A stretch of 63,668 nt of DNA, the filler included, from Chrysochromulina tobinii (lineage: Eukaryota): NCBI GenBank assembly GCA_001275005.1. It is 8 parts of 8 records of this genome, joined end to end, with 100 filler letters (N's around TTAATTAATTAA, not from the genome) between each part and the next. Parts side by side here need not be neighbours in the genome. Positions count along the whole stretch, not along the records: positions 50,845 to 58,443 come from JWZX01000377.1; 7 more parts are not named here. One strand, written 5' to 3'. Below are positions 1-63,668 of this stretch, piece by piece; positions within the stretch are counted from its first letter, which is position 1; each line of letters opens with the position of its first letter. Position numbers and translations under genes: made by a program. The notes under the pieces are model-generated. The model was not told where the DNA came from. It was given only the letters and a program-made list of their open reading frames with translations, and searched no databases.

Positions 1-1425
1 TTGTATGGCACGCCGGCACAGTGCGCCTTTGGCACTGATTGCACCGACTGTGGACGGCGCTTCTTCGTCCGCCATCGCCGCCACCCTCACCACCGCCGCC
101 GTCGCCACCGCAGTCACCTTCTCCGCCGCCGTCACCACCGCCGCCTTCGCCTCCTCCCTCTTCGCCACCGTCGCCACCTGCCTCCCTCACCGTCACCGCC
201 CCCGCCGTCACCGGCTCCACCGCCCTCACGGCCGAATCCGTCGCCTCCACCGCCTCGTCCGCCACCCCCGCCGCCTCCACCATCGCCGCCTCCGCCCGTA
301 GCGCCGCCGCCCTTGCCCTCGCTGCCGCCGCCACGGCCCTCTCCGCCACCACCGTCGCCCTCGCCGCCACCACCGTCGCCCTCGCCGCCGCCTCCCTCGC
401 CGCCGCCGCCCTCGCCCTCGCCGCCGCCGCCACGGCCCTCGCCACCACCACCGTCGCCCTCTCCGCCACCACCGTCGCCCTCGCCGTCGCCCGACCCGTG
501 CGGCACCTTGGCTTCCGCCGTGTGTGCCGGCCAGCAGTGCTACTTTGATGCGCGGTGCCTGGCAACGAGCACCGACCCCTTTAACGGCGTCGGCTGCGGT
601 GCCGGTGGCTACTCCAGCTGCCGCGCCTGTTACGTCGATGCCTACATCTCGATTCTCGCAGAGTGCCCCGAGCTACCGTCACCGTCCTCGCCGCCGCCCC
701 CGCCGTCCCCAGCGGTGCCGGGGTCGATCACGACGATAACACTCCAGGTGGTGATCGGCTTCGTCGCTGCGGAGCCGATCGAGGCGTTCACGACGGCTCG
801 GCTGAACAACATCGCCGTCTGGGTCGCGGCCGAGCTGGGCGTGGGCCCGAGCAATGTCCAGGTGATCGCCAGCGCCGCGTCCACTCGGGTCGACATCATC
901 ATCACCACGGCAACTGCGAACGCGACTGCCGCCATCGAGGAAAGTATGGCCTCCTCCATTTCGAACGCGTCCGTGGCGAGCTCCTTCTTTGGGCTCACGG
1001 TGACGTCCGCGCCAACCATCACCTCTCGGACCATTGTTACGATCATCCCCCCCGCTATGAGCGCCGGGCTCACCGTGCCCGATGCCGGGAGCGGCGCCAT
1101 GCGTACAGTGCTGATCGCCGTCGGGGCCGGGTCACTTCTGTGCGGCATCCCAGCCATACTGCTGGTCATCCGTTGCGGGCGCAGACGTGCCAGGTCTGTC
1201 GGCCCCATGCCTGCCGACGAGAAGTACAGAGTGGCCACCCACGGCGTCTCGTGCGATGCCCGCCGCTACGACTACTCGTGGACGCCGAAGCCGCTTACCT
1301 CCGCGCCGCCCGGTAGGAGTGCCGTCACCGATGCCGTCGGGCTCGTGCCCTCACTGCTCCCTCGTCTGGGCGCCGTTATGGGCGCCGCCGCCATCTCCCA
1401 CACCACCACCGCGCTTGAACCTTGA
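1..1425 (+). CDS. Pro/Ser-rich (extensin-like) single-pass surface protein with Cys-rich modules, 5'-partial
   Basis: CAFGTDCTDCG motif, long SPPPP runs, a Cys-rich module (PCGTLASAVCAGQQCYFD...CRACY) and a C-terminal TM segment (VLIAVGAGSLLCGIPAILLVI) followed by RCGRRR. The Pro-rich text slips into frame +3 between ~60 and ~180. Confidence 0.65.
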   Translation: MYGTPAQCAFGTDCTDCGRRFFVRHRRHPHHRRRRHRSHLLRRRHHRRLRLLPLRHRRHLPPSPSPPPPSPAPPPSRPNPSPPPPRPPPPPPPPSPPPPVAPPPLPSLPPPRPSPPPPSPSPPPPSPSPPPPSPPPPSPSPPPPRPSPPPPSPSPPPPSPSPSPDPCGTLASAVCAGQQCYFDARCLATSTDPFNGVGCGAGGYSSCRACYVDAYISILAECPELPSPSSPPPPPSPAVPGSITTITLQVVIGFVAAEPIEAFTTARLNNIAVWVAAELGVGPSNVQVIASAASTRVDIIITTATANATAAIEESMASSISNASVASSFFGLTVTSAPTITSRTIVTIIPPAMSAGLTVPDAGSGAMRTVLIAVGAGSLLCGIPAILLVIRCGRRRARSVGPMPADEKYRVATHGVSCDARRYDYSWTPKPLTSAPPGRSAVTDAVGLVPSLLPRLGAVMGAAAISHTTTALEP

Positions 1426-2196
1426 TTGGGTGAATGGTGTGGTTTGTGGAGAAGGTCGTGACGAGTGAGCCGGAGAAGAAGGCCTTGCTAAACGAGCTGG
1501 GCGCTTACGACATGACCGACCTCGATGTCTACGTGCTGAAGCAGATGGCATAGACGACGACGACGACGACGACGACAACGACAAGGAGGACGCGGCCGCC
1601 CATACTCGATTTGGTACTACGTACGGGCCAAGCCGCCGGCACGCATGCCAAGGTCTTCGACCCAGGGCTGGGGCTGGGGCGCGTGTGCAACGTCCTCGTG
1701 CAGCACTGGGACCGCGTCGTCGAGCTCGTCCAGGTACTTGTCACGGCTCTGAGCATCGGCATAGTCATGGCCGCGCGTCTCCCGGATCCCCGTGTGTGCT
1801 CATGTGCGTGTGTTAGAAATCAGACCCCTGTGTGTATGTTGGAAATCACACAAGGCCTCCTGCCAGTCTAGACTTAGTCTAGACTATAGTCCTTGTAAGG
1901 TTTGTTGTTTAAGCGCGCCCGCCAGACCTACGCCAGACCGCCCGCACCGGCGGAGCCATGCGGCCGGAGACGGGAGAGCTCGGGATGAGCTCACCGTTGT
2001 CGACTGTTTCGACCCGCGTTTTACTTGGATACTCACGCACAGACAACGGGTGTCCCGGCTCCTCCCGATATATTTGACGGAGATTTTACATATTTGAACC
2101 GGTACCTCGTCGCGTCGGAAGACGAAATCGCTCGCTGTCGTGTTCACAGCCGACACAGCCGTGTCGGTTTGATGCATGCACGTCTAGCGATGCGCG

Positions 2197-3654
2197 ATGG
2201 GCATCTCTGAGCCCTCGCTTGACGCAGTTCAACTCGACGACGACGTCACGGGCGCACTGCAAGCAGCTGGCTGTGGCGATGCGAAAGTGCAGGTCGGTGG
2301 CATGTTCGACTCACATGGCTGCAGTTCGTGGTGCAAGGAGGCTCGCAGCAAAATTGACTGCAATAGTTGCGACTGCGTGAGTGTCATGAGTGCCGCGGCC
2401 CGCCTCACCACATGCCACATGCGCGCGCGCACGCGAACAGATCGCCAATAGCACGCCAACCACACACATGCCAACTTCGTGTATCTGTGATGCCCGTGTC
2501 ATGCCCGCGTGTCGCCGTGTGCCAACTCTTGATCCTGCATTCCTGCTGCTTACTGCTGCTGGTGTGCTGGCGTTGACGTTACATGCCCGCGGATCACCTC
2601 TTTCGCGCAGGCGCTCTGCCCCTTTTGCCGAGCGAGCGTGCTCCCACCGTCGCCACGCCCGCCATCTCCCAACCCACCGCCACCACCGCATCCGCCGCCG
2701 CCGCCGCTGCCATCGCCGCCGCCGCCGCCTTGTCCAGCGAATTCCGCGATGCCAGCACGTTGTGACACGTGGTGCAAGGAGATGTACGCGCCACGCCACT
2801 GCGGTCGCGACACCTGCGACTGTGACGCATGCCACTTTTGTGTCTTGCAACTGGTGAGCCTGCTGCCGCCTCCCCTACGTCCATCGCCGCCGCCCAGGCC
2901 ATCGCCGTCGCCCGGGCCGTCACCGCCCCCGTCACAGTGCCCGCCGCCACCGCCGCCGCCGTATCCGCTGCCACTGAACATGTGGCCCCACGCCCTTCCC
3001 TCCAATAAACCAAATCCAACGCCGCCGCCGCCCAAGGCGCTGCCAACGCCGCATTCATCCACTCATCAGCCGTCGCCACTGACGTCGCCACAACGCTCCC
3101 CTTTAGCCCCTCACCGTTCACACACTTACCTGACCGGACAGCTCGCAACGACGACATCGAGCGGCCAGCTGACGAACCCGACGAGCGGCCTGACGAACCC
3201 GACGAGTGGCCTGTCGGCGTTTGTGGCATGGGATGCGGTACGCCAACAGAACCTTCAGTCGGGCCTCCTCATACCGTCAACCACGCAATTGCCCAACCAA
3301 CAACCTCACCTCCAACAACCTCTCCAGGCTCAGGAGACGTCGTCGGCGGCGTCGGCAGCGGCGGCAACCGTGCATCCGAGTGCGTTGGTTTTCTTCATTC
3401 TGACCTTCAGCGCTCTTATCATTGCTCTCCTCCTCTGCTGCGCCGCTGCATACTTCCTAATTCGGGGCGCTGCAAACTTGCTGGCCCACTTGATTGCCCA
3501 CATGATGGGTGACGGGCGTTACGGCGGACGACTAAATCCGAGCGCTCTCCTAGTACCCCGCTCGAGCCGCCATCGGCCAGGCGGCGGCAGCGGTGGCCGT
3601 TATGAAAGCCGTTATGAGAGCGTCCTCCCGACGATCCACGAGTCCTTCCGCTGA
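2197..3654 (+). CDS. Cys/Pro-rich single-pass membrane protein, 2 exons seen (intron 2377-2610)
   Basis: A phase-0 GTGAGT...GCAG intron joins CSSWCKE...CNSCDC to ALCPFC, rebuilding a module that recurs downstream (CDTWCKE...CDCDACHFC). Poly-Pro spacers and a TM helix (ALVFFILTFSALIIALLLCC). Start uncertain. Confidence 0.6.
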
Positions 3655-3751
3655 AGACGGGCGCGCGAGGTGAGCTACCTCTGAAGATGGGTGCGCACAC
3701 TACCTTCATTCACATATTCACAGTACAAAACTTCAATTCACACTCTCATCG

Positions 3752-5336
3752 ATGGCGTCGTCTTTTCGGCGGCGCGAGCGCTTCTCGCTGCTGCCGCTCC
3801 GACCGATAGACGAGACGCGCGCCGAGTTTTCGACGGCGCTCTCGCTCCGTAACGCGTGCGTCGCCTTCCACGACGACAAGTACTCGTACCACCGCGCTCA
3901 CTTTGTCGTCGATGGCCCTCTCGAGAGCCCGATCGTCATGCACGGCTTCGACGAGCGCGCGAGCGGCTACCAGCGGCTGACGGTGGTGCGCCGTGCGGAG
4001 GAGTACGACCGCCTTTCGATCGGCATGTGTCGGCGCGAGGCCCTCGGCCTCGGCGTGCCCGTCTCGCACGCCTCCTCCATCTACCATCAGCAGTTCCACG
4101 CAGTGCCTTCGTGGCTTGCGCTGCGGAAGCTCGTTGCGGACGCCGGGCTGGGCGAGAATGCGCCCGCGGCAGCGTTCGTACCGCTCGCCTTTGCCAGCGC
4201 CGCGCTCGGGCACGGCAAACCCGCCCAGCCACGCCGCTGGTACGCGTGGGAGTTCTCCATCCGCCCGCTCACCACAGCGAGTGCAGACGACATCGCTGCC
4301 GCGGCCAGCCGGTTGCTACGCGCGCCATGCACGTGCTTCGAACGCTTCGAGGCGGACGGGCGCGCGTTCAATCCGGGCGCGCGCTCCTCCGCGCCGGCCA
4401 TCCGTTGGTTTCGGGACGCGGCGCTACGGCACGCGCCGCTGGCCTTGGATGCCGCCGCCGCCGCATCAGCAGCAGCAGCAGCAGCAGCATCAGTAGCAGC
4501 AGCCGGGATGGCACCAGGCGGCGGCGGCAGCGGCGGCGGCAGCAACGGCGGCGGCGCGCTCTTACTCTTTGTGAGTCGGCAGGGCGTGCGGAGAGCCCTT
4601 TCGAACGAAGCCGACGTCCTCACCCTCATCGCACGCTCGCAAGCTTTGCGTGTCGAGTCGGCTCTGGGGGGCTCCTATGCGTCCTCCTCCTCCTATGCGT
4701 CCTCCTCCTCCTCCCTAGCGCTGTCTCGAGCGCCTCGACTGATGAGAGTTGTGCTCGAGCAGCTACCCATGGTCGAGCAGATGCAACTCGTCGCGTCCGC
4801 CACGGCGCTCATTGCAGTGCATGGTCAGGTCTGTTTGGGCCTCTGATCGCCTCTGATGGCCACTGATGGCCACTGATGGCCACTGATTGCAGTACATGCA
4901 CAGGCGCTCGCCTGGGTGCATGCCTTCGGAGCCTTCCTGCATGCAAGTGCTCACTACGGCGCCCTGCCGCAGGCGCTCGCCTGGGTCGCCTTCCTGCCTC
5001 CTGCATGCAAGTGCTCACTACGGCGCCCTGCCGCAGGCGCTCGCCTGGGTCGCCTTCCTGCCTTCGGAGCGACGCGTCACCAGCGTGGTCGAGGTGTCGA
5101 TCCAAACTCGAGCCGGCCAGCCCACCTTGAATGCATGCTACGAGGGCTGGAGCGCCGCGTTGGGCGTGCGTTACTTTCGTGTCGCCGGGCGGCTCACGGG
5201 CGGTTGCACGGGCGGCGCGACGAGCCGCGACGACGAGGCGCAGCGTTCGCACAAGCTGCTCGCATGCAACGTGACGTGCAACCCTGCACAGCTCGTCGGG
5301 ACCATCCTTTCCGTCGCGCAGCTGGTGGGCGGATAA
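3752..5336 (+). CDS. Glycosyltransferase family 61 (DUF563)-like protein (intron 4829-5036)
   Basis: The spliced product reads LLFVSRQGVRRALSNEADVL...LEQLPMVEQMQLVASATALIAVHGQ|ALAWVAFLP...VVEV, matching the GT61 R-x-R-x-x-N...EQ...HG signature. Confidence 0.75.
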
Positions 5337-5695
5337 TTCGCAAGATATAGCTAGAGGGAAGAGGGTAGACGAGCCTACAGTACCGCTGAACTCGCCACCC
5401 TACACACAACGAGTAGATATTTTGTTCACATTTGGTCGTTATGGAAGTTGGAAACTTGGAACTCCCTAAGTCGCCGGCCGACCACCAATTCGGTATTCAA
5501 TCTTATAACGTGACATCACCACAGAGGAAGAGACAGACCGTACACACACGTATGTACTGCCTTTGGTGGGGGAGCGGCATCTATTGGTAAGCTCTCAGAT
5601 CGAGTTCCCACGGACGTGGTCTCGATCGTTTCGGTTTCGGCGAGGAATTTACGAACTCGCGCTATGCTTGGCGGTTACCGGTACACCGGTACAAT

Positions 5696-8600
5696 ATGAT
5701 GGTGGCGCGACCGCCGCGCACCATGGCAACAGCGCCGGCACAGCCAAACACGTCTTTCTCGGCTGCAGCGTCCGCGCCCGAAGACGCCCCCATGCGCTCT
5801 CGCAGGCATAGCAGCCATAGCAGGGAAAGAGTCGCCACAAGAAACAAGCCGAGGGAGTTCCGAGCTGTGCCCGTCTTGCACTACCCGCTCAAGGAGCAGC
5901 GCTCGATACATGTGCTGCCTCATCAGGAGGAGCTCAACCCATTCCAGGACTATCTTCCACTTTCGACGCACGTGGTGCAGCCGGCGACATCGACAGGCGA
6001 AGACAGTCCGCGCACAGTTCACATTGGCGCAAGCCCCCTCCGTGCAACGCTGAGGCCGGCGCCCGTGCCGCGCGAGCGTCCTCGCACAGCCCTCACCCCG
6101 TCCGAGCTCGACGCGCTGATGACGGAAATCATCCATCGGCCACCGCCTCGGCTGGAGGTCGCGCAGTCGGCTCCTCTGCCGCCGTCGGCCAACGAGTTCT
6201 ACGGCCCGGATATCGACGGCCGCGAGTTGAAGCCCTCTTGGCGGCGCATACACTCCACCCAGTGGCGAGCACGTGTCGACAAGAACTGGCAGCGCGCCGT
6301 CTCGGCCGCGGGCGCGCGAGCTGCACGGCCGTCGACCGCACCTTCTCGAGCGCGAGCGTCCACGCGCTCGTCCAGATTAGGCATGTCCGACTGGACGAAC
6401 GGCTTCGTGGACGACGAGGACGAGGACGAGTACTACGAGGACAACGAAGAGGAGGAGGACGATGGTGTGGAGTCTGCGTCGGATATGGCGAGTGGCGTCG
6501 CCTCGGCACCGGCACCGGCGACTCCGATGGCGTCGGCAAGTCCTATCCGGCAGTCCGCGCCGGTCCTATCCCTCACAACTGCCGAGGGGCAACCATATGG
6601 CAGCACGAAGAGCGCTGGGGCCCTTTCAAAGCTCCTCAGCCGCAGCGCCAGCTCCGGTGCCGGCGGCGGCGGCGGCTGCGGCGGCGGCAACGCGGCTGCC
6701 GGCGGTGCGGCCGGCGTTGCGGCCGGCTCGTGCGGCGGCAGCGTTGCGGGCGGCGTTGCGGGCGGCAGCGGCGGCGGCGGCGGTCCGTTTCGTCTGAAAG
6801 ACATGGCCAAGCTGACCGTTTTGGGGAACGGCAAGGCCAGCAAACTCGCCCGTGAACGCACTGCGAGGGCAGAGGCGTACGCCCAGAAAGCCTTGACGAA
6901 GGCGGAGATGGCTGCCACGGCGGCAGAGGCCTTTGACTCGCGCCACGTGGTGAAGCTGGCTCATACGGTGAAGCTGGAGCGAATGGCGAGCGCGAAGGCG
7001 ACTGAAGATCGCAACTTGTCGTTCAACCAAGCGTTGAAGCGGATCCGATCCAACCGGCTTGTGATCCCCGACGCTCCCCCGGAGATGGTGATTGCATCTG
7101 ATGGCCCCTGATGGCTCTTCATCGCCTGGGGAAGCCTCTGAAGGCCTCTGATGGCCTCTGATGGACTCCGATTGCCTCCCTCATCAGATCCGGCCGATGG
7201 CGGGGATCCCAATCAGGCGGCCGCCTCCCAAGCCCAGATGGAGTTTGGACCGGAGCATTTGGAAGCCACGTGCTGCGTGGTGCGACTCGCAAGAGTTCTG
7301 GGATACCGATACGGCGCGCGTCAAGCGCTTCCATCTCGACTGGGCGAGATTGCTCGCGCTCGGCGTGCCCAAAATGACGCTTCGGCTCGCCGCGCAGGCT
7401 CTCAAAGGGAGCTCCGCTACGCCCCACCCGCAGGCTGCCGATGCGGACGTCTTAGACGACGCGCCCGATGGCAAGGGAAAGCCCAGCGATGCGAAAGGGA
7501 AGGAGGCGGCGGCGGAGGCGGTGGTGGAGGCTGCTTCACAGGCGGAACTGCAGAAGATGAAGGACGTGCTGTGGACCTTTTCGAGCCTACTGCACAACGT
7601 CTTCTCGTTCTACGCGGCCACGGGCGGCGACCCTCTTTACATCCAGCTCAACGAGTGGACGCAATTCCTCATGGACTACAATCTGGTGCAGCTGATGGCC
7701 TCTGATGGCCTCTGATGGCCTCTGATGGCCTCTGATGGCCCCGCTACCAGGTGCAACGCGCCTCGAAGCATTGCAAGAAGGCGGATTGCGATCGCATCTT
7801 TATCGCCGTCGATGCGGCAGCCACACGATTCGCCGAAGCGCTCGAAAAGGATCCAAGCGCCGTCGCGAGCGCTGCGGCCGAGAACCCCATCATGACTGTG
7901 TCGCCCAAACGCGCCGGGTCGCCTTCTGGCGCGCGACCAGGATCGCCTTTCAAGAAGGAGGGGCCGTCACATGTTCACAAGAAGAAGTCGCTAGGACGGG
8001 TGGACTTCCTGGTGAGGGCGTCTGATTGCGCTCTAATTGCGTCTCTGATTGGGCCTCTGATTGTAAATCATTGCCACTGAGCTTGCGCCCTGCCTCTTCC
8101 ACAGACTGCTCTCATCCACTTGTCGCTTCATCGGTTCGTTCTCTCGAACGAGGAGGTGACCCTTTCGGGGGCGCTGTATCGGTTGGTGAGTCTGATTGGG
8201 TCTGATTACACCTCATTGCTCTCGAACGAGGAGACAACCCTCTCGGGCGCGCTGTATCGGTTGGCGACCGCCTCGGATGGTCCTGAGGCTGGCCCCGAGA
8301 TCGTCCCCGAGTTTGTACCCCGAGCGTCCCTACTTGGCAAGTATGGCCTCTGAGCGCGCCCTCCCCCCCCCTCCAATTCGGTAGGTGCATCAACTGATCT
8401 ACAAGCAGGCCGACCCCAGGCAGCTCTCCGACCCAAACTCCTTTCGGCGGCGTCACTGCTACGGCGGTGCCGCCGCGCTCGAGTACAGCCGCACCGGCGA
8501 GGACGTCGATCTCGTGCTGCGAGGTTACGAGGCCCCGTTGCGGTTGGTCTTCAACGCGCTCAACCAGGCCGACTTGGGCGTCGCCGCCACGCTACTCTCG

Positions 8601-9399
8601 CTCTTCGAGTACATGACCTTCTTGCGCACGATCGGCCTCCTCGGGCCCGACGTGACGGAGCGCGGTGCGCGCGCGCCCCCTAGATTGAACCGAGATGTAC
8701 CCCGAGCTCGACTTCGAGCTTGATCCCGAGCTTGATCCCGAGATGGCCCTCGCAGACGCGCTGCTCTGCTTCGCATGGTCGCGCATGCTCGTCATCGACG
8801 GCTGGACCGGCAGGGGGCATGCGAAGGAGAGCAACCTGCCATTCGAAGGGTTCCTAGAGGCGCTCTGCCGTGTGTCGGCGCTCATGGCGCTGCCGACGGA
8901 TGCAGAGGTGAACGAGTCTGCTTGCCTCTTTGATGGCCTCTCTGATGACATCCCTGATGGCCCTCCTCATGACCTCTCTGATGATCTCTTGCACTCGCTA
9001 CAGGTGTTCGACGCCGGCTGCGCCGACGCGTTCGAATACGTGACCAAGATGCGCGAAGCCGACGACGAGGCGTTCCACAAATGGGTCGCGCAGCGCAATG
9101 TCGACTGGGGCGCCGAGCCGCGCCAGCCACTCGCGCGCTGCGTCGCCCATCTTCTGGCCATCCTTTTTGGACGGATGAAATCCGCAATCAACCAGGGCAC
9201 GATGCCCTCCAAACTCGGCGCCAAGGCGGGCGCGGAGCCCGAGGACGACAACGACCTCTTGAGGGTGCTCGGCGGCACCGACTTCAAGAACGCCCAGCCG
9301 GTATCGATCTCCTCGGCCGAGATCTCGATCTGGTTTGCGAGGAATGAGGCGAAGCTTGGGCTGCTAGGGCTCTCAAACACGACCAGGAGTAGTATTTAA
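5696..9399 (+). CDS. Uncharacterised 7-exon protein with degenerate EF-hand-like helices
   Basis: Introns 7088-7187, 7686-7750, 8012-8104, 8186-8384, 8665-8755 and 8908-9003 (all GT-AG) link the provided ORFs in frame. Motifs: SIWKPR..CDS..FWD, IQLNEWTQFL, CFAWSRMLVID, FEGFLEALCRVS. Confidence 0.7.
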
Positions 9400-9811
9400 G
9401 ACTGATGTGTTCTAGAAATCACACAGACACACGTTCACATTAACACATACACGTTAACACCATGGCGGGTACCGCACGGGGGCGGTTTTAGAAGGGCGAC
9501 ATCGACATCGACATGCCCATGGTGTCAAAGCAAATAAAACCGCCGTTCTGAGCGCGCGCCTCTAAAAATGTTCCGTGATTTGGAGTTGACTCGTGCAAGA
9601 CTTTCGGAAATAATTTCCCAAAGACGCCGCTCCCAGGAGCACGAGTGCGACGTCCAGGCGTTTCGTGAGAAAAAAACGGGTTCACACGTGTCAAGATTTG
9701 GAGGAGGTCCGCGGAAAAAACATCCCTTGCTGTACAGCTGTCGCCACCGTGGAGTGCGGTTGGCTGGCCCGCTCCGGACGGATCGGGACGCGCCAGGGGC
9801 TCGCAACCTAG

Positions 9812-10279
9812 ATGAGCGGCGGCAAGAGCAGCAAAAAGTCAGCCAAGTCGCAGCGGACGCAGGAGCATCGGGGAAGGGAGGTGGACGACGTGCGGAAAAA
9901 GTCTCTCGAAGACGGCAGCCTGACGGCACGCGCGGATCTGGACGTGGGTGACACCTCGAAGGTGAAGGGACACCTCGAGGACGAACGGTACGATGTTGTC
10001 GTCTACATTGGCACAATGCTCAATCCGGGCCGTGCGCTGGCGAAGGCCAATCCTGAGGATCGAGAATTCTCGACGGACGAGGAGGTGGCGCAGATCAAGG
10101 TGGGAGATGGGGTGCGGATATGCGACGGCGTCGAGCGCTTCTGGACGCGCGTGTATGCGACTGAGGATGACCTGCTCATGGCGCAGGTGGGCAGCCAGCT
10201 CACCTCCGGCCGATGGGCGCTGGGCGAGCGGGTCTGCTTCCTCAAAAAGTACGTGTACGCAGTCGAGCTGAGCTGCTGA
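9812..10279 (+). CDS. Small intronless hypothetical protein, DUF2314/YegJ-like pattern
   Basis: 155-aa ORF with VGDGVRI..VERFWTRV...AQVGSQL.....LGERVCF. The family resemblance is recalled, not searched. Confidence 0.5.
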   Translation: MSGGKSSKKSAKSQRTQEHRGREVDDVRKKSLEDGSLTARADLDVGDTSKVKGHLEDERYDVVVYIGTMLNPGRALAKANPEDREFSTDEEVAQIKVGDGVRICDGVERFWTRVYATEDDLLMAQVGSQLTSGRWALGERVCFLKKYVYAVELSC

Positions 10280-11115
10280 CGAAACTTGTATGGAAGGCAT
10301 GGTGGCAAGGGCGCAACGTTGCGCATGACACCCAGCATGAGCGCAACGGGCTCTTCTCGATGGTCACGAAAGCTAACGGACGGAGAAACGGACGGATGAC
10401 GAAACGGACGGATGGATCGAGGTGGCCTCGCCGGCTGCCTCCGCGGGCGAGGCTTGTAGCTGAGCCGCGCTGGAGGATATGTAGACAGGTAGACACTTAG
10501 CGGCAGCGGTGCAGGTGGATCTCAGGTGGATCTCTTGCCCTTTCGTTGGGGCTATTGAATGAGTCCACACAGATACAGATATGGATTATGGTGGTGCAGA
10601 TCAACGCTTCGACTGGCCCGTCTAAAAGCGTCCTTCTCGCCGAGATTGAGGTGCAGATCGACGGCCCGTCTTAAGCGTCCTTCTCGCCGATACGTACGTG
10701 CATCCGGCGATGGGGCTATGGGCGAACCTGGCTTCACGTAGAGATTAAGCATGACGCGTCGCAGCTCCTCCTCCTGTTGCGCCAATAATCCGTTAGGAAC
10801 GCAAAACAACCGATAGTACACTGGTTGGACACGCATGAATCACAAAAGAACACAATCACCAACCCGACCCGCACCCCGGTCCCCCGGAGCGGTGCTGGTA
10901 CGGTCGACTCGGCTACATTGTAGAGGAGGTACGAATGGTCAAAGCCGTAGCGGCCAAGACCGCCAAGTCGGAGATCACGGAGAACACGGGAGATCACCGA
11001 TCTCTGATTCCGCCCAGGCCCAGGCCCGATCTCTGCTCCGCTCCCCGGCACACCTCCCGACATGCGGCAGCTGATCCATCCCGAAACAGCCTGCTTCGGG
11101 GGTCCGAACTGGTCA

Positions 11116-14100
11116 TCAGTTGCTCGCCTCTTGTGTGAAGCGCGAGCGGATGTCGCGCAACAATGCCTTCGCCTCCTCCTTCTCCTGACCCCCGAAGTCG
11201 AGGAGCCGTGAGGCGTACCTGAGGCAATTAGAGGCAATTAGAGGCAATTAGAGGCAATTAGAGGCAATTAGAGGAGCCGTGAGGCGTACCTGAGGAGGCA
11301 ATCAGGAGGCAATCAGCGCTCATCAGTACCCATCACAAGGCTCGTCGCGGCGACACGTACTATTGGGCCTCTTGGAGTTCATACTGAGGTCATCAGAGGT
11401 CATCAGAGTTCATCAGAGTTCATCAGAGTTCATCAGAGGTCATCAGAGGTCATCAGAGGTCATCAGAGGTCATCAGACGTACTGTTGGGCCTCTTGGAGG
11501 TCGCCTGTGTCTTTGCAGTGGTTGGCGAGGAAGAGGAGGGCCTCCTGCGAGCGGTCATCAGTGGTCATCAGTGGTCATCAGAGGTCATCAGTGGTCATCA
11601 GTACCTGTGTGTCGGGGCCCGAGAGCTCCTTAGAGGCAATTAGCGGAAATTAGAGGCAATCAGAGGCAATCAGAGGCAATTAGAGGCAATCAGAGGCAAT
11701 TAGAGGCAGTACCTGTGTGTCGGGGCCCGAGAGCTCCTGCAGCTCGCGCAGCCGGAGCATCGTGCGGTAGTAGTGCGCGGCCTCGCCGCGCGCCTGTGGA
11801 GTACCTGTGGGGAGAGGGACCGGAGCGCCGTGATGAGCACTTGCATAAGGGGCGCCGTGGTGAGCACTTGCATGCAGGCGTGGTCGGTTAAGGTTCGGGA
11901 TCGGGTGAGTGCCTTGGTCTTTGAAGAGTCGTGCGAGCTCCGCGAAGGCGATGCCTTCGCGATCGCCGCTGGTCTCTGCGCGTTGATAGCACTTGATGGC
12001 CTCCGTAGTGCGCCCGAGGTGCTTGTAGCAGCCAGCCATCGCACACCACATGCGCGCGTCGTACGGCCGCAGCGCGGTCGCCTTGCGGTAATAGTAGAGG
12101 GCATAGTAGTACATGGTGAGGATCTCGTAGGTCTGGCCTAGGCCGTACCTGCCATGAGTGAGGGTAATGAGGATCATTAGGGTAATGAGCTGCATTAGGA
12201 TGGCCATCGGAAACAAGCTCGAGGGTAATGAGGATCATTAGGGTAATGGGGATCATTTGGGTAATGAGCCGCCGTAGAATGGAATCGGAGCATGTAATGA
12301 GCCGCCGTAGAATGGAATCGGAGCATAAGGTAATGAGGATCATTAGGGTAATGAGCTGCATTAGGATGGCCATCGGAAACAAGCTCGAGGGCGCTCTTCG
12401 AGGCGCCGTACCAAGCGCGGTAGTCCTTCGGGTTGATGTCGACTGCATGCCGGTACGCGTCCACGGCCGCCGCCGTATTCTTAAGCTCCACGAACTCGTG
12501 ACCCATCAGCGTCCACGCGGAGAGGAAATGGCGATTGAGTTTGAGCGCGCGCCGGAAGTACGTGACCGCCTTCTCGTGCTCCGCCTTGAGCGAGTAGTAG
12601 TTGCCGATCACGCAGCAGGTCTCGGGCCGGTACCTGCAAGGAGGGCCATTATTGCAAGGAGGGCCATCAGGGCGATAGAAGAGGGCATAGGATTCATCAC
12701 GGTATTTCGGGCGATGCGTGCAATGCTGGCGATGCGCGCAATGAGTGCGATTAGGGCCATAGAGCAGGGCTCTTAGGGCAATGAGGGCCATGAGGGCCAT
12801 GAGGGCCATACAAGAGGGCTCAGTAGTCATCGCGCAGCAGGTCTCGGGTGGCGTACTTGTCAATGGAGACGCAGGCTTGGGCGAGGGCCGACAGCGATCG
12901 TTTCGACTCCTTCACGTAAAGGATGTTCGAGTAGGTGTCGACCTGGTCGAGCCGGTAGGGGTCGCGGCGGTAAGGGTACTCATAGTTAATCATAGGTACT
13001 CATAGGTACTCAAAGGTACTCATAGGTACTCATAGTTAATCATAGGTAATCATCGACCTGGTCGAGCCGGTAGGGGTCGCGCTTCAGGAGCGCCTCAAAC
13101 CCGATCTGTGCGTCGTCGAACTCGCGCAGATTGTATTTCGCGTGCGCGAGCTGGCACTGCACGTAAGGCGAGTTTGGGAAGAGAGGCAGCAGCTGCTCGT
13201 ACCTGTGCAATCAGGCGCAGTCATGTGTAATTAGGTGCAATCAGGCGCAGTCATGTGTAATTAGGTGTAATCAGGCGCAATCAGTGTAATTTGGCGCAAT
13301 CAGGCGCAATCAGGCGCAACCATCCGTGCAATCAGGCGCAGACAGGCGCAATCAGGTGCAGACAGGCGCAACCAGGCGCAATCGTCCGTACCGATGCGTG
13401 CTCAGCATGAGGGAGGCAGGGAGCGAGGCAGGGAGCGAGGCAGGGAGCTAGACGCACTGCTGGATCGCGAGCAGATTCTGCTGAGCCTCGAGCGAGGTGT
13501 GCGCACGGAAGAAGGCAACCATCCAGTGCTGGGCGACGTGCTCCGGCAGCTCGAGCGTCGAGATCGCCTCCGGCCCGCTCAGGCACGATGCGAGTTCCGT
13601 CCAGGCCGACCAGAAGCAGGGGCACCTTGCCGCCGAAAGCTTGAACTGCTCAAGGGCCTGGGGAGGCCGCTGAAGGTCGCGCATGCAGAGGCCGTAGACG
13701 TAGTGGCCGAAGCCATCGAGGCGGCCGGCCTGCGCCTCGACCCCCAGCTCGTTGCTCAGCAGCGTGAGCTGCTCGTTCACCGCACGCGGCTTGCCGGTTG
13801 GCACCACCGACGTGCCGCCTCCGCTCTCCTCGAGGACACGTTCATCCTTGCGCTTCTCTCCAGCGAGGAAGAGCGAGTACCAGCGGAGGAAGCGGCCGCG
13901 TGGCGCGCGTGCGCCTCGAAGCGTGTGCGCCGCGCGCAGGAACTCGTTCGAGTCAAAGTACGCCTTGGCGAGCAGCACGACGTCCGCCTCCTCCTCAGTC
14001 TCCTCGTCGGCCTCCTCGTCGGCCGCGGCGGACGCCGTCGCGGCTGCAGGCATCTCCTGGTCGTCGGCCGGCAGTTGCGACGCCGGGCGCAGCCCAACCA

Positions 14101-14346
14101 GCTGCTCCGCCGCCCACTTGCTGCTGCATCGTAGGCCGCGGTCGCTGCACTGCCGCACGGCGAGCCTGCGAGGCGCCCGCCAACGGTAGGCGCGCACGTG
14201 AGAGACGCAGCGTGCAAGAGGCTTTGGCAGCGCGCGTGTGCAGTGGCAGCGGCAGCGCAGCCGAGAGTAGGGCTCATCGCGGACCTGAGCTCCTGGCGTG
14301 CGCGCCCGACAGAGAGACTCAGCGCTGGGAGCGCCTCCGACGACAT
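11116..14346 (-). CDS. CDC23: Anaphase-promoting complex subunit 8 (CDC23), 9 exons
   Basis: Exons 14346-14285, 14165-13458, 13202-13058, 12942-12857, 12633-12412, 12148-11913, 11804-11713, 11544-11483, 11218-11116. Motifs: [99 protein letters not shown]. Confidence 0.95.
11221..11708 (-). repeat. Intronic decamer arrays (sense CTAATTGCCT / CTGATGACCT) in the last two CDC23 introns
   Basis: Tandem GAGGCAATTA, CATCAGAGGT and GAGGCAATCA units on the + strand. Confidence 0.95.
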
Positions 14347-14924
14347 CCTCGGCGTCCTCAAATTGCGTCTGCAATCAGATGCACATAGGGGGAGTGCAGT
14401 CGGTCAAGACAGTTCAACTGTCAGTAAGACCGTTGTTTCGCCCAAACACAGGGCCGAGCGGCGGGGCGCGGTCAACTCACGGTGCGCCCACGGCCACGCT
14501 TTCGGGGTTTTGCGCATTTTGGGGTTTTTTATTTTTGCGTGCCACCTCCTTGCGGGCATGGCCACCGTCGTCAAGCAAGCAAGCAAGCAAGCAAGCAATG
14601 TGTTTCGACTAATTAGCTTGCTTGCTTGTTACCGTCGTCAGTGGACCGGTGCCGAGTCGTGAACTTTAGGGATCGTAAACGAACCGTAAAAATCACCACT
14701 CAAGACTCATTTAGCGAAAAAGTATAGTATGTGCCGCGTTATCCTTCGAATCGTTATGAGTGTGGGTTAAGTGTGCTGGGCAGATCGAGTGCCTATCGAG
14801 AGCGCGGACCGCCGGGTGCCGGCACCACTCGCTTACAACCATACATGTATGCGTCACATATGCATCCAACCATCTAACAATCATGGACGAAGGACGACAA
14901 TCGACAATCGACATTCGTCTTCCA

Positions 14925-15689
14925 TCATGTGAAGGGGGGAGGCTGAGCTGAAGTCGGTCGGCTCCCCTCGGCGGTATTTTGTGGTGGCGGCCTCCCAAAG
15001 ACCCTCGGGTCAAGGCGCGACTGGCGGGGTCGTGCAGCCGGCACTCGCGACCGTTGCGGCGCAATCGGCACCACTGGTTGCTCCGGCGACGAGTCGGCGG
15101 CTGCGTCGAAGTCAGCCTCGAGAGAGGCGAGCGCTCGCGTGCTACGGTTGCCACTGCCAGGGCTGCCAGGGCTGCCAGCGCCAATGCCCGCGCCCATGTC
15201 GTCGGGGGCCGCCGAGTCGCCGCGCGGCACCTTGATGCTGAGGTCGCGCGGGGCGAGCTGTAGGTTGATCGCCTTGATCGCTAAAAGCTCGAGCTGCCCG
15301 CCGATGGTTTCCACAGTGACAGTGTAACGGCCGTTCGCCGCCTTGAACTCCGTCGCGTCGCCTTCGCGCCCGTTGAGCTCTGCCCGCCCCTGCAGGCCGC
15401 TGATCAGCACGCGCCTGCCTACGAGCGCGCCCGCAGCCGCGGCAGCCCTCGCCCCTGGAGATTGAGGAGGAGGCTTCCACGGCTTGGGAGGCGGCGGCGG
15501 CGGCGGCGGCGGCTCCGAGTCAAACTCCTCGACCTCGTCAAAGTCCGGAGCCGAGGCGGGCGCGTTGAAGATGGGGTTGGGGACCCCATCCTGGTTGAAG
15601 ACGACGCGCTGGCCGCCGCGCTTGCCCTTCAGGTAGAAGTAGAAGAAGACGATCCCCGCGCAGCAGAGACAAAGGAGCAGCAGCAGGAA
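14925..15689 (-). CDS. Membrane protein with C-terminal 'GLQGRAELNG' SH3/KOW-like module, 5'-partial
   Basis: Frame is open from the spacer: TM segment FLLLLLCLCCAGIVFFYFYL, Pro linker, then VGRRVLISGLQGRAELNGREG....F....GRYTV. Confidence 0.6.
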   Translation of the reverse strand, partial: FLLLLLCLCCAGIVFFYFYLKGKRGGQRVVFNQDGVPNPIFNAPASAPDFDEVEEFDSEPPPPPPPPPKPWKPPPQSPGARAAAAAGALVGRRVLISGLQGRAELNGREGDATEFKAANGRYTVTVETIGGQLELLAIKAINLQLAPRDLSIKVPRGDSAAPDDMGAGIGAGSPGSPGSGNRSTRALASLEADFDAAADSSPEQPVVPIAPQRSRVPAARPRQSRLDPRVFGRPPPQNTAEGSRPTSAQPPPFT

Positions 15690-15789
15690 NNNNNNNNNNN
15701 NNNNNNNNNNNNNNNNNNNNNNNNNNNNNNNNNTTAATTAATTAANNNNNNNNNNNNNNNNNNNNNNNNNNNNNNNNNNNNNNNNNNNN
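15690..15789. other. Artificial contig spacer (N44-TTAATTAATTAA-N44)
   Basis: Identical 100-nt linker with stops in all six frames; occurs 7 times in the window. Confidence 0.99.
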
Positions 15790-18700
15790 CGTTTGGACAG
15801 GGCGCCTATGTCAGGTGCATGAGCGCCGCGTGCACCGCGGCCGTCTCGTCGTCGGCCTCGTCCGCGGGCTCGTCAGGCTCGTCAGGTTCGTCAGGTTCGT
15901 CAGCGGACGCTCGCCTTGTGGCCGTGTACACGCACGCTTCCTCGGCGGGCGCTCTCGACCAGCGCTCCATCTTCGCCATCCTGCGCAACGGGACGCGCCT
16001 CACCTACCTCGCAAACAAAGTGTCGACGGTTCGTGTCGGGAGGCCGATGAACGCCGAGACCGGAGCCGGTGGCGGCTACTCGTTCCGCAACCCGCCCAAG
16101 TTCCACTCATTTCTCCGTCCGTCGATCCGAGACGCGGCGTACGAAACTGAGGCGCTGCTTGAGCACCTCTTCTACCACAAGAACGTGGCGCCCTTTATGG
16201 CGCGCCGACTGATCCAGCGCATGGTAATGGCCTCGGATGGCCTCGGATGGCCTCGGATGGCCTCGGATGGCCTCGGATGGCCACTGATGGCCTCGGATGG
16301 CCTCGGATGGCCTCGGATGGCCTCGGATGGCCTCGGATGGCCTCGGATGGCCTCGGATGGCCTCGGATTGTCTCTGATTGCCAATGGCCTCTGATCCAGC
16401 GCATGGACCTAGCGCCGTGGTGAGCACATGGACCCAGCTCCAACCCGTCGCCCGCATTGAAGAAATCACCCCGGAGCCACCCCCCCCCTCCCCCAACAGG
16501 TCTCCTCCAACCCGTCGCCGCGCTACGTGGGCGTCGTCGCGCGCGCGTTTAAGCAAGGTGCGTACGGCGGCACGATCTACAGACATGCAAGTGCTCACCA
16601 CGGCGCCCGCCCTCTTCACAGGTGCATACGGTGGCACGACCTACGGCGCTCACTACGGCGACCTCGGCGCGACGTTCGCAGCAATCCTTCTCGATCGCGA
16701 GGCGCGCTCACTCACGCTCGACATGGATCCCATCCACGGACAGCTGCGCGAGCCCTTGCTCAAGGTCTGATGAGATCTGATGAGATCTGATGAGATCTGA
16801 TGAGATCTGATGAGATCTGATGAGATCGCGAGCCCTTGCTCAAGGTCTGATGAGATCTGATGAGATCTGATGAGATCTGATGAGATCTGATGAGATCTGA
16901 TGAGATCTGATGAGATCGCGAGCCCTTGCTCAAGGTCTGATGAGCTCTGATGGCCTCTGATGTTGACTGAGTGCGACTGAGTGCGACTGAGTGCGACTGA
17001 GTGCGACTGAGTGCGGCTGATTGCCCTTGCTCAAGGTCAGCCGCATCCCTATCCCGAACCCTACCCTGAGCCCTTGCCACAGGTGTACCACATCCTGCGC
17101 ACGCTCGGCTTCGGGAGCAACGGCAAGGGCTACCTGCATGACATCGTAACTGCCGGCTCGATAGGCCAGCAGCACATGAAGGCGCCCACGGTCTTCAACT
17201 TTTACGATCCGCTCTACCAGCCGCCTGGTGCCGTGGCCGAGGTACAGCTCTCGCGGCCTTGATTACCTTGATTACCTTCATCAGAGGCCGAGGTACAGCT
17301 CTCGCGGCCTTGATTACCTTGATTACCTTGATTACCTCGATTAGAGGCCGAGGTACAGCTCGTCTCGCCCGAGCTGCCGCCCGCACTCGCATGCAAGTGC
17401 CCACTACGGCGCCTCGTGCTCGCCCCTCTCCGCCCAGGCACAGCTCGTCTCGCCCGAGGCGCAGCTCGGTACGGGGCCAAACATGGTCGGCTTCCTCAAC
17501 GTGATGACGGGCGTCATCAGGGCTGGCTCGAGCGGCCAGGCCTGGGTGTGGAATGGAATGACGTCCTACCTGCCCATCCACCCAGCCAACAGCTCGGCCA
17601 CGATCGACGAGCTCGAGCTTCTTCTCACTGGCGGCCGGTTGGCCGCGCCCGCCCGCGCCCTCATCAAGGCGCGCTACGAGCAAAAGCTCGCGAGCACCGG
17701 CGGCAACGCTGCAGAAGCGGTGCGAGTCGCGCCTTGATTGCATCTGATACGCCGTTGATTGAGCCTCCCTAATTAGATGCGAGAGTCGCCTAAGAGCTGA
17801 TGACACTTGATTGCATCTGATGCGCCGTTGATTGAGCCTCCCTAATCAGGTGCGAGTCGCCCAAGAGCTCTTCCTCTTTGCGTCCGAGTTCCACGCGAGC
17901 AATTACGTTCAGGAGCGCGCCGTGCCACGCACCGCGCTGCCCGAGATCCCTTCGCAGAACCGGCCGTACAAGGCCATCGTGTACCTGTGGCTTGATGGCG
18001 GCGCCGATACGTGGAACCTGCTCGTGCCGCATAGCCAGTGCACCGGCGGCGTCGATCTGTACAACGAGTACGCGCACCTTGATGACTCCTGATTGCCTCC
18101 CTGATAACGTCGATGACCGCCGAGGGCGTGAGCGCCTCGGATCATGACGATGGCCTGATTGCCTCCCTAATTTGGCATCGATCTCGAGCATGCGACGACG
18201 TTGCACTTTGGCCACTTGAGGGCATTTGAGTGGCCTCTGATGAGCGATGACGACCTCGTCCCTAATTAGGTACGCGGCCGTGCGCGGCGCGAACGCGCTG
18301 CCAAAGTCGACCCAATTGCCCATCGATGTGCCCGCGACCGACGACCAGCCGTGCACCAAGTTTGCGATCCATCACAAGATGACCGCTCTCAAGGCGGCGT
18401 ACGACGCCGCCGACGCAGTCCTGCTTGCCAACATTGGACCCCTCATCCAGCCGTTGGACCTCCAGAGCTATAACAACGGCGCGCCACGCCCGCCGTCGCT
18501 CTTCGCTCACAATCTGCAGACGACCGTCTCGCAGAATGTGCATGCGCAAAACTCCGCCTCCGCGCGGGGTGTGCTCGGGCGCATCCAGCGCGTGCTCGAG
18601 GGCGACCAACCGTCCGGCGAGTTGCCCCACCGCGTGCGCTCGTACTCGATCGCGGGCAACGCCAAGGTGCTCGAAGGCTCGATCTCGGCGCCCGAGATCC

Positions 18701-20519
18701 TCTCATTGCTTGATGGCCTCTGATGGCCTCTGATGGTCTCCCTCATCAGGTGCTCGAAGGCTCGATCTCGGCGCCCGAGATCCTCTCCGCCGATGGACCG
18801 GTCCGTTTGAGCCGTTACGCGGCCTTACAGTCGGACGTGTCCGAGCTGGCCGGTTCGGAGGCGGCGTCCATCTACGCGGAGACTTACGGCGGCGTCCTTG
18901 AACGCTCGATCGAGTCGGCAGAGGACCTGAAGCGCGCGCTCGACAACCCGATCGCGGCGCTCTCGACGACCTTTGGATCCGATGTGGTCTCGAGGCAGCT
19001 CCAGCAGGTGGCTATGACCTCTGATGACCTCTGAGGACCTCTGAGGACCTCTGAGGACCTCTGAGGACCTCTGAGGACCTCTGAGGACCTTGCATGACCT
19101 TGCATGACCTTGCATGCAGCGCGATCTGATCGGTTACCTTGCATGCAGCGCGATCTGAGCGGTTCCGTCCCCCTCGCCTCCGCTCAGGTCGCCAAGATTA
19201 TCGGGGCGCGTTCCATATTAGGTAACGAGCGCGAGATCTTCTTCATCTCATACGGAGGGTGGGACTCGCACTTCGCGGGCGACTACGACGTCGCCAAAAA
19301 GTGGCAGGACGTGAACGCGGGCCTCACGAGCTTCGTCACCGAGATGAAGGCTCAGGGCATCTGGGACAACGTCACGTTCACGATGGCGTCCGAATTCGGT
19401 CGCACGATCGACTCCAACGGCGGAGGTACAGACCACGGCTGGGGCGGCCACTCGTTTGTGATGGGCGGCTCAATCAAGGGCGGCCACATCCTCGGCAAGT
19501 ATCCGAGCACCTACAGCCAGAGCAGCCCGATCCGTCTCCATCGCACCTTCATCCCGACCCTCAGCCACGAGGCGCTATGGCACGGCCTGGCCCAGTGGAT
19601 GGGTGTCGAGGACGCCGTGATGACCAATGTGCTCCCAAACCTCCGCAAGTTCACCAGCGAATGTTCGCCCGGCTTCCCCGGCTGCATCATCCTCACACAG
19701 GTACGTTGATTGCCCCTGATGACCTGCCTTGCATGCAAGTGCTCACCACAGCGCTTCCCCGGCTGCATCATCCTCTCACAGAACATGCTCTTCGACGGAG
19801 CTGCCGGCCCAAGCCCGCCGCCCCAACCACCGCCGTCGCCACCGCCGTCGCCTCCAAAGTCGCCGCCCCCGCCACCCGCGCCGCCCAAGCTTCCCCCCTC
19901 CCCCAGCCTGCCTGTCAGCCGGATCTACTGCCCCGCACCCGGCTTCAACCTCACCACCGACTCGGCAGGCGGCGACAGGTGCGTCGGCTGCTGCTCCTCT
20001 CTGAGGGCCTCTGAGGGCCTCTGATGACCTCTGATTGCGCCACTCATCAGGTGCGTCGGCTGCTGCTCCTCTTCGAATTGGACGTTTCCGATCGGCTGCG
20101 CCGACTCACTGTACATCATCCCTGACCTCAACGGTCTCTACAACGGCGTCAACGTGCGGATGCCGCGCGTGATCAAGTCGCCGTGCTACCACGACGTTGG
20201 CTCGTCGGTCGCCTGGGGCGCCTACGTCGAACGATGCGACATCAACTGGGTCGAGGGCAGCCCCGCACGCCACGCGACGACGGTGCTGTACAAGAGCACG
20301 GGCGAGGAGGTGACCGTGCTGCGCGTCATCAATTTCGGCACGACATACGTGCGTTTCCTCTGCAACGCCGCATCGAGCTGCGCCTCGGCGCTCTACACGA
20401 CGGGCGACACGATCAAGGTCAGGTACCCGAGTCCGATTCAGCCGCGGTCGGTCTTCCCCAACACGAACACGCCATGCGCCATCGGCCTCGGAGTACCGCC
20501 GTCAATGCCGCCCGTTTGA
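15790..20519 (+). CDS. DUF1800-DUF1501 fusion protein with Pro linker and Cys-rich C-terminal domain, 5'-partial, 10 introns
   Basis: Introns 16224-16499, 16558-16621, 16765-17082, 17242-17437, 17720-17849, 18068-18269, 18667-18749, 19008-19187, 19701-19781, 19979-20050. DUF1800-type motifs: LFYHKNVAPF.ARRLIQRMVSSNPSPRYV, GDLGATFAAILLDREAR, GQLREPLLK, APTVFNFY. DUF1501-type motifs: KAIVYLWLDGGADTWNLLVP, LFAHNLQ, GGWDSH, SEFGRTIDSNGGGTDHGWGGHSFVMGG. Confidence 0.88.
16226..16390 (+). repeat. Intronic decamer array (CCTCGGATGG)n
   Basis: About 14 tandem units directly after the GTAATG donor. Confidence 0.95.
16765..17040 (+). repeat. Intronic arrays (CTGATGAGAT)n and (CTGAGTGCGA)n with repeated copies of the exon end and donor
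   Basis: CGCGAGCCCTTGCTCAAGGTC recurs at 16747, 16827 and 16917, and partially at ~17023. Confidence 0.95.
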
Positions 20520-21085
20520 AGCATCAGATTCGTCAATGCCGCCCTTTTGAAGCATCACGAATCTGAAAGCTCATGAAGAGTACTGAAGCATCATCCGCAC
20601 AATGATCATGCTTTATGGGCAGCTCTCAGCTGCACAGTAACACAGTAAGTAAAGTGAAGCAAAGCTGGACCAGCGGTGTGGTGACGTGTAGCTGGGCATG
20701 CAGTGTGTGGTCATCCCGAGGCAGGAATTGGTGTGCACTGTTGCCTGAGGCAGATTGATATGCACACTCTGTTGCCTGAGGAGGTCCGAGCGGACCGGTA
20801 CATTGTTCACCTGTCGTGTGGCAAGGCCAAAGACATGCGAAAGCATACGATGCGGGCGAGCCGGAATGTATTCATGTTTTACGTCTAGAAATATCATTCA
20901 CCACCGAGAGACACAGCGCGCGCGCGCGCGCACGACATACACGAGTCTTTCACTTCCGTTCACACTAGACACTTGTCGCACAACAGTCGCCACCTCTGTC
21001 TCATTCTTCGCTTATGCCCTTTGGTTTTACAAATGTATTAGGAAGTATTACTAAATGCCGCACATCCACATCGCCGCCATGATTC

Positions 21086-21999
21086 TCAACGTGATGAGGC
21101 GCCCTCGAGCGCCTCGATCGCCGTCTTCACCGCGGACACCAGCTGCGACGCCTCCGCCTCGTCCCGTGGGCCATCGCGGCGCCACCGATCGTCGTCGAGG
21201 TGGCTCGCGGCATTCCTCCAAATGCGAAGCGAGTGCAGCCGATCTTTCAGGTCGGCCCGCATGCCACACTCGCGATGCCAATAGTTGATGCGCTCCTCAA
21301 AGCCCTCGGGCGCCTTCGCCGCCCTTGCTGCGTAAATGGCGTCGAGTCGAGGCATCAGGTTGCTGAACGCGAGCAGCATATTGTCCTTGATGCCCTTGTG
21401 CGCATCGGAGCCCTTGCGCGTTTCGCGTACTTGCATCGAGAGCGGCGAGGGCACGTAGCCAGCCGCCGAGCTCGCGGGTCGTTCCGAGCTTGAAAGCACC
21501 GAGCCGTCGAGCGCGCCCTGGCCACTGCCTCTGCTGCCATCTTTATCCACCAGGCTCGTCAGCGTCGCCAGCGCGGCGGACACCGGGAGCCTCTTCCGCT
21601 CCTTGTCGTGGCAAAGACCTGACACGGCAGACTGGACGACGTCCTTGATCGTCGTCGCCACACGCGGGGGCCAGTCCGCCCCGACGTCGGCGAGCTTCTC
21701 GGCGTCGATCTCGGCGAAATCGAGCTCAAACTCCTCTTCGCACTTGTTGATGATCTTTAGAGGCGAGCGGCCAGTCAGCGCCACGAGCAGCGTGATGCCC
21801 AGCGCCCAGCCATCCGTCACAGCTGAGTACGCGCCGCCTGCCGAAACGCTCGGGTCCAGATAGCCGAGGGTGAGGTAGAGCGCATTCGACGCGCTCTTCA
21901 TCTTCGACGCCTCGGGCCCGGCGTCCATCTTGGCGAAGCCCGTGTCCGCGAGGTAGGCGTTGAGCTCGTCGTCGAGCAGGATGTTCTCGGGCTTGAAGT
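21086..21999 (-). CDS. IRAK/Pelle-like protein kinase (C-lobe, 5'-partial) with C-terminal HEPN-like domain
   Basis: Frame is open from the spacer: (D)FKPENILLDDELNAYLADTGFAK...TLGYLDP...DGWALGITLLVALTGR. C-terminal helical domain contains LHSLRIWRNAASH. Confidence 0.85.
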
Positions 22000-22099
22000 N
22001 NNNNNNNNNNNNNNNNNNNNNNNNNNNNNNNNNNNNNNNNNNNTTAATTAATTAANNNNNNNNNNNNNNNNNNNNNNNNNNNNNNNNNNNNNNNNNNNN
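22000..22099. other. Artificial contig spacer
   Basis: N44-TTAATTAATTAA-N44. Confidence 0.99.
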
Positions 22100-22439
22100 T
22101 CGAAGCCCGAACGGGCCGACCCGAGCGCGTCTGAAGCCACCAGGGAGCCCGGCAGCGACGCGCTCAAATGCGTTCCGCCCCTTAGAGAAAAAAAGGAGGT
22201 GTTCCAGAACTCGGCTTTTTCAGCTTTAGGTGTCCACAAGGTGGACGGCTTCAGACATTCGTTATGAATACCACGTGCTTGCGGTAATTTTCTAGGATGA
22301 GTTGATGGTGCACAAACGGCACCGCGGCGCGCGGCCCCACCGCACAGCTCGGCGGTCGCCGGCCCGCACACAGCGTGTACACTTAGCGTAGGACCACGCG
22401 TGCGACTGGTAGATCATGCATGAGCGAGTCTTCTTCAGT

Positions 22440-23732
22440 CTAGAGGACTTGATTAGGCACTGGCAGAGCCGGAGGAGTGAGCTGCGTGCCCGTCAGTGAC
22501 GGGCTTTTGGGTTTGCTTCGTTGAGCGCCTTTGCTCCGGAACACGCCACTCATCACGCTCTTCGGCTGGCGCACCTGCATCGCGACGTCGGCGGCGGCGA
22601 TGGGCGGTGGCACAGTCATCGAGTTGTCAACCTTCTTGCCGCCGTCCTCGGGGGAGACGCCGTTGGACGGGAAACTTGTGAACGTGTCGCGCCGTGTGAG
22701 TCCGGGGGAGCTCGGCGACACGGGCCGGGTCGACTCGGGAGAGGTTTCGTCATAGCGGGGGCTTTCTTCGGACATCCTCGGAGAAGGGGATTTCGCTGTA
22801 GCCGGCGGAGCACTGAGATTCAGACCGAGCGGCTTCTGCCCTGCGGACGCCATCTGCACCGCCAGCATCACCTTCACAGGGTCCTCCTCCTCCTCCTCCT
22901 CCTCCTCCTCGTCCTCCTCCTCGTCCTCCTCCTCGTCCTCCTCATCATCATCCTCACACATTTTGACGATCTCCTCTTTGGCCACGTCGTACAGCCCGTA
23001 CGCGAGCTTCTGCTCCTCCGTGAGCCGCTTGGGCGGCCGGCGTGGCCCGTCGAGCTCCGGCGGCTCCCTGCTCACCGAACCGTCGAGGCGGGCCCATATC
23101 TCGCCCTCGCCCTCGGACAACTTGTCATAATATTTGTCCCAATAGTTCGACTTGGGCAACTCGACCCCCGGAAGCGCGAAATCGGGAGTGTCCTTGATGC
23201 TATCGTCCTGAGCCGGCGCCGGCGCCGGCGCCGCCTCCTTCGCCGCCTCTGGCGCCGGTGCCTCGGCAATCACGACCATAGAGTTCGCACCGCCGAACCG
23301 CACGCTCTTTGGCGTCTTCGTCTTGCGCGAAGGAGCGTTCGAGTCATCCGGCGACGTCGGGATGCCGACGCCCGCGGCGCCTCTGATGCTGCCCTCCTCC
23401 ACAGCAGCAGGGTTGTCCTTCTCGGCCTTCTCCGCCTTCTCCATCCACTCCTTCTGGCACTGCCGGCGCTTGCACCAGAACACCATCAGGGCGGCGAGCA
23501 CAATGACCACGACCACGCCTCCAGCCACTCCGGCCGCTAGTGCCACGCTGCTGCTACTGCTGGCAAGGCTGGTGCTGACTCCAGGGATAAGTGGCGGCGC
23601 AGGCGGCATCGGCGGCGGAGGCCCTCGCGGCCGCGGCGGCGGTGGTAAAGGAGGTGGCAACGCAGGCGGCATCGGCGGCGCTGCAGGCAATGGCGGCTGA
23701 GAAGGCGGCGGCCGAGGCGGCCCAGGCGGATG

Positions 23733-23788
<56 letters not shown>

Positions 23789-24428
23789 GCGATTGCGGTG
23801 ATGGTGGTCGGGCGATCGCCGGTGGCGGTGCTTCTGGCGGATCTGATGGCGGCGCTGCTGGTGGTCTCGGTGGTTGTGGCGGTGATTGTGGCGGTGATGG
23901 TGGTGTTCTCGGTGGCACTGGAGAGTTCATCAAGACCCCTGGAGCTGCTGGCGAGGGCGAGGGCGGAGGGGGGGTGGGTCGGTGGGCGGTGGCGGCGGCG
24001 GCGGCGGCGGCGGCGGGCCGCGAGGGGAAGGAGGCGGCGGTGATCTTGGAGGGGGTCTGTGGTGGCGGTGGCGGTGCTGGCGGCGGTAGTGTCGGCGGCA
24101 CTGCTGGCGGGTTCGGTGGCACCAACGGCGGTGGTAAAGGAGGTGGCAACGCAGGCGGCAACGCAGGCGGCATCGGCGGCGCTGCAGGAATTGGCGGCTG
24201 AGAAGGCGGCCGCCGAGGCGGCCGAGGCGGCGGCGGCGGCGGAGGTGGAGAGTTCATCAACACCCCTGGCGCTGCTGGCGGCGGCGCTGCTGGCGGCGGC
24301 GCTGCTGGCGGCGGCGCTGCTGGCGGCGGCGCTGCTGGCGGCGGTGGTGTCGCAGCAGTCGGCGGCACTGCTGGCGGGTTCGGTGGCACCAACGGCGATG
24401 GTGGCGCCGACGGCCGCGGAGCGGACAT
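22440..24428 (-). CDS. Proline-rich single-pass membrane protein with acidic cytoplasmic tract
   Basis: 662-aa ORF with an internally duplicated poly-Pro region, a TM segment (VALAAGVAGGVVVVIVLAALMVFW-CKRR) and a poly-D/E run. Confidence 0.6.
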
Positions 24429-24611
24429 CGTTTTGGGACGTGTGGACGAAATTCAAATCTGTTCAGATTTCCATTCCTTCTACATGTACAAAGACTGTCC
24501 GCGATACGGATGGTCATTTTGTAAGTTTCATGTTACAAAAGTATCTTCCAAGCCCCGCGCTCGGGCACACTCCCTCACAATACGCCACTCTCTCGGAATG
24601 CTGATGGCGTC

Positions 24612-25658
24612 ATGACCTCAACATTCGCGCGCTACGCCATCGTAACAGGCGCGAACGCCCCAGGAATAGGCTTTCGCACCGCCCAGATCTTGGCCAGCCC
24701 ACCACATCGCTTCCGCGTTGTGCTGGCGTGCCGGGACGAGGCCAAGGGCCTTGCTGCACAGCACGCCATCAGCTCGGCGGACCCGGAGGCGTGGGCGCAA
24801 TACGTACACCTCGATCTCGCCCATCTCGAGTCGGTCCGGCTCTTTGCAGACGCCTTCCGCGCGCTGGATGGCGGGGCTCCTGTCAAGAACGGCCTCTCCC
24901 TACTGGTGTGCAACGCCGCAGTGGGCTTCGGACGCGACAATGAGCGCAAAGTGACGGCAGATGGCTTTGAGCGCGCCATGGGCACGAACCACCTCGGCCA
25001 CTTTTTGCTGGTCAACCTGCTTTTGCCCGACCTGCTTCTCCCCGAGGCAGGCGCGCGCGTCGTCGTCGTCGGTTCAAGCCTGCACGACCCCAAGAGTAGC
25101 GGCGGCGGTACGAGCAAGAAGCCGACAACGCTAGGCGACCTCGACGACCTGATGCTCGAGCGGCCCGGCGCGTACGAAGTCGGGTATGCCTACCGGCGCT
25201 CCAAGTTGGCCAACATGCTCTTCGCGTGCGAGTTGCACCGGCGTCTCAAGGCCGCCAGGTGCAACTCGGTGAACGTGAGGGCGCTCGAGCCAGGCTTCAT
25301 CCCACAGACGGCCCTCGGGCGCGAGGCGGGGGCGCTGGGCATGTTCTTCATGCAATGGGTCTTGGACGGCGTGCTCAAGTGGGTCGGTCTCGTCAACTTC
25401 ACGAGGACGATCGAGGAGGGGGCAACTTGTGAGGTGCTCGTCTCCACTGCGCCGGACGCCGCGGAGGGCGGCTACCACCGACTGAGTCGTCACGGGCCGT
25501 TCCTCGAGCTCATCCAGCCAAGCGAGGAGGCGCGAAACGAGAACCTGGCGAGGCGATTGTGGGAGATGAGCGCGAAGCTCACAGGCTGCGACGAGACCTC
25601 GTTGGCCATTGCAGGCGGCGCCACGCCCTCGACGCCACGGATGGCCGATGATAAATGA
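24612..25658 (+). CDS. Short-chain dehydrogenase/reductase (retinol-DH / protochlorophyllide-reductase-like subgroup)
   Basis: IVTGANAPGIG, LVCNAAV, TADGFE..MGTNHLGHFLL, YRRSK catalytic YxxxK, ARRLWEMSAKL. Confidence 0.9.
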   Translation: MTSTFARYAIVTGANAPGIGFRTAQILASPPHRFRVVLACRDEAKGLAAQHAISSADPEAWAQYVHLDLAHLESVRLFADAFRALDGGAPVKNGLSLLVCNAAVGFGRDNERKVTADGFERAMGTNHLGHFLLVNLLLPDLLLPEAGARVVVVGSSLHDPKSSGGGTSKKPTTLGDLDDLMLERPGAYEVGYAYRRSKLANMLFACELHRRLKAARCNSVNVRALEPGFIPQTALGREAGALGMFFMQWVLDGVLKWVGLVNFTRTIEEGATCEVLVSTAPDAAEGGYHRLSRHGPFLELIQPSEEARNENLARRLWEMSAKLTGCDETSLAIAGGATPSTPRMADDK

Positions 25659-25842
25659 TGGGCGCGCACGACGTTCGAATTAATCAAAAGGAAACGGGGC
25701 AGCAGTGCAAAATGATCTTCGTCTTCGATGGCGTTCGCATGAACACGTTCCCCCCGCTCGCGCCGGTGCGCTGCCGGGCGGTGCGCGGCGGTGTGGCGCG
25801 GCCGCGCGGCGCGGCGCCGTCGCTTGGCGCGTTCCGGTTGCG

Positions 25843-25930
25843 GTTGCGCGTAGTTGCGCGTAGTTGCGCGTAGTTGCGCGTAGTTGCGCGTAGTTGCGCG
25901 TAGTTGCGCGTAGTTGCGCGTAGTTGCGCG
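25843..25930. repeat. Intergenic decamer tandem repeat (GTAGTTGCGC)n
   Basis: About 8 perfect units between convergent genes. Confidence 0.95.
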
Positions 25931-26136
25931 TCTAGCTTCTACTCTCTACTATCGGTACGGTACGGTGCAAAACCTGTTAGTATTACACGATTCAGCGCGG
26001 GCGGGCGAGGGGCGGCGCCGCACGTCACTCGGCGCGCGCAGCACACTGCACAGCGCTGTCTGGTATCTGGAGGACGGGAGCCGAGCTCAACACCACACCC
26101 AAAAATCTCCACCACCCCCTTTTGCCTTCGAGTGCT

Positions 26137-29002
26137 TCACTTTGCACCCTTGCGCGAGGAGCGTGCGCGGCCAAGTCGCTCCTCGACGAGTCTCTGCACG
26201 CGATCTTCGCTAGCGGCTGCGCTGCGGATCGCGGCTTGGGCGCGCGCAGACGTCTGGCGCGCCAAGTTCTGAGGCGGGCCGGGGATGCGCGACTGCCGCG
26301 AGCCGGTCGCGTCCGACGTGGCCGAGTCGCTCGTGCCCGCCTGGCCGCAGTAGAGGCTCGTGCTGTGAGGCGACTCGATAGGCATGCGCACGTACGGCCG
26401 ATCGCTCGCGCTGCGCCACTCGTGCGCCGCGGCTGCGGTGCTAGCATCCTCAACAAAGAGTGGCGCGATGTCCACAACGCTCCACGCGCTGGGCCGCGGC
26501 TCCTCGAGCTCATCGCCGGCTCCGCCAGCGTAGCCGCCGCCGCCATGGGCGGTGCGGGCGCCGATGGCCTCATACTCTTGTAGCAGCGTCGGGTATCGTG
26601 GGCTCTGCTGCGGCGGCATCGGCGCGGGTGGCACGGCGTAGCCGAAGCTGTTGGTTTGCGACAGCTCACGCGGGGCACTGCGAGCGCACTGCGAGTCGCT
26701 CGGCACGACGCTGTCCAGGCGTGCGCGCTGCGGCGGCGGCTCATGCATCGAGCCTACGCGCATCTTACCAGCGGCAGCACCGCCGTACTCGGTGGTGTCT
26801 TTGAGGGCGGCATCGCGCAGGATGTGATGGCTCTCGCGTGCCAAGCCACATGAGGCACATGAGGGCGTGCGCGGCGGCGGCGGCGCCGAAGGCCAAGGCG
26901 GGAAGGGCGCCCGAGGAGGCGAGGGCGCGCGCGGAGCTGAGCGCGGACCCCGCAGCGGCGAGGCGCGCGGCGGCAGGGCGGTGGGCCACTTGGAATCTGT
27001 CAGCTCGGCATCGAGGGAGCGCTCGGGAGAGGGCTCGGGAGAGGGCTCGGGCGAGGGCAGAGGCATCCATTCGCCGTCGGCCTCGGCGGGCGCCGCGGCT
27101 GTGCTTCCGTCGTCCGTTTCAGGGTCGTCGAAGCGCCCAGACGAGGGCGACGCGCCACTCCTCGGCGGCATCCGAGGCGTGCCGAGGAATAGTGGAGGCT
27201 CGCGCGGCGGCCCGGCCTCTTCATATCCTCCGCCATGTGGCGCCGGGTAGTAATAGTCCTCCTCGTGCGGGTGGTCCTCGTGTGGGTGGTCTTTGCCGCC
27301 CTTGGGCATGGCCTTGCCATGGGGCGTGTCCGCGCGCCTCTTGCCCGAGCTGCGCAGAGCCATGGCTGCCTGGCGCTGCGCCTCGAGTACGCGCTCTCGC
27401 TCAAGTCGCTGCGCGGCCTCGTGGCGTGCCAACTCCATGCGCTCCTCCACCACACGCCGGGGCAACAAGTGCAGCTCGATGCGCCGCGCCTCGGCTGCTT
27501 GCTTCTCGGCCTCGACGCGTGCAGACTCTTCCCGTCCTGCCTTGAGGCGCTGCGCGTGCGCCTGAGCCGCGGCCGCCATGCGCGTGATGCGCGCATCACG
27601 CTCCTCCCTCGTCTCCCTTTTCGCGGCCGTCGGCGGCCCATCCAGCAGGTCGATAGCCTTGGGCCGTTCTTTTCGTGGGCTCGACGCCTTCGCAGGCTCG
27701 AGGTACTTGGAGGTGACGTGGGCCAACTTCGGGTTCCGGCCGGGGCTCGGGCTTCGGCTGCGGTCCGGGCTCGAGCTGCGACCCGGGCTCGACGGGCGTC
27801 CCGGGCTTGACGGGCGTCCCGGGCTCGATGGTTTGCGTGCCGCCTCCATGCGCGCGACGTGCTGTTGCAGTGGGTCGCGGATGGCATGCCACAGCTCATT
27901 GATCTGGACAAAACCATCGCCGTCCTCGTCGAACGATTCGAAGAGCCTATCGACCTCGTGCAAGGGGACATCAACGATCCCGAGCATGGCGACCGCCCTG
28001 CGGAACTCCTCCTTTCCCCCTTTTCCGTCACCATTCAAGTCCCACTGACGGAAGAGGTCGAGCACCTTGCTGTGGCTGGCAGACAGAGCGCTCTTGACCT
28101 TTTGCTGGAGAGCAACCTGCTTCATGCGCTCGATTTTCTCGGCGTCTGACTCTCGAATGCGTGGCGTGCCCACGTCCACCGGACCGGGCTTCCGCCAGAC
28201 GGCCCGCTGGATCTCACTGGCGATCCGCGCCTCGGGCTTCCGCCAGATCATCTTCTGGAGCTCATCGATCTGAAGATGGCCATCGCCGCTCTTGTCGAAC
28301 ACGTCGAAGAGTAGGTCGATCTCGTGCGCGGGAACCTCGATCCCGAGCGCGGCGATCACCCTGCGAAACTCCTCCTTTCCCACAGTGCCGTCAGCCTTCA
28401 CGTCCCCGTGACGGAAGAGCTTGTTCGCGCTCCCCCGTTGACGGAAGAGGTCAAGCACCTTCGCGTGATTGGCCTGCAGTGCGCTCTTCATCTGCTGCTG
28501 GATGTGGTTGACAGCGGTGCGAGCAGAGGTACCGGTGGCAGCAATGCCACGGAAAGCAGATGCGCGGGCGCCCGCGATCGACGCGTCGCCGGCGGGCGCA
28601 CCATCGGTGTTGAGGGCACGCTGCTCACCACGGCGCTCATCGGTGTTGAGGACACGCTGCTCAGCACGGCGCTCAGCAGGCGACACGAGCGCCGCCTCGA
28701 GCGCCGCCTCGGCACGCAGCTTGTCGCGCAGCCGCGCGCGCTCATCCTCGCTGGTGACGCCGTCGCTCAACCCTCTGGCAGCCGAAAACCTCTGGCTGTC
28801 CTCAAATGCCGCCTGGCTGTCTTCAAAGTCCGCCTGGCTCGTCGCATCGCCACTAGGGCTCGGGGCCCAAGCGCCTGGGCTTGCGCGGGGACTGGGACTG
28901 ACCGCCGGCCTTCGAGATGAAGACTCCCATCGAGTTTCGTCAGCCCTCGAGCCTCGAGTTTCGTCAGCCCTCGAGCCTCGAGTTTCGTCAGCCCGAGCAC
29001 TT
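26137..29002 (-). CDS. EF-hand calcium-binding protein with long low-complexity C-terminus, 5'-partial
   Basis: Two duplicated EF-hand pairs (DLFRQ..DVKADGTVGKEEF / FDKSGDGHLQIDEL; WDLNGDGKGGKEEF / FDEDGDGFVQINEL). Frame stays open to the spacer. Confidence 0.78.
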
Positions 29003-29102
29003 NNNNNNNNNNNNNNNNNNNNNNNNNNNNNNNNNNNNNNNNNNNNTTAATTAATTAANNNNNNNNNNNNNNNNNNNNNNNNNNNNNNNNNNNNNNNNNN
29101 NN
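29003..29102. other. Artificial contig spacer
   Basis: N44-TTAATTAATTAA-N44. Confidence 0.99.
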
Positions 29103-29383
29103 ATTGTGACGAGCTCTTCTGCATTTATGACTTCCATGATGTTATGGTTCAAATCCATGATTTCTCACTAAGACCCAATTGCTGATGCCCCCCAAATTCG
29201 ATAACAAACCCCCCGTCACCCATATTTCCCCACTTGGCCCGGCGCGGGCGCCGGGCGACCTCACGCGGATTTGGGGCCTCCATTCACAACTAGTAAGAAA
29301 TGCTCCTCGAACATCAACACGGATTGAGAACGCGGGTCGCCCGTCAGCGGAGGGTGCTCCTCAGCTCTCACATTCGATAGGGT

Positions 29384-29473
29384 GGCGTGATCGTCGTGTC
29401 GGCGTGATCGTCGTGTCGGCGTGAGCGTCGTGTCGGCCTAAGCGTCGTGTCTGTGTGAGCGTCGTGTCGGCGT
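29384..29473. repeat. 17-bp minisatellite (GGCGTGATCGTCGTGTC)x~5
   Basis: Units start at 29384, 29401, 29418, 29435 and 29452. Confidence 0.9.
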
Positions 29474-29540
29474 CATGGGCTCCTCGTCTCTCACAGTCTC
29501 AACCCCACAACTTCAGCATCAGCATGGCTGCTCTCGCCTT

Positions 29541-32267
29541 TCAGCGCACATTCTCGCGCGCCTGCGTCACGTCACCCAGGGCCAGGCGTGCATGCTTGGC
29601 CGGCACTGGTGTACCTCGGCCATCATCCTTCATCGCGGGGCTCATCAGCCAACTGTCCTCCGCATCGCCATCGGTCATCTCGGAAGAAACCTGGCCATCG
29701 AGCGCGGCTAGTCGCAGCTGCTTGCAAAGCCATCCCTGTGCCATGGTGACCGGCGATCGACTGTCCTTGGGCGACCGCAGCACCGGAGACCTCGAGGTGC
29801 GATTGGGAGGACACGTGGCGGTGGGCGTCGTCGCGGCGCCCTGGAGGCTTCGTTGGGGAGGGAGCGCCTCTGCACCGCCCCCCAAGCGCCGGACGACGGG
29901 CCGCAGCGTCGCAAAGCGCTCCCATCGCCTACAAAGCGGGCTCTGCGGCGTGGGGGCGGCGTGGGTGCCTCCGCGCCTATGCAACCCCGCGGCCGCTGCG
30001 CGCTGCTCGAGAGGCGAGACCAATTGATCCCATGCGATCGCCTTCTGCATGGCGAGCTGCGCCGCCTCCAGTGCGACACTCGAGACTCCCGGCGCAGCTG
30101 GCTTTGGCGGAGCAGGGTCTTCTTGGCACAAGCGCTCGTGGGATGAGGCCGAGCGTGAGGCCGGTGGCTTCTGGAGTGCTCGTCGCTCCGCCGAGAGGGA
30201 GAGATTCTCGTCGAGCGAGTCCACGTCGAGGGACTCTGTTGGGTCGAGGAGCTCGTTGAGCCGCGTCGGAGAGGTCAAGTTGAGCACGGTTGGCACCTTG
30301 GGCGGCATCGACACCGTCCCCAAGGGCAGCAGCTCGGGCGGCAGCTCCTCCTCATCCCGCATGCCGCAGACCGCAATCTCGGGAAGGATCTCGCCTAAAA
30401 TCTCGGGCGGCAGCTCCTCGACGTCACGCAGGCCGTAGACCATCATCTTCTCGAGCCACCGCAGCTGTGCGTCGCGGGTGGGCGATCGTCCGCCTCTGTT
30501 CGCGAAGATGCTGCAGTCGCTGGCGTCGCTGCCAGACGAGAAGACGCCGCCGCGGGCAGCCCTGTGTGCAAGGCGCTCGTTCGTCCTGCACGCCCTCGAG
30601 TTGGGGCTCAGGGCTGCCCGCGGCGGCGTCTCCATGTTTGGCACCAACGGCAGCGACGGCAGCGACGGCAGCGAGGGCAGCGAGGGCAGCGAGGGCAGCG
30701 ACGGCGCGAACACCGGCGGCCGGCCATGCTGCTCGCGACGCTTGCGCGGCGGCGGTGTCGGCACCACCACAGGCACGACCATCGTCTGGCGCCTCTGCCG
30801 CGGTGGCGGTGTCGGCTTGTGCACTGTTGCGCGGTGCACCACTTGCACTGCAGCCAGGGGCTCGTCTGCCATGGTGCCGAGCGCCGTGCCGAGCGGGAAG
30901 GAGTGGTGCAGCTCGGCCTCTCTGGAATGGCGCGAGAGCAGCTTGCGCCGTGTCGAGCGCCGTGCCATCTCCACGCGTGCCTTCACCCTCGTCATCGCCT
31001 CGGCGTCCTCACGAGCGCCGTACTGGGCGTCGCCCTCGCCCGTCGAGAGCGCCGTATTGGGCGTCGCCCTCACCCGTCGGGACCGAGCGCCGTACTGGGC
31101 GTACCCCGCGTCCGTCGGGATCGAGCGCGGCAGCGTGTGCGCACCCGTGCCCGTCGCCCGACCAGGCAGGGCGAGCGCCATCTTGATCGCCGCCGCGGAG
31201 GTCGCCCCATCCGCACCCAGCGTGTCGCCTGCTCGGGCGGCGAGGGCTGCAGCATTTGCCGCGGGCATCGCGACGGCATGGGCCCAGTCACGGAGCCTCT
31301 GCAATGCCGGAGACAGCAGCGGCCCAGCTCCGGGGCTCTGGGCGCAAGCAGCAGGTGAGCTCTCGGCGCGAGCAGCAGGTGAGACGCATGCAGTGACGAA
31401 ACTCCGGTTTGACGAAGCTCCGGAGCCCTCGGCGCTAGCAGCAGGTGAGACGCAGGGCGAGGGCGTGGCGGCAGCATGGGCCCAGCCGCGAAGCCGTTGC
31501 AGCGCCGGAGTCTCTGCAGCTGCAGCTGCGAAGCTTTCGCATTCGAACGTGCTTCCACAGGCGAGGGTGCTTCCACAGGCGAGCGGGCTTCCACAGGCGA
31601 GCGGGCTTCCACAGGCGAGCGGGCTTCCACAGGCGAGCGGGCTTCCAAAGGCGAGCGTCCTTCCACAGGCGAGCGAGCTTCCACAGGCGAGCGGGCTGCC
31701 CGAGGCCGATACGCCGCCGACGCCGACGCCGACGTGGGCGCACGTCGGCCTCGCTGGAGAGCTACAAGGCGTGGGCACCGCCGTCGTGGGCACCTCGTCG
31801 CACGGGAAGGTCGTGGGCCGATGCATGCGTCGCATGGAGGGAAGGTCGTTACACCCAAGGTCGCGCGGGAAGGTCATGAGCGCTGTCCTGAGCATGGACG
31901 GGCGCGCGTGAACGGCAGAGTCCTGAACGGCAGTGTCCTGAGCCAGAGTGACGGCTGGCAGCGTCAGAGCCTGGGGAGGCCGACTCCACCTCCCCCCGCT
32001 CTCGGCCGGTATCGGCTCGGCCGACTCCAGCTCCGACTCTGACCCTGCGGCCCTTTTCGCCAGAGCGTGGCTGCGACGAAGCCAGCGCCAGCCGAGGGCG
32101 CTGGATGCAAGTTGTGGTGGCGACGGCGATGGTGGGGGTGGCAACGGAGGTGGAGGCGGCCAGCCATGGGACGCTGCTGCCGCGCTGATGAACTTGATCC
32201 ACATCACGGGTGATTCCCAGCGAGGCTCCAGACGAAGCAGCTGTGCGGCAAAGGATGGAGAGGGCAC
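29541..32267 (-). CDS. Low-complexity hypothetical protein with (ACGSPL)n and (PSL)n repeats
   Basis: 908-aa open frame with no recognisable domain; true start and 3' exon structure uncertain. Confidence 0.45.
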   Translation of the reverse strand: MPSPSFAAQLLRLEPRWESPVMWIKFISAAAASHGWPPPPPLPPPPSPSPPQLASSALGWRWLRRSHALAKRAAGSESELESAEPIPAESGGRWSRPPQALTLPAVTLAQDTAVQDSAVHARPSMLRTALMTFPRDLGCNDLPSMRRMHRPTTFPCDEVPTTAVPTPCSSPARPTCAHVGVGVGGVSASGSPLACGSSLACGRTLAFGSPLACGSPLACGSPLACGSPLACGSTLACGSTFECESFAAAAAETPALQRLRGWAHAAATPSPCVSPAASAEGSGASSNRSFVTACVSPAARAESSPAACAQSPGAGPLLSPALQRLRDWAHAVAMPAANAAALAARAGDTLGADGATSAAAIKMALALPGRATGTGAHTLPRSIPTDAGYAQYGARSRRVRATPNTALSTGEGDAQYGAREDAEAMTRVKARVEMARRSTRRKLLSRHSREAELHHSFPLGTALGTMADEPLAAVQVVHRATVHKPTPPPRQRRQTMVVPVVVPTPPPRKRREQHGRPPVFAPSLPSLPSLPSLPSLPSLPLVPNMETPPRAALSPNSRACRTNERLAHRAARGGVFSSGSDASDCSIFANRGGRSPTRDAQLRWLEKMMVYGLRDVEELPPEILGEILPEIAVCGMRDEEELPPELLPLGTVSMPPKVPTVLNLTSPTRLNELLDPTESLDVDSLDENLSLSAERRALQKPPASRSASSHERLCQEDPAPPKPAAPGVSSVALEAAQLAMQKAIAWDQLVSPLEQRAAAAGLHRRGGTHAAPTPQSPLCRRWERFATLRPVVRRLGGGAEALPPQRSLQGAATTPTATCPPNRTSRSPVLRSPKDSRSPVTMAQGWLCKQLRLAALDGQVSSEMTDGDAEDSWLMSPAMKDDGRGTPVPAKHARLALGDVTQARENVR
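31551..31698 (-). repeat. 18-bp coding minisatellite (GCTTCCACAGGCGAGCGG)x~8
   Basis: Encodes LACGSP repeats on the - strand. Confidence 0.9.
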
Positions 32268-32709
32268 GGCAGGTGGTCAGGGCAGGTGGTCGCAGAGAGA
32301 GAGCGCGCCGGTTGTGGACTATTCATAATTGCTTTGTGGACTATTCATAAGATGATGAAGCTGCATGCAGCCCCCTGTACCCTGTTCCCTGCCTGAAAAC
32401 ATTGGCAGGGGGTCCTGCCAATGTGTAGGTAGCAAAAATGTGACAAAGTTCTCTCTGCCTGAAAACCTCTCTGTGGACGCCGGCGGTCGCACTGTATGAT
32501 TCCGATGCCGGGCGCCGGACTCACTCGCGCGGACACTCGCTCGGGGGAGGGAGCGTCAAGGTTGTGTGTTTCACAGCAGCAGCAGCCCCCATTCACAATA
32601 CTGAGAAAGGGTACAGTAGTTTTGTTGCGAGAGTTCGAGAGTAGCTCCTCAGATCCCCCACAGGCGATCTAGAGGGAAGAAGTGGGCGAAGACCGCTTAC
32701 ACTAGCTTT

Positions 32710-32809
32710 NNNNNNNNNNNNNNNNNNNNNNNNNNNNNNNNNNNNNNNNNNNNTTAATTAATTAANNNNNNNNNNNNNNNNNNNNNNNNNNNNNNNNNNN
32801 NNNNNNNNN
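32710..32809. other. Artificial contig spacer
   Basis: N44-TTAATTAATTAA-N44. Confidence 0.99.
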
Positions 32810-34060
32810 CCAAAGTCAACGGCCCCTCCGCCGCTGGCGCCACCGTCCGCACCCTCGCCACCGCGGCCTTCGCCACCGCCGCCGCCGATGCACCCCCTCT
32901 CGTCGCCCCCGCCAAGTTCGATGCCGCCGCCCCAAGGCGCCACATTACACACGCATGCCTACTCTGCAGCCACGGGATGGAAGGCCACCGCTCTCCAAGG
33001 CGAGATGGGTCGATTCGCTTGCCTGCTCTCGAGGGCCTTCTTTGCGATTGCTGGCCTCGTCGCAAGGTTGGTGGGGCTGCTAAGAGCACTGCGTTGGAGC
33101 ACGATGCAAGACGCGACGCAAGGAGCACGTGGGAGTCGGCGAGGAAGGTCGCAGCCGGGTTGTGCTCGATGGAGAGTCTGGCTGGCTATCCTTTTCAGCT
33201 TCGACAGGATGGCGAGCGTTGAATGCCAAACGACATCGCCATTCGTTTACATATCAACCGTCGGCTCGTGGGCGGCTGGGCGCGCCGCGTGCCAGTCTCT
33301 CGGCGGCGATCTCGCAAGCATCCACAGCGCCGCGGAGAATGCCGCTGTGTTGGTCGTCATCCCTCAATCCGCCTCTGCCTGGATCGGTGCGACTGACGCG
33401 GTAAGCGAGGGCACCTGGAGGTGGTCCGACGGCACTCCGTGGGACTACTCCAACTGGGGCCCCGGTGAGCCAAACGATCAGGGTGATGAGGATTGTGGCG
33501 CCATTTGGGTGGAGCACCCCTCACGCGCATGGAATGATGCGCATTGTATAAGGAGCGATGGCGTCGTATGCCGCGCGTCGCCGCCGCCATCTCCTCCTCG
33601 CCCTCCATTTTCGCCGCCGCCGCCCTCCCCCCAGCCGCCCGAACCATCACCGCCTCCGCCACCCTCGCCTCCACCGCCGCCACCGCCATCGCCCGATCCG
33701 AGCCCGCCGCCGCCGCCCTCGCCCTTCCTGCCACCGCCGTCGCCGCCGTCGCCGCCGTCGCTGCCGCCGGCTTCTCCGTGCGCCGTCGGCGGCGCATACA
33801 CCTTCACCGGGGCGGCGACCTCCTACTTGACGGCCACGTCGCGCACCGGACTCGTCGGCGGGGGGCTTGGGTTCACGCTCTGCGCGTGGGTCTACCGCAC
33901 GCGGATAGGCTCTTCGGGGGATCGCGTGATTGATTTTGGGAACGGTCCTTACGATGCCATCGTCGTGCATTTTTGGTCTTCTATGGGGTTCGATGTGAAC
34001 GGCCAATCAATCTCGCTGTTGCCGCCCTCGCTGCCGCCGCTCACGCCGCTGCCGCCCTAG
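32810..34060 (+). CDS. C-type lectin domain protein with Pro stalk and truncated LamG-like domain
   Basis: SWAAGRAACQSLGGDLASIHS..EN, WIGATD..SEGTWRWSDG, EPN, EDC and WND motifs, then FTLCAWVY....RVIDFGNG, which ends abruptly. Confidence 0.78.
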   Translation, partial: PKSTAPPPLAPPSAPSPPRPSPPPPPMHPLSSPPPSSMPPPQGATLHTHAYSAATGWKATALQGEMGRFACLLSRAFFAIAGLVARLVGLLRALRWSTMQDATQGARGSRRGRSQPGCARWRVWLAILFSFDRMASVECQTTSPFVYISTVGSWAAGRAACQSLGGDLASIHSAAENAAVLVVIPQSASAWIGATDAVSEGTWRWSDGTPWDYSNWGPGEPNDQGDEDCGAIWVEHPSRAWNDAHCIRSDGVVCRASPPPSPPRPPFSPPPPSPQPPEPSPPPPPSPPPPPPPSPDPSPPPPPSPFLPPPSPPSPPSLPPASPCAVGGAYTFTGAATSYLTATSRTGLVGGGLGFTLCAWVYRTRIGSSGDRVIDFGNGPYDAIVVHFWSSMGFDVNGQSISLLPPSLPPLTPLPP

Positions 34061-35564
34061 CCGCCGCCGCTACCATCACCACCCGACAGCCGTTGCTGCT
34101 GCTGCTGCCGTTGCTATCGCCGCTCCTTCCACCACTGCAGCCGCCATCGCCGTCAATAGCATCGCCTCCGCCGCCGATAGCACCGCTGCCGCAGCCTAGC
34201 CGCAGCCATCACCGCCGCCATCGCTGCCGCATCTGCCGTCCTCTCGGTCGCTCACGCCGCCACCGCCATGCTCACTGCCGCTACCCTCACCACCACCTCC
34301 AGATCCGCCAGAACGGCCGCCGCCACCGCAGCAGCCACCATTTCACCACGTAGGTGCACCCTCTACGCTGCCCCAACTCCAACGCACCTTTGGGCACCTC
34401 CTACCGACCAGATCTCGCCTACCGACCGCACTGCCCGCCCTGACCCCACATTTTCACGCCTATCGCGCCGACCCCAACTACGTAGCTCTCGTTCAAGAAC
34501 GAGCCTCTGACGTGGTGTGCAACGTGCAGGTGCGCGATCTACGGTCGTGCGGTTCCGATGCGCCGCGGCTCGGCCTGCGTGCTTGCCGCCTTGCCATCGA
34601 ATGGCCGCTTGCGCGCAACGCCCGAGCCCCTCCGTTGCCTCCACCGGAATCGCAGGTTGCACGTCGGCATGCGATCTGATCAAGGCAGGAACAGCTGAAT
34701 ATGTGCCGTGCGGTCAGGTGTGATCGATTGCCGTTCGAACGCGCCCGAAATCGCCCTCGGGCGGCCTCTCCTCGTCGAGAATCGACCTTGTGAGGCGCGC
34801 GCTATGCCTGAGCCCTCAGTAGGGAAAAAAAGTCATACCTTCGGAGGTTGGTAGCTCATGTTTGATGCATGCCCTGTGCATCCCAAGGGTACCATGGTGA
34901 TCCCCATGCTCTGGAGAATCAGTGAGTATGTTGTTTGCATGATGGGTGTCAATAACCAAAATCACCATACCCACCCTTAGGTTGGTTTTGAGGGGGTTCG
35001 GTTTGCGGTTCGTGTGTCTGTCCCGTGTGTGTCCCGGCTCCCCCCGGTGTCTTTTTACCGGTGTTACGTTCACAGGCAATAAGTTAGAATCCCTACGAAT
35101 TCGAGTATAATTATTCCTACATGTAAGGCTGTGATCCTGTGAATGTTTTGCAGAATGCCCGGCAGAATGCTACATCTTCTGCTGATCACATCATTGGATA
35201 CAATTGTAAAGATACAATTTTTTCCGCCGGTCTGTGTGTGTGATCCGGAAGAAGATCACAGAGATGAAGATGCGCCTTATCAAGGTACAAGGACGCGCAC
35301 ACGCGCTTAAAGGCGACCGGGCGTCCGGGCGGGGCTAAGCTTTAAGCGGGCCAGGCGGCTGATCGAGTATGGCTGTGATAATAGGGGGTCCAGGGGTCCC
35401 CGAGCTAGTGGTAACCGCATCTGGGTTTCGATTTAACCATTCACTGTGAACAGACGTGTGTTGACTTGACTTGACTTGTGTGGGCAACCCCACAGGCAGC
35501 CACTTTTGGAGTTAGCTGCCTGGCTGGCCTAGCTTGCCCAGGAGGAGAGTTCGCGGCCGGCGTC

Positions 35565-37672
35565 ATGGCGCAAGTTCCAGGTCAGGTACGCTTCTCCGCC
35601 GAAGATCTTCGCGGGCCACCGAAGACATGGCGTGAGATCTTGCTAAAGATGTGGGTCATTGTAAGCGCTCTCGCCTCCATGTTTGCTACTGCTGCCTGCC
35701 ACTGCCTCACTTCGGCTCGTCCTTGTCGCCGCAGGACCCGCGAACGGTGGGCGGGCTGGCGCAGTACTGGGATCTTTGCACCGCCGCTGCCCTGGTATAC
35801 ACTGCGATCGTTACGCCCTATGAGGTGTCTTTCCTCGCGCCACCCAGTCCGAGTGAGAAGTGGAGTGACTCCGTTTTCATCATCAATCGCTGTGTCGATG
35901 TCATCTTTATCATCGATATGTTCGTCCAATTCCGAACCGCTTACAAGAGGGTTGATATCGTCCATGGCTCCAAATGGATCACCGATCCAAAGGCAATCGC
36001 TATCCACTACGTGCGTAGCTCATGGTTCTATCTTGACCTATTCTCAATCCTCACGAGCCTCTTCGACATCCTGGGGGGCGAGGACACGGACAGCCTCACC
36101 GTCCTTCGCGTAGTCCGCGTGCTGCGCCTGGCAAAGCTCGTCCGCCTCATGCGCGGCTCTCGAATCTTCAAGAAGTGGGAGATGAGCTTTGCTATCAACT
36201 ACAAGTACCTATCCCTCTTCCAGATCGTGTTCACCATCTGTATCGGCTGCCACTGGTTTGCTTGCATCTGGGGATTGGAGGCGTCTTTTGACCCACTCAA
36301 CTCTTGGCCTATACAGAAGGGTTACTGCACAGCATGGGAGAGTGACGATCGGAGCTTCGTGGAAGCGGCGGTCGAAGCCTGCGGGAAGGGGCGCACATGC
36401 GAGGCAGGATCGTGCAGCGGCCAAGTGTGCGAGGGGGGCTACCAATGTGCTGAGCCGTTTCACATGTACTCGTGGGCCCTGTACTGGTCGGTGATGACGA
36501 CTACATCGGTTGGCTACGGCGACGTCCTTGCTGTGCCGTTCAACATCCCCGAGCAGTTCGTCTGCAGCATCTCGATGATGCTTGGCGGCGGTCTTTGGGG
36601 CTACATGATTGGCATCTTTGCTAACTTGGCGTCTGCAAGCGAGGCGGAAACGTCATTCGCAGAGGAGCTCTCAAGCTTCAACACCATTCTGGCGGAGATT
36701 AATTGTCCTCAATCGCAGCAATTCAAACTACGTGAGTACCTCTTCCATAAAAAAGACCTGGACGAAAGCGAGAAGCAGAAGGAGCTCCTATTGAATTTCT
36801 CACCCGCGATGCAACTCGAGGTCTCGTTCAAACTGAACGCCCGCTGGGTGCATATGGTCTGGTACCTCAGCAACCCGTCGTCCGTTCCAGACTTGCTGGT
36901 CGTCGACCTGGCGATGCGCCTGAAGCGGAAAGTGTTTCCACCTCCTGAGCTGTTCCCTCCGGGATTCATGTACATCGCCGAACATGGCTGTGCTTATCGG
37001 GGAGGAAGAATGCTGCGGAAAGGCAGCGTGTGGGGCGAAGACATCGTGCTTCAGAACAGTGGTCTGCACCTTGAGTTGCCTGCTATCTCCGTACGTTACT
37101 CGTCCGTCTTCGTGATCGACGCTACAGAGCTTCTCGAAACGATCGACAAGTACGCTGAGTTCAAGGAGCGCTTCCGCATCGTCAGGATCAAGTGGATGAT
37201 TCGTCGCGCTTTCGTGCGTGAGGCGGAGATCAGGGTGTTCACCTCAGGTCGTGGTGTTTTCCGCAACCGTTTCCGACCCATTTACGCGAAGAAGATTGCT
37301 GCACAGATGGATGAAGAGTGGCGTCAGCGAAATCGTGGGGTCGTCGGCCACGCTATCCCTGGCCATGTTCCTGGGAAGGACCCTATCAAGCGGCAGCTCA
37401 GGAGTGTTCTATTCGCAAGTGTGGACGCGGGCATGGATCTCCGCGCCCATCAGATGAGGACAGAAGACGAACGCGACGACATTCACAATACGGCGGCTCG
37501 TTTCCAGGCCCTGGAGTCCAAGCTCAGTCATCTCGAGGGGTTGATGTTGCAAAAAGTGAGAGAGAAACGAGCAAGTGCAACTCCTGCCGCGCTTACCGTA
37601 GCACTGCCAGCCTCTTCTTCTCGCAGCCGCTCTCCAACTCCATGTCGTTCCGAAGATAGCTTAGACGCGTGA
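35565..37672 (+). CDS. Six-TM cyclic-nucleotide-binding-domain K+ channel (HCN/EAG-like), 2 exons (intron 35661-35734)
   Basis: WDL...LVYTAIVTPYEVSF; S4 RVVRVLRLAKLVRLMR; HWFACIW; pore YWSVMTTTSVGYGD; C-linker and degenerate CNBD. Confidence 0.92.
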
Positions 37673-38218
37673 GGTATACTGAAGCGGTTGGGGTGCGGTC
37701 GCGCACGTGTGACTCTCTGTGATGAGTGAAATCATGCTTACATTTAGCTACTTAGACCCTACTTACATTAACAAGAGCGCACTTGATGGATGTTTGCATG
37801 TTTCTAGTTAGTTTCTAGCCCTCGCGACCCGTCGATCACTAGATGAGGCATGAGCGATGTCGAGATCCGAGATGTCACTTGTCAGACGAGTCCCAGCGTG
37901 AGATGTGACGATGTCGGATATGTGCGCCGCATACACACTAAATTGGACTGGTGGTGTTGAGCGCGGGGCGGGGACCGCGACGAAACTGACTGACTGACTG
38001 GCAGTATTTATCGCTCGTGCAAAGGCACCCCGGCGTCAGCTCTCTGTGTGAAACGTATGTACGCCGGTCCGGGGTCTTGGTGTCGAGTTATAAACATTGG
38101 CTGTGAAACGGCTGTGAGCCGGAGTTTGCGGACGCCGCAAGTATCATACCGAGATGGCACCATTTCTCTGGCGACCTCCAGACCCTCCACAGACCACACG
38201 CTTGGGTCGCTTGGGGCC

Positions 38219-38875
38219 ATGCTGTTGGCACCGTGCCTCGGTCTGTGCGCCTTCGTACCGCACGGAGTCCTAGTCCGTCCGGCATTTACCACACGCTCTC
38301 TGCCCGCACCGAGCATGCTGGATGCTGGCACTCTACTTGCGACCACCTCTGCCATCGAGAAGCTCTCGAATCCACTCGGCGACCCGATCGGCGCGGCTTT
38401 TGAGTTCGTCACGCTCGTGCCGCAACCATTCTGGCTGCTGATTGTATTTGCGCCCAATTGGAAGGGCACCCGTGCCATCTTCGAGCCCATCCAGCCCATC
38501 GCGTTAATAGCCTTCGTGCATCTGTTCATCGTCGTGCTCAGTACCCAGGGATCGCCCGAGACGGGCACCGCTCCGCTGGACCTTTTCAACCATCTGTTCG
38601 ACCCGAATTACGATGGCGTCGAGACGTTCCTCGAGTTGGCTACCTACAAGAACTTTATCAGTGAGGAGTGGACTCACGCTCTAATTTGGGATCTGTTCGT
38701 TGCCCGCTACATATGGCTCGATGGGCGTCGGCGAGGTATCTTCACATCGCACTCGGTTCTGTTGACCAATGCGATCGGTCCACCAGGGCTTTTGCTGCAC
38801 CTTGCAACCTGCCTCATCGTTGGCAAGGGGCTGCCGACGGAGACGGTGGACGAGGTGGAGCAGCCTCCGCGCTGA
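38219..38875 (+). CDS. ABA4-like (DUF4281) plastid membrane protein
   Basis: PFWLLIVFAPNWKGT, WTHALIWDLFVARYIWLD and GPPGLLLH motifs. N-terminus MLLAPCLGLCA-FVP resembles a bipartite complex-plastid presequence. Confidence 0.85.
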   Translation: MLLAPCLGLCAFVPHGVLVRPAFTTRSLPAPSMLDAGTLLATTSAIEKLSNPLGDPIGAAFEFVTLVPQPFWLLIVFAPNWKGTRAIFEPIQPIALIAFVHLFIVVLSTQGSPETGTAPLDLFNHLFDPNYDGVETFLELATYKNFISEEWTHALIWDLFVARYIWLDGRRRGIFTSHSVLLTNAIGPPGLLLHLATCLIVGKGLPTETVDEVEQPPR

Positions 38876-39562
38876 TTATTCTGAAGTCGCTCAACCGAAG
38901 GGGACCCCACCGCTCCAGTAGGGGCATATCGAGGTTTTGTAGTTTTCTCGTACGATCCTGGCTCTTGGATTTAAGTGTCACACTGGGCTCCAGACCTCCG
39001 GGACGCACCCGATTACTCCGCTTTTCTCCCGCACGCGACAACACGCGACAGCACCGAATGCGCAAAACTAACGCAAAACGCAACGAGAACGACCGATAGC
39101 TACCAGCATCAACTGCACCCCGTTATCAACCCCGTTACTCGCGAGCCCAAGGGACTTGAGCGCATTACCGCGAAACACGCCGGCCCGCTGTGTCCTGTGA
39201 GCCTGTGACCGGCGCACCTCTGACTCGTCTCAGGCCATCGCCAAATCGCGTCGATCGCGCCGGATGCCTTCAAATCTGATTGCATCCATCGCAGCGTTTG
39301 CAGAGAGAATTTGCTAGGTTACTTATGGATTCTTCCCCACCCCCGTTGGAACACCGGGAGGGAAGCCTCTGAGATTAACCGCCCGCGTGAAAATAGCGCG
39401 CGCGCGACCCGATAGGTTTTGGCCGGCGGAACCATTTTTTGCGTGTGTGTCTGTCTGTCTGTCTGTCTGTCCGTCGGCCAGTCTGTCGTCCCAAATTTGG
39501 GTGAAAGCGAGCGCTTCGCGCTTCGAACGCGGCTCTCCAAATTTCTTTCCACCGGCCGAAGA

Positions 39563-39662
39563 NNNNNNNNNNNNNNNNNNNNNNNNNNNNNNNNNNNNNN
39601 NNNNNNTTAATTAATTAANNNNNNNNNNNNNNNNNNNNNNNNNNNNNNNNNNNNNNNNNNNN
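39563..39662. other. Artificial contig spacer
   Basis: N44-TTAATTAATTAA-N44. Confidence 0.99.
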
Positions 39663-39958
39663 GCCCTTGGCTCGCAGCGCCGCATAGTCCAGCAGCAGCA
39701 CGTCGATGAGCTCGATTCGCCCTTGCGCCGCGTCGCGGTTGAGCCCTGCACTTGACTTGACTTGACTTGACTTGGGTGAAATACCTGTCGTCGACATTTT
39801 GTGTCCGATTCGCAGCATGTGTGCTTGTGTGGCTCCAAGGTGTGTGGCTATCTGGCTAAAATACTGTCATCGACCGATGCACAAAACAATGTAAAGACCC
39901 TGCTTTCGTCATCTTTTTTTCCCACTACGGGTGTCGTCTGTCGTGTTAACGTTCACAG

Positions 39959-41134
39959 ATGCCTGTAACTCTGCCAACCGTCACCTTCACTCCCCCGGCG
40001 GCGATGGCACTGAAGAAGCCACAGCCGATACCTTCGCTTCCGCTGCCGAGTGTTTCGTCGCCCGAGCTGGCCACCATCCTGATCGACGCCACCGAGCAGC
40101 TCTCGCGCGACGGTAGCGGGCTGGACTCGGTGTCTGAGTTGCTCGCGCAGGCAGCCGAGAATGCCCGCCAGACGGAGGCGCTTCACTCAGCTCTAACCGA
40201 AGACTTGGCCGCTCTCGCTGGGGCGCACGGTGCTGCACACGAGGCCGGAGCGGCACGCGATGCTTTGCTGCAGGAGATTCAGCAGCTCCGGGCGGCGGCC
40301 GCTGAGGCAGAGCGAAGGGTTGCTCACGAGGCGGCGCTCGCACACGAGGAGTTGATGGCGACACGAGCGCGCTTGGAGGAGTCGGAGGAGATGCGCGCAC
40401 GGGAGACCGCGCTCGCGAAGCAGTCGCTGGGTGGGCGCAACTTGCTCGAGAAGGCGATGAGCGACGCGCACGCCGAGGTGCAGCGGCTGCAGACAGCGCT
40501 CCAGGTCGAGCAGGCACGAGCTGCATCAGCCGAGGGGTCGAAGCAGGCGCTTCTCGAAAACGTGGAGCGTGAGCGCGGCGCCGCGAAGATGGCTCTCGCC
40601 GCCGAGCTCGCGCAGGAGCGCGCGCTCGCCTCGGGCGTGAAGCTCAAGAACAAGAAGCTGCAGGACGACGTGCAGCGGTTGGAAACAGACCTCGCGCATG
40701 AGAGGCAGCGGGCTGAAGCGATGGAGCGCGGCGCAGCGGCGGCGGCGGCGGAAGCGGCGGGCGCTGCGCAACGTGCCGCACGAGCCGAACAGCGCGCCGC
40801 GAGCGACGGGCACGAGGCACTCGAGCGCGAGAGCGATGCCCGCAAGCAAGCCGAGGCCAAGGTAGGTAGTCTTGAGCGGCAGCTCAAGGAGGCATTGCGC
40901 GCATGCGAGACTGCCAAGGCGGAGTGCGCGCGCGTGGCTGAGCGGAACGAGGCCCTCGAGGAGGAGCTTCGAGCGCTGCGCGGTGGCAGCCGCTACGGCG
41001 TCGAGGACCTGGTGGGACAAATCGACGAGATGGAGGCGATGCTCGATCCTGCGAAGGCGAAGGAGGCTGAGAAGCGACTCAAGGAGCGCGCGAGGCGAGC
41101 GAACGCCAAGGAGGTGGAGGCGAGGTTGAGTTGA
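39959..41134 (+). CDS. Coiled-coil protein
   Basis: 391-aa ORF rich in E/A/R/L heptads, with GC3-biased codons. Confidence 0.7.
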   Translation: MPVTLPTVTFTPPAAMALKKPQPIPSLPLPSVSSPELATILIDATEQLSRDGSGLDSVSELLAQAAENARQTEALHSALTEDLAALAGAHGAAHEAGAARDALLQEIQQLRAAAAEAERRVAHEAALAHEELMATRARLEESEEMRARETALAKQSLGGRNLLEKAMSDAHAEVQRLQTALQVEQARAASAEGSKQALLENVERERGAAKMALAAELAQERALASGVKLKNKKLQDDVQRLETDLAHERQRAEAMERGAAAAAAEAAGAAQRAARAEQRAASDGHEALERESDARKQAEAKVGSLERQLKEALRACETAKAECARVAERNEALEEELRALRGGSRYGVEDLVGQIDEMEAMLDPAKAKEAEKRLKERARRANAKEVEARLS

Positions 41135-41308
41135 TGAGCAAAGTCAGTTGGTGCCCGGGACCCGACATAGAAAAGACATGCACAATTTCATTAGCGCCGC
41201 GCGGCATTGAGCTGAGCGCCGCGAAGTCTTGTATGTGTGGACGGGTCTTCCGGCTCTCTAAGAACCTCAAGCACACGCGTCTGAACTTCCCGACGCAGCA
41301 AAGGAGCC

Positions 41309-41965
41309 ATGCGCTTCGAGGTGCCGGCCGGCGCAGTCTCAGCCGTGCTATCTATCCTGCCCTTAGTGATCGGCTATATTACCACCGCGATGCACACGCT
41401 CCGCGCAGCCCAGCATAGTGCTCGCGTGGCGCGCGTGTCGGAGCAGCTCAAGGCGCTCTACGGGCCACTGCTCGCGTGCGTGACAGCGTCAAAATCATCA
41501 CACGACGCTATGCTAAAACAGGCCTCGCTCGAACAAAAGGCCGGCGGCGCGCTGGGGACCGCTGAATTCATGTCGCCTGCTGAGTTCCGTGCAGCTGCCG
41601 CCGCCGACCCAAGCGGTCCTATCGCTCATAGCTATCGGACGTGGGTGCGCGAGGTGCTGCTTCCGCTGAGTGAGAAAGCTGCCCACCTCATCGTTGAGCG
41701 CGCTGATCTTCTTGAAGGCTCGAAAATCGAGCCGATGCTGCTGCAGCTTGTGGCACACGTCAATGCACTAAAGGTGCTCGTGCGCCGCTGGGAGCAAGGC
41801 GACGACAGCCTGCAGCGCACCTCGGCGATCCCATACCCTGACCAACTGCACAATTTCGCCGAGACGGGCTTCGAATTGCTCAAGCGCCGGCAAGCGGAGC
41901 TGCTCGGCATTCGGGATGGTCGGCAAGGCTCGCCGTTGATGCAGTTCATCGTGTCGAGGTTGTAA
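41309..41965 (+). CDS. Conserved-looking hypothetical protein with N-terminal membrane anchor
   Basis: Intronless 218-aa ORF: RVSEQLKALYGPL, YRTWVREVLLPL, ADLLEG..I.P.LLQLVAHV, IPYPDQL. Confidence 0.7.
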   Translation: MRFEVPAGAVSAVLSILPLVIGYITTAMHTLRAAQHSARVARVSEQLKALYGPLLACVTASKSSHDAMLKQASLEQKAGGALGTAEFMSPAEFRAAAAADPSGPIAHSYRTWVREVLLPLSEKAAHLIVERADLLEGSKIEPMLLQLVAHVNALKVLVRRWEQGDDSLQRTSAIPYPDQLHNFAETGFELLKRRQAELLGIRDGRQGSPLMQFIVSRL

Positions 41966-42434
41966 AGCCGCTCCCGCCATCGGCCGGCGTAGACGGCTCG
42001 AGGGTGACCCCGCTTGGCCGACGTACGCCTGGTCGCCGGCGTTCGCACACACTTGCAGCTCGCATGAGCAGCGAGTCATAGGCGTTTGGCTTGTTACTTA
42101 TTCGTCTCTCGGCGCCGACCACGAACCGCTGCGCGCGGAGCCCGGAGCGCGGAGCCGGAGGCCGCCGGTGGCGGTGCGCCGGAGCCGAGACCGGGCGACC
42201 TTAACCGAACCGTCCCACGGTGTGCACGGTCACCGTCAATGCCACGTCTCTGCCGATGTGGTTGCGATTCCCTTTACTTTGGACTTTCTTTTAACACTAG
42301 ATAACACTAGACTGATGTTATGACTGATTCTGTGATGGGCGGGACCTCAAAGCCGCGCGAGCCGCTCCGGCTCCGGCGCTCCCGGTGCACCATGTGCGCG
42401 CAGTGTCGGCGATGTGTTCTCTCTTCGCTGCGTC

Positions 42435-43115
42435 TCACCCTCCCATAGCGGCAGCCATTGTGTCGGCCGCGGTGTGCTGGAGCGGGCGCGGACGGAAGAA
42501 CTGGTTTGTGCTCGCCTCTTCGAAGGACCCGAGTCGCCGTACGTCGTACCGCTTCGTCTGCGTGTTCAGAAGCGATGTGAAGATGGCGTGAGCGTGCGAG
42601 TACTCTTCGCGAGCGAGCGATGAGGACGGGATGGTGACCTCGGAGCGGACTTTTGCGAAGGACATGGCTAGGTTCGCATCACCGAGCCGCGTCTGCGCGT
42701 GCGCGATGAACGCGCTCGCAAGGCCCTGCTCGTCCTTCAGAGAGTCGTAGATGGTGGCCGCTGCCACCAGGTCCTTGCGTGCCCGAGCAGGATCGCACCA
42801 AGCGTCGCGGAGTGCCCGACGCACACGCACGTCGGCCCGGTGCTGACGGGTGAGGTCGGCCCTGCTGCGCTGTGGAGCCTGCGGCATCCATTCTGACGGC
42901 CGGAAGGTGTACTCTACGGCGGGAGCCTCAGCATGCACCCAAGAGCAGGGCCTCACAGTGTCCACACCGCGGAGCAGCTTCGGTTCTTCGCGCTCCACCG
43001 GGCCCTCCTTGGCATAGTATACGTTCTGCATACAAGTCGTATCGCTCACATCGGTGCCTAACACGATCGACGGCACGTAAGCATCGGAGTTCACCACTCG
43101 GAAAGGCTTCGACAT
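42435..43115 (-). CDS. Hypothetical protein
   Basis: 226-aa ATG-initiated ORF with ordinary protein-like composition; no motif recognised. Confidence 0.5.
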   Translation of the reverse strand: MSKPFRVVNSDAYVPSIVLGTDVSDTTCMQNVYYAKEGPVEREEPKLLRGVDTVRPCSWVHAEAPAVEYTFRPSEWMPQAPQRSRADLTRQHRADVRVRRALRDAWCDPARARKDLVAAATIYDSLKDEQGLASAFIAHAQTRLGDANLAMSFAKVRSEVTIPSSSLAREEYSHAHAIFTSLLNTQTKRYDVRRLGSFEEASTNQFFRPRPLQHTAADTMAAAMGG

Positions 43116-43313
43116 TCACTCGTTTTGTCGTTTCACTCATTTATGACGTTTCATCCCGATTGCACGTTTCGGAAGTATACGGCAGCGGGGATCCCTCTTC
43201 GGCTCTCGGGTCTCCCCCTCCAATGTTCTCAGAGCCACGTCACTTCACGAGAAGAGCTCGAAACGCGCGACGCAAAGACGCGTGTCAACAAAACCCGGGA
43301 GCACCAACGCAGC

Positions 43314-43726
43314 ATGTCGGACGACGCAGTACCCAATGGACTCGGGCCCACGCTCGCAAAGCTGAAAATGACCTACTCCGAATTCACCATTTGCGCGGGC
43401 TTCTGGTTCGCCATGCTCATCGTGTCGTCTTTCATCAGCATCAATGATATCCTGAGTACGTGTGCCTCGCCACACGAATGGAATCCCCGACCCTTGGGAA
43501 ACGTCTCACGCCTGCTCCATGTGCCCGTCTTACCGACATGGCAGGCATTCCGCCTATTTCGATTGTCATCTCGGGTGTCTCCATGGTGATGCGCTCGGGC
43601 TTGCTGACGCTGGGGTTCCAGCTTGCCCTCGTCCTGGCTGCGTTGTATGGCCTCTACAAGTACAGGGAGGCCGTGGGCAAATCGATGCTGTTCCTGGTGC
43701 GCAAGGTCACAGGGAAGCGCAGGTGA
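43314..43726 (+). CDS. Small membrane protein, 2 exons (intron 43456-43544)
   Basis: A phase-1 GTACGT...GCAG intron joins hydrophobic segments FTICAGFWFAMLIVSSF and LLTLGFQLALVLAALYGLY in frame. Confidence 0.55.
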
Positions 43727-44637
43727 AGCCACCAAAAACCGCATACGCACCTATCCATGAGCTTGCGAAGCTGATGGACTACGGGCGCCGCGTTCGGGCG
43801 CCGGGGGCGGGGGGGCGAGCTGTTCTCTCGAGTTTCTGTGAGACGAATATTCGTGCTCGCGGCACGACGTGTACCGGGTCTCGCATCGCATGGTACGGCG
43901 CGTATCGACACGACATTTCCCGAAAGCGGGAAAGGTAGCGGCGCACAGGCGGGCCCCGACTGGGCTGCGGGCGCTGAACTCCTCACTTAAACCGATTTCC
44001 ATTTTCCGAAACGAACGCGAGGCGACGTCGTTCCTAGGGAGTCCGGGGCGGCCGCGAAATCTCTCACCGCACGACGCCGATGCGGGGGATTCGAATAACC
44101 ACCGCAGCACCCGAGCGCGCACCACTCTTGGCGGACCTGTGCTGACTCAACCGTCAACGAATCTGGTCGTTCTACGCATGCCCTATATTTTGTTTCTGAA
44201 AACTAGGCACACCGCCGCGTCGGACGCCTCCTGGGGTCTTCACTGCCCTAGGACGCAAGAGATTTTTTTGTTTTGTCGCGTGGGCTATTCCGTGCGAGTT
44301 GGTTTCGGACACCGGGAGCGCTCGAAGTCTCGAGGTGTCTCAGTAGCCCCGCGAGGGCCCGAGCGCCGAGGGCGAGGCTGTTCGTTACCGGTACGCGTAC
44401 GGTACTTCGCTGTTAGCGCGGCCCCCAGTCAACCACAGCTTACATGCGTCCCAGCGTCCGCTTGATTGCATGTGAGCGATTCACAATAGGGACATGTAGG
44501 GACGACGGCTTTCGAGGGGGAACGTGACAGAAGATTGACAGAAGATTGATGAGAAGCTGGTCGAGGGCCCTGAAACGAACGACGAAATCACGTCATCAAT
44601 ATCAAATCAGGTCATCAAGGATTAAAATATTCCCGCG

Positions 44638-45159
44638 ATGCCTGTCGCCTCCCTTGTCGCGACTTTCTCCGTCGTCGCCGCGATGGCTGGACAACGTTCA
44701 CCGGCGACGACGGACACGAGTAGCAGCGTGACAAGCATGCTCTCGCGGCGACGCGACCAGCTTCTTGCTGCCTCTGCCGGCGCTGCCGGAGTCGGCCTCG
44801 GCTATTTGACAACGCCGAAGCTGACGCCGCCAAAAGAAGGCGTCGTGCGCACCGCTGAGGCTTGGCGCCGCAGAGTCCAGGGCCGCAGCAGGATCTCGCT
44901 CGCGGAGCGTTCACCAAGCATTCTCTGCCTGGGCGCAGCTTGCTTCACTCTCGCAGAGTACAAGCTGGCCTTTGATGCCTGCGGCTCTCACAAGAGCTCA
45001 ATGGCGCGGACGAGCGTCGGCTGCGCTGTGATTAGCGCGCGAAGAGCGTCACTCAAGGCTGCAGCTTCGTTGAGGAAGTGGCCGCTCGTTGCACGCACCG
45101 AGGAGCGTTGGCGCCTCTTTCGGGCGGGTCCGGGTGGTGCTAAGCAGCTGTCAAGGTGA
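44638..45159 (+). CDS. Hypothetical protein, possibly with signal peptide and RR motif
   Basis: 173-aa ORF with a hydrophobic N-terminus and SRRRDQLLAASAG; weak support. Confidence 0.35.
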   Translation: MPVASLVATFSVVAAMAGQRSPATTDTSSSVTSMLSRRRDQLLAASAGAAGVGLGYLTTPKLTPPKEGVVRTAEAWRRRVQGRSRISLAERSPSILCLGAACFTLAEYKLAFDACGSHKSSMARTSVGCAVISARRASLKAAASLRKWPLVARTEERWRLFRAGPGGAKQLSR

Positions 45160-46091
45160 CGCGGATTGAGCCTGAGGCAGGAGTTCGGTTGGTGGCTTTG
45201 TGCCTTCTCAAGTGCGGCCCCACGCGGCCGTCGTGCGAACAGTACTGCGACTCGTGGGCCCAACCTGCACTGGCTTGAAGGTTGTGAAAGGCGATTTCAC
45301 AGAAAGGAGGTGTCACATACGAGATAGTCATCAAGTGAACGTGTGCGCGTACGATCGAGTCATTCAGTCAATAGTTATTTCGCGGACGCACCCGCGCTCA
45401 CCACACTCCGTCTCAGAAAGGACGGCTCCGCCGCCCCCGGTCACGCACATTAAGTACGTGAAGAGAAGAAGTTGTAGTAGATAAGAGTTGTGAGTTCAGA
45501 GTTGACGAGCACTCGCGGCGCGCACTTTTTTGTATTTTGTCCTACCGGTAGGCGATAGAGGGACCTTCTCACTACTCAGGTGATTACCTGATAGGCTTTG
45601 AACACTGTGGGACGCACTTTTTGACCTAGGGGGACCTTCTCACTACTCAGGTAATTACCTCATCCATGGGCTTTGAATTAAGCTTTTAATTCACCGTCGA
45701 CCGTGCAGTCGACACCTCGCCGCTCGCGCGCTCATTCTTGGGCTACTCATTGCTTTTGCGTTGCTAAGAGGACGCGTGCCCCGTCTCCCGTCGCGCGTAT
45801 ACACTTAGGCTGCCAGGGCCAGGGGAGTGCCGCGTCAGACGCCGTGCCCGCCGTCGGCGTCGCCGCTGCGTTCTGGTCCATGCGCTGCGGTATACGTTTA
45901 AGCGCTGGTCGGGTCGTCGATTACGTTGACAATCGGTTGTACGGTTAACGGCCGCGGGGAATCAGACGCACTATTGGATAAGAGGGGTTTGAAGCGTGTG
46001 CGACGGGACCTCACTGCGACGTCCGGGTGTTGTGTCGGATTATCCCTTCCACCTCTTACACAAAATTACAACGTACCTCGGTACTCACCGG

Positions 46092-47345
46092 CTATGGCTT
46101 AATGAGGGGCGTCTGTTCCGTCTTGGCGCCGGCGGTTGTGGCCGCCTCGATACCCCCCGTGTCGGCTGGGAGCGGCTTAGGCTTTTCGTGCAGAGTGAGG
46201 TACGAGTAGGCGCAGAGAGTGACGACGACAGTCGCCACGCCGAACCAGCTGACCGGATCATTCACGCCCGCCTGCACCGCTGAGACCACGATGAGCAGCA
46301 CCTTGACACCGCTGGATCCGACCGTGGCGGTCAGTGCAGTTGTAACTGCGCCGTGCCGGGAAGCAAAGAGCGAGTGCAAGGGGGGAGGTAGGGGGGAGGG
46401 GTGGGGTGCGTGTCAGAGGAAGCGACGCTGGGCACAGCGGGCACGGAAAGTGTGCCGGACAGGGGGGACTTGCGATGGAGAAGACCGCAGGCTCGGGCAC
46501 AGGCTGCGGAGTGCGGTTCGCCGCGTACGCATTGTAAAGTAGAACATAGACAGGTTGAAGCAAAAGGCCATGCTGCTGCCAATGGCGATGATGATGAGGC
46601 CGATGGCTCGCGTGTCCGGGTCTGACAGGTACGCGATGCTCTGCTCGCGCTCGTCGAGGCACGCCCAGGTGATCAGCATCAGTACGAAGGCGATGCTGCA
46701 GTCGTACACCAGTACGACAGTCGGCTCGAGCTTCGGCTTGTCGGCCATGGGGCCCACACCAGCGCAGAGGATCATCACGAGGACGCCCTTGATCGCTCCC
46801 GCCATCATGCCAATGATGCACATGAACACGCCCATGATGCTGCTCGAGCCCCCCTCGGCTGACATCTTGTGCCAGACAGAGAGCACGGAGCCGACGCACA
46901 GGCCGAAGACCACAAAGATCATCATTGCCGAGTACGTCTTATTGGCAAAGAGAAAGGAGAATGACATGGTGAAGAAGGGTAGGGTCACCTTGATCGCCTG
47001 GTTCAGGAAGAGCGTCACAAGCGCAAGGCTCGCATTGTTGAGCCCATTCATGAGGTACGAGCAGAGGCCCATCGGAATGATGAGCAACCTGTATTCCCAC
47101 GCCTGTTGGAACGTGGGGCCACCCATTGCGGGCTTAGTGACCGACCACTGCAGCAGGAACGCGGCAATGGCCGACACGAGCATGTGGAACATGGTGTAGA
47201 ACCAGGTGAAGTGGAAGCCTGGCCACCTGTCCTTCTGGAGCGCCCACGAATTGAACTCGCAGAGCCCGATGTTGAAGATGCAGAACGATGCACATGCGAG
47301 GAGCTGCTTCCAGAGGGCTGGTTGCTCAGGGAGGACTCCAGTCAT
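46092..47345 (-). CDS. Triose-phosphate/nucleotide-sugar transporter family protein (SLC35/DMT), 2 exons (intron 46346-46528)
   Basis: FNSWAL...GFHFTWFYTMFHM, GLNNASLALVTLFLNQAIK.TLPFFT, AFCFNLSMF...TTALTATVG...K; multiple TM helices. Start could alternatively be 47402. Confidence 0.85.
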
Positions 47346-47583
47346 CGGCACGCCTTCGAGCCCGACATGGAAAACCACCCAAATAGGAAACTCGGTGTGC
47401 ATGCTTTCTCAATGAGAACTGTCCTCTTGAAGAAGATTCTCCATGCGACAGCATAATTTTGTTCGGCTCTTCTGGTTGCATGCAGATCATGTTCGCCGCG
47501 CGATTGAAAGAGAAAACCCGCGTCACCATTTTTTAATGCGAAGGTGCGATTTGGATCGGTACAATGTAGGCGCGCCGAGATCA

Positions 47584-48299
47584 ATGCCGGCGTCTGCACG
47601 AGGGCCAGCAAAATCATCGCTGCCGCTGCAGACACGCATCACCCCGCCGTCGACACCGGTGCTGCCGCTGTCGCCGCGCAAGGCCGCTCGCGTGCAGCAC
47701 CTGCCACAGCCGCTCGTCCCGAGGCTGCTGTGCGCCGACCAGCTGCGCATCGCGACTGCCGCCCTTGTCAATGCTCACCAGCCACGTTCAGCCACGGCCA
47801 TCCTGGCCAACGTGCCCGCGCCACCGGCGCCGACGACGCTGCTCGAGCACCTGCATCCGTATCCGCGGCCGAGCTCGCACCGTGTGCGTGCGGAGGTGGC
47901 CTGCGCGGAGCTTGAGCAGACCATGCAGGCTCACTATAAGCACGTGAAGCCACCGATGATGCCCGGCGCGAACTCAGCGTCTGCCGGCACGCCGCGGCGG
48001 TCGTGCACCGCGGGAGATGGCAAAAGATCCCTCGGGCATTCACAGGAGCGCGGCCGGCGTGGCAAGCCAACCGAGTGCCGCCGCCTGGGCTGCCCGCCGA
48101 CAAGCCGCCTGCCGAAGCGGAGCCACCAAGAGCGCGGCCGCCATTCGTGACCGTGTCTCATGACGAGGTGTGGGGACACGTTCAGCGGCCGCACGGCGAG
48201 GCGTGGCGGATATGGCGGCGGCTCAGGGGTCCTGCAGCTCGACGACCGGGCTCGGTGAGGGTTATCGTTTTCGAGGGGGGTATTTGGACGGGCTTGTGA
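47584..48299 (+). CDS. Possible hypothetical gene (two overlapping frames, structure unresolved)
   Basis: ORFs 47443-48150 and 48003-48299 are protein-like, but I could not fix a splice joining them. Confidence 0.3.
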
Positions 48300-48381
48300 T
48301 GATCTAGACATAGAAGCGAAAGGATTTGCATGCACGGTCAGCCGTAACCGTCATCGTGCCTGCCAAACTTTTCGCCTCGCA

Positions 48382-49431
48382 ATGTACAAGACCTGGGCCA
48401 GTCCTGAGGACGCGCCCCTGCCCACTGCGGCAGCCTTCCGATCAGCCGTTGGCGGCATACTTCCTGGCTACGCAGGGCATGTGCCGCACGCACAGCTCCA
48501 CATTGGCGCCGCACACACCGGTGGCGTGCGACGCTCCGCACCTCGCGATGCTTACGTGCGCTTGGCCGAAGCACACACAATTGCGCGACAAAACTTCAAC
48601 GATGACTGTCACTCGCTGCCCTTGCCCAACGCATCGAATGACTACTATGTGAAGAGCCAGCAACGCCCTGACATAAGTAAGCTTGACGCCCTTTGGGCAC
48701 CAAACTACTCAGGCTATCGTAGGACGCAATCGGACGCAATTGGCCGCCTTCATCGGACCACGTATCATCGTGGGCCGGGAAGGCGTGCCGCCGAGGAGCG
48801 GGCAGTGCATGCTTGCGTTGGCGCGTTCCACGTCGAGAGCACGCCCTATTCCGAGGTTCATCCGGGCCCTGATGCGCGACGACCGGCCTCGGCGAGGGAT
48901 CGTAGACACGAAAGCAGGGGGCATAACTTGCAAGAAGAGGCGACGCGAATTGCGACCGTCGGCCAGCAGATCAAGGCTGGGCACAACATTCAGAACACCG
49001 TGGCGGCGACGAATGATTGGATCATGCACAGTGCGACGCCGCCGCCGCCTTTGCCAGCTGGCGCGAGCGCCTACCGCGCACAGGTTGGGGGCATCGTTCC
49101 GGGGTATACTGGGCACGTACCCCAATCCAAGGAGCACTCGGCCTCATCGCATGTTGGTGGCGTGCATGCAGTCGCCGTCAAGGGCACAGTGGGCGCGCAG
49201 CGAGGGCACGTGGGCAAGTCTACGTCAACGGCGGCCTCATTCATGCGAGAAAGCCGCGGCCCGGCGACGGTAGGCGAGGGCGGCCCGGCTGGCGGCCGCG
49301 CTGCACGCTCAGCTGTTGGCTACGCTGGCCATCGCCCGGCCAACAGCACGCACACATGGGGCGTTTCCTACTGGCGTGGGGCCGCGCAGGCTGTAGGGGG
49401 TGCAGCAGGGGGACTTACTCAAGATGTGTGA
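48382..49431 (+). CDS. FAM166/CIMIP2-like ciliary microtubule inner protein
   Basis: Three PGYxGHxP-type repeats (PGYAGHVP, PGYTGHVP, VGYAGHRP) plus PNYSGYRR. Confidence 0.65.
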   Translation: MYKTWASPEDAPLPTAAAFRSAVGGILPGYAGHVPHAQLHIGAAHTGGVRRSAPRDAYVRLAEAHTIARQNFNDDCHSLPLPNASNDYYVKSQQRPDISKLDALWAPNYSGYRRTQSDAIGRLHRTTYHRGPGRRAAEERAVHACVGAFHVESTPYSEVHPGPDARRPASARDRRHESRGHNLQEEATRIATVGQQIKAGHNIQNTVAATNDWIMHSATPPPPLPAGASAYRAQVGGIVPGYTGHVPQSKEHSASSHVGGVHAVAVKGTVGAQRGHVGKSTSTAASFMRESRGPATVGEGGPAGGRAARSAVGYAGHRPANSTHTWGVSYWRGAAQAVGGAAGGLTQDV

Positions 49432-50028
49432 CAGTGTGGATGCACGGCCCGCTGCTACAAGGTAGGGGCCGGGATCCCGCGGCACGCACGCGGAAGGCGG
49501 CTCGGGCCGGGGTCGGCGATTAACTGTACTTCGGGCACGTCCGTTGCGCGGGCTGGATGCTATGCGTGTGTGAGAATAAGGTCGCGTCGACGTCGACCGC
49601 GAGCTCGAGCGCCGCCCCGCCGCGCAGCGCGCGCCGAGGCAGCGCCCGCGCCGTGGCTGCCGCCGCCATGGCCGCCGCGCGGGGAGCGGGCGGACGGCGA
49701 GACGAGAGAGACGAGAGAGACAGATAGAGAGACGAGCGAGAGTGTGGCATGAGAAAAATGCAAAGTACGAGAGCCGGAGTCGAGATGCAACATGTGACTG
49801 AACGCGCGGCCTCTGGCCACTTTCAAACGAAACAGCGATCCCGGCACCACATCGCACTTTGCGCGCGCGGCTCATGTTTGAGGATTGAGCATCGCACGCC
49901 TCACAGGCACAGCACACATGGCCACATCCCCCGGCTTCGCACCTTTCCGGCAAATCTCCACCCTACCGTCACAGGAGCCTCCCAGCCTCTTGCCCCCACC
50001 TCTAGTCCGCTACCCCCGGCTTGCCTTT

Positions 50029-50744
50029 CTAGTGCCCTCCTCCTCCTCCGCCGCCGCCGCCAGATGACCGCATCACGCCGCAGCACGCATCCTTGCTCGA
50101 CTTGAGATAGGCGTAGAACGCCGAGAAGAGAATGACCACGCCGATGCCGGCATAGAGGAGAATGATTTCCCCCCCGTTCTCCTCGTCGTCCTCCTCGTCC
50201 TGCCAAATCAATGAGATAACGATGTTGAGCACGAGCGCGAACGTGTTGGCGACCGACATGGTCGTGGCCGTCGTGTAGCTGAGCACGAAGAACTGCGCAA
50301 GCGCACGAACGCCGCCGAGCGCGGCCGTGCCCGTGAACCGGAACCATTCGGTAGCGTTCATGTTCGCCTCGAACACCATGATGATCTCTCCGTTGGCCCA
50401 CACCCAGGGAACGAAGATGGGGATCATGAACAGGTCGACCCAGAAGAGGAGCGAGAGCGCGGTGAACTTCTTCTTGTACTGCATGAACGCATGGTGCGTG
50501 AACGCATACTTGCTCGCTGAGCAAAGCACTGCCGCGCACGCGAAGAGGACGCCGGTGACGTTGACCCTATTGATGTCGGAGACGGAGACGAGGATGGCGC
50601 CAACAACCAGGCCGCTGACAGTGCCGTAGATAATGGGGTGCTGGAACTTGCCGTACAGTACACTCTCGATCATGACCGTCCAGAACGGGTTCGTCGCGGC
50701 GATGCACTGCTGCAGCGCAACCGAGATGTTGGCAAGCGCAATGT
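50029..50744 (-). CDS. Second TPT/SLC35-family transporter, 5'-partial
   Basis: Frame is open from the spacer: IALANISVALQQCIAATNPFWT, TGVLFACAAVLCSASKY, FFVLSYTTATTMSVAN. Confidence 0.85.
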
Positions 50745-50844
50745 NNNNNNNNNNNNNNNNNNNNNNNNNNNNNNNNNNNNNNNNNNNNTTAATTAATTAA
50801 NNNNNNNNNNNNNNNNNNNNNNNNNNNNNNNNNNNNNNNNNNNN
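50745..50844. other. Artificial contig spacer
   Basis: N44-TTAATTAATTAA-N44. Confidence 0.99.
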
Positions 50845-51515
50845 GGAATCCTCAATCATTATATACCCATAGGCTAAGATACCCGTCACAGATATCCCCA
50901 CAGCCCGACCGGTGCGGCAGCACTATCGATATAGGCCCAAAATGGGAAACTATGCCAACTATTCTTTGCTTCAGTTCAGTTCAGTTTCTTCGCGGTCCCC
51001 CCACGCTCACTCCACCGTCTCGACGGACGGCTCCTTTGCAATAGTACAGTACTATACACAGTAGTCTTGCTTTTTTCAATTTCACCCAGCATGGCGCTAA
51101 GAACAGTCGCTAGTAGAGCCACCATCGCCAATTAACTGCTCAATCATGAATCAACAATCATGGTTGCCCCCCCTTTCATCAGACATCACCCTCTCGCTCC
51201 CTTGTGTGCATGCTTGTGTGCAAGGGCCCTCTAGACAAGCACGCGCCACTGCCGAAGGTCGACGTCGAGGTTGTCGTTCGCCACTACTCGGATATATCGG
51301 GCCATCTACACGGGTACGGGGTAGCATGAGACATGATATGTTGTGTGAGCAGGGGAGATGAGGAAGAGGGGAGGATCGTGTTTGTTCTTGCCCGCGTCGA
51401 AAGCTTTGCTCCTCGGCATACGGTTCGGCATAATGGTGTATTCGAGCAAAGCAAGCGCGCACGCAAGTGGAGTGAGTCGCGCGCGCTGGCGACCATTGCA
51501 CGCGCGCGCGTCCCG

Positions 51516-51594
51516 TCTGGGAGACCGACATCTCATCTGGGAGACCGACGTGTCATCTGGGAGACCGACATCTCATCTGGGAGACCGACATCTC
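51516..51594. repeat. 20-bp tandem repeat (TCTGGGAGACCGACATCTCA)x4 just downstream of the LOX stop
   Basis: Four near-perfect units with no spacers. Confidence 0.9.
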
Positions 51595-51630
51595 GTCCCA
51601 CACATCACGCTGGTGCGCGTCGCGAGCACT

Positions 51631-54600
51631 TCAGATGGATACAGACGTCTCGAGAATGCGCGGGTTGAACGCAACAAATTCGTGACCCGTGGCGCCGCGG
51701 CGCACGTTGCGCTCGTCGATTGCTTTCGCTAGCGCCTCGAGGGCCACCTGGAAGCCTCTCACCTGATGCAGGAGGCAATCAGAGGCAATCAGTGATCATC
51801 AGTGGCAGTCGATTAGAATCAAAGCTTCATAAGGCCTATGGAAACGTCTCACCGCGTCGAGCACGCCTTGCTGCTTGCGCGCCGTCTCCCATTCGTTCAC
51901 GCTAAAGAGGTGTGAATACTCGTCCATCAGAGGCGGCTGGCGGACGCCTGTGTCGAGATGGCAATGAGGGGTGCAATCAGTGCTGCCATTGGTTGCTATC
52001 AGGCAGCCAGCAATCCATCAGTGGTCCATCAGAGGCGGCTAGACGCATGCCTGTGAGCGCGATGATGACGAGCGCCTGGGCGTGCGATTGGACATCCGGT
52101 TCGACCGTGCCGTTGGCGAGCTTTGGCGCCAAGCCGACAGGCGAGGTCAGGTATTCCACTATGCTGCCGACGAGCTCGTGGCGCCCCGTCACGCTGAAGA
52201 TGAGCTCGGTCACCTGCGGAGGCCATCACAAATTTGCTCTTGGAGTCAGAGGCAATCCAGCGCCAATCAGATGGGCTATCAAGTGACCATCAGCGGTTCG
52301 AGAGGAGCTCGGCCGTTACCAAGGTGACGAGCGAGCTGAGGCCGAGTGGAGGCAGCCGCCATGGCGTATCGAACTGCACCTCAAACGACGCCCAAAAGGC
52401 ACGCAGCTCATCGTCGGCATGCACTGCAGCATCGTCGGGGAAGAAGGGCACGAGGAACGCGCGCACGTAGGCCCCGATCGCATTCCACAGCGCGAGGCCG
52501 TCGACCGCCAACGGCCAGTGCGCGACGAAGGCATCGGGTAGGCCGGCCGCGGCGATCCGCTCGGGAAAGGGCACGTACCTGATCAGGGAGGCACTCAGAT
52601 GTCATCATAAGGTCGCCTTACGGTCGTCAGTGGCCATCAGTGGCCATCAGAGGCCATCAGAGAGGTCATCTGTGGCCATCAGTGGCCACCAGTGACCATC
52701 AGTGGCCATCAGTTCGGCTCGCGGACTGGAACGTACGTCCACTCGCGGGCCATGTCCGCAAAGTAAGTGGTCCACGACTCAGCGGTGAGAGCAAAGGTGC
52801 GATGGGCAAAGCCGCCGACAGGCATGAGTAGGTCCATGGATGCGGAATTGATCTTAGCGGCCCCATAGTAGTGGGGCTTGAGCAGACGTCGCAGCGGATG
52901 CGTCGGCGAGAGCGTCGTGCGTGCGGCACAGTCGAGGCCATTCGAGAGGATCCAATGCGTGTGCAACAGATGATCACGCAAGGTGAGCGACGCGCCGAGA
53001 GTGGCCTTGAACAGAGCCTTTGCATGCCCCCACAGCGCGTCCGACGGTGTGAAGAGCTTCGAGTGTGAAGAGCTCCACACGCCGAGAAGGGGCGGCATGC
53101 TGCCATCGGCCGGCACCGTACCGAGGTACGCGCTCGCGCCGTATCGGCACCACGTCGAGCGCACAGCGTACCTGGACATGTACTCAATGTTGCATTCAAA
53201 CGCGGACTCCGGCGGTACGTCGTGGCCCGCTGCCGCAGCCGAGCGCGCCGCCTTTAGGTACCAACTGCCAACGCCGACAATGCACAACTCGGCGATGCCC
53301 GCGTCCGTATCAAGATCATCCCACGTCTTGTACTGCTGGGGCAGGTACTTGCCAAAGACAGCCTCGATCGAAGCGTACGCCTCGGCGCGGCTTGCTGCCG
53401 ACGTCGATCTGCCATCACCCCCTTCACCCCAATACGTGAGTTTCTCAAGCGCCTCGTCCTTTTCGAAGCTCAGTGTGGTCGAAAATGCAAACAGGGCCTC
53501 TCGCGCCCATTCCTGATTAAGGAGGCAATCAGTGGTCCTCAGTGGTCCTCAGTGACGATCGGTGGTCATCATCAGTGACGTGCCCACACCTTGAGCCATG
53601 CGGGCGTTGATGAAGGAGGCAATCAGAGGTCCTCAGTGGCCATCATCAGTGACGTGCCCACACCTTGAGCCATGCGGGCGTTGATGAAGGAGGCAATCAG
53701 AGGTCCTCAGTGGCCATCATCAGTGACGTGCCCACACCTTGAGCCATGCGGGCGTTGATGAAGGAGGCAATCAGTGGTCCCCAGTGGCCATCATCAGTGA
53801 CGTGCCCACACCTTGAGCCATGCGGGCGGCTGGTCCTCATCCCGAGAGATGATCTTGATTCCTCCAAAGGGCATGTGGATCCACTCGTCCGCGTAGTCCT
53901 GCTTGGGCAGCAGCTCGGCCGTAATCTTATCCGAAGTGCCCACCGTGGTTGGATCGACCACTTTCTGCACCGCCCAGATCATGAGCTGTGTGTTCTCATT
54001 CGTAGACGTGTAGAACTTGTTCGTGCGCTCCTCAGCACTGCGCTCGCTCCGCAGCCACGCGTCGGCTCGTGCAAGCTCGCGGCCGTTGAGCGTGTCCGTC
54101 ATCTGCTGCAGCTCAAAGGGCGTTGAGTTGAAGTAGGTGACCTTGATCTCCTCGGGAGGCATCGCAGGTGTGGAGCTGCCGCCTTTGCTGCCCTTGGGAG
54201 CGGATCTGTGCGCTGACCAGAGGCGCTTCACGCCACCGTACGGCGTGGCGGCGCGCACAAAGGCGCGCAGGAAGGCAAAGATGGTCTGCAAGCCAAACTC
54301 TTTGCCGGGGCACGCGTGCGAGCCAGGGCTCGCGAGGTCCGGGGCGAGCGCAAAGTCCGCGAAGTTCACACCGAGCCGATGGTAATCGGCGACGCTTCGA
54401 AGCTTGAAGTATCTGATGAGGGTGCAATCAGCATGCACTCAGTGCTCCTCAGGCGCAATCAGCATGCACTCAGTGCTCCTCAGGCGCAATCAGCATGCAC
54501 TTAGTGCTCCTCAGGCGCAATCAGCATGCACTTAGTGCTCCTCAGGCGCAATCAGCATGGCCTCCAGCAGCAATCTCTGTGGCCACGGCAGCGCGTTCTC

Positions 54601-57136
54601 GACGCATCGGGCGCCATCAGTGGCAATCAGCGTGGCCATCAGTGGCAATCAGCGTGGCCATCAGTGGCAATCAGCGTGGCGAGTGTGTACTCGGCGTCAT
54701 CGCCCCAGACGGCGGGATCACGTGACGCCTGCATCAAGTTGAGCATGACGCAGCGCGGTGGGCGGTTGCCATCCGAGCGCTCGAAAAAGGGTAGAATGAA
54801 CACCGGCGAGAAGAGCCGAATGATTTCGAGTACGTACCTGATGAGGCACGCGATCAGAGGTCGTCACTGGCCATCGGTGGCCCTCAAAAAACCACCCGTG
54901 TCCATCTGTGGCCATGATCAAGCCATGATCAGGCCACAATAAGGTCATCATCGAGTGATACGCGGCCACCAGTGGCCGTCCGTGGAAGGCAACGTACGGT
55001 TCGATGTCCTTCGGCTGGTCGAGCGAGAAACCCTGTGGCAGGTGCCGTTCTCCCCAGGCAGAGTACGGGATGGCGAGGGCGTACCTGATTAGGGGCAATT
55101 AGAGGCAATCAGAGGTCATCAGAGGTCATCAGAGCTCATTAGGGAGGAGGGCGAGGGCGTTCCAAATTAGGGTGGAGGGCGAGGGCGTACGCGATGACGT
55201 TGGGCACCGAGATGCCGCCCGCGAAGAGGAGCGCGTCCATGAGCATGCTCGCCAGTTGTGTCACCTTGGCCGGCCCAAGCGTGCGCATCTCGTCCGGCGA
55301 GATCTTGTGCAGCGCTGCCTCATACCGTGTGAGCCACGAGGCCTTCTCTTCAAGTGTCTTGTCGACGCCGAGCGTGGCGCGCAGCACAGGCATGGCCGAG
55401 GATGGCACACTGAACGCGACGAGGATCTGTGACTGGAGCTTCGCAAACGTGAGCGCCTCTGCGTCCGTCAGCTGGATCCCGAGCATCACCTGAGGACGGA
55501 GGCGATCAGTGGCAATCAGTGGCAATCGGTGGCAATTTGTGACTGTCACCGGTCATCAGTGGCAATCAGATCCCATTCGCGAAAGTCAGCGGTCATCAGT
55601 GGCAATCAGTGGCAATCAGTTACTGTCAGCGGTCATCAGTAGCAATCAGTGACCAGTAGCTGGATGCCAAGCATCACCTCGTGCTGCAGCTGGCACACGA
55701 ACATCTTCGTGTCGGCGCCGACGCGCAGTGTGCGACGTCCGGCGAGGAAGGCGGCGGCGCGCGCCTCAAGCCATGCCAAGCCACCAAGGGCATCGAGGCA
55801 AGACGGGCCACACAGCCTGACGAAAATTGGACGTGGTCATCAGCGGTCATCAGCGGTCATCAGTGGTCATCAGTGCTCATCAGTGCTCATCAGTGCTCAT
55901 CAGTGCTCATCAGTGCTCATCAGTTGCCACACGCCTGACGAGAATTGGACGTGCCCACGCGTGCGTCTCCGTCGGCGCGGAGAGTGCGATGCCGTGCCAT
56001 GGTACCTCGGGCCACATGTGCTCATTCAACGCCATCACCCCCAGAAAGTTGTGGCGCTCGGCGGTGCCGTCGTGGTCGTTAGTGCCGAGCTTGTGTCCGA
56101 GAGCTCGCAGCTGGCTGACCACCTGATGAGGCACGCCATCGGAGGTCGTCAGGTGCAATCATGTGCAATCATGTGCACTCAGATCTGATGAGTTCGCAGT
56201 TGGCAGACCACCTCACGATGAGAGCAGTAGGTGATGCAGTCCTCGACGAAGGGACCTTGCCACTCCCACCGCTCATTGGAACGGCTGAGCACGTACCTGA
56301 TGAGCGACGCACTCAGCGCTCATCAGTGGCAATCAGTGCTGGACACTCCCACCGCTCACGGGAACGGCTGGAGACGCTGTGAATGTGAACGGCTGGAGAC
56401 GCTGTGAATGTGAACGGCTGGAGACGCACTTGGACGCCGCGTCATCACCAGGTTTGGGCTCCTGGTTCCAAGCGACCGCGAGGGCCGCGACGTTGCGGTA
56501 GTACAGCGCCCCACCGGCCTGCTCGTTGAACCAGCCACTCAGCTTGGAGGTGAGCCAGCCCAGCGGCGCCAGCAGGCTCGCACCGAGGCCACGCTCCGCT
56601 GCGGCAGCCTTCTCCTCCTCGTCGCGCAGCTCTGCCTCGAGCGCCGTGGTGAGCTCCGCGAGCAGCGCTGCCGACACGCGGGCGCCGGCCATGATAGTGA
56701 GGCTGCCTTGCGCCGGTGCGCGCATCGGGTACTCGCGGCGCTCGTCCTCGTGCTCCCGCAGCGCCGCCAACGGCACCATGCACTCACCCATGAAGTCATC
56801 ACTCGACAGGTCATCCTTGTCAAACACGCGGCAATGCAGCTCCCAGTCGGCGCCAGGAGGCGGAGCAGCGAAGCGGAAGGCGAAGTTCCAGGTCGGGGAC
56901 ACGGTGTTCCAACACGTGTCAGAGACACGCTCCGTCTCGCGCGCCTTGGCGCTCCACGCTGCGCCCACTGGCCCCAGCCGAATGATGACAAACGGGTCGG
57001 CAGGGCCCATGATGTCCACGTCCCGGCTGAGCTTCTGAGCCTTCTCGATGAGGATCGCATGGGGTGTGGCTTCTCTCACAGGGGCTTGATGCTCCGCGCC
57101 TTCCGCCGGTGCTCGTGATGAAGCGCCGCAACCCAT
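51631..57136 (-). CDS. C2 domain - CYP74-like cytochrome P450 - lipoxygenase fusion protein (13 exons, 1225 aa)
   Basis: Exons 57136-56430, 56296-56212, 56122-55935, 55816-55678, 55489-55191, 55084-54998, 54837-54691, 54412-53812, 53512-52737, 52578-52320, 52213-52051, 51947-51853, 51762-51631 sum to 3678 nt with no internal stop. N-terminus MGCGAS. C2: ADPFV, SPTWN, VFDKDDLSSDDFMG. P450: LLFAGGISV, LEIIR, RDPAVWG, SHACPGKE. LOX: WGHAK, DHLLHTHW, HPLRRLLKPH, DGLALWNAI, DDELRAFW, IFSVTGRHELVG, IDERN, C-terminal SVSI. Confidence 0.9.
53513..53811 (-). repeat. Intron built from a 74-bp tandem unit that includes the exon end and GT donor
   Basis: CCTTGAGCCATGCGGGCG recurs at 53589, 53663, 53737 and 53811. 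Confidence 0.95.
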
Positions 57137-58443
57137 TGCTGCCCTTCGACTTTCTTGTGTCCATGCCATCCCTGTGTCCATGCCATTCAGTATGCCATGT
57201 TGCCATTCGGTCCTGCGTGCGCGCATCCCGCTTGTGTGCATGCCATGAGCACACGCGCATGGAGAGAGTGCATGCGCGCATGGAGAGAGTGCACGCGCGC
57301 GCAGAGAGCTGCAGACGTTGGCGAGTGCGGAGCGACGACTGGCGGCTGACGAGGCGAGCGTGAGCTGAGCTGAACGGCGTGAGGGAGAGGGTTATCGGAC
57401 TGCGCCTTCATTGCGCTGCAGCACGGGCCCTCTCACTTGCGCTGGTCATCTCGACGAGCGTGACGCGGCGCCAGCCGACCTCGAGCACCTCGGCCGACAT
57501 CACGTTAGGATCTCTCCGAGCTCAACGCGGACAAGTACTAGAAGCGCGCGCATGAGAGCCTCGGCGTCGTCCAGAAGCGAGCAGGTGCGCCCACCGTCGG
57601 CGCGGCGGTTCGGGGGCGTGGGGAGCTCTACGAACTGGATACCGTGGCGGGTGATGGCGGGGCTCGGGACGCGTCGGCGGGCGAGGTCCGATCCAGCGAG
57701 TGCAGCCGACGAGGGGCCGGTCCCTTGTGTGCTGCCGTTGGTGTAGGTGACCTGACGCACAGGCCGCGCTGCAACACCACTGTTGACTACGAGAACTTCT
57801 TGGCCGACGACAGGCTGGGCCCGCGAGCGGGCTTTCAGACCACGCGGCCAGCCAGGCGCCTATCCCCTCTTTCTCTCCCTCAGTCCCCCCATCTTATGCT
57901 CGACGCCACGGTCGAACTCGAGCCGATTTCCTCTTCGGCGTAAGAGTGGCGCTCATCGGCTCGAGATCGGCCCGTTACTTCTCACCTACTTCTTCTCCGA
58001 GGGCACGTATGTCAGCATCTATGACGTGTCACCTCATTATGGACCCCCCTCCGTCATCTCCGCCCACTCCCGTCCTCCCCTGCTGGCTTCCGGAGCACAT
58101 TCGATAGGCTTCCGTATGGTTGTCTGTAATTTATGTATAGACTTGACTTGACTTGACGTTAGCAACTATTCATATGGAAAGGTTAACACGGAGCTGATAC
58201 ACGTATGTGAAATCATCAAACTAATCATTGTTACATGTACAATGTACCCAGAATCCTGAAACCCGGATTCCAGACGCCCACGATCTGCCCCAGGATGCGA
58301 TTTGGCAGCGTCCACGTCGACGAACACGCAAGCGTGCGTGCGGCGGCCGAAGATCCGTCCGAACGCGGCACTAGTGTGTGTAGAGTATCGCACGGCCCGA
58401 TGTCGTTTCAGTAACGTACGGTAGGGACCGGTAGGGTTTTGTG

Positions 58444-58543
58444 NNNNNNNNNNNNNNNNNNNNNNNNNNNNNNNNNNNNNNNNNNNNTTAATTAATTAAN
58501 NNNNNNNNNNNNNNNNNNNNNNNNNNNNNNNNNNNNNNNNNNN
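58444..58543. other. Artificial contig spacer
   Basis: N44-TTAATTAATTAA-N44. Confidence 0.99.
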
Positions 58544-58673
58544 GAGCTGGGTGGAAGGGCGGGAGTGGGTCGTGCACGCGGTTGCGGCTCGTACCTCTAT
58601 GTCGTCGCAGTTGACGATGAGCGGTACGCGCACGTCGTCCGCTTCTTCTGCTGTTGCTGGCCGAAGTAGATGA

Positions 58674-59279
58674 GGATGCCACCGAGCACCCCCACCCGCA
58701 GGTGCAGCAAAGCGCCCAGCAGCAGCAGCACCAGCCAAGAAGCAGCAGCCACCAGCCAAGACTCAGCGGAAGGCCCAAGGTACCTCCACGCGCCCGCCTG
58801 CATCACGCTGGGTGCAGGTTCGCCGCCCTGACGGAGCGGACTTGGCGATGCGCACAGAAGCTGATGACGACGCCCCGTTCCACAGCGACCAGTTCGGCAT
58901 CTACCACGACGAGTGCGTCGCCATTGTGAACGAGAAGATTTCGAAGAACGGCACCAAGTACTACGAGGCTGTCAAGGGGCAGCTGCGAGGCTGGGTCAAG
59001 GCCATCTATGTGTTCTTCAAGGAGGTCGACGCTGAGTACGAGGTGGAGAAGGTTGTGCGCCACCGGACGGCTCGCAAGAAGGTCATGTTCGAGATCAAGT
59101 GGAAGGGCTTCAAGGATACTACATGGGAGCCCCCGGAGAACATCAAGCACCTTCGAGAGTACCGTGACTACTGCACAACAAACGGCCTTGAGGTCTTTGC
59201 TCTTTCTGATGATTCGAGTGACGACGACGATGAGGAGGACAAGGAGGACGACGATGGCGATGAGGAGGATTCCGAGTGA
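58674..59279 (+). CDS. SH3-like + chromodomain protein with acidic tail (5' end unresolved)
   Basis: EYEVEKVVRHR....VMFEIKWKGF..TTWEPPENI is a clear chromodomain. It is preceded by YYEAVKGQLRGWVKAIYV (SH3-like) and followed by a D/E tail. Confidence 0.72.
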   Translation, partial: GCHRAPPPAGAAKRPAAAAPAKKQQPPAKTQRKAQGTSTRPPASRWVQVRRPDGADLAMRTEADDDAPFHSDQFGIYHDECVAIVNEKISKNGTKYYEAVKGQLRGWVKAIYVFFKEVDAEYEVEKVVRHRTARKKVMFEIKWKGFKDTTWEPPENIKHLREYRDYCTTNGLEVFALSDDSSDDDDEEDKEDDDGDEEDSE

Positions 59280-59494
59280 CCAGTGATGTGTGTGTGTTCA
59301 TGCAGGGAGGCGCTTTCATGCGCTTCTGTGAGCGCTGCAGCTCTAACGTGAGTTATGATGCGCGCGCTTTCATTTGGTCTGAGTCTGTGTTTCGATCTCG
59401 TAGTGCGGCGCGTGTGTTATCTCGATTAGATCTCGTATCCAATCTCGTGATCTCTCATGTACTGTGAATGATGCGTGTGAATACACACAGACAG

Positions 59495-59622
59495 CACTAT
59501 TAGCTCAATAATTGGGCTCACTACTATTGAGCCAATTATTGGGTCCGACTCAATTATTGGGGCCCCAAAACCAACTATTGAGCGGATCATCAATTATTGA
59601 CCCAATTACTCCCTCAATAGTG
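59495..59622. mobile_element. Candidate MITE/foldback element with CACTATT...AATAGTG ends
   Basis: AT-rich island with 7-bp inverted ends and four internal CAATWATTG palindromes; no target-site duplication seen. Confidence 0.4.
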
Positions 59623-60224
59623 TTGCTGTGCGCTCCGGTCGCGACGGCAGCACCACGCACGACGGACGCGGCCGCGCCGTCTGGGCGTTTCTGCGGCGGT
59701 GCAGGGGTCTGCCGTGGTCTCGCGTGGTCTGGGGAACATAACGAATCGGCTCAGGTGAGAGGTGTCAGGATCCTTTGGCGAGAGGATTTTTCGATGCGCC
59801 GCGCGTGGGTCGTTTCTCGTTAGGGGGGCGGCCCCACTCTCGTCTCGCGCTCTCGCCCTCCGTCCCGGCTGTGGGATACCTGTGGGGGCGAGGGTGTGAT
59901 GACGCAGGTGGTGACGTATCGAGTCACGAGTGTTCTAGCGCGTACAAGGACAAAGCGCGTCGTCGTTAAAAGACACGATAGTCTAAAAACTAAGTCAGTA
60001 CACAGCTGTACGGAGCGTAGATCGTGTAGTCCTTCTATACTGTCGAGAGCCCGTGACGGATCTATAAAGTGCACCCGGAGAAGTGCGTGAGAGTAGCGAT
60101 CTAAGAAAGTAAACTGTTCAGAGTTCAGTATAACAGTTAATAGGTCAGCGACAGCGGTTAATGTCAGTAGGCCTGTAGGGCCGTAGGTATAAGACAGATC
60201 TACTACTTGCCTATAGCCCGCCCT

Positions 60225-62178
60225 TCAAGGCACATAGTCGGAAGCGCAAGCGCGCACCGCATGACTGGTGCAAGGATCAAACGTGCATCGGCTGTACGTG
60301 AAGTTGGGATGATGGGCGCTCTCGAGGTGCAAGTAGGGCGCCCTGGACACATTCCTGAGCACGGCGGCTGCTTCATGCAGGCTGGCGAGCCCAAACACCC
60401 ATTTGGTCGCCTCGAGGTCCAGCCCTCGGCCGTGTGGATTTTGTCTGCCGTGCCGGGTCAGCGAGCCCAGTGAGCTGGTGCGCAAGCGATTGATTTGACT
60501 GATCATCTCGGTACGTGTGAGCAGGCTGAGCTGGAGGGAGTCCACCCGAACGTGTGAGGGGTCGTGCAGCTTGGGGAGAGGCCGAGCGCTCACGTCGCGG
60601 CGGCGGCGCTGTTTGACGCTTCGTGCACTCGCAAGCACGTTCGTCAATCGGATCGTGCAGCTCGTGATGGCATCCCATAGCATTATGAACTCGGTCGTCG
60701 CTGTGACGGTGAGGTTCTGCCTCAGGTAGGTGGGATCCATCGTATACAGCGCGTCCGCCTGCAGCTCAGGGAATGGCCAGAGTTCTTGAAAATAGTGCAT
60801 CGAAGGAAGGCATTGGCACCCGTCGCAGTCGATGCGAAGCGCACCCATATTTGGCCGCGAGGCAGAGACCAGGTAGCCGAGTCGCACACTGAGCGGGGAG
60901 CACACCGCGCCACTCGGACCGACCCTCAACACGGCATCGACGTGGCTGGACGCGAGTCCTAGCTTGAGGACTCCTTTGGCCTGGCCTTCATCCACGAGGG
61001 ACCAGTCGCTCAGCTCTGCCGTGGCGTTCGGAGAGGTGCCGACGTTGGGAGGCTGTGCGGGTACCGGTAACGATGGTGGATGGTTGCCAGAGAGAGGCAC
61101 AGGAAGGACTGGCAGAGGTCCAGCTGGTCGCTCTCGCACCAAAGGGAGAGCACTCGGCGCGCGGGGGAGCTCTGCGTGTTGGCGAGGGATCTGGTCAGCA
61201 CGATTCCAGCACTGACTCCAATGAGACGGTAGAGCCTTGGGCGGGTCGCTCAGAGCGTGCCGACGAGACGAGCGCCGCGCTCCCACATCAGTGCCGCAGC
61301 CGAGCTGAAGCAGTCGTGAGATGACGAACCGCGCAGTGATCGCACCGATCAGCGCATGGCCGACAGCTGAGGGATGAACATCGTCAAGCCCTCGTTGTGC
61401 GTACGTGTACGAGTGGTTGAGGAGGCCACTCAGATGCAGCTGGGCCACGGCCTCATTCACAGGCACGATGTCGGCTTCTTCGGCGGAGGCGGCCTCACTC
61501 ACCTCCCGGGGCAGCGCCTGATTACGCCGGATCCACTTCACAAACGCCACGGCCGCGTCGGGTGCCACCATACGGACGGCACGGACCAATGCCGAGGGAT
61601 CGCCACCCCAGACGTTTGTGGCGACTTCGAGCAAGATGACATCCGCTCCTGCGGAAGGCAGGTGTGTGTGCGTGCACGTGGTGAAGTAGCCCACACCCAC
61701 AGCATTCTTGTGCGAAACGGCAACCTCGGGCGTCTTGGTCACGCGCAGACCCTCCAGGCAGCTGAGCTCACTAGTGTGGTTTTGCGCAAGCCGGCACCGC
61801 AACGCCATGGATCCATGAGCGGTCTAGCGAGCAGCCACGCACAATCACACGCCTCGAACCATTGAGAGAGGCCAACTCCCATGCTTCGCCCGACCCGCAT
61901 CCAGCGCTCGAGGACACGCCAATGACAGCCACTCGTAGACTCCCTCTTCGACCAACCGCATCAGCGACTCGCCTCCACTGCTGTTGCACGGATGATGCCC
62001 GAGTTCTCAAAGCGGCTCGAATGGCCGACAACCACGCTGGTGGTAGCTTGCGCTCGTCGTTCGGCAAAGGCGGAAGAGACATCATGCCACGTCCACTGAT
62101 CTCGTTGATCTCGGTTACCCGCCGCGCAAGCCCATACGAGTGGCTGGCGGTAAGGTCGAGTTCGAGGCAGCGTTGCAT
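60225..62178 (-). pseudogene. SGNH/GDSL-like hydrolase-fold gene with an apparent frameshift near 61810 (pseudogene or assembly error)
   Basis: Block I VAVIGVSSSAGCG lies in ORF 61771-62178. Blocks KNAVG, DVILLEVATN and DDVHPSAVGH lie in ORF 60225-61808, in another frame. Confidence 0.55.
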
Positions 62179-62460
62179 GCTTTCCGCGGCTTGCTCGTCT
62201 GCATGTTTATTTGGGCCCAGGGGGCGAGGGCTGGGGACCCGCTTTAATCGTTCGGTGGAACAACCAGGATGCCTGGATTACGGTCTGTGAACCGCTAAAC
62301 GCGCGCATTCCACCCTAGAAACTTTTACGCGACCTCATTTACGACCTCATTCTCATACAGACACACACATCTTCGTACTTCGACGACCCCTCTTCTGAGG
62401 TTCTGAGACACAGACACACCGTGGAACAATACGGGGTACAGGTCGAGATACCTACTGAGG

Positions 62461-62510
62461 CTCACTCACTCACTCACTCACTCACTCACTCACTCACTTA
62501 ACTCACTCAC
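62461..62510. repeat. (ACTC)n microsatellite
   Basis: About 12 tetramer units. Confidence 0.9.
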
Positions 62511-62652
62511 GATCATCCGGATGCACGGCTCCGCCGTTGTCAAGGTGCGTCAGCCAGCGCTCGTACTCCTCGGTGGAATCGTACGCATCGTACGCTTCGT
62601 GCTATAACGCGCTATAACCCTAACCCTCTCTCGGCTCAGGCGACTCACTGAC

Positions 62653-63668
62653 TCACGGTACATGTAATCCCCCTGTCGGTGCGAGTATCGGTGCGATGCG
62701 GTACGCGACGGTGAAAAAGTGGCTCCCTGAGCCACTCGACGCAGCGTCGGAACAGGTGACAATGCGCATGCGAGAGTTGCCCGTCGCGCAAACAAACATG
62801 AGGTCGCGCGCCACGCCAGCGATGCACGCGTCCCTACTGACTGTATCGTGCCAGTTATCAACGGTGGGCTTGCGCGCCTCCCTGATGTCTGGGCAATGCC
62901 TACTAGGATGGCCTGCGCCGCACCTGTCGCAGGGTGGGCCTTGCGGCTCGAGCTGGCGAGCTGCCTCCGCCCAGTCCTGCTCAAAAAAGGCCATGGTGAC
63001 TGCATCCACTTCCGTCATGTTCAAATAGCGAGAGAGCGGGCGCCTCCGCTGGCGCACAGCCTCGGTCATCTCCTGGTCGGAGAAGAGCTTACACTGTGCG
63101 TTGGCAAAGGCAGTCACGTGATCGTGCACACTGCTCCGAACGTCAGCGGAGCGCCAATCCGGGGCTCCGAACATAAGGCACGACACTTTGCCCGAGACAA
63201 TGCCGCAGGTCAACTTGTACTGTGAAGTGGAGCGATCCACGGCGGGCACTTCGAAGCCGATCGCGTGGAGATAGTCACGCAAATCGTCGGACACTCTGCA
63301 CCCGTCGTAGAAATCGACGATCCTCGCTTCCATCCGTAGATCCGGATACGAGAGACGAGTCCAATTGCCCGGCGCTGGGAAGCGCGGCCACGCAAAGGGA
63401 AAGTGTTCGGTCGGGCAGGCGGTAGTCACAAGAGCCGCATTTTCGCGCTCCACTGCGTGTAAGTTGACCCGGCGTGGGTCCGCTCGATCCTGACGCTTGC
63501 GCTTGCGCTCGCGGCTTCTCCGTGCGTCGTCGTAAGCGCCAAACGCGGCCTGTGAACGCCGAAAGGCCTCTAGCCGCAAGATGGCCTCTGCTGGGTCAAC
63601 ACGCTCAGCGCCACTAGCGGCTTCAGCCTCGACGTAGGCATCGAGGCACACAGCATGCACATCCAGAT
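62653..63668 (-). CDS. Intronless hypothetical protein with CCHC-type zinc knuckle, 5'-partial
   Basis: Open to the window end; CDRCGAGHPSRHC at 62893-62931; basic NLS-like RERKRKR. Confidence 0.55.
   Translation of the reverse strand, partial: LDVHAVCLDAYVEAEAASGAERVDPAEAILRLEAFRRSQAAFGAYDDARRSRERKRKRQDRADPRRVNLHAVERENAALVTTACPTEHFPFAWPRFPAPGNWTRLSYPDLRMEARIVDFYDGCRVSDDLRDYLHAIGFEVPAVDRSTSQYKLTCGIVSGKVSCLMFGAPDWRSADVRSSVHDHVTAFANAQCKLFSDQEMTEAVRQRRRPLSRYLNMTEVDAVTMAFFEQDWAEAARQLEPQGPPCDRCGAGHPSRHCPDIREARKPTVDNWHDTVSRDACIAGVARDLMFVCATGNSRMRIVTCSDAASSGSGSHFFTVAYRIAPILAPTGGLHVP

Follow-up and report, generated by a model that had tools for sequence, protein, structure and literature searches.

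Spliced introns flanked by duplications of their own exons and filled with family repeats in Chrysochromulina tobinii, some of them likely recent gains

The window analyzed here, the whole stretch of 63,668 nucleotides from Chrysochromulina tobinii, consists of eight short contigs joined by spacers. It contains genes for CDC23/APC8, for a DUF1501-containing protein whose relatives carry DUF1800 and for a C2-lipoxygenase (LOX) fusion as well as an unnamed gene (Table 1). Pfam did not find a P450 family in the middle exons of the LOX gene. All 37 modelled introns possess GT/GC..AG ends; outside this set lie three additional introns of ordinary appearance, at 35586-35734, about 43456-43544 and 46346-46528.

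Table 1. Genes, introns and intron parts of the window, in order of position. The focal intron is the one at 18667..18749.
Feature	Position	Strand	Description
Intron	4829..5036	+	nested acceptor-plus-exon-start duplications, 64-nt unit
Unnamed gene	5723..9399	+	6 filler introns; one with internal 45-nt upstream-exon copy
CDC23/APC8 gene	11116..14346	-	8 introns; 571 aa open frame once removed
CDC23 last intron	11219..11482	-	distal 72 nt (11219-11290) joined to old acceptor
CDC23 intron	12634..12856	-	28-nt decayed 5' copy; present in 15/15 records and strain L011
CDC23 intron	12943..13057	-	29-nt duplication (24+5 nt) spans both junctions; position common to L007
DUF1501-containing gene	15792..20519	+	10 introns; 1041 aa; 5' end cut by contig edge
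Intron	16558..16621	+	23-nt 5' copy, 3 mismatches (20/23); second-family tail
Intron	17242..17437	+	internal 19-21-nt exon copy; later 5'-junction duplications; spliced
Older intron	17720..17849	+	11-nt copy; two rounds of copy and filler; spliced; in 15/15 records
Upstream neighbour of focal intron	18068..18269	+	shared with sister lineage; spliced
40-nt duplication (AG + 38 nt), first copy	18665..18704	+	second copy 18748-18787
Focal intron	18667..18749	+	38-nt perfect next-exon (5') copy (40 with AG) supplies GT; 10-mer filler; family acceptor; likely young gain
43-nt insert between duplicates	18705..18747	+	branch-point-like 10-mers; 3' tail shared; lacks terminal inverted repeats
Downstream neighbour of focal intron	19008..19187	+	shared with sister lineage
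Intron	19701..19781	+	carries its own donor and a second-family motif; 29-nt upstream-exon copy at 3' end (28/29) supplies acceptor; absent in sister lineage
Intron	19979..20050	+	perfect 22-nt copy at 5' end; likely shared by sister lineage, there with decaying ~41-nt copy
C2 + lipoxygenase fusion gene	51631..57136	-	12 introns; 1225 aa
LOX GC-AG intron	51948..52050	-	27-nt decayed 5' copy; in all listed records reaching it
LOX intron	53513..53811	-	3.6 tandem copies of a 74-nt unit (exon end and whole mini-intron); same site in sister lineage
LOX intron	55085..55190	-	13-nt perfect 5' copy (16/17) and second internal copy; presence/absence polymorphic
LOX intron	55490..55677	-	20-nt 5' copy, 2 mismatches (18/20); absent in P0146, present in P0141
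LOX GC-AG intron	55817..55934	-	within ~29-nt duplication spanning both junctions (18/19 plus 9)
LOX intron	56123..56211	-	22-nt 5' copy, 3 mismatches (19/22)
LOX intron	56297..56429	-	decayed ~35-nt copy; shared with diverged record P0159

An earlier note on this DNA had listed ten introns carrying copies of their own flanking exon, and each of these copies was recovered exactly where it had been placed. Within the window's 37 introns, anchored copies with a score of at least 8 are present at the 5' end of 11, at the 3' end of 4 and at either end of 15, as compared with 1/1332 cross-paired combinations per side and 0/626 when this control was restricted to exons sharing the first two letters. 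The observed copy-score sum of 374 was not reached in any of 100,000 permutations (maximum 224). All of the copies are direct; they are restricted to the roughly 30 nt next to the junction, and equally so on either side. An excess over background of direct repeats that place a copy of the neighbouring exon at the far end of the intron is the pattern associated with repair of staggered double-strand breaks. Downstream exons begin with GT in 22 of 30 cases in the CDC23, DUF1501 and C2-LOX genes, the same count as in the earlier note, and in 25 of 37 (68%) when two further genes are added, while GT makes up 4% of exon dinucleotides. The upstream exon ends in AG for only 10 of these 25 GT-starting exons and lacks it in the other 15. 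Donor starts and exon starts have GTAC/GTGC in common.

Two RNA runs splice all four introns in 17090-19005, the focal one included, exactly at the modelled GT..AG, and an intron-less joined form of these four was not found in two DNA runs. Splicing is further seen in the transcript-like sequences L008 and P0128, the latter exemplifying partly spliced transcripts among the records. No single DNA contig crosses the whole focal intron and unitigs break at its 40-nt repeat, which, in a window made of short contigs, would fit duplications that are mere short-read assembly artefacts at repeats. Misassembly, however, cannot produce mismatched copies, strain L011 carries the same copies together with its own exon substitutions, and exon, copy and filler of the focal intron are read in one frame in 13 of the 15 listed protein records from other assemblies, which come from several sources and show distinct small indels. 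We consider an artefact hardly credible.

The interiors of the introns are filled by a high-copy family of 10-base branch-point-like repeats that is confined to introns and to the sense strand. The motif of this family or that of a second one occurs in 31 of the 37 introns, and the presence of many related introns at unrelated sites is a feature shared with introners in the broad sense. Filler pairs were counted 117 times in introns in sense and never in antisense orientation, once in exons and twice, at a chance-like level, in 44 kb of other DNA of this one window, which holds only about 11 kb of clearly non-coding DNA. Matches were obtained in 382 and 388 DNA contigs, mostly on the repeat parts, and the interior of the focal intron recurs in hundreds of contigs, where it mostly precedes G or GT. 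Runs X18-X21 had almost no matching words and were left out of this comparison. In viral contigs the first motif had no match and the second a single one, at the end of a chimeric contig. The Emiliania huxleyi genome, as presented by Read and coworkers in 2013, reportedly contains strand-biased intron repeats of 10-11 bp that were not tied to exon duplication or intron gain; they resemble those described here in being 10 bp long, intron-confined and limited to one strand. One Emiliania-like intron in this analysis also starts with a 12-nt exon copy.

The inserts between the duplicates measure 39-195 nt and are mosaics: that at 18667 corresponds to a 3' part with acceptor, that at 19701 to a donor-to-branch part of two families. 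Best local matches among them reach 13-43 points, their ends differ, the two families are mixed, and the end-to-end similarity with defined element ends that marks introners was not seen. A classical MITE-type DNA-transposon introner, the short fixed target duplication of which was later blurred by repeats, would account for a dispersed high-copy family and for a splice site co-opted from the duplication, and introners with 4-bp target site duplications (TSDs) are described for a marine Chrysochromulina MAG in the available text of bioRxiv 2022.06.06.494994. Against this stand the absence of terminal inverted repeats in 11 inserts (1-6 of 10 terminal matches), of a folding signal in the same 11 (z -1.8 to +2.4) and, within the window, of copies outside genes or in antisense orientation. 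The duplications, those of the youngest cases included, fall within 5-41 nt, whereas published classes show 3-8 nt. The MITE-type reading is largely refuted, and we regard it as very improbable.

Presence and absence of introns in relatives were read from predicted protein records of other assemblies, not from DNA alignments, and a site was counted as empty in records that retain neighbouring introns. On this basis, intron 18667 is missing from seven records (P0092, P0098, P0122 with 10 contigs, P0123, P0124, P0131 and P0132), including all four of a sister lineage diverged by about 4-6%, and the more distant homologues P0086 and P0069 are also continuous across the site. Intron 19701 is missing from five records (P0121, P0126, P0127 with 6 contigs, P0130 and P0133). 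The 55085 site is empty in 9 of 15 listed records belonging to both lineages, among them P0136 (47 contigs) and P0139, which matches the window at 130 of 130 positions. Intron 55490 was not counted, its absence being based on one record. Exact look-ups returned no record in 9 of 20 cases, including 16558, 56123 and 55817. Empty alleles were encountered at 3 of about 17 sites examined, in three genes. The three introns are missing from close relatives at the protein level and are therefore likely recent gains; their copies, at duplication lengths of 40, 29 and 13 nt respectively, carry at most one mismatch each, which argues that gain is recent and probably still segregating. An assembler could possibly have collapsed the 40-nt perfect repeat in P0092, P0123 and P0124. 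Precise loss through the repeat would leave an identical empty site, and the polarity given here is based on parsimony.

The view that the copies merely remodel old introns was dropped once these empty sites appeared. A version in which duplications and deletions across junctions reshaped old introns, and precise loss via the long direct repeat produced the empty sites, appears improbable to us. It can draw on nested exon copies inside 10 of the 37 introns, on perfect copies at the older sites 19979 and 12943, on a unit that joined an existing acceptor after the split from L011 and on the shared GTAC/GTGC, which permits exact deletion. It requires, on the other hand, that each intron was ancestral and was then lost, 18667 from all four sister records, 19701 from all five and 55085 from both lineages, with distant homologues lacking these introns too, and leaves unexplained the frequency of GT exon starts and the intron positions of CDC23. 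Six of the eight positions in the latter gene are not shared with five other genomic haptophyte copies, and L002, a genomic copy from a neighbouring clade, has none of the introns. Intron presence does not differ between the window and L011 (0/8), a point against the reading as recent gain. This comparison of orthologues, proposed in the earlier note, relies on an alignment of 42 of 80 loci (one set of 12 plus 30) from which intron calls in distant, poorly aligned N-terminal regions were excluded as alignment noise; the L039 junction near residue 266 is placed about 2 codons off, L008 was treated as a transcript, and the intronless L001, L003, L004, L005 and L014, which may be transcripts, were not counted as empty genomic sites. 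Neither artefactual duplications nor positions shared with distant eukaryotes, either of which would have spoken against the earlier note, emerged from these data.

Copies also arise at existing introns and are no proof of a new site, because ten introns hold nested copies and a unit was added at the existing acceptor of 11219-11482. This unit (11219-11290) comprises a 19-nt exon copy, five 10-mers and AG and is absent from L011, which is diverged by 0.9%; its distal acceptor is used in L008. Likewise, copy divergence is only a rough clock because perfect copies also occur at the older sites 19979 and 12943: intron 12943 is fixed in 20/20 records, and its position is shared with a distant haptophyte. 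For 19979, absence in the sister lineage was considered and dropped, since residue differences beyond the site (0, 2, 4, 4 and 4 over 13 residues in five records versus about 4.5% elsewhere) look like a decaying intron copy; they may instead reflect a separate intron 14 codons downstream. The earlier note had taken the range of copy divergence as a sign of ongoing gain. Recent and probably ongoing gain is supported by the near-perfect-copy introns missing in close relatives and by the six unshared CDC23 positions; divergence is an approximate measure of it at best.

With slightly more confidence than doubt, we propose that these spliced introns, around which 5-41 bases of the exon are duplicated and whose interiors derive from a repeat-intron family dispersed through the genome, include at least three likely recent gains, and that staggered-break repair in a transcribed gene, with copying of a fragment of another intron, likely produced them. 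Two nicks 10-40 nt apart would open the exon, and filling of both overhangs would duplicate the stretch between them. The sequences show what lies between the copies in sense orientation, a 40-90-nt piece of intron made of branch-point-like 10-mers with or without an own acceptor or donor; its arrival from an existing intron would be the next event. The splice site still lacking, usually GT, comes from the exon copy, and RNA shows exact removal for four introns, so that the allele would survive. The repeat arrays then grow and shrink, duplication plus filler recurs at existing junctions and creates the nested copies seen, and the free copy decays, as protein records show. A dedicated transposase would not be required and every new intron would be a further template. 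Plain AG|GT tandem duplication, named in the earlier note among proposed routes of intron gain, does not apply, because the filler often brings its own acceptor or donor and interiors consist of family filler rather than of duplicated exon with AG|GT in the duplicate. Microhomology at the copy ends is only marginally in excess of expectation (sum 19 versus 10, p=0.003), with 6 of the 19 from one event, 2-3 of 14 events driving the signal and 6 of 14 showing none. There is little sign of templating within a gene: 7/37 introns have their best match in their own gene, versus 8.6 expected, and adjacent introns are slightly more alike (p 0.01-0.05).

Untargeted DNA repair would not be expected to restrict the inserts to genes and to the sense strand. 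The main rival to staggered-break repair is insertion by a retroelement-like or reverse-splicing route. Excised intron RNA, or a non-autonomous retroelement resembling an intron 3' end, would be attached to the target through its AG end, and target-primed reverse transcription would copy it; the copy would be 5'-truncated, and the stagger of the nicks would leave a long duplication of variable length, the GT of which turns into the donor. The commonest class, in which a fixed family 3' end abuts the exon and a variable 5' end is preceded by a downstream-exon copy, conforms to this scheme, as do the predominance of such copies (11 versus 4 of 37) and the distribution restricted to genes and the sense strand. 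Non-LTR elements typically give variable long target duplications according to the available text of PMC9977147, and PMC4540971 proposes that the sense-only introners of Micromonas insert by reverse splicing into R-loop DNA. The mirror cases 19701, 12943 and 55817, however, keep the donor side, copy the upstream exon and do not exhibit the pattern of one fixed and one truncated end. Exon 9-mers inside introns are equally frequent from either side (0.165 versus 0.178), inserts mix two families and no reverse transcriptase is linked. We rate insertion primed by RNA as rather unlikely. That the duplications vary in length and occur on either side of the junction favours staggered-break repair.

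Staggered-break repair would have a precedent in Daphnia pulex, where it yields polymorphic new introns with 4-12-bp repeats (Li et al., 2014, PMC4202315). In both systems a direct repeat of the adjacent exon lies at the opposite intron end and internal staggered events with further repeats follow later. As far as the available text goes, the Daphnia repeats are shorter than the 5-41 nt found here and no repeat family is reported, whereas in C. tobinii the inserted sequence is part of a high-copy family with branch-point-like repeats and a splice site of its own. Introners of Symbiodinium, Polarella (classes 4-6, 8 and 10) and a marine Chrysochromulina sp. combine one carried with one co-opted splice site (bioRxiv 2020.10.14.339549, 2022.06.06.494994) and share with our introns dispersed related copies, a GT from the duplicated target and an aquatic algal host. 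They are portrayed there with a characteristic TSD of 3-8 nt and defined ends, while here length and ends vary, either splice site can be carried and interiors are 10-mer arrays. Micromonas introner elements and fungal introner-like elements (ILEs) are likewise restricted to genes and the coding strand, polymorphic for presence and devoid of coding capacity, but form near-identical full-length copies, and the accessible parts of these reports mention no long exon duplications (PMC4540971, PMC3443670). In AG|GT tandem genomic duplication the duplicate also gives splice sites and leaves the protein unchanged (PMC3443670, available text), whereas in C. tobinii it is short and encloses a foreign intron interior. 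Our literature search did not find this architecture described for haptophytes; supplementary introner tables of bioRxiv 2022.06.06.494994 may list the families seen here.

Junction repeats do not date introns, and short-read assembly and gene prediction will mishandle genes of this kind. The origin of new spliceosomal introns without a transposon is an open question for which clear natural cases are few. Quite tentatively, the window may offer a glimpse of a transposase-free, self-propagating intron factory, haptophyte-wide and segregating in lakes, in which intron RNA, as lariat or pre-mRNA, would serve to mend breaks in transcribed genes, so that existing repeat introns give rise to further introns bordered by exon duplications of long and variable length. 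The organism is culturable, has RNA data and is present in many assemblies, and a catalogue of polymorphic insertions could separate DNA-templated, RNA-templated and reverse-splicing routes.

Coordinate-based models of four genes gave unbroken frames (see table) and, with one intron of a fifth gene, a set of 37 introns, named here by their start coordinate. The ten exon copies cited in the earlier note were all located in the sequence as described there. At a score of at least 8, 11 of the 37 introns have a copy of the next exon at their start and four a copy of the previous exon at their end, as compared with 1 in 1332 per side in a cross-pair control. Up to 20 nt from either junction, 16-18% of exon 9-mers are found again in their own intron; past 30 nt the figure is less than 1.5%, and inverted matches are almost absent. 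The claim that 22 of 30 downstream exons in the CDC23, DUF1501 and C2-LOX genes start with GT was reproduced, the figure for the complete set being 25 of 37. Ten of the 37 begin with GTAC, mostly following phase-2 introns, ahead of a tyrosine codon and without an upstream AG; GTACG is the most frequent donor (8 of 37 introns).

The intron interiors are made up of 10-base units centred on a branch-point-like YTRAT core, with common tails at the end, while a second filler family is characterized by a conserved motif of 20-25 nt; one or the other is present in 31 of the 37 introns. Judged by their sequence, the 10-base units may act as branch points. Tandem pairs of filler units occur 117 times in the sense strand of introns, never in the antisense, once in exons and twice in the remaining 44 kb. 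The interior of the focal intron matched hundreds of DNA contigs, and since the loose ends begin right after the acceptor G or GT, it is a member of a family that is spread genome-wide and in most cases has GT after it. Derivation from a MITE introner is highly improbable; neither terminal inverted repeats nor a folding signal were found in the 11 inserts examined between duplicates, these inserts vary in length and ends, and the window data do not show defined element ends. The introns are clumped, with 36 filler-type or modelled introns in four genes; many neighbouring genes seem intronless or carry a single ordinary intron.

Coordinates of features in the window and at CDC23 and viral-collection loci elsewhere (L-numbers)
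Feature	Position	Strand	Observation
Unnamed gene	5723-9399	+	6 introns
CDC23	11116-14346	-	8 introns
72-nt unit	11219-11290	-	Possible two-step (recursive) removal with the older intron
DUF1501 gene	15792-20519	+	10 introns
Focal intron	18667-18749	+	Opens with perfect 38-nt copy of next exon
Single ordinary introns	35586-35734; ~43456-43544; 46346-46528		
C2-LOX gene	51631-57136	-	12 introns
C2-LOX protein middle	54202-54900	-	ExxR and H-x-C-x-G motifs by eye, as in cytochrome P450/allene oxide synthase; possible P450-like-LOX fusion; no Pfam match with single exons
Short frame at contig start	58674-59279	+	Chromodomain (Pfam Chromo, E 1.6e-9)
Open frame, 337 aa	62653-63666	-	CCHC-like knuckle by eye, which we take as possibly a retroelement gag fragment; no credible Pfam match
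L007 (CDC23)	2862-2974		3' copy of 7 nt
L039 (Emiliania-like CDC23)	882-959; 215-287		GC-AG intron opening with perfect 12-nt next-exon copy, plus 5 nt on 3' side; ~28-nt 3' tail common to two introns
L081 (phage contig end)	4200-4554		Eukaryote-like stretch of ~300 bases that carries an intron of the second family (duplication, 10-mers and an acceptor followed by GT); junction likely a chimeric assembly

The window comprises eight contigs joined by spacers, has a GC content of ~62% and is placed among haptophytes by its CDC23 homologues. The top named match is Emiliania huxleyi (49% in one exon), environmental proteins reach 64-68%, and in the CDC23 tree the window is nested in a clade of marine sequences separate from Emiliania. 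Of 80 CDC23 loci, 42 were aligned, and the window's intron positions were checked against five haptophyte copies of genomic type, which contain 0 (L002, which also has neighbouring frames), 1 (L006), 2 (L007), 5 (L039) and 5 (L064) introns. Six of the eight window positions are unshared with these copies; position 294 is common to L007 and position 396 to L064. All eight introns are also found in the conspecific strain L011 (16 differences per 1713 exon bases), six of them with a different length through repeat indels. Substitutions in the L011 exons have no counterpart in the intron copies at 12943 and 11545, so these copies have not been homogenised.

Introns 17242, 17720, 18068 and 18667, the four covered by read-level splice support, were skipped exactly in two RNA runs, which bears out their junctions, and their joined form was not seen in two DNA runs. 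As RNA and DNA probably stem from the same culture, this tests splicing and assembly rather than polymorphism; an assembly artefact is scarcely credible. In transcript-like records, seven CDC23 introns (L008) and seven DUF1501-gene introns including 19008, 19701 and 19979 (P0128) are spliced out.

Prokaryote-style gene calls on metagenome contigs run into introns, so that members of protein clusters reveal alleles; because intron-bearing sequences served as cluster seeds and no more than 15 members per cluster are listed, presence is favoured. For the focal intron, 15 of the 17 cluster members are listed; 13 of them read into the copy, which shows several small indels, and two cross the site. 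Five further records, among 15 listed of 172 in the next-exon cluster, start in 18068, cross the site and end in 19008. Four of these seven empty records are from a sister lineage (differing at 7-9 of 132 residues), one of them (P0122) representing 10 contigs, and no listed sister-lineage record carries the intron. The other three, near-identical to the window, may represent either collapsed repeats or ancestral alleles. Distant homologues likewise run across the site, which by parsimony makes absence ancestral. For intron 19701, five sister records (10 contigs) read straight across the site and two records contain the intron. At LOX intron 55085, nine of the 15 records listed from a cluster of 48 run across the site, and all nine continue into the following intron. 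They include one that is identical to the window (130/130) and a diverged one that stands for 47 contigs; the perfect repeat of this intron, only 13 nt, is too short for assembly collapse. All listed records reaching the site contain 17720 (15), 13203 (15), 53513 and 54413 (13), 12943 (20), 12634 (15), 52214 (15), 51948, 51763 and 56297 (2). Intron gains have very probably occurred, and remodelling of old introns with loss in relatives is an unlikely explanation.

The earlier note's interpretation as recent gain is supported in part; interior copies, a 72-base unit and the shared intron 19979 do not fit simple gain. Interior exon copies (score of at least 13) reside in ten of the 37 introns (4829, 8186, 11219, 11545, 16224, 16765, 17242, 17720, 53513, 56297) and can only form at pre-existing introns. 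Within intron 11219-11482, 72 bases past the old acceptor (a 19-nt exon copy, five 10-mers and AG) are present in the window but not in L011, the copy ending with six bases that match those ahead of the old AG. The added unit has GT..AG ends and forms a complete intron of its own, directly adjoining the older one without an intervening exon, so the mutation is seen at work, though next to an old site. The sister lineage appears to have intron 19979 too, its copy there being longer and decaying.

The duplications vary between 5 and 41 nt and lie to either side of the junction, the inserts are mosaics of pieces from other introns, and the event recurs at junctions that are already old. These features make it somewhat more probable than not that staggered breaks were repaired by gap filling with a templated insert; a staggered break would be filled in while sequence templated on other introns is inserted. 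Tests for local templating and microhomology gave weak results. An RNA-primed insertion route, for which the strict confinement of filler to genes and sense strand and the excess of cases with a fixed 3' end and a downstream-exon copy speak, is a less likely but serious alternative. Break repair as a route of intron gain has a precedent in Daphnia, with reported repeats of 4-12 bp (PMC4202315) versus 5-41 nt here, while introners are reported to co-opt splice sites with fixed duplications of 3-8 nt (bioRxiv 2020.10.14.339549, bioRxiv 2022.06.06.494994), as opposed to the variable ones in the window. The combination seen here was not found in the part of the literature searched, which included PMC3443670, PMC4540971, PMC9977147, PMC11282704, PMC10288648, PMC12480563 and PMC13518057; the main text of PMC12130899 does not mention haptophytes. 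Judging by the Emiliania-like CDC23 locus L039, the process forming such copies may be more widespread among haptophytes.

Follow-up and report, generated by a model that had tools for sequence, protein, structure and literature searches.

Introners that carry one splice site and co-opt the other have been described in Symbiodinium, in classes 4-10 of Polarella, in Aureococcus and in a marine Chrysochromulina MAG family (PMC9860276, bioRxiv 10.1101/2020.10.14.339549, PMC11282704). As far as the accessible text of these sources goes, published introner duplications have a fixed length of 3-9 bp within each family, and the families are similar from end to end. The screen of PMC9860276, in its available portion, requires similarity up to both intron ends. 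Other described routes are the tandem genomic duplication of AGGT (PMC3443670, PMC3265369, PMC4974935) and reverse splicing, which has been proposed for fungal ILEs and for the non-TSD introners of Micromonas (PMC11146597, PMC9860276). In mammalian cells opposite-strand nicks with 3' overhangs give rise to small tandem duplications (PMC8355091). C. tobinii and C. parva appear in the retrievable supplement text of PMC9860276 just as screened genomes, and the words of the motif described below are absent from that text. In the literature consulted, haptophyte introners with this motif or with long duplications are undescribed; the SI of PMC9860276 and the supplements of PMC12130899 and of the bioRxiv Polarella paper may bear on this novelty.

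The window, a stretch of 63,668 nt of Chrysochromulina tobinii made of eight joined contigs, holds eight copies of a 25-nt core. Six match with at most 3 mismatches (4938-4962+, 5002-5026+, 11852-11876-, 16582-16606+, 17388-17412+, 19730-19754+) and two with 4 (11825-11849- and an antisense partial copy, 16412-16429). By shuffling 0.00 matches are expected, and 0 of 100 shuffles gave six or more. A sequence-only reading of the window had reported a recurring ~25-nt cassette in three unrelated genes on two contigs. This is confirmed; the coordinates were right to within 1-2 nt, and the antisense partial copy placed near 16411-16430 is the one listed above. All eight copies are confined to the first two contigs. 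Their three unrelated host genes are one with a weak glycosyltransferase-61 match (E 0.002, which misses the Pfam cut-off), a minus-strand Cdc23/ANAPC8 (E 5e-46) and one carrying DUF1800 and DUF1501. The acceptor lies 19, 19, 24, 34, 36 and 29 nt from the A of TGCTCAC, and 56 nt from it in a distal tandem copy; the claimed range of 19-36 nt for acceptor-proximal copies was thus reproduced. The branch point is predicted to lie in the CTCAC of the core. An Rfam scan of the window gave 0 matches at the gathering score. Emiliania and Chrysotila were the closest named genera in protein searches (48%). The Emiliania genome paper is said to report 10-11-bp repeats in introns.

All three RNA runs contain one contig that skips the focal intron, 16558-16621, with GT..AG ends, and the spliced junction of this intron aligns gap-free to three homologues. 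The same RNA contigs also skip 16224-16499. The RNA comparison covered 15790-16755; the other introns of the window are predictions based on a stop-free spliced frame and a gap-free junction alignment with three homologues. Neither skip joint is present in the DNA run, where no contig spans either place, and the focal intron is present in a separate DNA assembly (L038). It had been portrayed as exon copy, cassette, pyrimidines and CAG with almost nothing else, and exactly one spare base was found besides the 23-nt copy, the core and the 15-nt tail. The branch A assigned to 16597 is a prediction from position and the CTCAC motif.

Beyond the window, the core family is dispersed in a haptophyte, in at least 141 metagenome stretches, and 224 distinct copies were analysed. 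Copies were collected by an exact 17-mer, which inflates the conservation of positions 4-20 within the 24 core positions conserved at 78-100%. Depth in the DNA run is ~8,400 at the core versus 54-61 on unique flanks, which is not a copy number but hints at many loci. Two stretches matched viral contigs, one by a chance 17-mer (L001), the other (L002) through a copy right at the terminus of a 4.5-kb record.

The copies occur in three builds. A type A copy provides the acceptor side (predicted branch point, pyrimidine stretch and CAG) and relies for its donor on a duplicate, ~25 nt long, of the exon that follows, whose first 12 nt are repeated upstream at GT/GC in 98 of 135 copies versus 22 of 2000 permutations. 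In type B the donor is part of the copy, on a 29-nt 5' arm, and the acceptor lies in duplicated sequence of the preceding exon. Type C is the core alone between direct repeats, unspliced, in either orientation and often in frame. The sequence-only view of an acceptor-side cassette is correct for type A and reversed for type B; the longer form of the element, for which it had suggested a search, exists in the copies with the 5' arm. An acceptor lies within 40 nt of the core in 144 of 224 copies (antisense control 50), at an A-to-AG spacing of 19-36 nt in 138 of these 144, and the family tail C[CA]CACAG is found in 101 of 224 copies versus 0 antisense. Past the core, type B and C copies continue for just 0-14 nt. 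An A occupies core position 21 in 18 of 22 5'-arm copies versus 10 of 98 of type A (p 6e-11). Type A intron lengths are even across the frame classes (32/38/28). The 14-nt 3' half alone is ~20-fold enriched (112 vs ~5.5); such half-cores are not flanked by repeats above background (17/76 vs 45/250 controls). A second acceptor module shows a like exon duplication at 38 of 72 sites (control 32/1500). No coding master was found among the collected loci. The features of the window are collected in Table 1; the Cdc23 intron is without a long exon copy.

Table 1. Core-bearing and related features of the window
Position	Strand	Feature	Basis
4829..5036	+	Predicted 208-nt intron: 10-mer repeats and older acceptor, then two exon copy/core/CAG units (cores 4938-4962, 5002-5026)	
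11805..11912	-	Predicted 108-nt GC-AG intron of Cdc23: two tandem cores (11852-11876, 11825-11849), CCCCACAG tail	
16224..16499	+	276-nt intron of 10-mer repeats, with copies of both exon edges and antisense partial core	RNA skip
16412..16429	-	Antisense core, 5'-truncated, between 8-nt repeat copies 16402-16409 and 16427-16434	
16558..16621	+	GT-AG intron, 64 nt, type A (exon duplicate, cassette, acceptor tail)	RNA contigs, homologues
16558..16580	+	23-nt copy (3 mismatches) of next exon's start; source of GT donor	Sequence comparison
16582..16606	+	25-nt core, match from 16584; predicted branch A 16597, 24 nt before acceptor	
16607..16621	+	Pyrimidine tail and CAG acceptor, arriving with core	Sequence; family tail
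16622..16644	+	Exonic original of duplicated 23 nt	RNA contigs, sequence comparison
17242..17437	+	Predicted 196-nt intron with layered copies of exon edges, followed by 21-nt exon copy (17353-17373), core (17388-17412) and acceptor tail	
18667..18749	+	Predicted core-less intron: perfect 38-nt exon copy and second acceptor module (10-mer repeats, CCCTCATCAG)	
19701..19781	+	Predicted 81-nt intron, type B: core 19730-19754 with position 21 = A, then 27-nt copy of previous exon end supplying AG	Stop-free frame, homologues, sequence
19701-19729	+	29-nt 5' arm with GT donor of intron 19701..19781	
19979..20050	+	Predicted core-less intron: perfect 22-nt exon copy and second module	
28623..28672	+	Two 14-nt 3' halves of core, 36 nt apart, within local duplication	

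Like the introners with one co-opted splice site, the core family consists of many short related introns in unrelated genes, with one splice site on the element and the other from a target duplication, and haptophytes are known hosts. Similar introns stand in non-paralogous genes (three window genes, 224 copies), and splicing is precise, by RNA for 16558-16621 and by frame and homologues for the other window copies. Unlike published introners, the core acts as 3'-carrier, 5'-carrier or unspliced insert; its duplications vary between 8 and 74 nt (median 25 in type A) with no fixed length, and its members share only a piece of 25-55 nt. Similarity does not reach both intron ends: the 5' ends of type A and the 3' ends of type B are locus-specific exon copies. 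AGGT duplication and the core family have in common that a splice site comes from a duplicated stretch of exon, which is then spliced out exactly. In 52 of 98 type A targets, however, no AG precedes the co-opted donor (46 of 98 have one) and the acceptor side is imported, hence this is not plain AGGT duplication. The proposal that a mobile or templated cassette makes a duplication spliceable is supported by these 52 targets.

A direct repeat, with a median length of 26.5 nt, spans the core in 166 of 229 copies versus 46 of 400 control sites, some of the counted repeats being tandem arrays that include the core. Usually the flanking repeats are 15-45 nt of the gene's own sequence. In this the family resembles intron gain by break repair, in which an insert between direct repeats is read as the repair of a staggered break. 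It differs in that the repeats are long, and in that described break-repair inserts are unrelated one-offs, whereas the core is a recurring, evolving insert with a predicted branch point and a splice site. The duplicates are identical in 20 of 60 cases. At one site, 1 of 13 aligned proteins has a 10-residue peptide and a 12-residue duplicate where 12 of 13 have a single copy; this empty/filled pair is at protein level and concerns an unspliced copy, and a deletion between repeats could also produce it. Among 143 loci, no spliced intron was seen to have an empty allele. An introner-like remnant or an RNA-templated insert had been suggested for the family; introner-like is apt, but identical duplications and the empty/filled site give it the look of a live family. 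Unit number differs in L073 and L092, with assembly collapse possible; the L073 allele of intron 4829..5036 has one unit versus two in the window.

Private tails are common to unrelated genes with look-alike targets (L059/L095/L142; L012/L130), and a variant 5' arm is common to L020/L070/L079/L138. Such sub-lineages at look-alike 8-14-nt sites indicate that copies are made from other copies, so that the mobility claimed for the cassette stands. Tail similarity and exon-start similarity are weakly correlated (Mantel r 0.14, p 0.018, 73 loci). Among 64 repeats examined, 55 begin at or just before AG, the remaining 9 resemble indels on visual inspection, and no copy carries donor exon beyond the CAG. 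Mismatches between repeat copies are commoner at CpG (33/400 vs 46/1107); since exon and intron copies have lost CpG about equally often (11 and 8), this gives no direction.

Spliced copies are strongly sense-biased (94/98). Antisense copies do exist: 16412-16429 lies inside an RNA-confirmed intron, L023 has one within an 802-codon frame of the other strand, and L123 has both orientations 120 nt apart. A strand classifier scored 29 of 67 acceptor-less copies as antisense, at least one wrongly (L009, where the long frame is sense); a marker method called 4 antisense, 23 sense and 40 unclear. Equal frequency in intergenic DNA and in both orientations had been held to speak against a mobile cassette. 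Acceptor-less copies do occur in both orientations, which partly bears out this objection for that subclass; it argues for splice-blind insertion followed by selection, not against mobility. In a strict class of acceptor-less copies the period is divisible by 3 in 13 of 16 (8 of 11 loci), a class defined only after a looser one had given a non-significant 14 of 29 (p 0.11); against random local repeats (22 of 45) the 8 of 11 is weak (p ~0.1, a hand estimate).

We marginally favour the view that the core spreads when staggered breaks are patched with sequence copied from a family member, and that selection keeps spliceable or in-frame inserts. From these patterns we infer the following steps. 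Two nicks 15-45 nt apart would leave overhangs whose fill-in duplicates the target. One of the ends would then pair with a donor copy where a handful of bases match at its exon junction (GTRCGY-like exon starts in type A, exon ends such as CATTCCACAG or GAGGAGCAG in type B), and 25-55 nt would be copied. The ends would be rejoined with 0-30 nt of filler. Exonic sense inserts would survive where the duplicate supplies the missing splice site, the remaining ones in frame or inside an intron. Unequal exchange between the direct repeats would expand or contract them into tandem units. Donor-like exon starts are, however, expected from selection alone too, and the sharp 5' edge of the core (GCATGC; in 95 of 111 the distance to the downstream CTCAC is 11-12 nt) weakens the model since random repair does not predict it. 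Because no donor exon extends past the CAG, a template of excised-intron RNA fits equally well.

This last point leads to the main rival, target-primed reverse transcription, in which an enzyme of non-LTR or Penelope type, supplied in trans, would nick the target and prime on excised (debranched) intron RNA or a SINE-like transcript. We regard it as unlikely, yet with a substantial residual chance. It leaves long variable duplications and has CAG and GT as natural RNA ends, so that the variable 15-45-nt duplications, the precise 3' end at the CAG without donor exon and the copies in both orientations are in its favour. Type A copies moreover retain graded remnants of the 5' arm (mean 1.7 nt vs 0.45 in the control, up to 12), which gives the variable target duplication with 5' truncation typical of SINE/non-LTR insertion, and introners derived from non-LTR elements make up 5% of the classified cases in the accessible text of PMC12130899. 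On the other hand, the position profile of the copies has no poly-A, A-rich or simple-repeat tail, the 3' end is as variable as the 5' end considering where types B and C stop, and no RT-coding partner was noticed in 254 kb of loci, inspected without a profile search.

One-sided reverse splicing, by which the post-splicing spliceosome would join one lariat end to a nicked R-loop strand and repair would duplicate the flank (3' end joined in type A, 5' end in type B), appears very unlikely. Lariat-spliceosome activity is shown and R-loop insertion proposed (PMC11146597, in its available part), and one precise splice-site end opposite a ragged, duplicated end is what it predicts. It also predicts re-insertion at existing junctions, and 18 of 98 type A copies do follow an older acceptor; most of these, however, are tandem copies of the same unit. 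Sense-only inserts with a splice site at one end are predicted as well, but antisense and core-only copies exist. The family shares with fungal ILEs and Micromonas introners that it is short, non-coding, without terminal inverted repeats, strongly genic and sense when spliced; those, in the accessible text, insert whole and without duplications, whereas the core family has long duplications and includes partial and antisense copies.

A decayed cut-and-paste, MITE-like introner, with the long repeats due to unrelated local duplications, is a shade less credible still and largely refuted. Published haptophyte introners include a Chrysochromulina family with 4-bp duplications, no terminal inverted repeats and a carried 5' splice site (PMC9860276, available part), and local tandem duplication is common at our loci. 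Yet neither terminal inverted repeats nor RNA structure were found (five folded stretches, z -0.2 to 0.74), the duplications are not of fixed length, and young copies with perfect repeats are already locus-specific at their ends.

That the core is a host splicing signal, an extended branch site or a protein site such as UGCAUG, arisen repeatedly in tandem-duplication introns, is highly improbable and mostly refuted. The UGCAUG word is linked to RBFOX-type proteins, and the sharp 5' edge, the strict spacing to the acceptor and the sense bias of spliced copies agree with a signal. The conservation of 24 positions, the sub-lineages with linked SNPs, the antisense and in-frame exonic copies, the empty/filled pair and the lack of the core in most introns of the same window genes do not. 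A function of the core could account for its retention, not for its spread. Telomerase-templated insertion of telomerase-RNA fragments at breaks, or a library or assembly artefact, has next to no chance: mammalian inserts of this kind are likewise recurring, templated and flanked by direct target duplications at staggered breaks (PMC7215372, accessible part), but the core copies lack telomeric repeats and no telomere-like arrays were found beside them, while RNA contigs skip the focal intron, independent assemblies agree on copy placement and 185,579 prokaryote genomes give 0 matches.

Break repair with copied intron pieces may reach beyond this one family. Tentatively, and with less confidence than we place in break repair itself, one may envisage a transposase-free, self-feeding intron factory: common intron pieces would serve as patches for staggered breaks, selected where a few bases match at the junction, from a stock of the core, the 10-mer module and others. 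Each patch that splices would be a new donor, so that most introns of this alga would combine a duplicated exon edge with a splice module from this stock. For haptophyte gene models a caution follows. MQVLTTA-type peptides had been dismissed as spurious, and usually they are intron read-through; some copies, however, are part of long open frames, predicted proteins differ in the presence of one copy, and some such peptides are probably real insertions.

The source of most new introns is not known. In this one family it can be seen where the introns come from, which splice site is co-opted and which outcomes fail (antisense, in-frame and unspliced). Since all of this is visible in an alga that can be cultured and for which DNA and RNA data exist, models of break repair, retrotranscription and reverse splicing differ in countable predictions. 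Published intron-transposon screens likely miss such a route of gain, because similarity must reach both intron ends in a screen such as that of PMC9860276, as its accessible text describes it. If the intron factory is real, its families would be invisible to end-to-end introner screens and may explain much of the so far unexplained intron gain in haptophytes.

The 25-nt core carrying TGCTCAC defines a real and functional family. Within the window it has six matches with at most three mismatches, where 100 shuffles predict none, and two more at four mismatches; all eight are confined to the first two of the eight contigs. The sequence-only reading had placed copies in unrelated genes, with the A of TGCTCAC about 19-36 nt ahead of the acceptor and one copy in a 64-nt intron. 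Its copy coordinates agree with the motif scan to 1-2 nt, the hosts are indeed unrelated (see table), and the measured distances are 19, 19, 24, 34, 36 and 29 nt. RNA contigs of three runs (region compared, 15790-16755) skip exactly the span of this focal intron, and likewise 16224-16499, both with GT..AG ends. With ten predicted introns removed, 15792-20420 reads through about 1000 codons without a stop, and its spliced junctions align without gaps to three homologues. The nearest named relatives of the window's Cdc23 are haptophytes (48%). Core copies are strongly clustered by gene, with up to eight in metagenome locus L009; contigs 3-6 (22100-44600) hold mostly intron-poor genes, and the full core is absent there. 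TGCATGC occurs 25 times per strand across the window, several-fold above a rough base-composition expectation.

Scanning metagenome contigs with an exact 17-mer yielded at least 141 stretches with the motif; among prokaryote genomes the full motif has no match. The listed stretches gave 284 raw matches (at most four mismatches), reduced to 229 by removal of 55 with short flanks or duplicates and to 224 by a second de-duplication. Core positions 2-25 are 78-100% conserved among the listed copies, positions 4-20 having been preselected by the 17-mer, and the flanks are not conserved apart from a downstream pyrimidine run. A direct repeat spans the core in 166 of 229 listed copies versus 46 of 400 control sites.

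The core is used in three builds. In type A, to which the focal intron belongs, the intron opens with a duplicate of the beginning of the next exon, donor included; 0-30 nt of filler separate this duplicate from the core, which is followed by a pyrimidine tail and CAG. Among the acceptor-bearing listed copies without a 5' arm the next exon's first 12 nt are repeated upstream at GT/GC in 98 of 135, compared with 22 of 2000 permutations. These introns measure 53-134 nt (median 77.5) and represent the three frames evenly; the exon copies are 8-74 nt long (median 25), differ from their originals at 80 of 1713 positions and are perfect in 20 of 60. Because only 46 of 98 targets offer an AG ahead of the donor that is co-opted, the acceptor is imported and not duplicated. 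A 4.5-kb record filed as viral (L002/L144, G001) ends in about 150 nt of an algal type A copy adjoining a 500-codon phage-like frame; the record probably represents host DNA or a chimeric assembly. Type B (22 listed copies under a strict rule) begins with a common 29-nt arm, itself opening with the donor, continues with the core and takes its AG from a duplicate of the end of the previous exon. Most type B copies (18 of 22) have A at core position 21, versus 10 of 98 type A copies. Type C (21 listed copies) is the core alone between direct repeats, without splice signals; several copies lie inside predicted frames of at least 800 codons (L009 and L065 sense, L023 antisense). A clear repeat is present in 16 of 21, with a period divisible by 3 in 13 of 16 (8 of 11 loci). 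The evidence for this in-frame bias is only moderate, since a looser first definition of the acceptor-less class gave a non-significant 14 of 29, and control repeats 22 of 45.

Duplication is not restricted to the core. The downstream exon is likewise copied at 38 of the 72 sites of a second acceptor module, which is made of 10-mer CTGAT repeats and ends in CCCTCATCAG or CCCTAATCAG; the control gave 32 of 1500. An exon-edge copy scoring at least 11 occurs in 8 of 12 window introns examined and is absent in 4, and the type B arm, which opens with 10-mers of this kind, is also found without a core. Duplication is thus a feature of how introns arise in this genome, with the motif as one of its stock inserts. 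Introns rich in branch-like 10-nt repeats recur at many loci, their unit number varies among alleles, and period 10 accounts for 14 of the window's perfect tandem arrays. The 14-nt 3' half of the core alone is about 20 times more frequent than an order-4 Markov expectation, often in short tandem arrays.

Features of the core family and associated introns, the latter predicted outside 15790-16755
Feature	Position	Strand	Remark
Host gene, weak glycosyltransferase-61 match	first two contigs		weak domain match
Host gene Cdc23		-	protein similarity
Host gene DUF1800+DUF1501			domain matches
Focal intron	16558-16621	+	type A
Type B example	19701-19781
Antisense core	16412-16429	antisense	between 8-nt repeats, within RNA-confirmed intron
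Cdc23 intron	11805-11912	-	GC donor; spliced protein ~3 residues longer than homologues; AACCCT-like short words
AACCCT-like short words in intron	17050-17082
Core-less intron	18667-18749		perfect 38-nt next-exon copy, second acceptor module
Core-less intron	19979-20050		perfect 22-nt next-exon copy, second acceptor module
Core-less intron	17720-17849		perfect 11-nt next-exon copy, second acceptor module
Introns rich in 10-nt tandem repeats (CTGAT/CTAAT)	4829-5036, 7087-7187, 7690-7750, 11220-11470, 16224-16499, 19008-19187
TTGCATGC fused directly to AGCGC, twice	19086-19150		in intron 19008-19187; resembles type B core minus middle
Lone 14-nt 3' half-cores	28623-28672; L047, L075, L082, L043

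A classifier of strand, based on k-mers and trained on type A flanks, assigned the sense orientation to 94 of the 98 type A copies, 20 of the 22 type B copies and 35 of the 37 others that bear an acceptor. For the 67 acceptor-less copies it gave 38 sense and 29 antisense, an independent marker count 23 sense, 4 antisense and 40 undecided; the antisense share is uncertain because the classifier errs on intron-free frames (L009). Clear antisense cases are the window copy, L023, and L123 with both orientations close together. Two sense and one antisense core (L123:1-552) lie in a frame that by eye resembles cytosine-5 DNA methyltransferase.

Private variants argue that copies were made from other copies. 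Unrelated genes have in common a variant arm (L020, L070, L079, L138) or a 23-nt filler (L067, L110). L012 and L130 have a 21-nt tail in common, and both targets end in CATTCCACAG; L059, L095 and L142 have a common GC donor and 20-nt tail, at targets that in each case read GAG(G)AGCAG|GC. At 73 type A loci, the more alike the tails, the more alike the exon starts, but the correlation is weak (r 0.14, p 0.018). In one predicted protein a single version of 13 aligned has a 10-residue insert plus a 12-residue duplicate, 12 having a single copy, which points to an empty and a filled site at the protein level. None of the listed loci yielded an empty allele of a spliced intron. Unit number is two in the window versus one in L073 and also differs between L035 and L092, possibly through assembly collapse. 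A low-complexity predicted protein (L014:3-437, P0036-P0047) varies in how many 15-residue MQVLTTA units it has and contains one further insertion that is polymorphic.

We are highly confident that this is a copied, intron-making family; as for its spread, we lean slightly towards break repair. A staggered break would be repaired with a templated insert, and selection would act afterwards. Such a route fits duplications that are long and variable in length, ends that are ragged on both sides, the presence of filler, the occurrence of either orientation, and the resemblance between donors and targets. In mammalian cells, small tandem duplications arise from paired nicks that leave 3' overhangs (PMC8355091, in the text available), and break repair was proposed as the origin of repeat-flanked introns in Daphnia (PMC3443670, likewise). 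Against break repair, the core's 5' edge is sharp in 95 of 111, no copy examined carries donor exon beyond the CAG, and no repeat enrichment surrounds the abundant 3' half of the core. The main rival, a retroelement enzyme priming on excised intron RNA, accounts for precise ends too. One-sided reverse splicing, as outlined in the accessible part of PMC11146597, fails on the antisense and core-only copies. No RNA fold was found in the stretches folded, no Rfam match in the window, and no true telomeric arrays near core copies.

Like introners as described in the available portions of PMC9860276, bioRxiv 10.1101/2020.10.14.339549, PMC11282704 and PMC12130899, the family carries one splice site and co-opts the other from a target duplication; it differs from them in that its members are not alike from end to end and have neither TIRs nor duplications of a fixed 3-9 bp. 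The published screen, as far as its accessible text goes, demands similarity near both intron ends (PMC9860276) and so would drop the core family. The accessible supplement names C. tobinii and C. parva solely among the genomes screened, and the part examined contains none of the motif words. The portions available of the C. tobin and Phaeocystales genome papers (PMC4580454, PMC12480563) yielded nothing on intron repeats, and the literature covered, mostly outside subscription journals, no description of the motif. The initial proposal of a mobile or templated branch-point cassette which makes a duplication spliceable is supported, the branch point being a predicted one, and extended. What is novel is an introner-like intron gain with unusually long duplications, in which one core serves two builds that are spliced and one that is not.

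Follow-up and report, generated by a model that had tools for sequence, protein, structure and literature searches.

An ankyrin-kinase gene family of haptophytes with a predicted HEPN-type C-terminal domain and an RNase L-like domain order

RNase L, found in jawed vertebrates, combines N-terminal ankyrin repeats with a pseudokinase and a C-terminal KEN domain (PF06479) (PMC10400998, section 6), and other KEN proteins have gained ankyrins independently (PMC10400998). HEPN enzymes need to dimerise, a step driven by the N-terminal module in both RNase L and IRE1 (PMC10942766). DUF4145 (PF13643), a HEPN family (PMC3710099), is tabulated from bacteria, archaea and dsDNA viruses with fusions to REase, Sel1 and TIR/ATPase modules (PMC3710099, Table 1). 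Fungal NLR non-self receptors, as described in PMC4986451, carry near-identical ANK/TPR repeats whose number varies and whose concave face is under diversifying selection, and their modules are shuffled.

Here, we analysed a window of 63,668 nucleotides from Chrysochromulina tobinii (the whole stretch of DNA under study), in which eukaryotic contigs are strung together via N-runs. On the contig at 15790-21999, the first-pass annotation had described an IRAK/Pelle-like kinase fused to a HEPN-like domain, a candidate RNase L-type immune effector whose N-terminal sensor would lie past the contig end. The minus-strand ORF runs from the contig end at 21999 to a TGA at 21086-21088 and encodes 303 aa beginning with FKPEN (Table 1).

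Table 1 Features of the gene fragment and its surroundings in the window
Feature	Position	Strand	Basis or remark
3' part of the ankyrin-kinase-HEPN gene (HEPN predicted), 303 codons plus stop, cut by the contig end	21086..21999	-	ORF reading; read-through in L001/L002
Artificial contig joint (N44 - spacer - N44)	22000..22099	.	Unrelated contig beyond; gene severed here
C-lobe of an RLK/Pelle/IRAK-class kinase (end of catalytic loop, activation segment, helices)	21551..21997	-	Pkinase E 3.3e-11, residues 2-143
DTG replacing DFG	21938..21946	-	Family-wide signature, not a lesion
Ser/Gly-rich linker, ~31 aa, poorly conserved	21458..21550	-	Sequence comparison
Short conserved element ahead of the HEPN core, Y-x-P-[TS]-x-L-S-x-Q-V-R	21413..21457	-	S 96%, V 97%, R 97% (54-60 rows covering those columns)
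Predicted HEPN-fold domain, DUF4145-like	21092..21403	-	Structure model, structure searches, Pfam in relatives
R-N-A-A-S-H, canonical HEPN motif	21200..21217	-	A-N-A-A-R-H in most close paralogues

Full-length gene and kinase

A query with the tail domain alone returned 57 longer proteins (the closest homologues set), among which every organism-labelled entry is from a haptophyte, namely Chrysochromulina tobinii, Emiliania huxleyi or Calcidiscus leptoporus, and at least five Emiliania huxleyi CCMP1516 entries belong to the family. The 939-aa protein P0003, with 99.3% identity across the 303 aa of the window, comprises ankyrin repeats, a charged helical linker of ~210 aa, the kinase and the tail, in that order, and is encoded in a single, intronless open frame at two loci, L001 and L002, which are 99.9% and 99.7% identical to the window contig (6.1-6.2 kb). 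The sensor was thus rightly placed past the contig end: the ORF is still open at 21999, and the 5' end recovered from L001/L002 encodes an ankyrin array. The same order of ankyrin repeats, kinase and tail occurs at the matching locus and also in paralogues.

A further locus, L003, matches the window contig equally well but carries another, longer ankyrin array and another upstream flank, the switch between L002 and L003 (near 7000-7100 of these loci) lying ~400 bases upstream of the window contig's end. L005 and L006 diverge at the same place, with a shared 3' half and downstream flank and with unlike arrays and upstream flanks. Both differences may reflect recombination, that is, sensor swapping, or mis-assembly between near-identical copies; the upstream and downstream flanks of L002 are both present in one DNA run at like depth, with no bridging contig. 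Whether the L002 or the L003 form applies, the missing sensor of the window gene is, judging from these loci, an ankyrin array. Retroposition or a mobile element, prompted by the intronless gene and by a likeness that ends at the stop, is unsupported, the flanks carrying no shared terminal repeats or poly-A.

Within the linker, residues ~270-430 of P0003 and their counterparts in relatives contain a conserved 'A-x-x-L-L-A-E-E' helix, a Lys-rich stretch and a helical block ending in an R/K-rich 'LKEKRKKESQ'; this part is common to the ankyrin, Sel1, PDZ and Arm versions and may serve as a coiled coil, as a nuclear signal or in binding RNA. Elsewhere in the window, the product of an intron-bearing neighbour gene at 17800-20520 (+) belongs to DUF1501 (E 3.4e-27), a family found mostly in bacteria, and has a Pro-rich tail after the DUF1501 part. 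The next contig encodes a short-chain dehydrogenase at 24525-25658 (+) (adh_short, E 4e-12), and ~290 bases at 57865-58154 have a 96% match in L013/L014 immediately upstream of a paralogue coding region, probably as a small dispersed repeat. At L008, a tandem duplicate of the coding region's last 28 bases lies past the stop, after position 1019.

RNA libraries contained low-depth contigs over the kinase and HEPN parts and none over intergenic gaps, and one RNA contig crosses the stop into the window locus's own 3' flank. In three RNA runs the ankyrin part had no coverage at 98%, a result from contigs, which cannot show absence. These data give a weak hint that the family gene is expressed.

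The full kinase of a close paralogue found its best PDB matches in BIK1 (4e-25), PBL2, SYMRK, FERONIA and IRAK1 (5e-20), in agreement with the IRAK/Pelle-like class first assigned to the fragment. The best 60 PDB matches were of the RLK/Pelle/IRAK class, with a few CaMK/S6K entries at the end and neither IRE1 nor RNase L among them, and GxGGxG, VAVK, HRD and DxG likewise place the kinase in this class. GxGG, V/I-K, HRD and DxG were kept in 17/17 long members checked, save one lysine motif outside the search pattern. DTG, read as a replacement for DFG in the fragment, is present there and across the family, and its interpretation as a dead-kinase mark is ruled out by this family-wide occurrence and by the intact HRD and lysine. 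From these motifs, the family kinase looks apparently active. In addition, a kinase is present in 32/35 tail-domain matches with enough upstream sequence, and all or part of the tail domain is carried by 18/20 kinase matches, the two exceptions stopping or frameshifting after the kinase; the kinase-HEPN pairing is stable across the family.

The C-terminal domain and its mobile arginine

A model of the tail built with 82 aligned relatives reached a pLDDT of 88.9, and a model from the single sequence was weak (pLDDT 67; HepT at ranks 3, 5 and 6 with E > 3). In a VIA structure search of 48,161 chains, which is independent of Foldseek, HEPN-superfamily chains ranked first with Z 9.7-7.8, values under the ~13 that common, unrelated helical bundles can attain, and the top matches superposed at an r.m.s.d. 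of 2.7-3.8 over ~100-116 residues. They were led by 1wwp (Z 9.7, r.m.s.d. 3.8, 110 aligned), SO_3166 (Z 9.3) and AF0298, a HEPN protein by title (Z 9.1, r.m.s.d. 2.7, 101 aligned), and included YutE, a Cas nuclease, DrrA, two HEPN toxins (by title) and HepS. We take 1wwp, YutE, SO_3166, HepS and the Cas nuclease to be HEPN-superfamily chains. DrrA is listed as HEPN in Table 1 of PMC3710099. The Foldseek list was headed by YutE, Cas13b, HepT and AF0298, with a best E of 0.34 and no match at E <= 0.001. A number of the best-scoring structures share the HEPN fold but lack the RNase motif; KEN chains of IRE1 or RNase L were not among the best 50 VIA matches listed, an absence that carries no evidential weight.

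By sequence, the window tail matched DUF4145 at E 0.045 and 14.2 bits, below the gathering score of 23.1, and relatives scored 16.5-26 bits, with P0104, whose N-terminal part is not a kinase, at 26 and thus above the cut-off, P0132 at 23.0 and P0126 at 20.3. PF06479 (KEN) gave no match in any Pfam scan of the tail domain or of full-length members, and sequence profiles A1 and A2 against the PDB returned no HEPN and only weak coiled-coil matches. The best-kept tail residues are L-R-x-W-x-N-x-x-x-H. For the second conserved acidic residue that many HEPN families have (E-x3-[KR]), no helix-1 acidic column exceeded 60%, and D88 (86%) and E102 (69%) sit after the motif. PADLOC reported weak PD-T4-5 matches (E 0.014-0.026) in 3/22 sequences, and bacterial clusters in the ESM Atlas at 0.91-0.94 are a mere lead.

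Because helical bundles outside the superfamily can score as high, the HEPN call rests on the agreement of structure and sequence: HEPN chains head both structure lists, P0104 passes the DUF4145 cut-off, and the conserved residues are exactly those of the motif. The tail is therefore predicted to adopt the HEPN-superfamily fold as an all-helical, four-helix domain of 100-120 aa, as the first-pass annotation had proposed. The non-significant Foldseek E, the moderate Z and the E of the window's DUF4145 match would suit an unrelated helical bundle bearing the motif by chance, a reading that we regard as highly improbable given that these three independent lines agree. The domain does follow the Ser/Gly linker as annotated, but its start falls ~35 residues before FEERINYW, with the first core helix near residue 199. 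The conserved element between linker and core was modelled as a short helix with low pLDDT and, by its conservation, is a candidate docking or phosphorylation element.

The R-N-x3-H seen in the fragment, an instance of the HEPN motif R-x4-6-H with a polar residue after R, is present as RNAASH, a form carried by 14/57 of the closest homologues; the other 43/57 begin with Ala or Ser and have their Arg at position 5 (55 scored by pattern, 2 by eye). Across the wider family (170 rows covering the motif out of 200, the rows being related and a few of them frameshifted fragments), Arg occupies position 1 only in 98 rows, position 5 only in 71, both in 1 and neither in 0, and Asn (N2) is kept in 165/170. 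The position-1 Arg is thus the minority form among the 57 closest homologues and the majority form across the wider family. Conservation of both R and H, on which the annotated active site depends, held for the His (H6; 162/170) and for one Arg at position 1 or 5 (170/170), but not for the position-1 Arg itself, which is absent in 71/170.

In a tree with positions 1 and 5 masked (FastTree, 109 rows, weak root; 91 rows left out for more than 30 gaps, lack of N2/H6 or duplication), R-N-x3-H spreads across deep branches, the position-5 forms fall mostly in one clade and RNAASH is nested within. Arg switches run in both directions on the trees. On a kinase tree of 50 rows, RNAASH needs 8 changes, and a pair of proteins whose kinase segments are identical carries different motifs. 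This mosaic spread, together with the identical kinases bearing unlike motifs, suggests gene conversion among paralogues.

The change of Arg between positions 1 and 5 takes three base substitutions in two codons. Because the two positions lie in one helix of the model, a single helical turn apart, we infer that selection holds one Arg close to the His, as a functional active site would lead one to expect. With the canonical Arg absent in 71/170 rows, part of the family may be inactive, and the protein could be an immune or non-self receptor kinase whose output is phosphorylation and whose HEPN domain, lacking catalysis, serves to bind RNA or to form dimers. The large clade without the canonical Arg and the active look of the kinase would suit such a receptor, and inactive HEPN families exist (PMC3710099, section 6). 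We nevertheless consider it unlikely: N and H are kept at 95-97%, an Arg is always retained within one helical turn, the window copy has the canonical motif, and the same section of PMC3710099 describes other HEPN families in which alternative basic residues stand in. If the HEPN Arg can move by one helical turn, the calling of 'inactive' HEPN domains would change.

Sensor diversification and proposed function

The N-terminal modules of the family vary and comprise ankyrin, Sel1, Arm, PDZ, cold-shock and unknown helical types, single cases possibly being gene-calling joins. P0232 and P0233 have an Arm-like region, without a Pfam match, after their first 80 aa, which we take by eye to resemble a DEK-C-like helical domain. 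The family is multi-copy, with 15 distinct 3' flanks and one frameshifted copy among the 32 closest loci (pooled from several assemblies). A frameshifted copy with a decayed motif, ASVTRH (P0040; L045/L046/L048:8001-8362), fits a pseudogene of birth-and-death turnover.

Ankyrin units number 5-14 per gene (11 genes), and in 10 genes all 79/79 repeats differ, most strongly at positions 5, 13, 3 and 9. At six positions presumed to form the binding face, which we picked after DARPin design, dN/dS was 3.5 (gene bootstrap 2.95-4.13) against 0.99 at the remaining positions, and 66/20,000 random position sets reached the binding-face value. These are pairwise, non-independent counts from probably recombining repeats, so that the contrast is more reliable than the dN/dS value as such; the framework dN/dS of ~1 suggests that repeat homogenisation lowers dS, and the 3.5 is possibly inflated. 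The kinase C-lobe (0.26) and the HEPN domain (0.25) are under purifying selection. As sequence patterns, the exchange of modules, the turnover of copies, the varying number of repeats and the surplus of amino-acid change on the ankyrin binding face fit the signs of an arms race. Viral contigs held no relative, with 0/11 pattern matches confirmed.

Taking these observations together, we favour, with modest confidence, a one-chain cytoplasmic non-self receptor in which ankyrin repeats bind a foreign protein, kinases pair and a HEPN pair cuts RNA. The variable ankyrin array would bind the foreign protein, the hypervariability of the repeats favouring a protein ligand over a small messenger of the 2-5A kind. 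Next, the IRAK-like kinases would pair up and cross-phosphorylate, and a shared RNase active site, formed where two predicted HEPN domains come together, would cut cellular or viral RNA; activation by dimer formation is proposed by analogy with other HEPN enzymes (PMC10942766). Because 31 aa of flexible linker part the kinase from the HEPN domain, coupling would run through the conserved element ahead of the HEPN core, by its docking or its phosphorylation, and not through a rigid joint. The infected cell would stop growing or die, and the most probable trigger would be either a giant virus or a bacterium living inside the cell.

Two other readings have to be weighed. A kinase-gated RNase for endogenous signalling, such as IRE1-like mRNA decay under stress or cycle control, with N-terminal modules that bind the alga's own proteins, would accord with the PDZ, Arm and cold-shock modules of some members, typical of ordinary signalling, and with purifying selection on kinase and HEPN domain; it seems to us improbable, as no transmembrane or luminal part was seen in full-length members, and copy turnover, repeat-number variation and the excess change on the binding face are easier to reconcile with a foreign target that keeps changing than with a self partner. 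Less likely still in our estimate is a system by which algal cells tell self from non-self, or a selfish toxin system among them, acting in mating or fusion incompatibility or in prey or symbiont control and not against viruses. Such a system would match the mosaic motif spread that suggests gene conversion among paralogues, and fungal incompatibility genes share the repeat evolution (PMC4986451); against it, a single family copy was found per locus in 59 loci, with no linked antidote or partner gene seen, and the analysis met no sign of cell fusion systems in these algae.

Beyond the one-chain non-self receptor, we tentatively put forward a bolder proposal, somewhat short of an even chance in our judgement: haptophytes may have arrived on their own at an antiviral system of the RNase L kind, in the form of a receptor repertoire that diversifies. 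Exchangeable sensors, made of DARPin-like ankyrin repeats (or of Sel1, Arm or PDZ modules), would make direct contact with pathogen proteins and be followed by a conserved kinase-HEPN killing cassette, whose active site would come in two mutually replaceable designs, R-N-x3-H and x-N-x2-R-H, each of them catalytic. To our knowledge, how giant viruses are detected inside the cells of bloom-forming algae such as Emiliania and Chrysochromulina is largely an open question. The presence of named genes in a cultured, sequenced host-virus model (Emiliania huxleyi CCMP1516), combined with RNA cleavage as a simple read-out, makes the question testable, and a modular binder-gated RNase could serve as a tool scaffold.

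Comparison with known systems

We found no description of a haptophyte ankyrin-kinase-HEPN family in the literature; neither Emiliania nor haptophytes are mentioned in the main text of PMC3710099 or PMC10400998, and the full sequence lists of PMC3710099 could contain members. Among the HEPN families, DUF4145 is the closest, as the best Pfam match of the tail domain and in motif and size, whereas the present family differs from DUF4145 as tabulated in being eukaryotic, in its fusion to an IRAK-like kinase and in the clade with Arg at position 5. Plant RLCKs and animal IRAKs (BIK1, PBL2, IRAK1/4) share the kinase class but have DFG and no nuclease, in contrast to the DTG and predicted HEPN domain found here. 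Fungal NLR-like receptors share the repeat behaviour and the module shuffling; unlike them, the haptophyte family has a kinase in place of the NACHT/NB-ARC switch, an N-terminal sensor and a HEPN domain as the putative effector.

IRE1 resembles the family in that an apparently active kinase is followed by a HEPN-type domain. Its luminal sensor and transmembrane segment have no counterpart in full-length haptophyte members, in which no membrane span or luminal domain was seen, and the haptophyte proteins differ further in both kinase and nuclease families, in their expansion and in their swappable N-termini. The likeness to RNase L is closer than the fragment could reveal, with the recovered ankyrin N-terminus completing the RNase L-type architecture first suspected: N-terminal ankyrin repeats, a protein-kinase fold and a C-terminal HEPN-superfamily domain with R-N-x3-H stand in the same order. 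However, RNase L has a pseudokinase and a KEN domain, whereas the haptophyte family has an RLK/Pelle/IRAK kinase with intact catalytic motifs and a DUF4145-like domain, and its linkers, ~210 charged, helical aa after the ankyrins and 31 flexible aa before the HEPN domain, are also unlike those of RNase L. The conserved 2-5A-binding array of RNase L likewise contrasts with the hypervariable repeats of variable number in this multi-copy family, which would argue against one fixed small ligand such as 2-5A. Ankyrin-bearing KEN proteins have an IRE1-type core, which is lacking here.

Differing in both kinase class and nuclease family, the haptophyte proteins are, as far as their sequences tell, not members of the RNase L/IRE1 group. 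Because neither the kinase nor the predicted nuclease is of IRE1/RNase L type, the ankyrin-kinase-HEPN architecture appears convergent with that of RNase L, in line with the independent assembly already envisaged from the fragment: the kinase is RLK/Pelle/IRAK, the nuclease domain is DUF4145-like, and PF06479 is unmatched. Ankyrin-kinase-HEPN would then have arisen twice in eukaryotes, from different parts.

Follow-up and report, generated by a model that had tools for sequence, protein, structure and literature searches.

The gene at positions 51631..57136 (minus strand) of the window, the 63,668-nt stretch of Chrysochromulina tobinii DNA analysed here, encodes a chain in which a C2 domain is followed by a cytochrome P450 and a lipoxygenase (LOX). 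It is transcribed and spliced across the P450-to-LOX joint. The protein is probably a self-contained oxylipin synthase, in which a hydroperoxide formed by the LOX would be converted by the P450 without NADPH or a reductase. The published fusions of a hydroperoxide maker with its converting enzyme that were found join catalase to LOX or haem dioxygenase to P450, and the combination of P450 with LOX is the one missing from this set. The original prediction from the DNA sequence knew of no such fusion, and none was found in the open literature; subscription journals, P450 nomenclature lists and supplements lay outside the search and could name the family.

Gene Structure and Transcription

Splicing of 13 exons yields a coding sequence of 3678 nt that is translated in one stop-free frame into 1225 amino acids plus stop, in agreement with the single chain and 12 introns originally proposed. 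The landmarks of that proposal were all found in place (MGCGAS, LEIIR, the haem Cys at 54310-54312, HLLHTH, HELVG, and the terminal Ile), and so was the frame that stays open from the haem Cys through its exon and continues across a phase-0 intron into the LOX exon. Introns are 89-299 nt long, ten of them GT-AG and two (introns 3 and 11) GC-AG. A GT donor tried for intron 3 broke the frame, which the GC donor at 55934 mends. The 12 exon junctions all align to two full-length homologues, gap-free at the junction. In-frame Met codons are also present upstream; the MGCG start agrees with the homologues. No further clear gene was identified within the fragment carrying this one.

RNA contigs from four runs (three studies) were compared over 51200-55850, a segment covering introns 4-12. 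They skip exactly introns 4, 5, 6, 8, 9, 10, 11, and 12, eight of the nine introns covered. Introns 4 and 5 are spliced in three of the four runs, and introns 6, 11, and 12 in two of the four. A transcript crossing the P450-LOX joint had been suggested as a check: intron 8 (53513..53811; 299 nt, phase 0), which forms this joint, is spliced in three runs (X12, X13, and X15, from two studies). A 1986-nt contig of X12, which begins 24 nt downstream of the codon for the haem Cys, is spliced from 54286 through the entire LOX to 51545, where it meets contigs that cover 51342-51545; the segment 51342..51630 is probably the 3′ untranslated region. Intron 7, which immediately precedes the Cys exon, does not appear among the 15 joints listed out of 37; it is unspliced in some contigs, and contigs of three runs lie inside it. 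Among the contigs listed none spans the entire gene, and they cannot prove a single transcript. Their coding differences are silent in 22 of the 32 cases listed and none creates a stop.

It is very improbable that the fusion is a modelling artefact, be it two adjacent genes joined in error or a P450 transcript terminating upstream of the LOX. Such a reading could draw on the unspliced intron 7, on the span of the RNA comparison (introns 4-12), and on the existence of stand-alone C2-P450 proteins (e.g., P0005, Alexandrium catenella), but the sequence is stop-free from the Cys to the donor of intron 8, that intron is removed in three of four runs, and full-length collinear homologues exist.

N-Terminus and C2 Domain

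Exon 1 (56430..57136) codes for the MGCGAS start, a C2 domain at residues ~26-150, and a helical spacer. The Asp-rich C2 domain announced near the N-terminus is supported by a Pfam match (E 2.9e-14) and by a C2 fold with five loop aspartates (D41, D47, D106, D108, and D114), whose positions we take to be the Ca2+-ligand pattern. Gly2 and Cys3 form a predicted acylation site, and 18 of the 32 relatives with an N-terminal C2, the window protein included, begin with MG.

The P450 Domain

The P450 domain begins in exon 2 (56212..56296), which encodes its N-terminal part and is collinear with homologues P0001 and P0002. Exon 3 (55935..56122), bounded by a GC donor, carries the helix-C motif H318xxxR322. 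Exon 4 (55678..55816) is followed by exon 5 (55191..55489) with the I helix (DALLFA463GGIS467VP), by exon 6 (54998..55084), again P450 sequence, and by exon 7 (54691..54837) with the K-helix motif E506xxR509 (LEIIR). Exon 8 (53812..54412) encodes the Cys loop from F568 to C585 (haem Cys codon at 54312-54310), the L helix, and the last strands, to residue ~654; its distal part codes for a linker and, judging from a homologue model, for the start of LOX-associated helices.

Pfam p450 detected none of the 13 exons, neither of the two full homologues, and none of 49 long relatives, and NCBIfam gave no match near cut-off for 11 proteins. The Pfam comparison advised in the original prediction was thus positive for C2 and Lipoxygenase and negative for p450 (13 exons). 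Word-based protein searches were too insensitive (0 of 1508 candidates with exon 8 as query, 2 of 7989 with alignment A3); a full HMMER search recovered the family, with 367 matches. The assignment of the middle domain to the P450s is nevertheless sustained by the fold of a homologue model and by the invariance of the Cys and ExxR. The model of P0002 residues 207-660 (56% identical to the window protein) has a pLDDT of 96.1 and a pTM of 0.94, matches P450s with a Foldseek probability of 1.0, and superimposes with a best Z of 28.1 (rmsd 3.2, 348 residues aligned). The Atlas feature score to P450 clusters is 0.97, and P450s make up all 60 profile matches to solved structures listed out of 286. 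Across 95 near-complete family P450s, the haem Cys (C585), the ExxR residues (E506 and R509), and the helix-C Arg (R322) are each found in 95, and the helix-C His (H318) in 89.

The I-helix acid-alcohol pair is not intact. Its place is taken by Ile466-Ser467; an acid precedes the alcohol in 1 of the 95 relatives, and the Thr position (register from a bacterial P450 alignment) is occupied by Ser in 82 and by Thr in 3. The distance from the aromatic residue to the Cys, which is 7 in ordinary P450s, amounts to 17 in the window protein and to 16-18 in 76 of the 95 (range 10-28). An HxCxG Cys motif is present in the window protein, its His being found in 27 of the 95 relatives.

The description of this domain as CYP74-like found no support in that wording. 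The SRS4 Asn is absent at residues 459-467, where any Asn occurs in 2 of the 95 relatives (Asn470 is located beyond the motif and shows no conservation); the corresponding plant AOS sequence, in the part of PMC13049297 available, is FATcFN321TwGGMKI. No CYP74/AOS entry appears among the matches listed, namely 60 of 286 profile matches, the Foldseek rows, and the 50 rows of each VIA structure search (in one case 50 of the 96 chains with Z>=8), a result still compatible with kinship to CYP74; the bacterial relatives detected are cyanobacterial P450s encoded behind LOX genes. The domain appears to belong to a separate and very divergent family missed by Pfam, and it may work like CYP74.

Two other modes of catalysis were weighed against hydroperoxide conversion. 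In a peroxygenase-type P450 the hydroperoxide would be the oxygen donor, split heterolytically, and the same or another fatty acid would be hydroxylated or epoxidised, as in the fungal linoleate diol synthases (LDS) or in peroxygenases. The conserved I-helix Ser, the HxCxG motif, known in fungal DOX-fused P450s (available part of PMC13049297), and the presence of CYP152 peroxygenases among the profile matches are in line with this unlikely alternative; yet the motif His is kept in so few relatives, the CYP152 matches score poorly (E about 1e-5), no better than those to ordinary bacterial P450s, and the SRS4 Asn of LDS and EAS enzymes (carried by both according to the same partial source) is missing here. 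We consider improbable an ordinary monooxygenase served by a separate reductase or ferredoxin and acting on LOX products or precursors. The nearest solved folds of the P0002 model are indeed ordinary bacterial monooxygenases and an alcohol residue is retained at the Thr position, but these structural matches are generic (9-18% identity), 94 of the 95 relatives have no acid in the pair, and the chain has no fused redox partner (Pfam detects C2 and Lipoxygenase only, and no reductase domain), nor was one recognised in the cyanobacterial three-gene units described below, whose flanking genes are unannotated.

The Lipoxygenase Domain

Pfam PF00305 scored above cut-off on exon 9 (52737..53512; E 1.8e-8), which encodes His932 and His937 as well as Ser976, the residue in the Coffa position, and on exon 10 (52320..52578; E 7.5e-10). 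Exon 11 (52051..52213), also with a GC donor, contributes His1108 and Gly1112, and is followed by the LOX sequence of exon 12 (51853..51947) and by exon 13 (51631..51762), which ends ETSVSI-stop with Ile1225 as the predicted carboxylate ligand of iron. The fold of homologue P0001 matches LOX structures (Foldseek E 2e-15), and no PLAT domain was matched by Pfam on the window LOX. H932 is present in 23 of 23 sequences and H937 and H1108 each in 22 of 23, and the three align to His residues of a Pseudomonas LOX; the homologues end similarly, with Ile or Val kept. A LOX with His ligands and a terminal Ile, as initially read, is borne out by both Pfam and alignment.

The fifth iron ligand of LOX enzymes is usually Asn, His, or Ser. 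Gly1112 occupies this position, aligned to the Asn of Pseudomonas HAAVN, and Gly is found there in 22 of the 23 sequences; this substitution had escaped the original prediction, as had the wide occurrence of the fusion. The Gly marks a divergent LOX clade (22 rows, support 100/100) and alone does not preclude activity. That one of the two domains is non-catalytic, the LOX being inactive or lipid-binding or the P450 only binding or detoxifying hydroperoxides, appears quite improbable. In its favour are the replaced ligand, P0117, which is without two of the His ligands, and the low Pfam scores of the LOX; against it, the three His and the terminal Ile/Val are kept although the LOX domains are only ~20-57% identical, and the P450 core residues are all invariant.

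Recurrence of the Fusion in Protists

An architecture search across eukaryote proteomes had been recommended; 22 database proteins were found with a family P450 upstream of a LOX in one chain, annotated at best as "lipoxygenase domain-containing"; the window gene is not a one-off. The full C2-P450-LOX order is present in two database proteins, P0001 and P0002 (~56-62% identity in the catalytic parts). Named organisms with the fusion are Chrysophaeum taylorii and Rhynchopus euleeides. Several of the fusions lie on contigs hardly exceeding their coding sequence, for instance a 1064-aa protein on a contig of 3285 nt and one of 1204 aa on 3703 nt. Pattern scans gave four weak loci in metagenomes and 0 of 44 in bacterial genomes; plasmids gave weak P450 and LOX matches only.

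P450 and LOX identities covary among 19 fusions (rho 0.65, p 0.0002). The two-domain P450-LOX homologue model reached a pTM of 0.78, only a hint of possible docking of the two domains. No LOX is found in the chain of 76 of the 95 near-complete family P450s, some surely truncated, and the P450 domain therefore also exists alone. A single clade of fused P450s was rejected (AU p 4e-53) in a test of 50 rows comprising all 19 fused, every third of the 76 unfused, and 5 cyanobacterial sequences; a separate count gave 11 changes. Because the unfused set includes truncated models, one old fusion followed by many splits and repeated fusion are both compatible with this result. The family P450 pairs with three LOX lineages: an operon LOX, the Gly-ligand clade, and, in P0079, a PLAT-LOX.

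Cyanobacterial Relatives

The protist P450 profile alone matched 11 of 401 genomes of a cyanobacterial phylum sample (E down to 6e-32). A LOX lies directly upstream on the same strand in 12 of the 13 P450 loci examined, the remaining one having no LOX within ~6 kb, and in 9 of the 10 loci from genomes not preselected for LOX. When neighbourhoods were counted in five genomes, a LOX lay less than 5 kb away from all 6 P450s of the family but from none of the 55 other P450 matches. These LOX - P450 - orphan units share with the protist family a homologous P450 and N-terminal blocks. They differ in that the genes are separate, the LOX belongs to another lineage with an Asn ligand, and the P450 has a short Cys loop (aromatic-to-Cys ~9, compared with 17 in the window protein). 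The third gene (~185 aa) is fused in P0031 and P0042 and was not detected in the window protein.

Proposed Mechanism and Significance

In the oxylipin synthase that we favour, acylation at Gly2/Cys3 and the five C2 aspartates would recruit the protein to membranes when Ca2+ rises. The LOX, with three His, the terminal Ile, and water for the missing fifth ligand, would form a PUFA hydroperoxide, probably S-configured because Ser occupies the Coffa site. The hydroperoxide would then bind at the ferric haem of the P450, which is without the acid of the acid-alcohol pair, and its O-O bond would be split, most likely giving an epoxy alcohol or an allene oxide and less likely aldehydes. The tether may retain the unstable intermediate locally. 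Points against this scheme include the I-helix Ser (half of the O2-activation pair), the LOX without its usual fifth ligand, the family P450s with no LOX in their chain, the unspliced intron 7, and the one cyanobacterial locus with no LOX nearby; the modelled structures, moreover, belong to homologues 56-62% identical to the window protein.

A wider reading, on which we are close to undecided and lean slightly to doubt, is that of a Pfam-missed eukaryotic P450 family, independent of CYP74, recruited to LOX at least three times (cyanobacterial operons, the Gly-ligand LOX clade in several protist lineages, and the PLAT-LOX fusion), which would make undescribed, Ca2+-triggered plankton oxylipins and may provide hydroperoxide conversion where no CYP74 is found. 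The gene points to a eukaryotic P450 family with several hundred sequences (367 matches), missed by Pfam in 49 of 49 scanned members. Algal oxylipins shape grazing and signalling, and the likely product here is predicted to be an oxidised-lipid signal or defence compound formed on the spot from the enzyme's own hydroperoxide. Enzymes acting after LOX are given as unidentified in diatoms and Symbiodiniaceae in the available parts of PMC10864609 and PMC13440314. A single chain with defined ligands makes the question of function directly testable.

Comparison with Known Oxylipin Systems

The predicted mode would resemble that of CYP74, coral AOS-LOX, and fungal DOX-CYP enzymes. The catalase-like AOS-LOX fusions of corals (Plexaura/Gersemia) and cyanobacteria (Acaryochloris, Anabaena), described in the available parts of PMC11719350 and PMC11507377, also combine an N-terminal haem enzyme with a C-terminal non-haem-iron LOX in which the terminal Ile has to stay free, and coral chains are among the LOX matches, over the LOX part only. 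Unlike them, the window protein has a thiolate P450 rather than a catalase as haem domain, an N-terminal C2 with predicted acylation, no PLAT match, and Gly at the fifth-ligand position.

Fungal LDS/Ppo, DOX-AOS, and DOX-EAS likewise fuse a self-sufficient P450 (predicted here) to its own hydroperoxide maker, and share the HxCxG motif (PMC13049297, as far as available). The maker is here a LOX and not a haem dioxygenase, the P450 comes first, and SRS4 is AGGxSVP instead of NQxQ or (T/I)QxQ; a haem dioxygenase/peroxidase domain is absent from the window chain, where Pfam finds C2 and Lipoxygenase only and the partner folds as LOX. Cleavage of O-O bonds by enzymes lacking the SRS4 Asn is described in the same partial source, for fungal AOS and for thromboxane synthase.

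The enzymes of the CYP74 family or clan and of CYP5164 (AOS, HPL, DES, EAS, hydroperoxide bicyclase) are similar in their role after LOX (predicted here), in having no intact acid-alcohol pair and, going by the aromatic-to-Cys distance, in a seemingly lengthened haem-binding loop. They differ from the window P450 by their SRS4 Asn and are themselves not LOX-fused in the descriptions available in part. The CYP74 loop carries a nine-residue insertion (PMC10813956, in its available part), whereas the Cys-loop insert of the present family differs in length from member to member, and the cyanobacterial relatives have a short one.

Gene structure and introns

Splicing of 12 introns on the minus strand between positions 51631 and 57136 yields 3678 nt encoding 1225 amino acids with a single terminal stop. 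This reproduces the stop-free chain of the original prediction, and all of its motifs are present in the spliced translation where it had placed them. Introns 3 and 11 have GC donors; a GT donor tried for intron 3 failed and the GC donor was used instead. Third-codon-position GC is 0.69-0.84 over the entire frame. The style of the introns would fit a haptophyte. The fragment spanning 50845-58443 carries this gene with no neighbour gene. Seven spacers between 15690 and 58543, each composed of 44 N, TTAATTAATTAA and 44 N, link unrelated fragments, so that neighbours across spacers give no synteny information.

Many of introns 1-12 (51763-56429) start with a near copy of the beginning of the following exon. 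In six introns the likeness extends to 12-16 bases out of 18; matches total 116, whereas unrelated pairs average 5.4 each (permutation p 1e-5). Intron 3 differs, 18 of 20 bases being repeated upstream of its own donor. The near copies suggest that introns of this gene were gained by local duplication. In the part of the literature consulted, Chrysochromulina introners are described with 4-bp duplications only (PMC9860276). Within intron 8 (53513-53811), at the P450-to-LOX joint, a ~73-nt unit that takes in the exon 8 end and the donor is repeated in tandem about four times; intron 7 (54413-54690) has tandem units of ~39 nt and ~19 nt. A GATGACCACT/GATTGCCACT-type repeat is common to intron interiors and is matched by many unrelated RNA contigs.

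Transcription and splicing

The stretch is present, whole or in part, in 17 public runs, six of them RNA from freshwater samples. RNA contigs of four runs (three studies) were compared over region 51200-55850, which includes introns 4-12. They come from organisms closely related to the source strain; among the 32 coding differences listed, 22 are silent and none creates a stop. Introns 4, 5, 6, 8, 9, 10, 11 and 12 are skipped at their modelled lengths. The transcript expected across the P450-LOX joint was found, intron 8 being skipped in RNA runs X12, X13 and X15. A 1986-nt contig starts 24 nt downstream of the haem Cys codon and continues through the entire LOX; it is overlapped by an X13 contig (54154-54412) that covers the haem Cys. 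Splicing of intron 7 was absent among the 15 RNA joints listed of 37, and runs X12, X13 and X14 have contigs located inside this intron. A single transcript over the whole gene is not provable from contigs. With contigs inside intron 7 on one side and the skipped intron 8 on the other, the existence of two genes instead of one fusion appears barely credible.

Distribution of the fusion

A search with the LOX exon retrieved two full-length database proteins, P0001 (1229 aa) and P0002 (1232 aa), each with C2 and LOX. Their identity to the spliced protein is 56-58% for the middle domain and 55-62% for the LOX, and 12 of 12 splice junctions are collinear. HMMER with the P0002 middle domain as query matched 367 proteins (E<=0.001; 150 listed); in a Pfam scan of 49 long ones among these, LOX was found in 19 at E<=0.01 (15 above cut-off) and p450 in none. 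Our own profiles identified 22 database proteins in which the middle domain is followed by a LOX reaching the His ligands. The search of database proteins for the predicted architecture gave the full C2–P450–LOX order in P0001 and P0002. Organism names among 20 clusters looked up were Chrysophaeum taylorii (a fusion labelled 'lipoxygenase domain-containing' in the database), Rhynchopus euleeides (a P450–LOX fusion) and Alexandrium catenella (a C2-P450 lacking a LOX). These belong to the pelagophytes, diplonemids and dinoflagellates, respectively, lineages that are distant from one another.

A fused LOX is absent from 76 of 95 family P450s, which makes the fusion optional. Across 19 fusions the identities of the P450 and of the LOX are correlated (rho 0.65, p 0.0002); despite this, a single clade of fused P450s was rejected by the tree. 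Among other family P450s, database protein P0059 carries a C2 domain at its C-terminus, and P0108 a ricin-type lectin domain at the same end.

The middle domain

The profile of 95 relatives compared to solved structures returned P450s in 60 of the 60 best rows (best E 6.5e-8). The predicted model of P0002 (aa 207-660; pLDDT 96.1, pTM 0.94) matches P450 structures with Foldseek probability 1.0 and Z up to 28.1 (rmsd 3.2, 348 residues, 9-18% identity); an Atlas score of 0.97 agrees with this assignment. The P450 fold predicted for the middle region is therefore borne out on the model of this homologue, and by this modelling the domain is a P450.

Of 153 domains with a match, fragments were left out and residues were counted in the other 95, which are near-complete. 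Cys585, Glu506, Arg509 and Arg322 are invariant. The I-helix pattern is D-A/S-L-L-F-A-G-G-x-S-V-P, with the Ser in 82 of 95 domains, an acid preceding it in one and an Asn within the stretch in two. The Cys loop, with a distance of 16-18 in 76 of 95 domains, exceeds that of ordinary P450s by ~10 residues. A reductase-dependent monooxygenase, weighed between the P450 fold and this near absence of the acid, seems quite unlikely.

The LOX domain and the N-terminus

The predicted model of P0001 (aa 151-1229; pLDDT 89.6, pTM 0.78) matched LOX structures at E 2e-15. His932 is kept in 23 of 23 chains, His937 and His1108 in 22 each, and Gly occupies the fifth-ligand position in 22 of 23. Given this Gly on one hand, and the retained His ligands and invariant Cys585 on the other, inactivity of one of the domains is very improbable. 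Ser976 aligns to the Ala after INEG of Pseudomonas 15S-LOX, presumably at the Coffa position. A Gly/Ala switch at this position determines stereochemistry, according to the text consulted (PMC13319228), and an S-configured product is thus predicted. In the tree all 22 Gly-type LOXs group together (100/100), separate from the LOXs of cyanobacteria and from that of P0079, a 1064-aa database protein joining a family P450 to a PLAT-LOX with the usual Asn ligand; the tree carries a warning of long branches meeting there. P0079 is apparently a second, independent fusion.

Where relatives carry a C2 at the N-terminus (32, window protein included), 18 start with Met-Gly, many with MGCG, the database protein starts being gene-caller choices. 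The C2 of the window protein retains five aspartates in a pattern typical of Ca2+ binding. Among the 23 fusions, a C2 is detectable in 10. N-terminal acylation of the window protein and Ca2+ recruitment through C2 are predicted.

Cyanobacterial LOX–P450 loci

The protist P450 profile matched three of five genomes preselected for a LOX and 11 of 401 genomes in a cyanobacterial phylum sample (E<=1e-10). In 12 of 13 family P450 loci (9 of 10 in non-preselected genomes) the gene immediately upstream, in the same orientation, is a LOX, and a ~185-aa orphan gene follows the P450 in all 13. In five of the genomes with such loci, 6 of 6 family P450s are found within 5 kb of a LOX, versus 0 of 55 other P450 matches. 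The cyanobacterial family P450s match Pfam p450 (3/3) and also lack the I-helix acid. No finding speaks more strongly for a LOX product as the substrate of the family P450 than its pairing with three LOX lineages.

Three cyanobacterial loci show variant arrangements: one LOX then two tandem family P450s (L081:6137-8918), a P450 divided over two frames (L087:5832-7182), and P450 plus orphan with no LOX within the 13.5 kb examined (L089:5745-7725). The orphan was undetected in the window protein, though fused in protist proteins P0031 (1814 aa; P450, orphan and LOX in a single chain) and P0042 (887 aa; P450, fibronectin type II and orphan).

Proposed activity and comparison with known systems

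We consider it probable that the LOX acts at a membrane to produce an S-hydroperoxide, which the P450 would convert without a reductase; the expected product is an epoxy alcohol or allene oxide, less likely an aldehyde. Transfer of oxygen from the hydroperoxide by the P450 is rather unlikely.

The label 'CYP74-like' of the original prediction found no support as worded. Plant AOS has Asn321 in SRS4 (PMC13049297, in the part consulted), a residue missing from the window protein. The nine-residue loop insert described for CYP74s in the text available (PMC10813956) is similar in length to that of the family, but the latter is variable and short in bacterial relatives. Fungal AOS and thromboxane synthase are described in the same part of PMC13049297 as cleaving O-O without the Asn; its absence therefore tells more against membership in the CYP74s than against a CYP74-like mode of action.

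In the portions of the literature consulted, with subscription journals outside the scope, no P450-LOX fusion was found. Wherever fusions come up in the consulted parts of PMC13049297, PMC13440314, PMC12586643, PMC10864609, PMC10813956, PMC13319228, PMC11719350, PMC5712309, PMC11507377 and PMC9860276, the types named are catalase-LOX and dioxygenase-P450. The principle of a maker–converter fusion is already known; what is new is the union of P450 and LOX domains, together with a P450 family so far uncharacterised and a clade of divergent LOXs.

Follow-up and report, generated by a model that had tools for sequence, protein, structure and literature searches.

A C2–P450–lipoxygenase fusion gene in Chrysochromulina tobinii with a divergent P450 domain predicted to act on lipoxygenase products

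Introduction

Microalgae make oxylipins, and the enzymes that act after the lipoxygenase (LOX) step are largely unassigned. Cytochrome P450s of the CYP74 clan carry a nine-residue insertion in the heme loop (PMC8124189; available part of PMC10813956), a named conserved Asn in the I-helix (PMC8124189; available part of PMC13049297) and a PPV motif after E-x-x-R (PMC8124189). The available part of PMC13049297 gives the I-helix motif of AOS as G-G-M-K-I and describes self-sufficient fungal fused AOS enzymes whose Asn is replaced by Thr or a nonpolar residue. According to the available part of PMC10864609, diatoms have lost CYP74-like genes and the step after LOX is undemonstrated there.

Here, we describe a gene of Chrysochromulina tobinii (assembly GCA_001275005.1, record JWZX01000377.1) within a window of 63,668 nucleotides, the whole stretch of DNA that was analysed. 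A sequence-only reading had assigned CYP74-clan hallmarks to its P450 domain and had proposed the LOX product as its substrate, in place of a monooxygenase role.

Results

Gene organization and the lipoxygenase domain

The window gene is spliced and expressed, and encodes one protein that joins a C2 domain, a very divergent P450 and a lipoxygenase (Table 1). Its exons, translated singly, contain no internal stops and their phases add up; all 12 introns have GT/GC..AG borders, and the exons are collinear in alignment with the full-length relatives P0001 and P0002. RNA contigs show splicing of 8 of the 12 introns. The intron that separates the heme-loop exon from the first LOX exon appears in spliced form in contigs of X1, X2 and X4, from two studies, and no single contig among those found spans the stretch from the thiolate Cys to LOX. 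The intron just 5' of the heme exon is absent from the RNA-contig joints shown, and one X1 contig reads into it. The protein starts with Met-Gly-Cys, which we take to be a myristoylation/palmitoylation signal; 7 of the 18 relatives examined begin with the same triplet, and 2 more have it internally.

Table 1 Features of the fusion gene (positions in the window)
Feature	Position	Strand	Basis or remark
C2 - P450-like - lipoxygenase fusion gene	51631..57136	minus	13 exons, about 1225 aa
N-terminal Met-Gly-Cys start	57119..57136	minus	sequence; predicted myristoylation/palmitoylation signal
C2 domain, predicted Ca2+/membrane binding	56726..57049	minus	Pfam PF00168, E 4.9e-14
P450-fold domain (approximate limits; end of exon 1 to mid-exon 8)	54110..56540	minus	relatives' models
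C-helix H-x-x-x-R, predicted heme propionate contact	55949..55963	minus	invariant in alignments A1 and A6
I-helix groove D-x4-A-G-G-x-S	55202..55237	minus	no acid, no Asn; sequence and alignments
K-helix E-x-x-R then x-P-V	54801..54827	minus	sequence
Long heme loop (+10), thiolate Cys at 54312-54310	54298..54363	minus	sequence, profile alignment
Intron between heme-loop exon and first lipoxygenase exon	53513..53811	minus	spliced in RNA contigs
Lipoxygenase domain, exons 9-13, start approximate	51631..53512	minus	Pfam PF00305, E 6.7e-9
LOX iron ligands	His 52972-52970, His 52957-52955, His 52180-52178, C-terminal Ile	minus	alignment register
Gly at LOX Asn ligand slot	52168-52166	minus	register from P0001 vs 9lby

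In the register set by aligning P0001 to 9lby, the LOX domain of the window protein has three His and the C-terminal Ile as iron ligands. The fusions keep H-x4-H, the third His and a C-terminal Ile or Val, the fragment P0016 being the exception. A further LOX iron ligand is Asn, His, Ser or Gln, according to the available part of PMC10968607. Gly fills this slot in the window protein, as it does in 12 of the 14 family LOX parts listed, a set that includes two fragments not parsed there; because most fusions share this Gly with the window protein, LOX activity is only predicted. A Ser at the Ala/Gly stereo site presumably directs the window enzyme toward an S-hydroperoxide.

Fold and general motifs of the P450 domain

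The P450 domain drew no Pfam match in the window protein or in the relatives scanned, and none from NCBIfam, each at its own cut-off. AlphaFold models of the relatives P0002 and L018 (pLDDT 89.6 and 85.3), which stand in for the window protein, show a P450 fold in structure searches (Z 27.6 and 26.5); for the P0002 model the rmsd is 3.3 over 352 aligned residues. Judged by the fold of these models together with the thiolate Cys and E-x-x-R, the domain belongs to the cytochrome P450 superfamily. Since full-length relatives match the exons in order and the domain models of two relatives have a P450 fold, the heme-loop and I-helix motifs described below are not chance.

The best PDB profile matches of the family P450 are bacterial CYPs (E 0.03-0.08), obtained with shallow profiles (A4, 9 rows; A6, 12 rows) that returned no AOS chain at E<=10. 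Profiles A1 and A3 were dropped as P450 probes, LOX and C2 matches having swamped their results. The H-x-x-x-R of the family aligns with the same motif in bacterial P450s. PPV follows E-x-x-R in 14 of the 21 members and x-P-V in 6 (one was not parsed), with Ser in first place in the window protein; a PPV-like motif is present also in ordinary bacterial P450s among the profile matches. In the ESM Atlas, bacterial P450 clusters lie at 0.92-0.93 with <170 shared features, and we treat them as leads only.

Heme loop and I-helix

In the heme loop, encoded by exon 8, 16 residues separate Phe (54363-54361) from the thiolate Cys, as against 6 in FxxGxxxC; the sequence-only reading had placed this peptide correctly and had rightly called the loop about 10 residues longer than canonical. 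When an ordinary Streptomyces P450 is aligned to the family profile (probability 96.7), the gap falls at this insertion. The window domain lacks the monooxygenase signature F-x-x-G-x-x-x-C-x-G, and in all 21 members the FxxG glycine is gone and the loop is longer. The insertion measures +10 in 12 members, +11 in three, +9 in two, and +4, +5, +6 and +16 in one each, so that the loop is long but its length is not fixed at nine residues: the window has +10 rather than +9, and the family spans +4 to +16. Homology of the insert with that of CYP74 is only putative. Beyond the Cys, position +2 is Ala in 11 of the 21 members, +3 is Lys in every one and +4 is Asp in 16.

The I-helix peptide reported earlier is likewise present on the minus strand, in exon 5, running from Asp (55237-55235) to Pro (55204-55202); this Asp and a Ser (55210-55208) are invariant in the family alignment. 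The acid slot is never acidic in the 19 aligned members (Q in 7, A in 4, V in 4, L in 3 and I in 1), and with neither candidate slot holding Asp or Glu in any of them, the family shares the CYP74-type absence of the acid. The catalytic Asn of CYP74 (Asn321 of AOS) is absent from the window and from both candidate slots in all 19. The invariant Ser most likely occupies the Thr slot, as weak HMMER alignments (E 0.08) suggest, its counterpart being the Thr of A-G-H-E-T for TleB and, for CYP144, the Ser that follows Glu; a shifted register that sets G-G on G-G places Val, Ile or Leu there instead. Of the acid-alcohol pair of canonical monooxygenases, the acid is gone and the alcohol is probably there as Ser, which amends the earlier statement that the acid-Thr pair is lacking.

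Family members and giant-virus-like copies

The LOX domain is present in 13 of the 21 family members and missing in 8. One fusion comes from the named alga Chrysophaeum taylorii and another from an MMETSP transcript that encodes C2, P450 and LOX together; a third is an intronless open reading frame on a giant-virus-like contig that holds the whole fusion. The fusions include two sub-branches with LOX domains only about 25% alike. The P450 can stand alone, since the reading frames of L008, L011 and L023 end at a stop, and both stand-alone and fused copies occur, intronless, on giant-virus-like contigs. The family is invisible to the Pfam P450 model, and its genes are therefore annotated as plain lipoxygenases, as is KAJ8603295.1. 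The family tree gives no donor or direction because it is a quick tree built without an outgroup.

A small neighbour gene in the viral contigs had no credible Pfam or PDB match and no copy in the window, and a second viral scan with P0058 as query gave no match. Word-indexed protein searches returned nothing for the heme exon or for the P450 domain of a relative; the latter search also missed the known members P0022 and P0028, which fall in its length range, and its blank result is thus no evidence against kinship with CYP74 or CYP5164. None of 101 prokaryotic genomes from one phylum matched, plasmid matches appeared only at E>=0.8, and three 18-residue matches in prokaryotic genome contigs were rejected as chance.

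Discussion

We predict that the P450 domain is probably a reductase-independent enzyme that rearranges the hydroperoxide made by its partner LOX, without NADPH. The best functional evidence is the conserved fusion itself, found in those 13 members; the prediction gains support from the three His ligands and C-terminal Ile retained by the LOX partner, the lost acid and the lost FxxG glycine. The self-sufficient fungal fused AOS enzymes that do without the Asn (available part of PMC13049297) provide a precedent. N-acylation and the C2 domain would bring the enzyme to the membrane when Ca2+ rises, LOX would oxygenate released PUFA, probably to the S-hydroperoxide, and the ferric P450 would cleave the O-O bond and rearrange the LOX product, likely into a signalling or defence lipid. 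If so, a weak ranking favours an epoxyalcohol-type isomerase, to which we give about an even chance, followed by an allene oxide synthase or bicyclase and then a lyase.

It is possible, and we offer it tentatively, that this P450 lineage, with its Ser/Asp I-helix and no Asn, evolved hydroperoxide chemistry independently of CYP74, and became fused to LOX in planktonic algae, where the single chain would serve as an oxylipin synthase triggered by Ca2+. Giant viruses would then have captured it once, as the whole fusion or the P450 alone and always beside a conserved gene of 165 residues, and would use it to reprogramme the oxylipin signals of the infected host.

The same chemistry could reside in a genuine CYP74- or CYP5164-clan enzyme that has diverged far, an account that differs from ours in ancestry and overlaps with it in function. 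The long loop at the same place speaks for such kinship, as do the residues at Cys+3 and Cys+4, the frequent P-P-V, and the Val, Ile or Leu found at the Thr position under the G-G register, which resembles the AOS motif of PMC13049297 (available part). Among the 96 chains with Z>=8 in two wide structure searches, AOS 3dam ranked 48 with one model (Z 23.3, rmsd 3.9, 382 aligned) and 35 with the other (Z 23.7, rmsd 3.6, 377 aligned); its aligned length was the longest among the 50 matches listed in both, where it was also among the longest chains. Against kinship stand these middling ranks, reached at 12-13% identity and 3-4 Z below the top rows, the bacterial profile matches, the missing Asn and an insertion of exactly +9 in only 2 members. 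Two further searches had no CYP74 chain among the matches listed. We consider membership doubtful: of the hallmarks first claimed, the long loop and missing acid hold, whereas the absent Asn, the probable Ser and the mid-list position of AOS weaken the case. The CYP74 label is only partly earned, even as the proposal that the domain acts on the LOX product gains support.

It is unlikely that the domain instead oxygenates a second substrate, either as a reductase-fed monooxygenase of PUFA or the LOX product or as a peroxygenase with the LOX hydroperoxide as oxygen donor. Its nearest folds are bacterial monooxygenases, the Ser aligns as it does with TleB and CYP144, and there are stand-alone copies; structural nearness at 10-19% identity, however, says nothing on function, the acid is never present, the altered heme loop is universal, and no fusion scanned contains a reductase domain. 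Several observations run against the hydroperoxide reading: the invariant Ser might activate O2, the family lacks the CYP74 Asn and has stand-alone P450 copies, Gly holds a LOX ligand slot, and no single RNA contig among those found spans Cys to LOX. That the domain serves only as a lipid-binding or linker module with no catalytic role is highly improbable, since for all its divergence and the blindness of Pfam and NCBIfam, the Cys, E-x-x-R, H-x-x-x-R and I-helix Asp/Ser never change across sequences, viral-type copies among them, that are about 30-45% alike.

If hydroperoxide rearrangement is correct, the P450-LOX fusion would represent a third way for a single chain both to form a hydroperoxide and to use it. 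The intronless stand-alone and fused copies are easy to express and test, and their presence on giant-virus-like contigs raises the question of viral control over algal lipid signals.

Comparison with known systems

The literature searched contained no P450-lipoxygenase fusion; the known analogues join a catalase to LOX or a dioxygenase to P450. In coral and cyanobacterial fusions, an N-terminal heme domain and LOX share one chain and the LOX product is passed to the heme domain (available part of PMC6627107; PDB 3dy5). Their heme domain is catalase-related, whereas here C2 comes first and the relatives' models show a P450 fold. Fungal fusions (LDS, EAS, AOS) likewise join a self-sufficient P450, in some cases with Thr or a nonpolar residue for Asn, to a hydroperoxide-forming enzyme, but the available part of PMC13049297 identifies that partner as a heme cyclooxygenase-like dioxygenase, not LOX. 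Giant viruses (Mimivirus, Pandoravirus, Tupanvirus; BFVD) also encode P450s, but these are no more than 9-16% identical to our family's model.

With the CYP74 clan (plant AOS/HPL/DES/EAS, CYP440, CYP443), the family shares the P450 fold, a longer heme loop, the missing acid, P-V after E-x-x-R and a tie to LOX products. It differs in lacking the I-helix Asn, in a variable insertion with a mode of +10, in the probable Ser in the Thr slot, in its fusion to LOX and C2, and in a structural identity to AOS of 12-13%. The CYP5164/CYP50918 clan (brown-algal EAS, hydroperoxide bicyclases) comprises algal and protist P450s that use hydroperoxides without a redox partner and, in a comparison by description only, are nowhere presented as LOX fusions by the available parts of PMC10813956 and PMC12843491. 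On present evidence, we prefer to treat the family as a lineage in its own right, whose function would resemble that of CYP74 or of the P450s fused to fungal dioxygenases.

Results

A conserved family of proteins that fuse a C2 domain, a P450 domain, and a lipoxygenase (LOX) domain, hidden from Pfam, is present in algae and in giant-virus-like DNA. Pfam matched C2 and Lipoxygenase on the fusion protein of the window and gave no match for its P450 domain. The Chrysochromulina tobinii gene comprises 13 exons on the minus strand (57136 to 51631) that encode ~1225 amino acids; both peptides quoted in the sequence-only reading, the I-helix and heme-loop motifs, are present on that strand and fall within this gene. 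Each exon, translated singly, is free of internal stops, and the exon phases are consistent throughout. Every one of the 12 introns has GT/GC..AG borders, with two in-phase candidates six bases apart for the first donor. At least 8 of the 12 introns are spliced in RNA contigs from four freshwater runs of three studies, which were compared with positions 51500-55800; introns 1-3 lie outside this stretch. Contigs of runs X1, X2, and X4 show the heme-loop exon spliced to the first LOX exon. Intron 7 is absent among the joints listed, and a contig of X1 extends into it; we accept this intron because the relatives are collinear.

Between 51763 and 56429, the start of most introns nearly copies the first bases of the exon that follows, and these introns are packed with related short repeats. 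GC donors occur in two introns, and one intron contains about four 70-80-base copies of the exon end (53540-53830). Such repeat-rich introns and GC donors may point to a haptophyte. The gene is apparently the only one between two scaffold gaps (50745-50844 and 58444-58543) that, like five similar ones, have runs of N on either side of a short fixed spacer. Two triose-phosphate-transporter-like ORFs lie at 46413-47402 and 50029-50673 (minus).

The same full-length domain order is found in the relatives P0001, P0002, P0007 (Chrysophaeum taylorii KAJ8603295.1), P0010, P0011, and P0021, and in an MMETSP transcript (P0062). P0024 and P0025 combine P450 and LOX without C2, while P0026, P0040, and locus L017 combine C2 and P450 without LOX. 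In a table of 21 members that leaves out near-duplicates and short fragments, 13 have a LOX and 8 do not; the 13 include L015, an intron-containing locus whose LOX is a separate downstream ORF. The LOX of the L009 and L012 sub-branch, ~25% alike to the rest of the family, possibly marks an independent fusion.

Motif, fusion, and virus-like loci (positions for the first two rows are those of the window, for the others those of the contig)
Feature	Positions	Strand	Content or basis
I-helix	55237-55202	minus	sequence
Heme loop	54363-54298; Cys 54312-54310	minus	sequence
L009	139-4875		fusion of P450 with distinct LOX, 1578 aa, long unannotated parts
L012	613-3906		fusion of P450 with distinct LOX
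L007	1484-5005		whole C2-P450-LOX fusion, 1173 aa; beside uridine kinase, DcpS, tRNA synthetase
L008 (= GVMAG contig L024, same locus)	4728-5921		397-aa stand-alone P450; beside intein-bearing Rpb1, metacaspase
L023 (GVMAG)	3227-4984		C2-P450
L011	1872-3167		stand-alone P450
L025 (GVMAG)	about 1900-2400		broken copy
165-183-aa neighbour gene	L007:173-676, L008:4200-4697, L023:2693-3202, L011:1297-1845	minus	

Excerpts of two reports give a nine-residue heme-loop insertion, an I-helix Asn, an ERR triad, and a PPV motif as CYP74 features (PMC10813956, PMC8124189). The heme loop of the window had been read as about 10 residues longer than canonical, and it is: 16 residues separate the loop Phe from the Cys, ten above F-x-x-G-x-x-x-C, and a gap opens at this site in a profile alignment with an ordinary Streptomyces P450. 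Among 27 proteins and fragments, 23 have an insertion of +10, but its length is not fixed at nine and ranges from +4 to +16 across the 21 tabulated members. Kinship with CYP74 may be suggested by Lys at Cys+3 (21/21), Asp at Cys+4 (16/21), and PPV (14/21); the CYP74 heme loop likewise ends with Lys and Asp after the Cys. Against kinship, the CYP74 Asn is found at neither candidate I-helix slot in any of 19 family members, which makes it less probable that the domain is a CYP74.

The proposed loss of the I-helix acid-Thr pair survives in part. The acid is missing (Gln, Ala, Val, Leu, or Ile in 19 members), but in weak HMMER alignments the Thr slot is occupied by a Ser that is invariant in family alignments A1 (17 rows) and A6 (12 rows) and present in all 19 members matched by a search pattern that itself required Ser. 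This Ser could serve O2 chemistry. In a shifted register, G-G on G-G, the Thr slot would instead hold Val, Ile, or Leu, as in allene oxide synthase (AOS), whose Asn321 is placed three positions ahead of G-G-M-K-I in an excerpt of PMC13049297. The family I-helix also has an invariant Asp five places ahead of A-G.

AlphaFold models of the P450 domain (P0002, pLDDT 89.6; L018, pLDDT 85.3) matched P450 structures, with top Z scores of 27.6 and 26.5, respectively. The best matches are bacterial enzymes, nearly tied at 10-19% identity; plant AOS (3dam) ranks 48 and 35 (Z 23.3 and 23.7), with the longest aligned length among the matches listed. The predicted structures prove a P450 fold, at the level of fold and not of clan.

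Three His residues, two of them in H-x4-H, and the C-terminal Ile are retained in the LOX domain. The Asn ligand slot, which in other LOXs holds the Asn or His iron ligand, is Gly in the window (52168-52166) and in 12 of the 14 LOX parts of the family, with two fragments unparsed. A soybean LOX mutant with an Asn-to-Gly change reportedly retains some activity. The LOX domain is likely active. Diatom LOXs have Asn, His, Gln, or Ser at that slot, according to part of PMC10968607.

Gene-dense, intronless contigs with GC of 0.27-0.33 also carry the family; L007 and L011 are labelled virus-like from context. A quick tree without outgroup, flagged for compositional bias, places the intact copies L007, L008, L011, and L023 on a single branch (SH-aLRT 100). 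At all four loci, the same conserved gene of unknown kind (43-54% alike) lies head-to-head upstream of the P450; it has no credible match in Pfam or PDB, and its early G-x-W motif may be reminiscent of lipocalins. Viral P450s of BFVD share 9-16% identity with the family. Excerpts of two reports list a "putative lipoxygenase" without detail in one giant-virus pangenome (PMC10598087) and describe host lipoxygenases that are induced early when G. huxleyi is infected (PMC12489294).

Discussion

Beyond the architecture, splicing, fold, and motifs shown here, a joint scheme is probable. Acylation and the C2 domain would bring the enzyme to membranes, the LOX domain would form a hydroperoxide, and the ferric P450 domain would cleave and rearrange it without a reductase. 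The existence of stand-alone P450 copies argues against this scheme, as does the I-helix Ser with its potential role in O2 chemistry. Fungal fused AOS work this way with Thr or a nonpolar residue replacing Asn, as far as an excerpt of PMC13049297 describes them; because they do without Asn, its absence does not lower the probability that the domain works like CYP74. The earlier reading of the two motifs holds, and its interpretation is supported in part. An epoxyalcohol-type product may be favoured, by the weak argument that several characterised non-plant enzymes are epoxyalcohol synthases (PMC10813956, in part).

We found no published description of a P450-lipoxygenase fusion, and supplementary P450 catalogues of algae or viruses may already name the family. 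The portions available of six reports describe only catalase-LOX fusions and stand-alone CYP74 or CYP5164 enzymes (PMC10864609, PMC12843491, PMC9214053, PMC11814380, PMC12586643, PMC6627107). In catalase-LOX fusions the heme partner of LOX is of the catalase type, whereas in the family described here it is a P450. CYP74 and CYP5164 are stand-alone P450s as described, whereas the P450 of this family is fused to LOX in 13 of 21 members.
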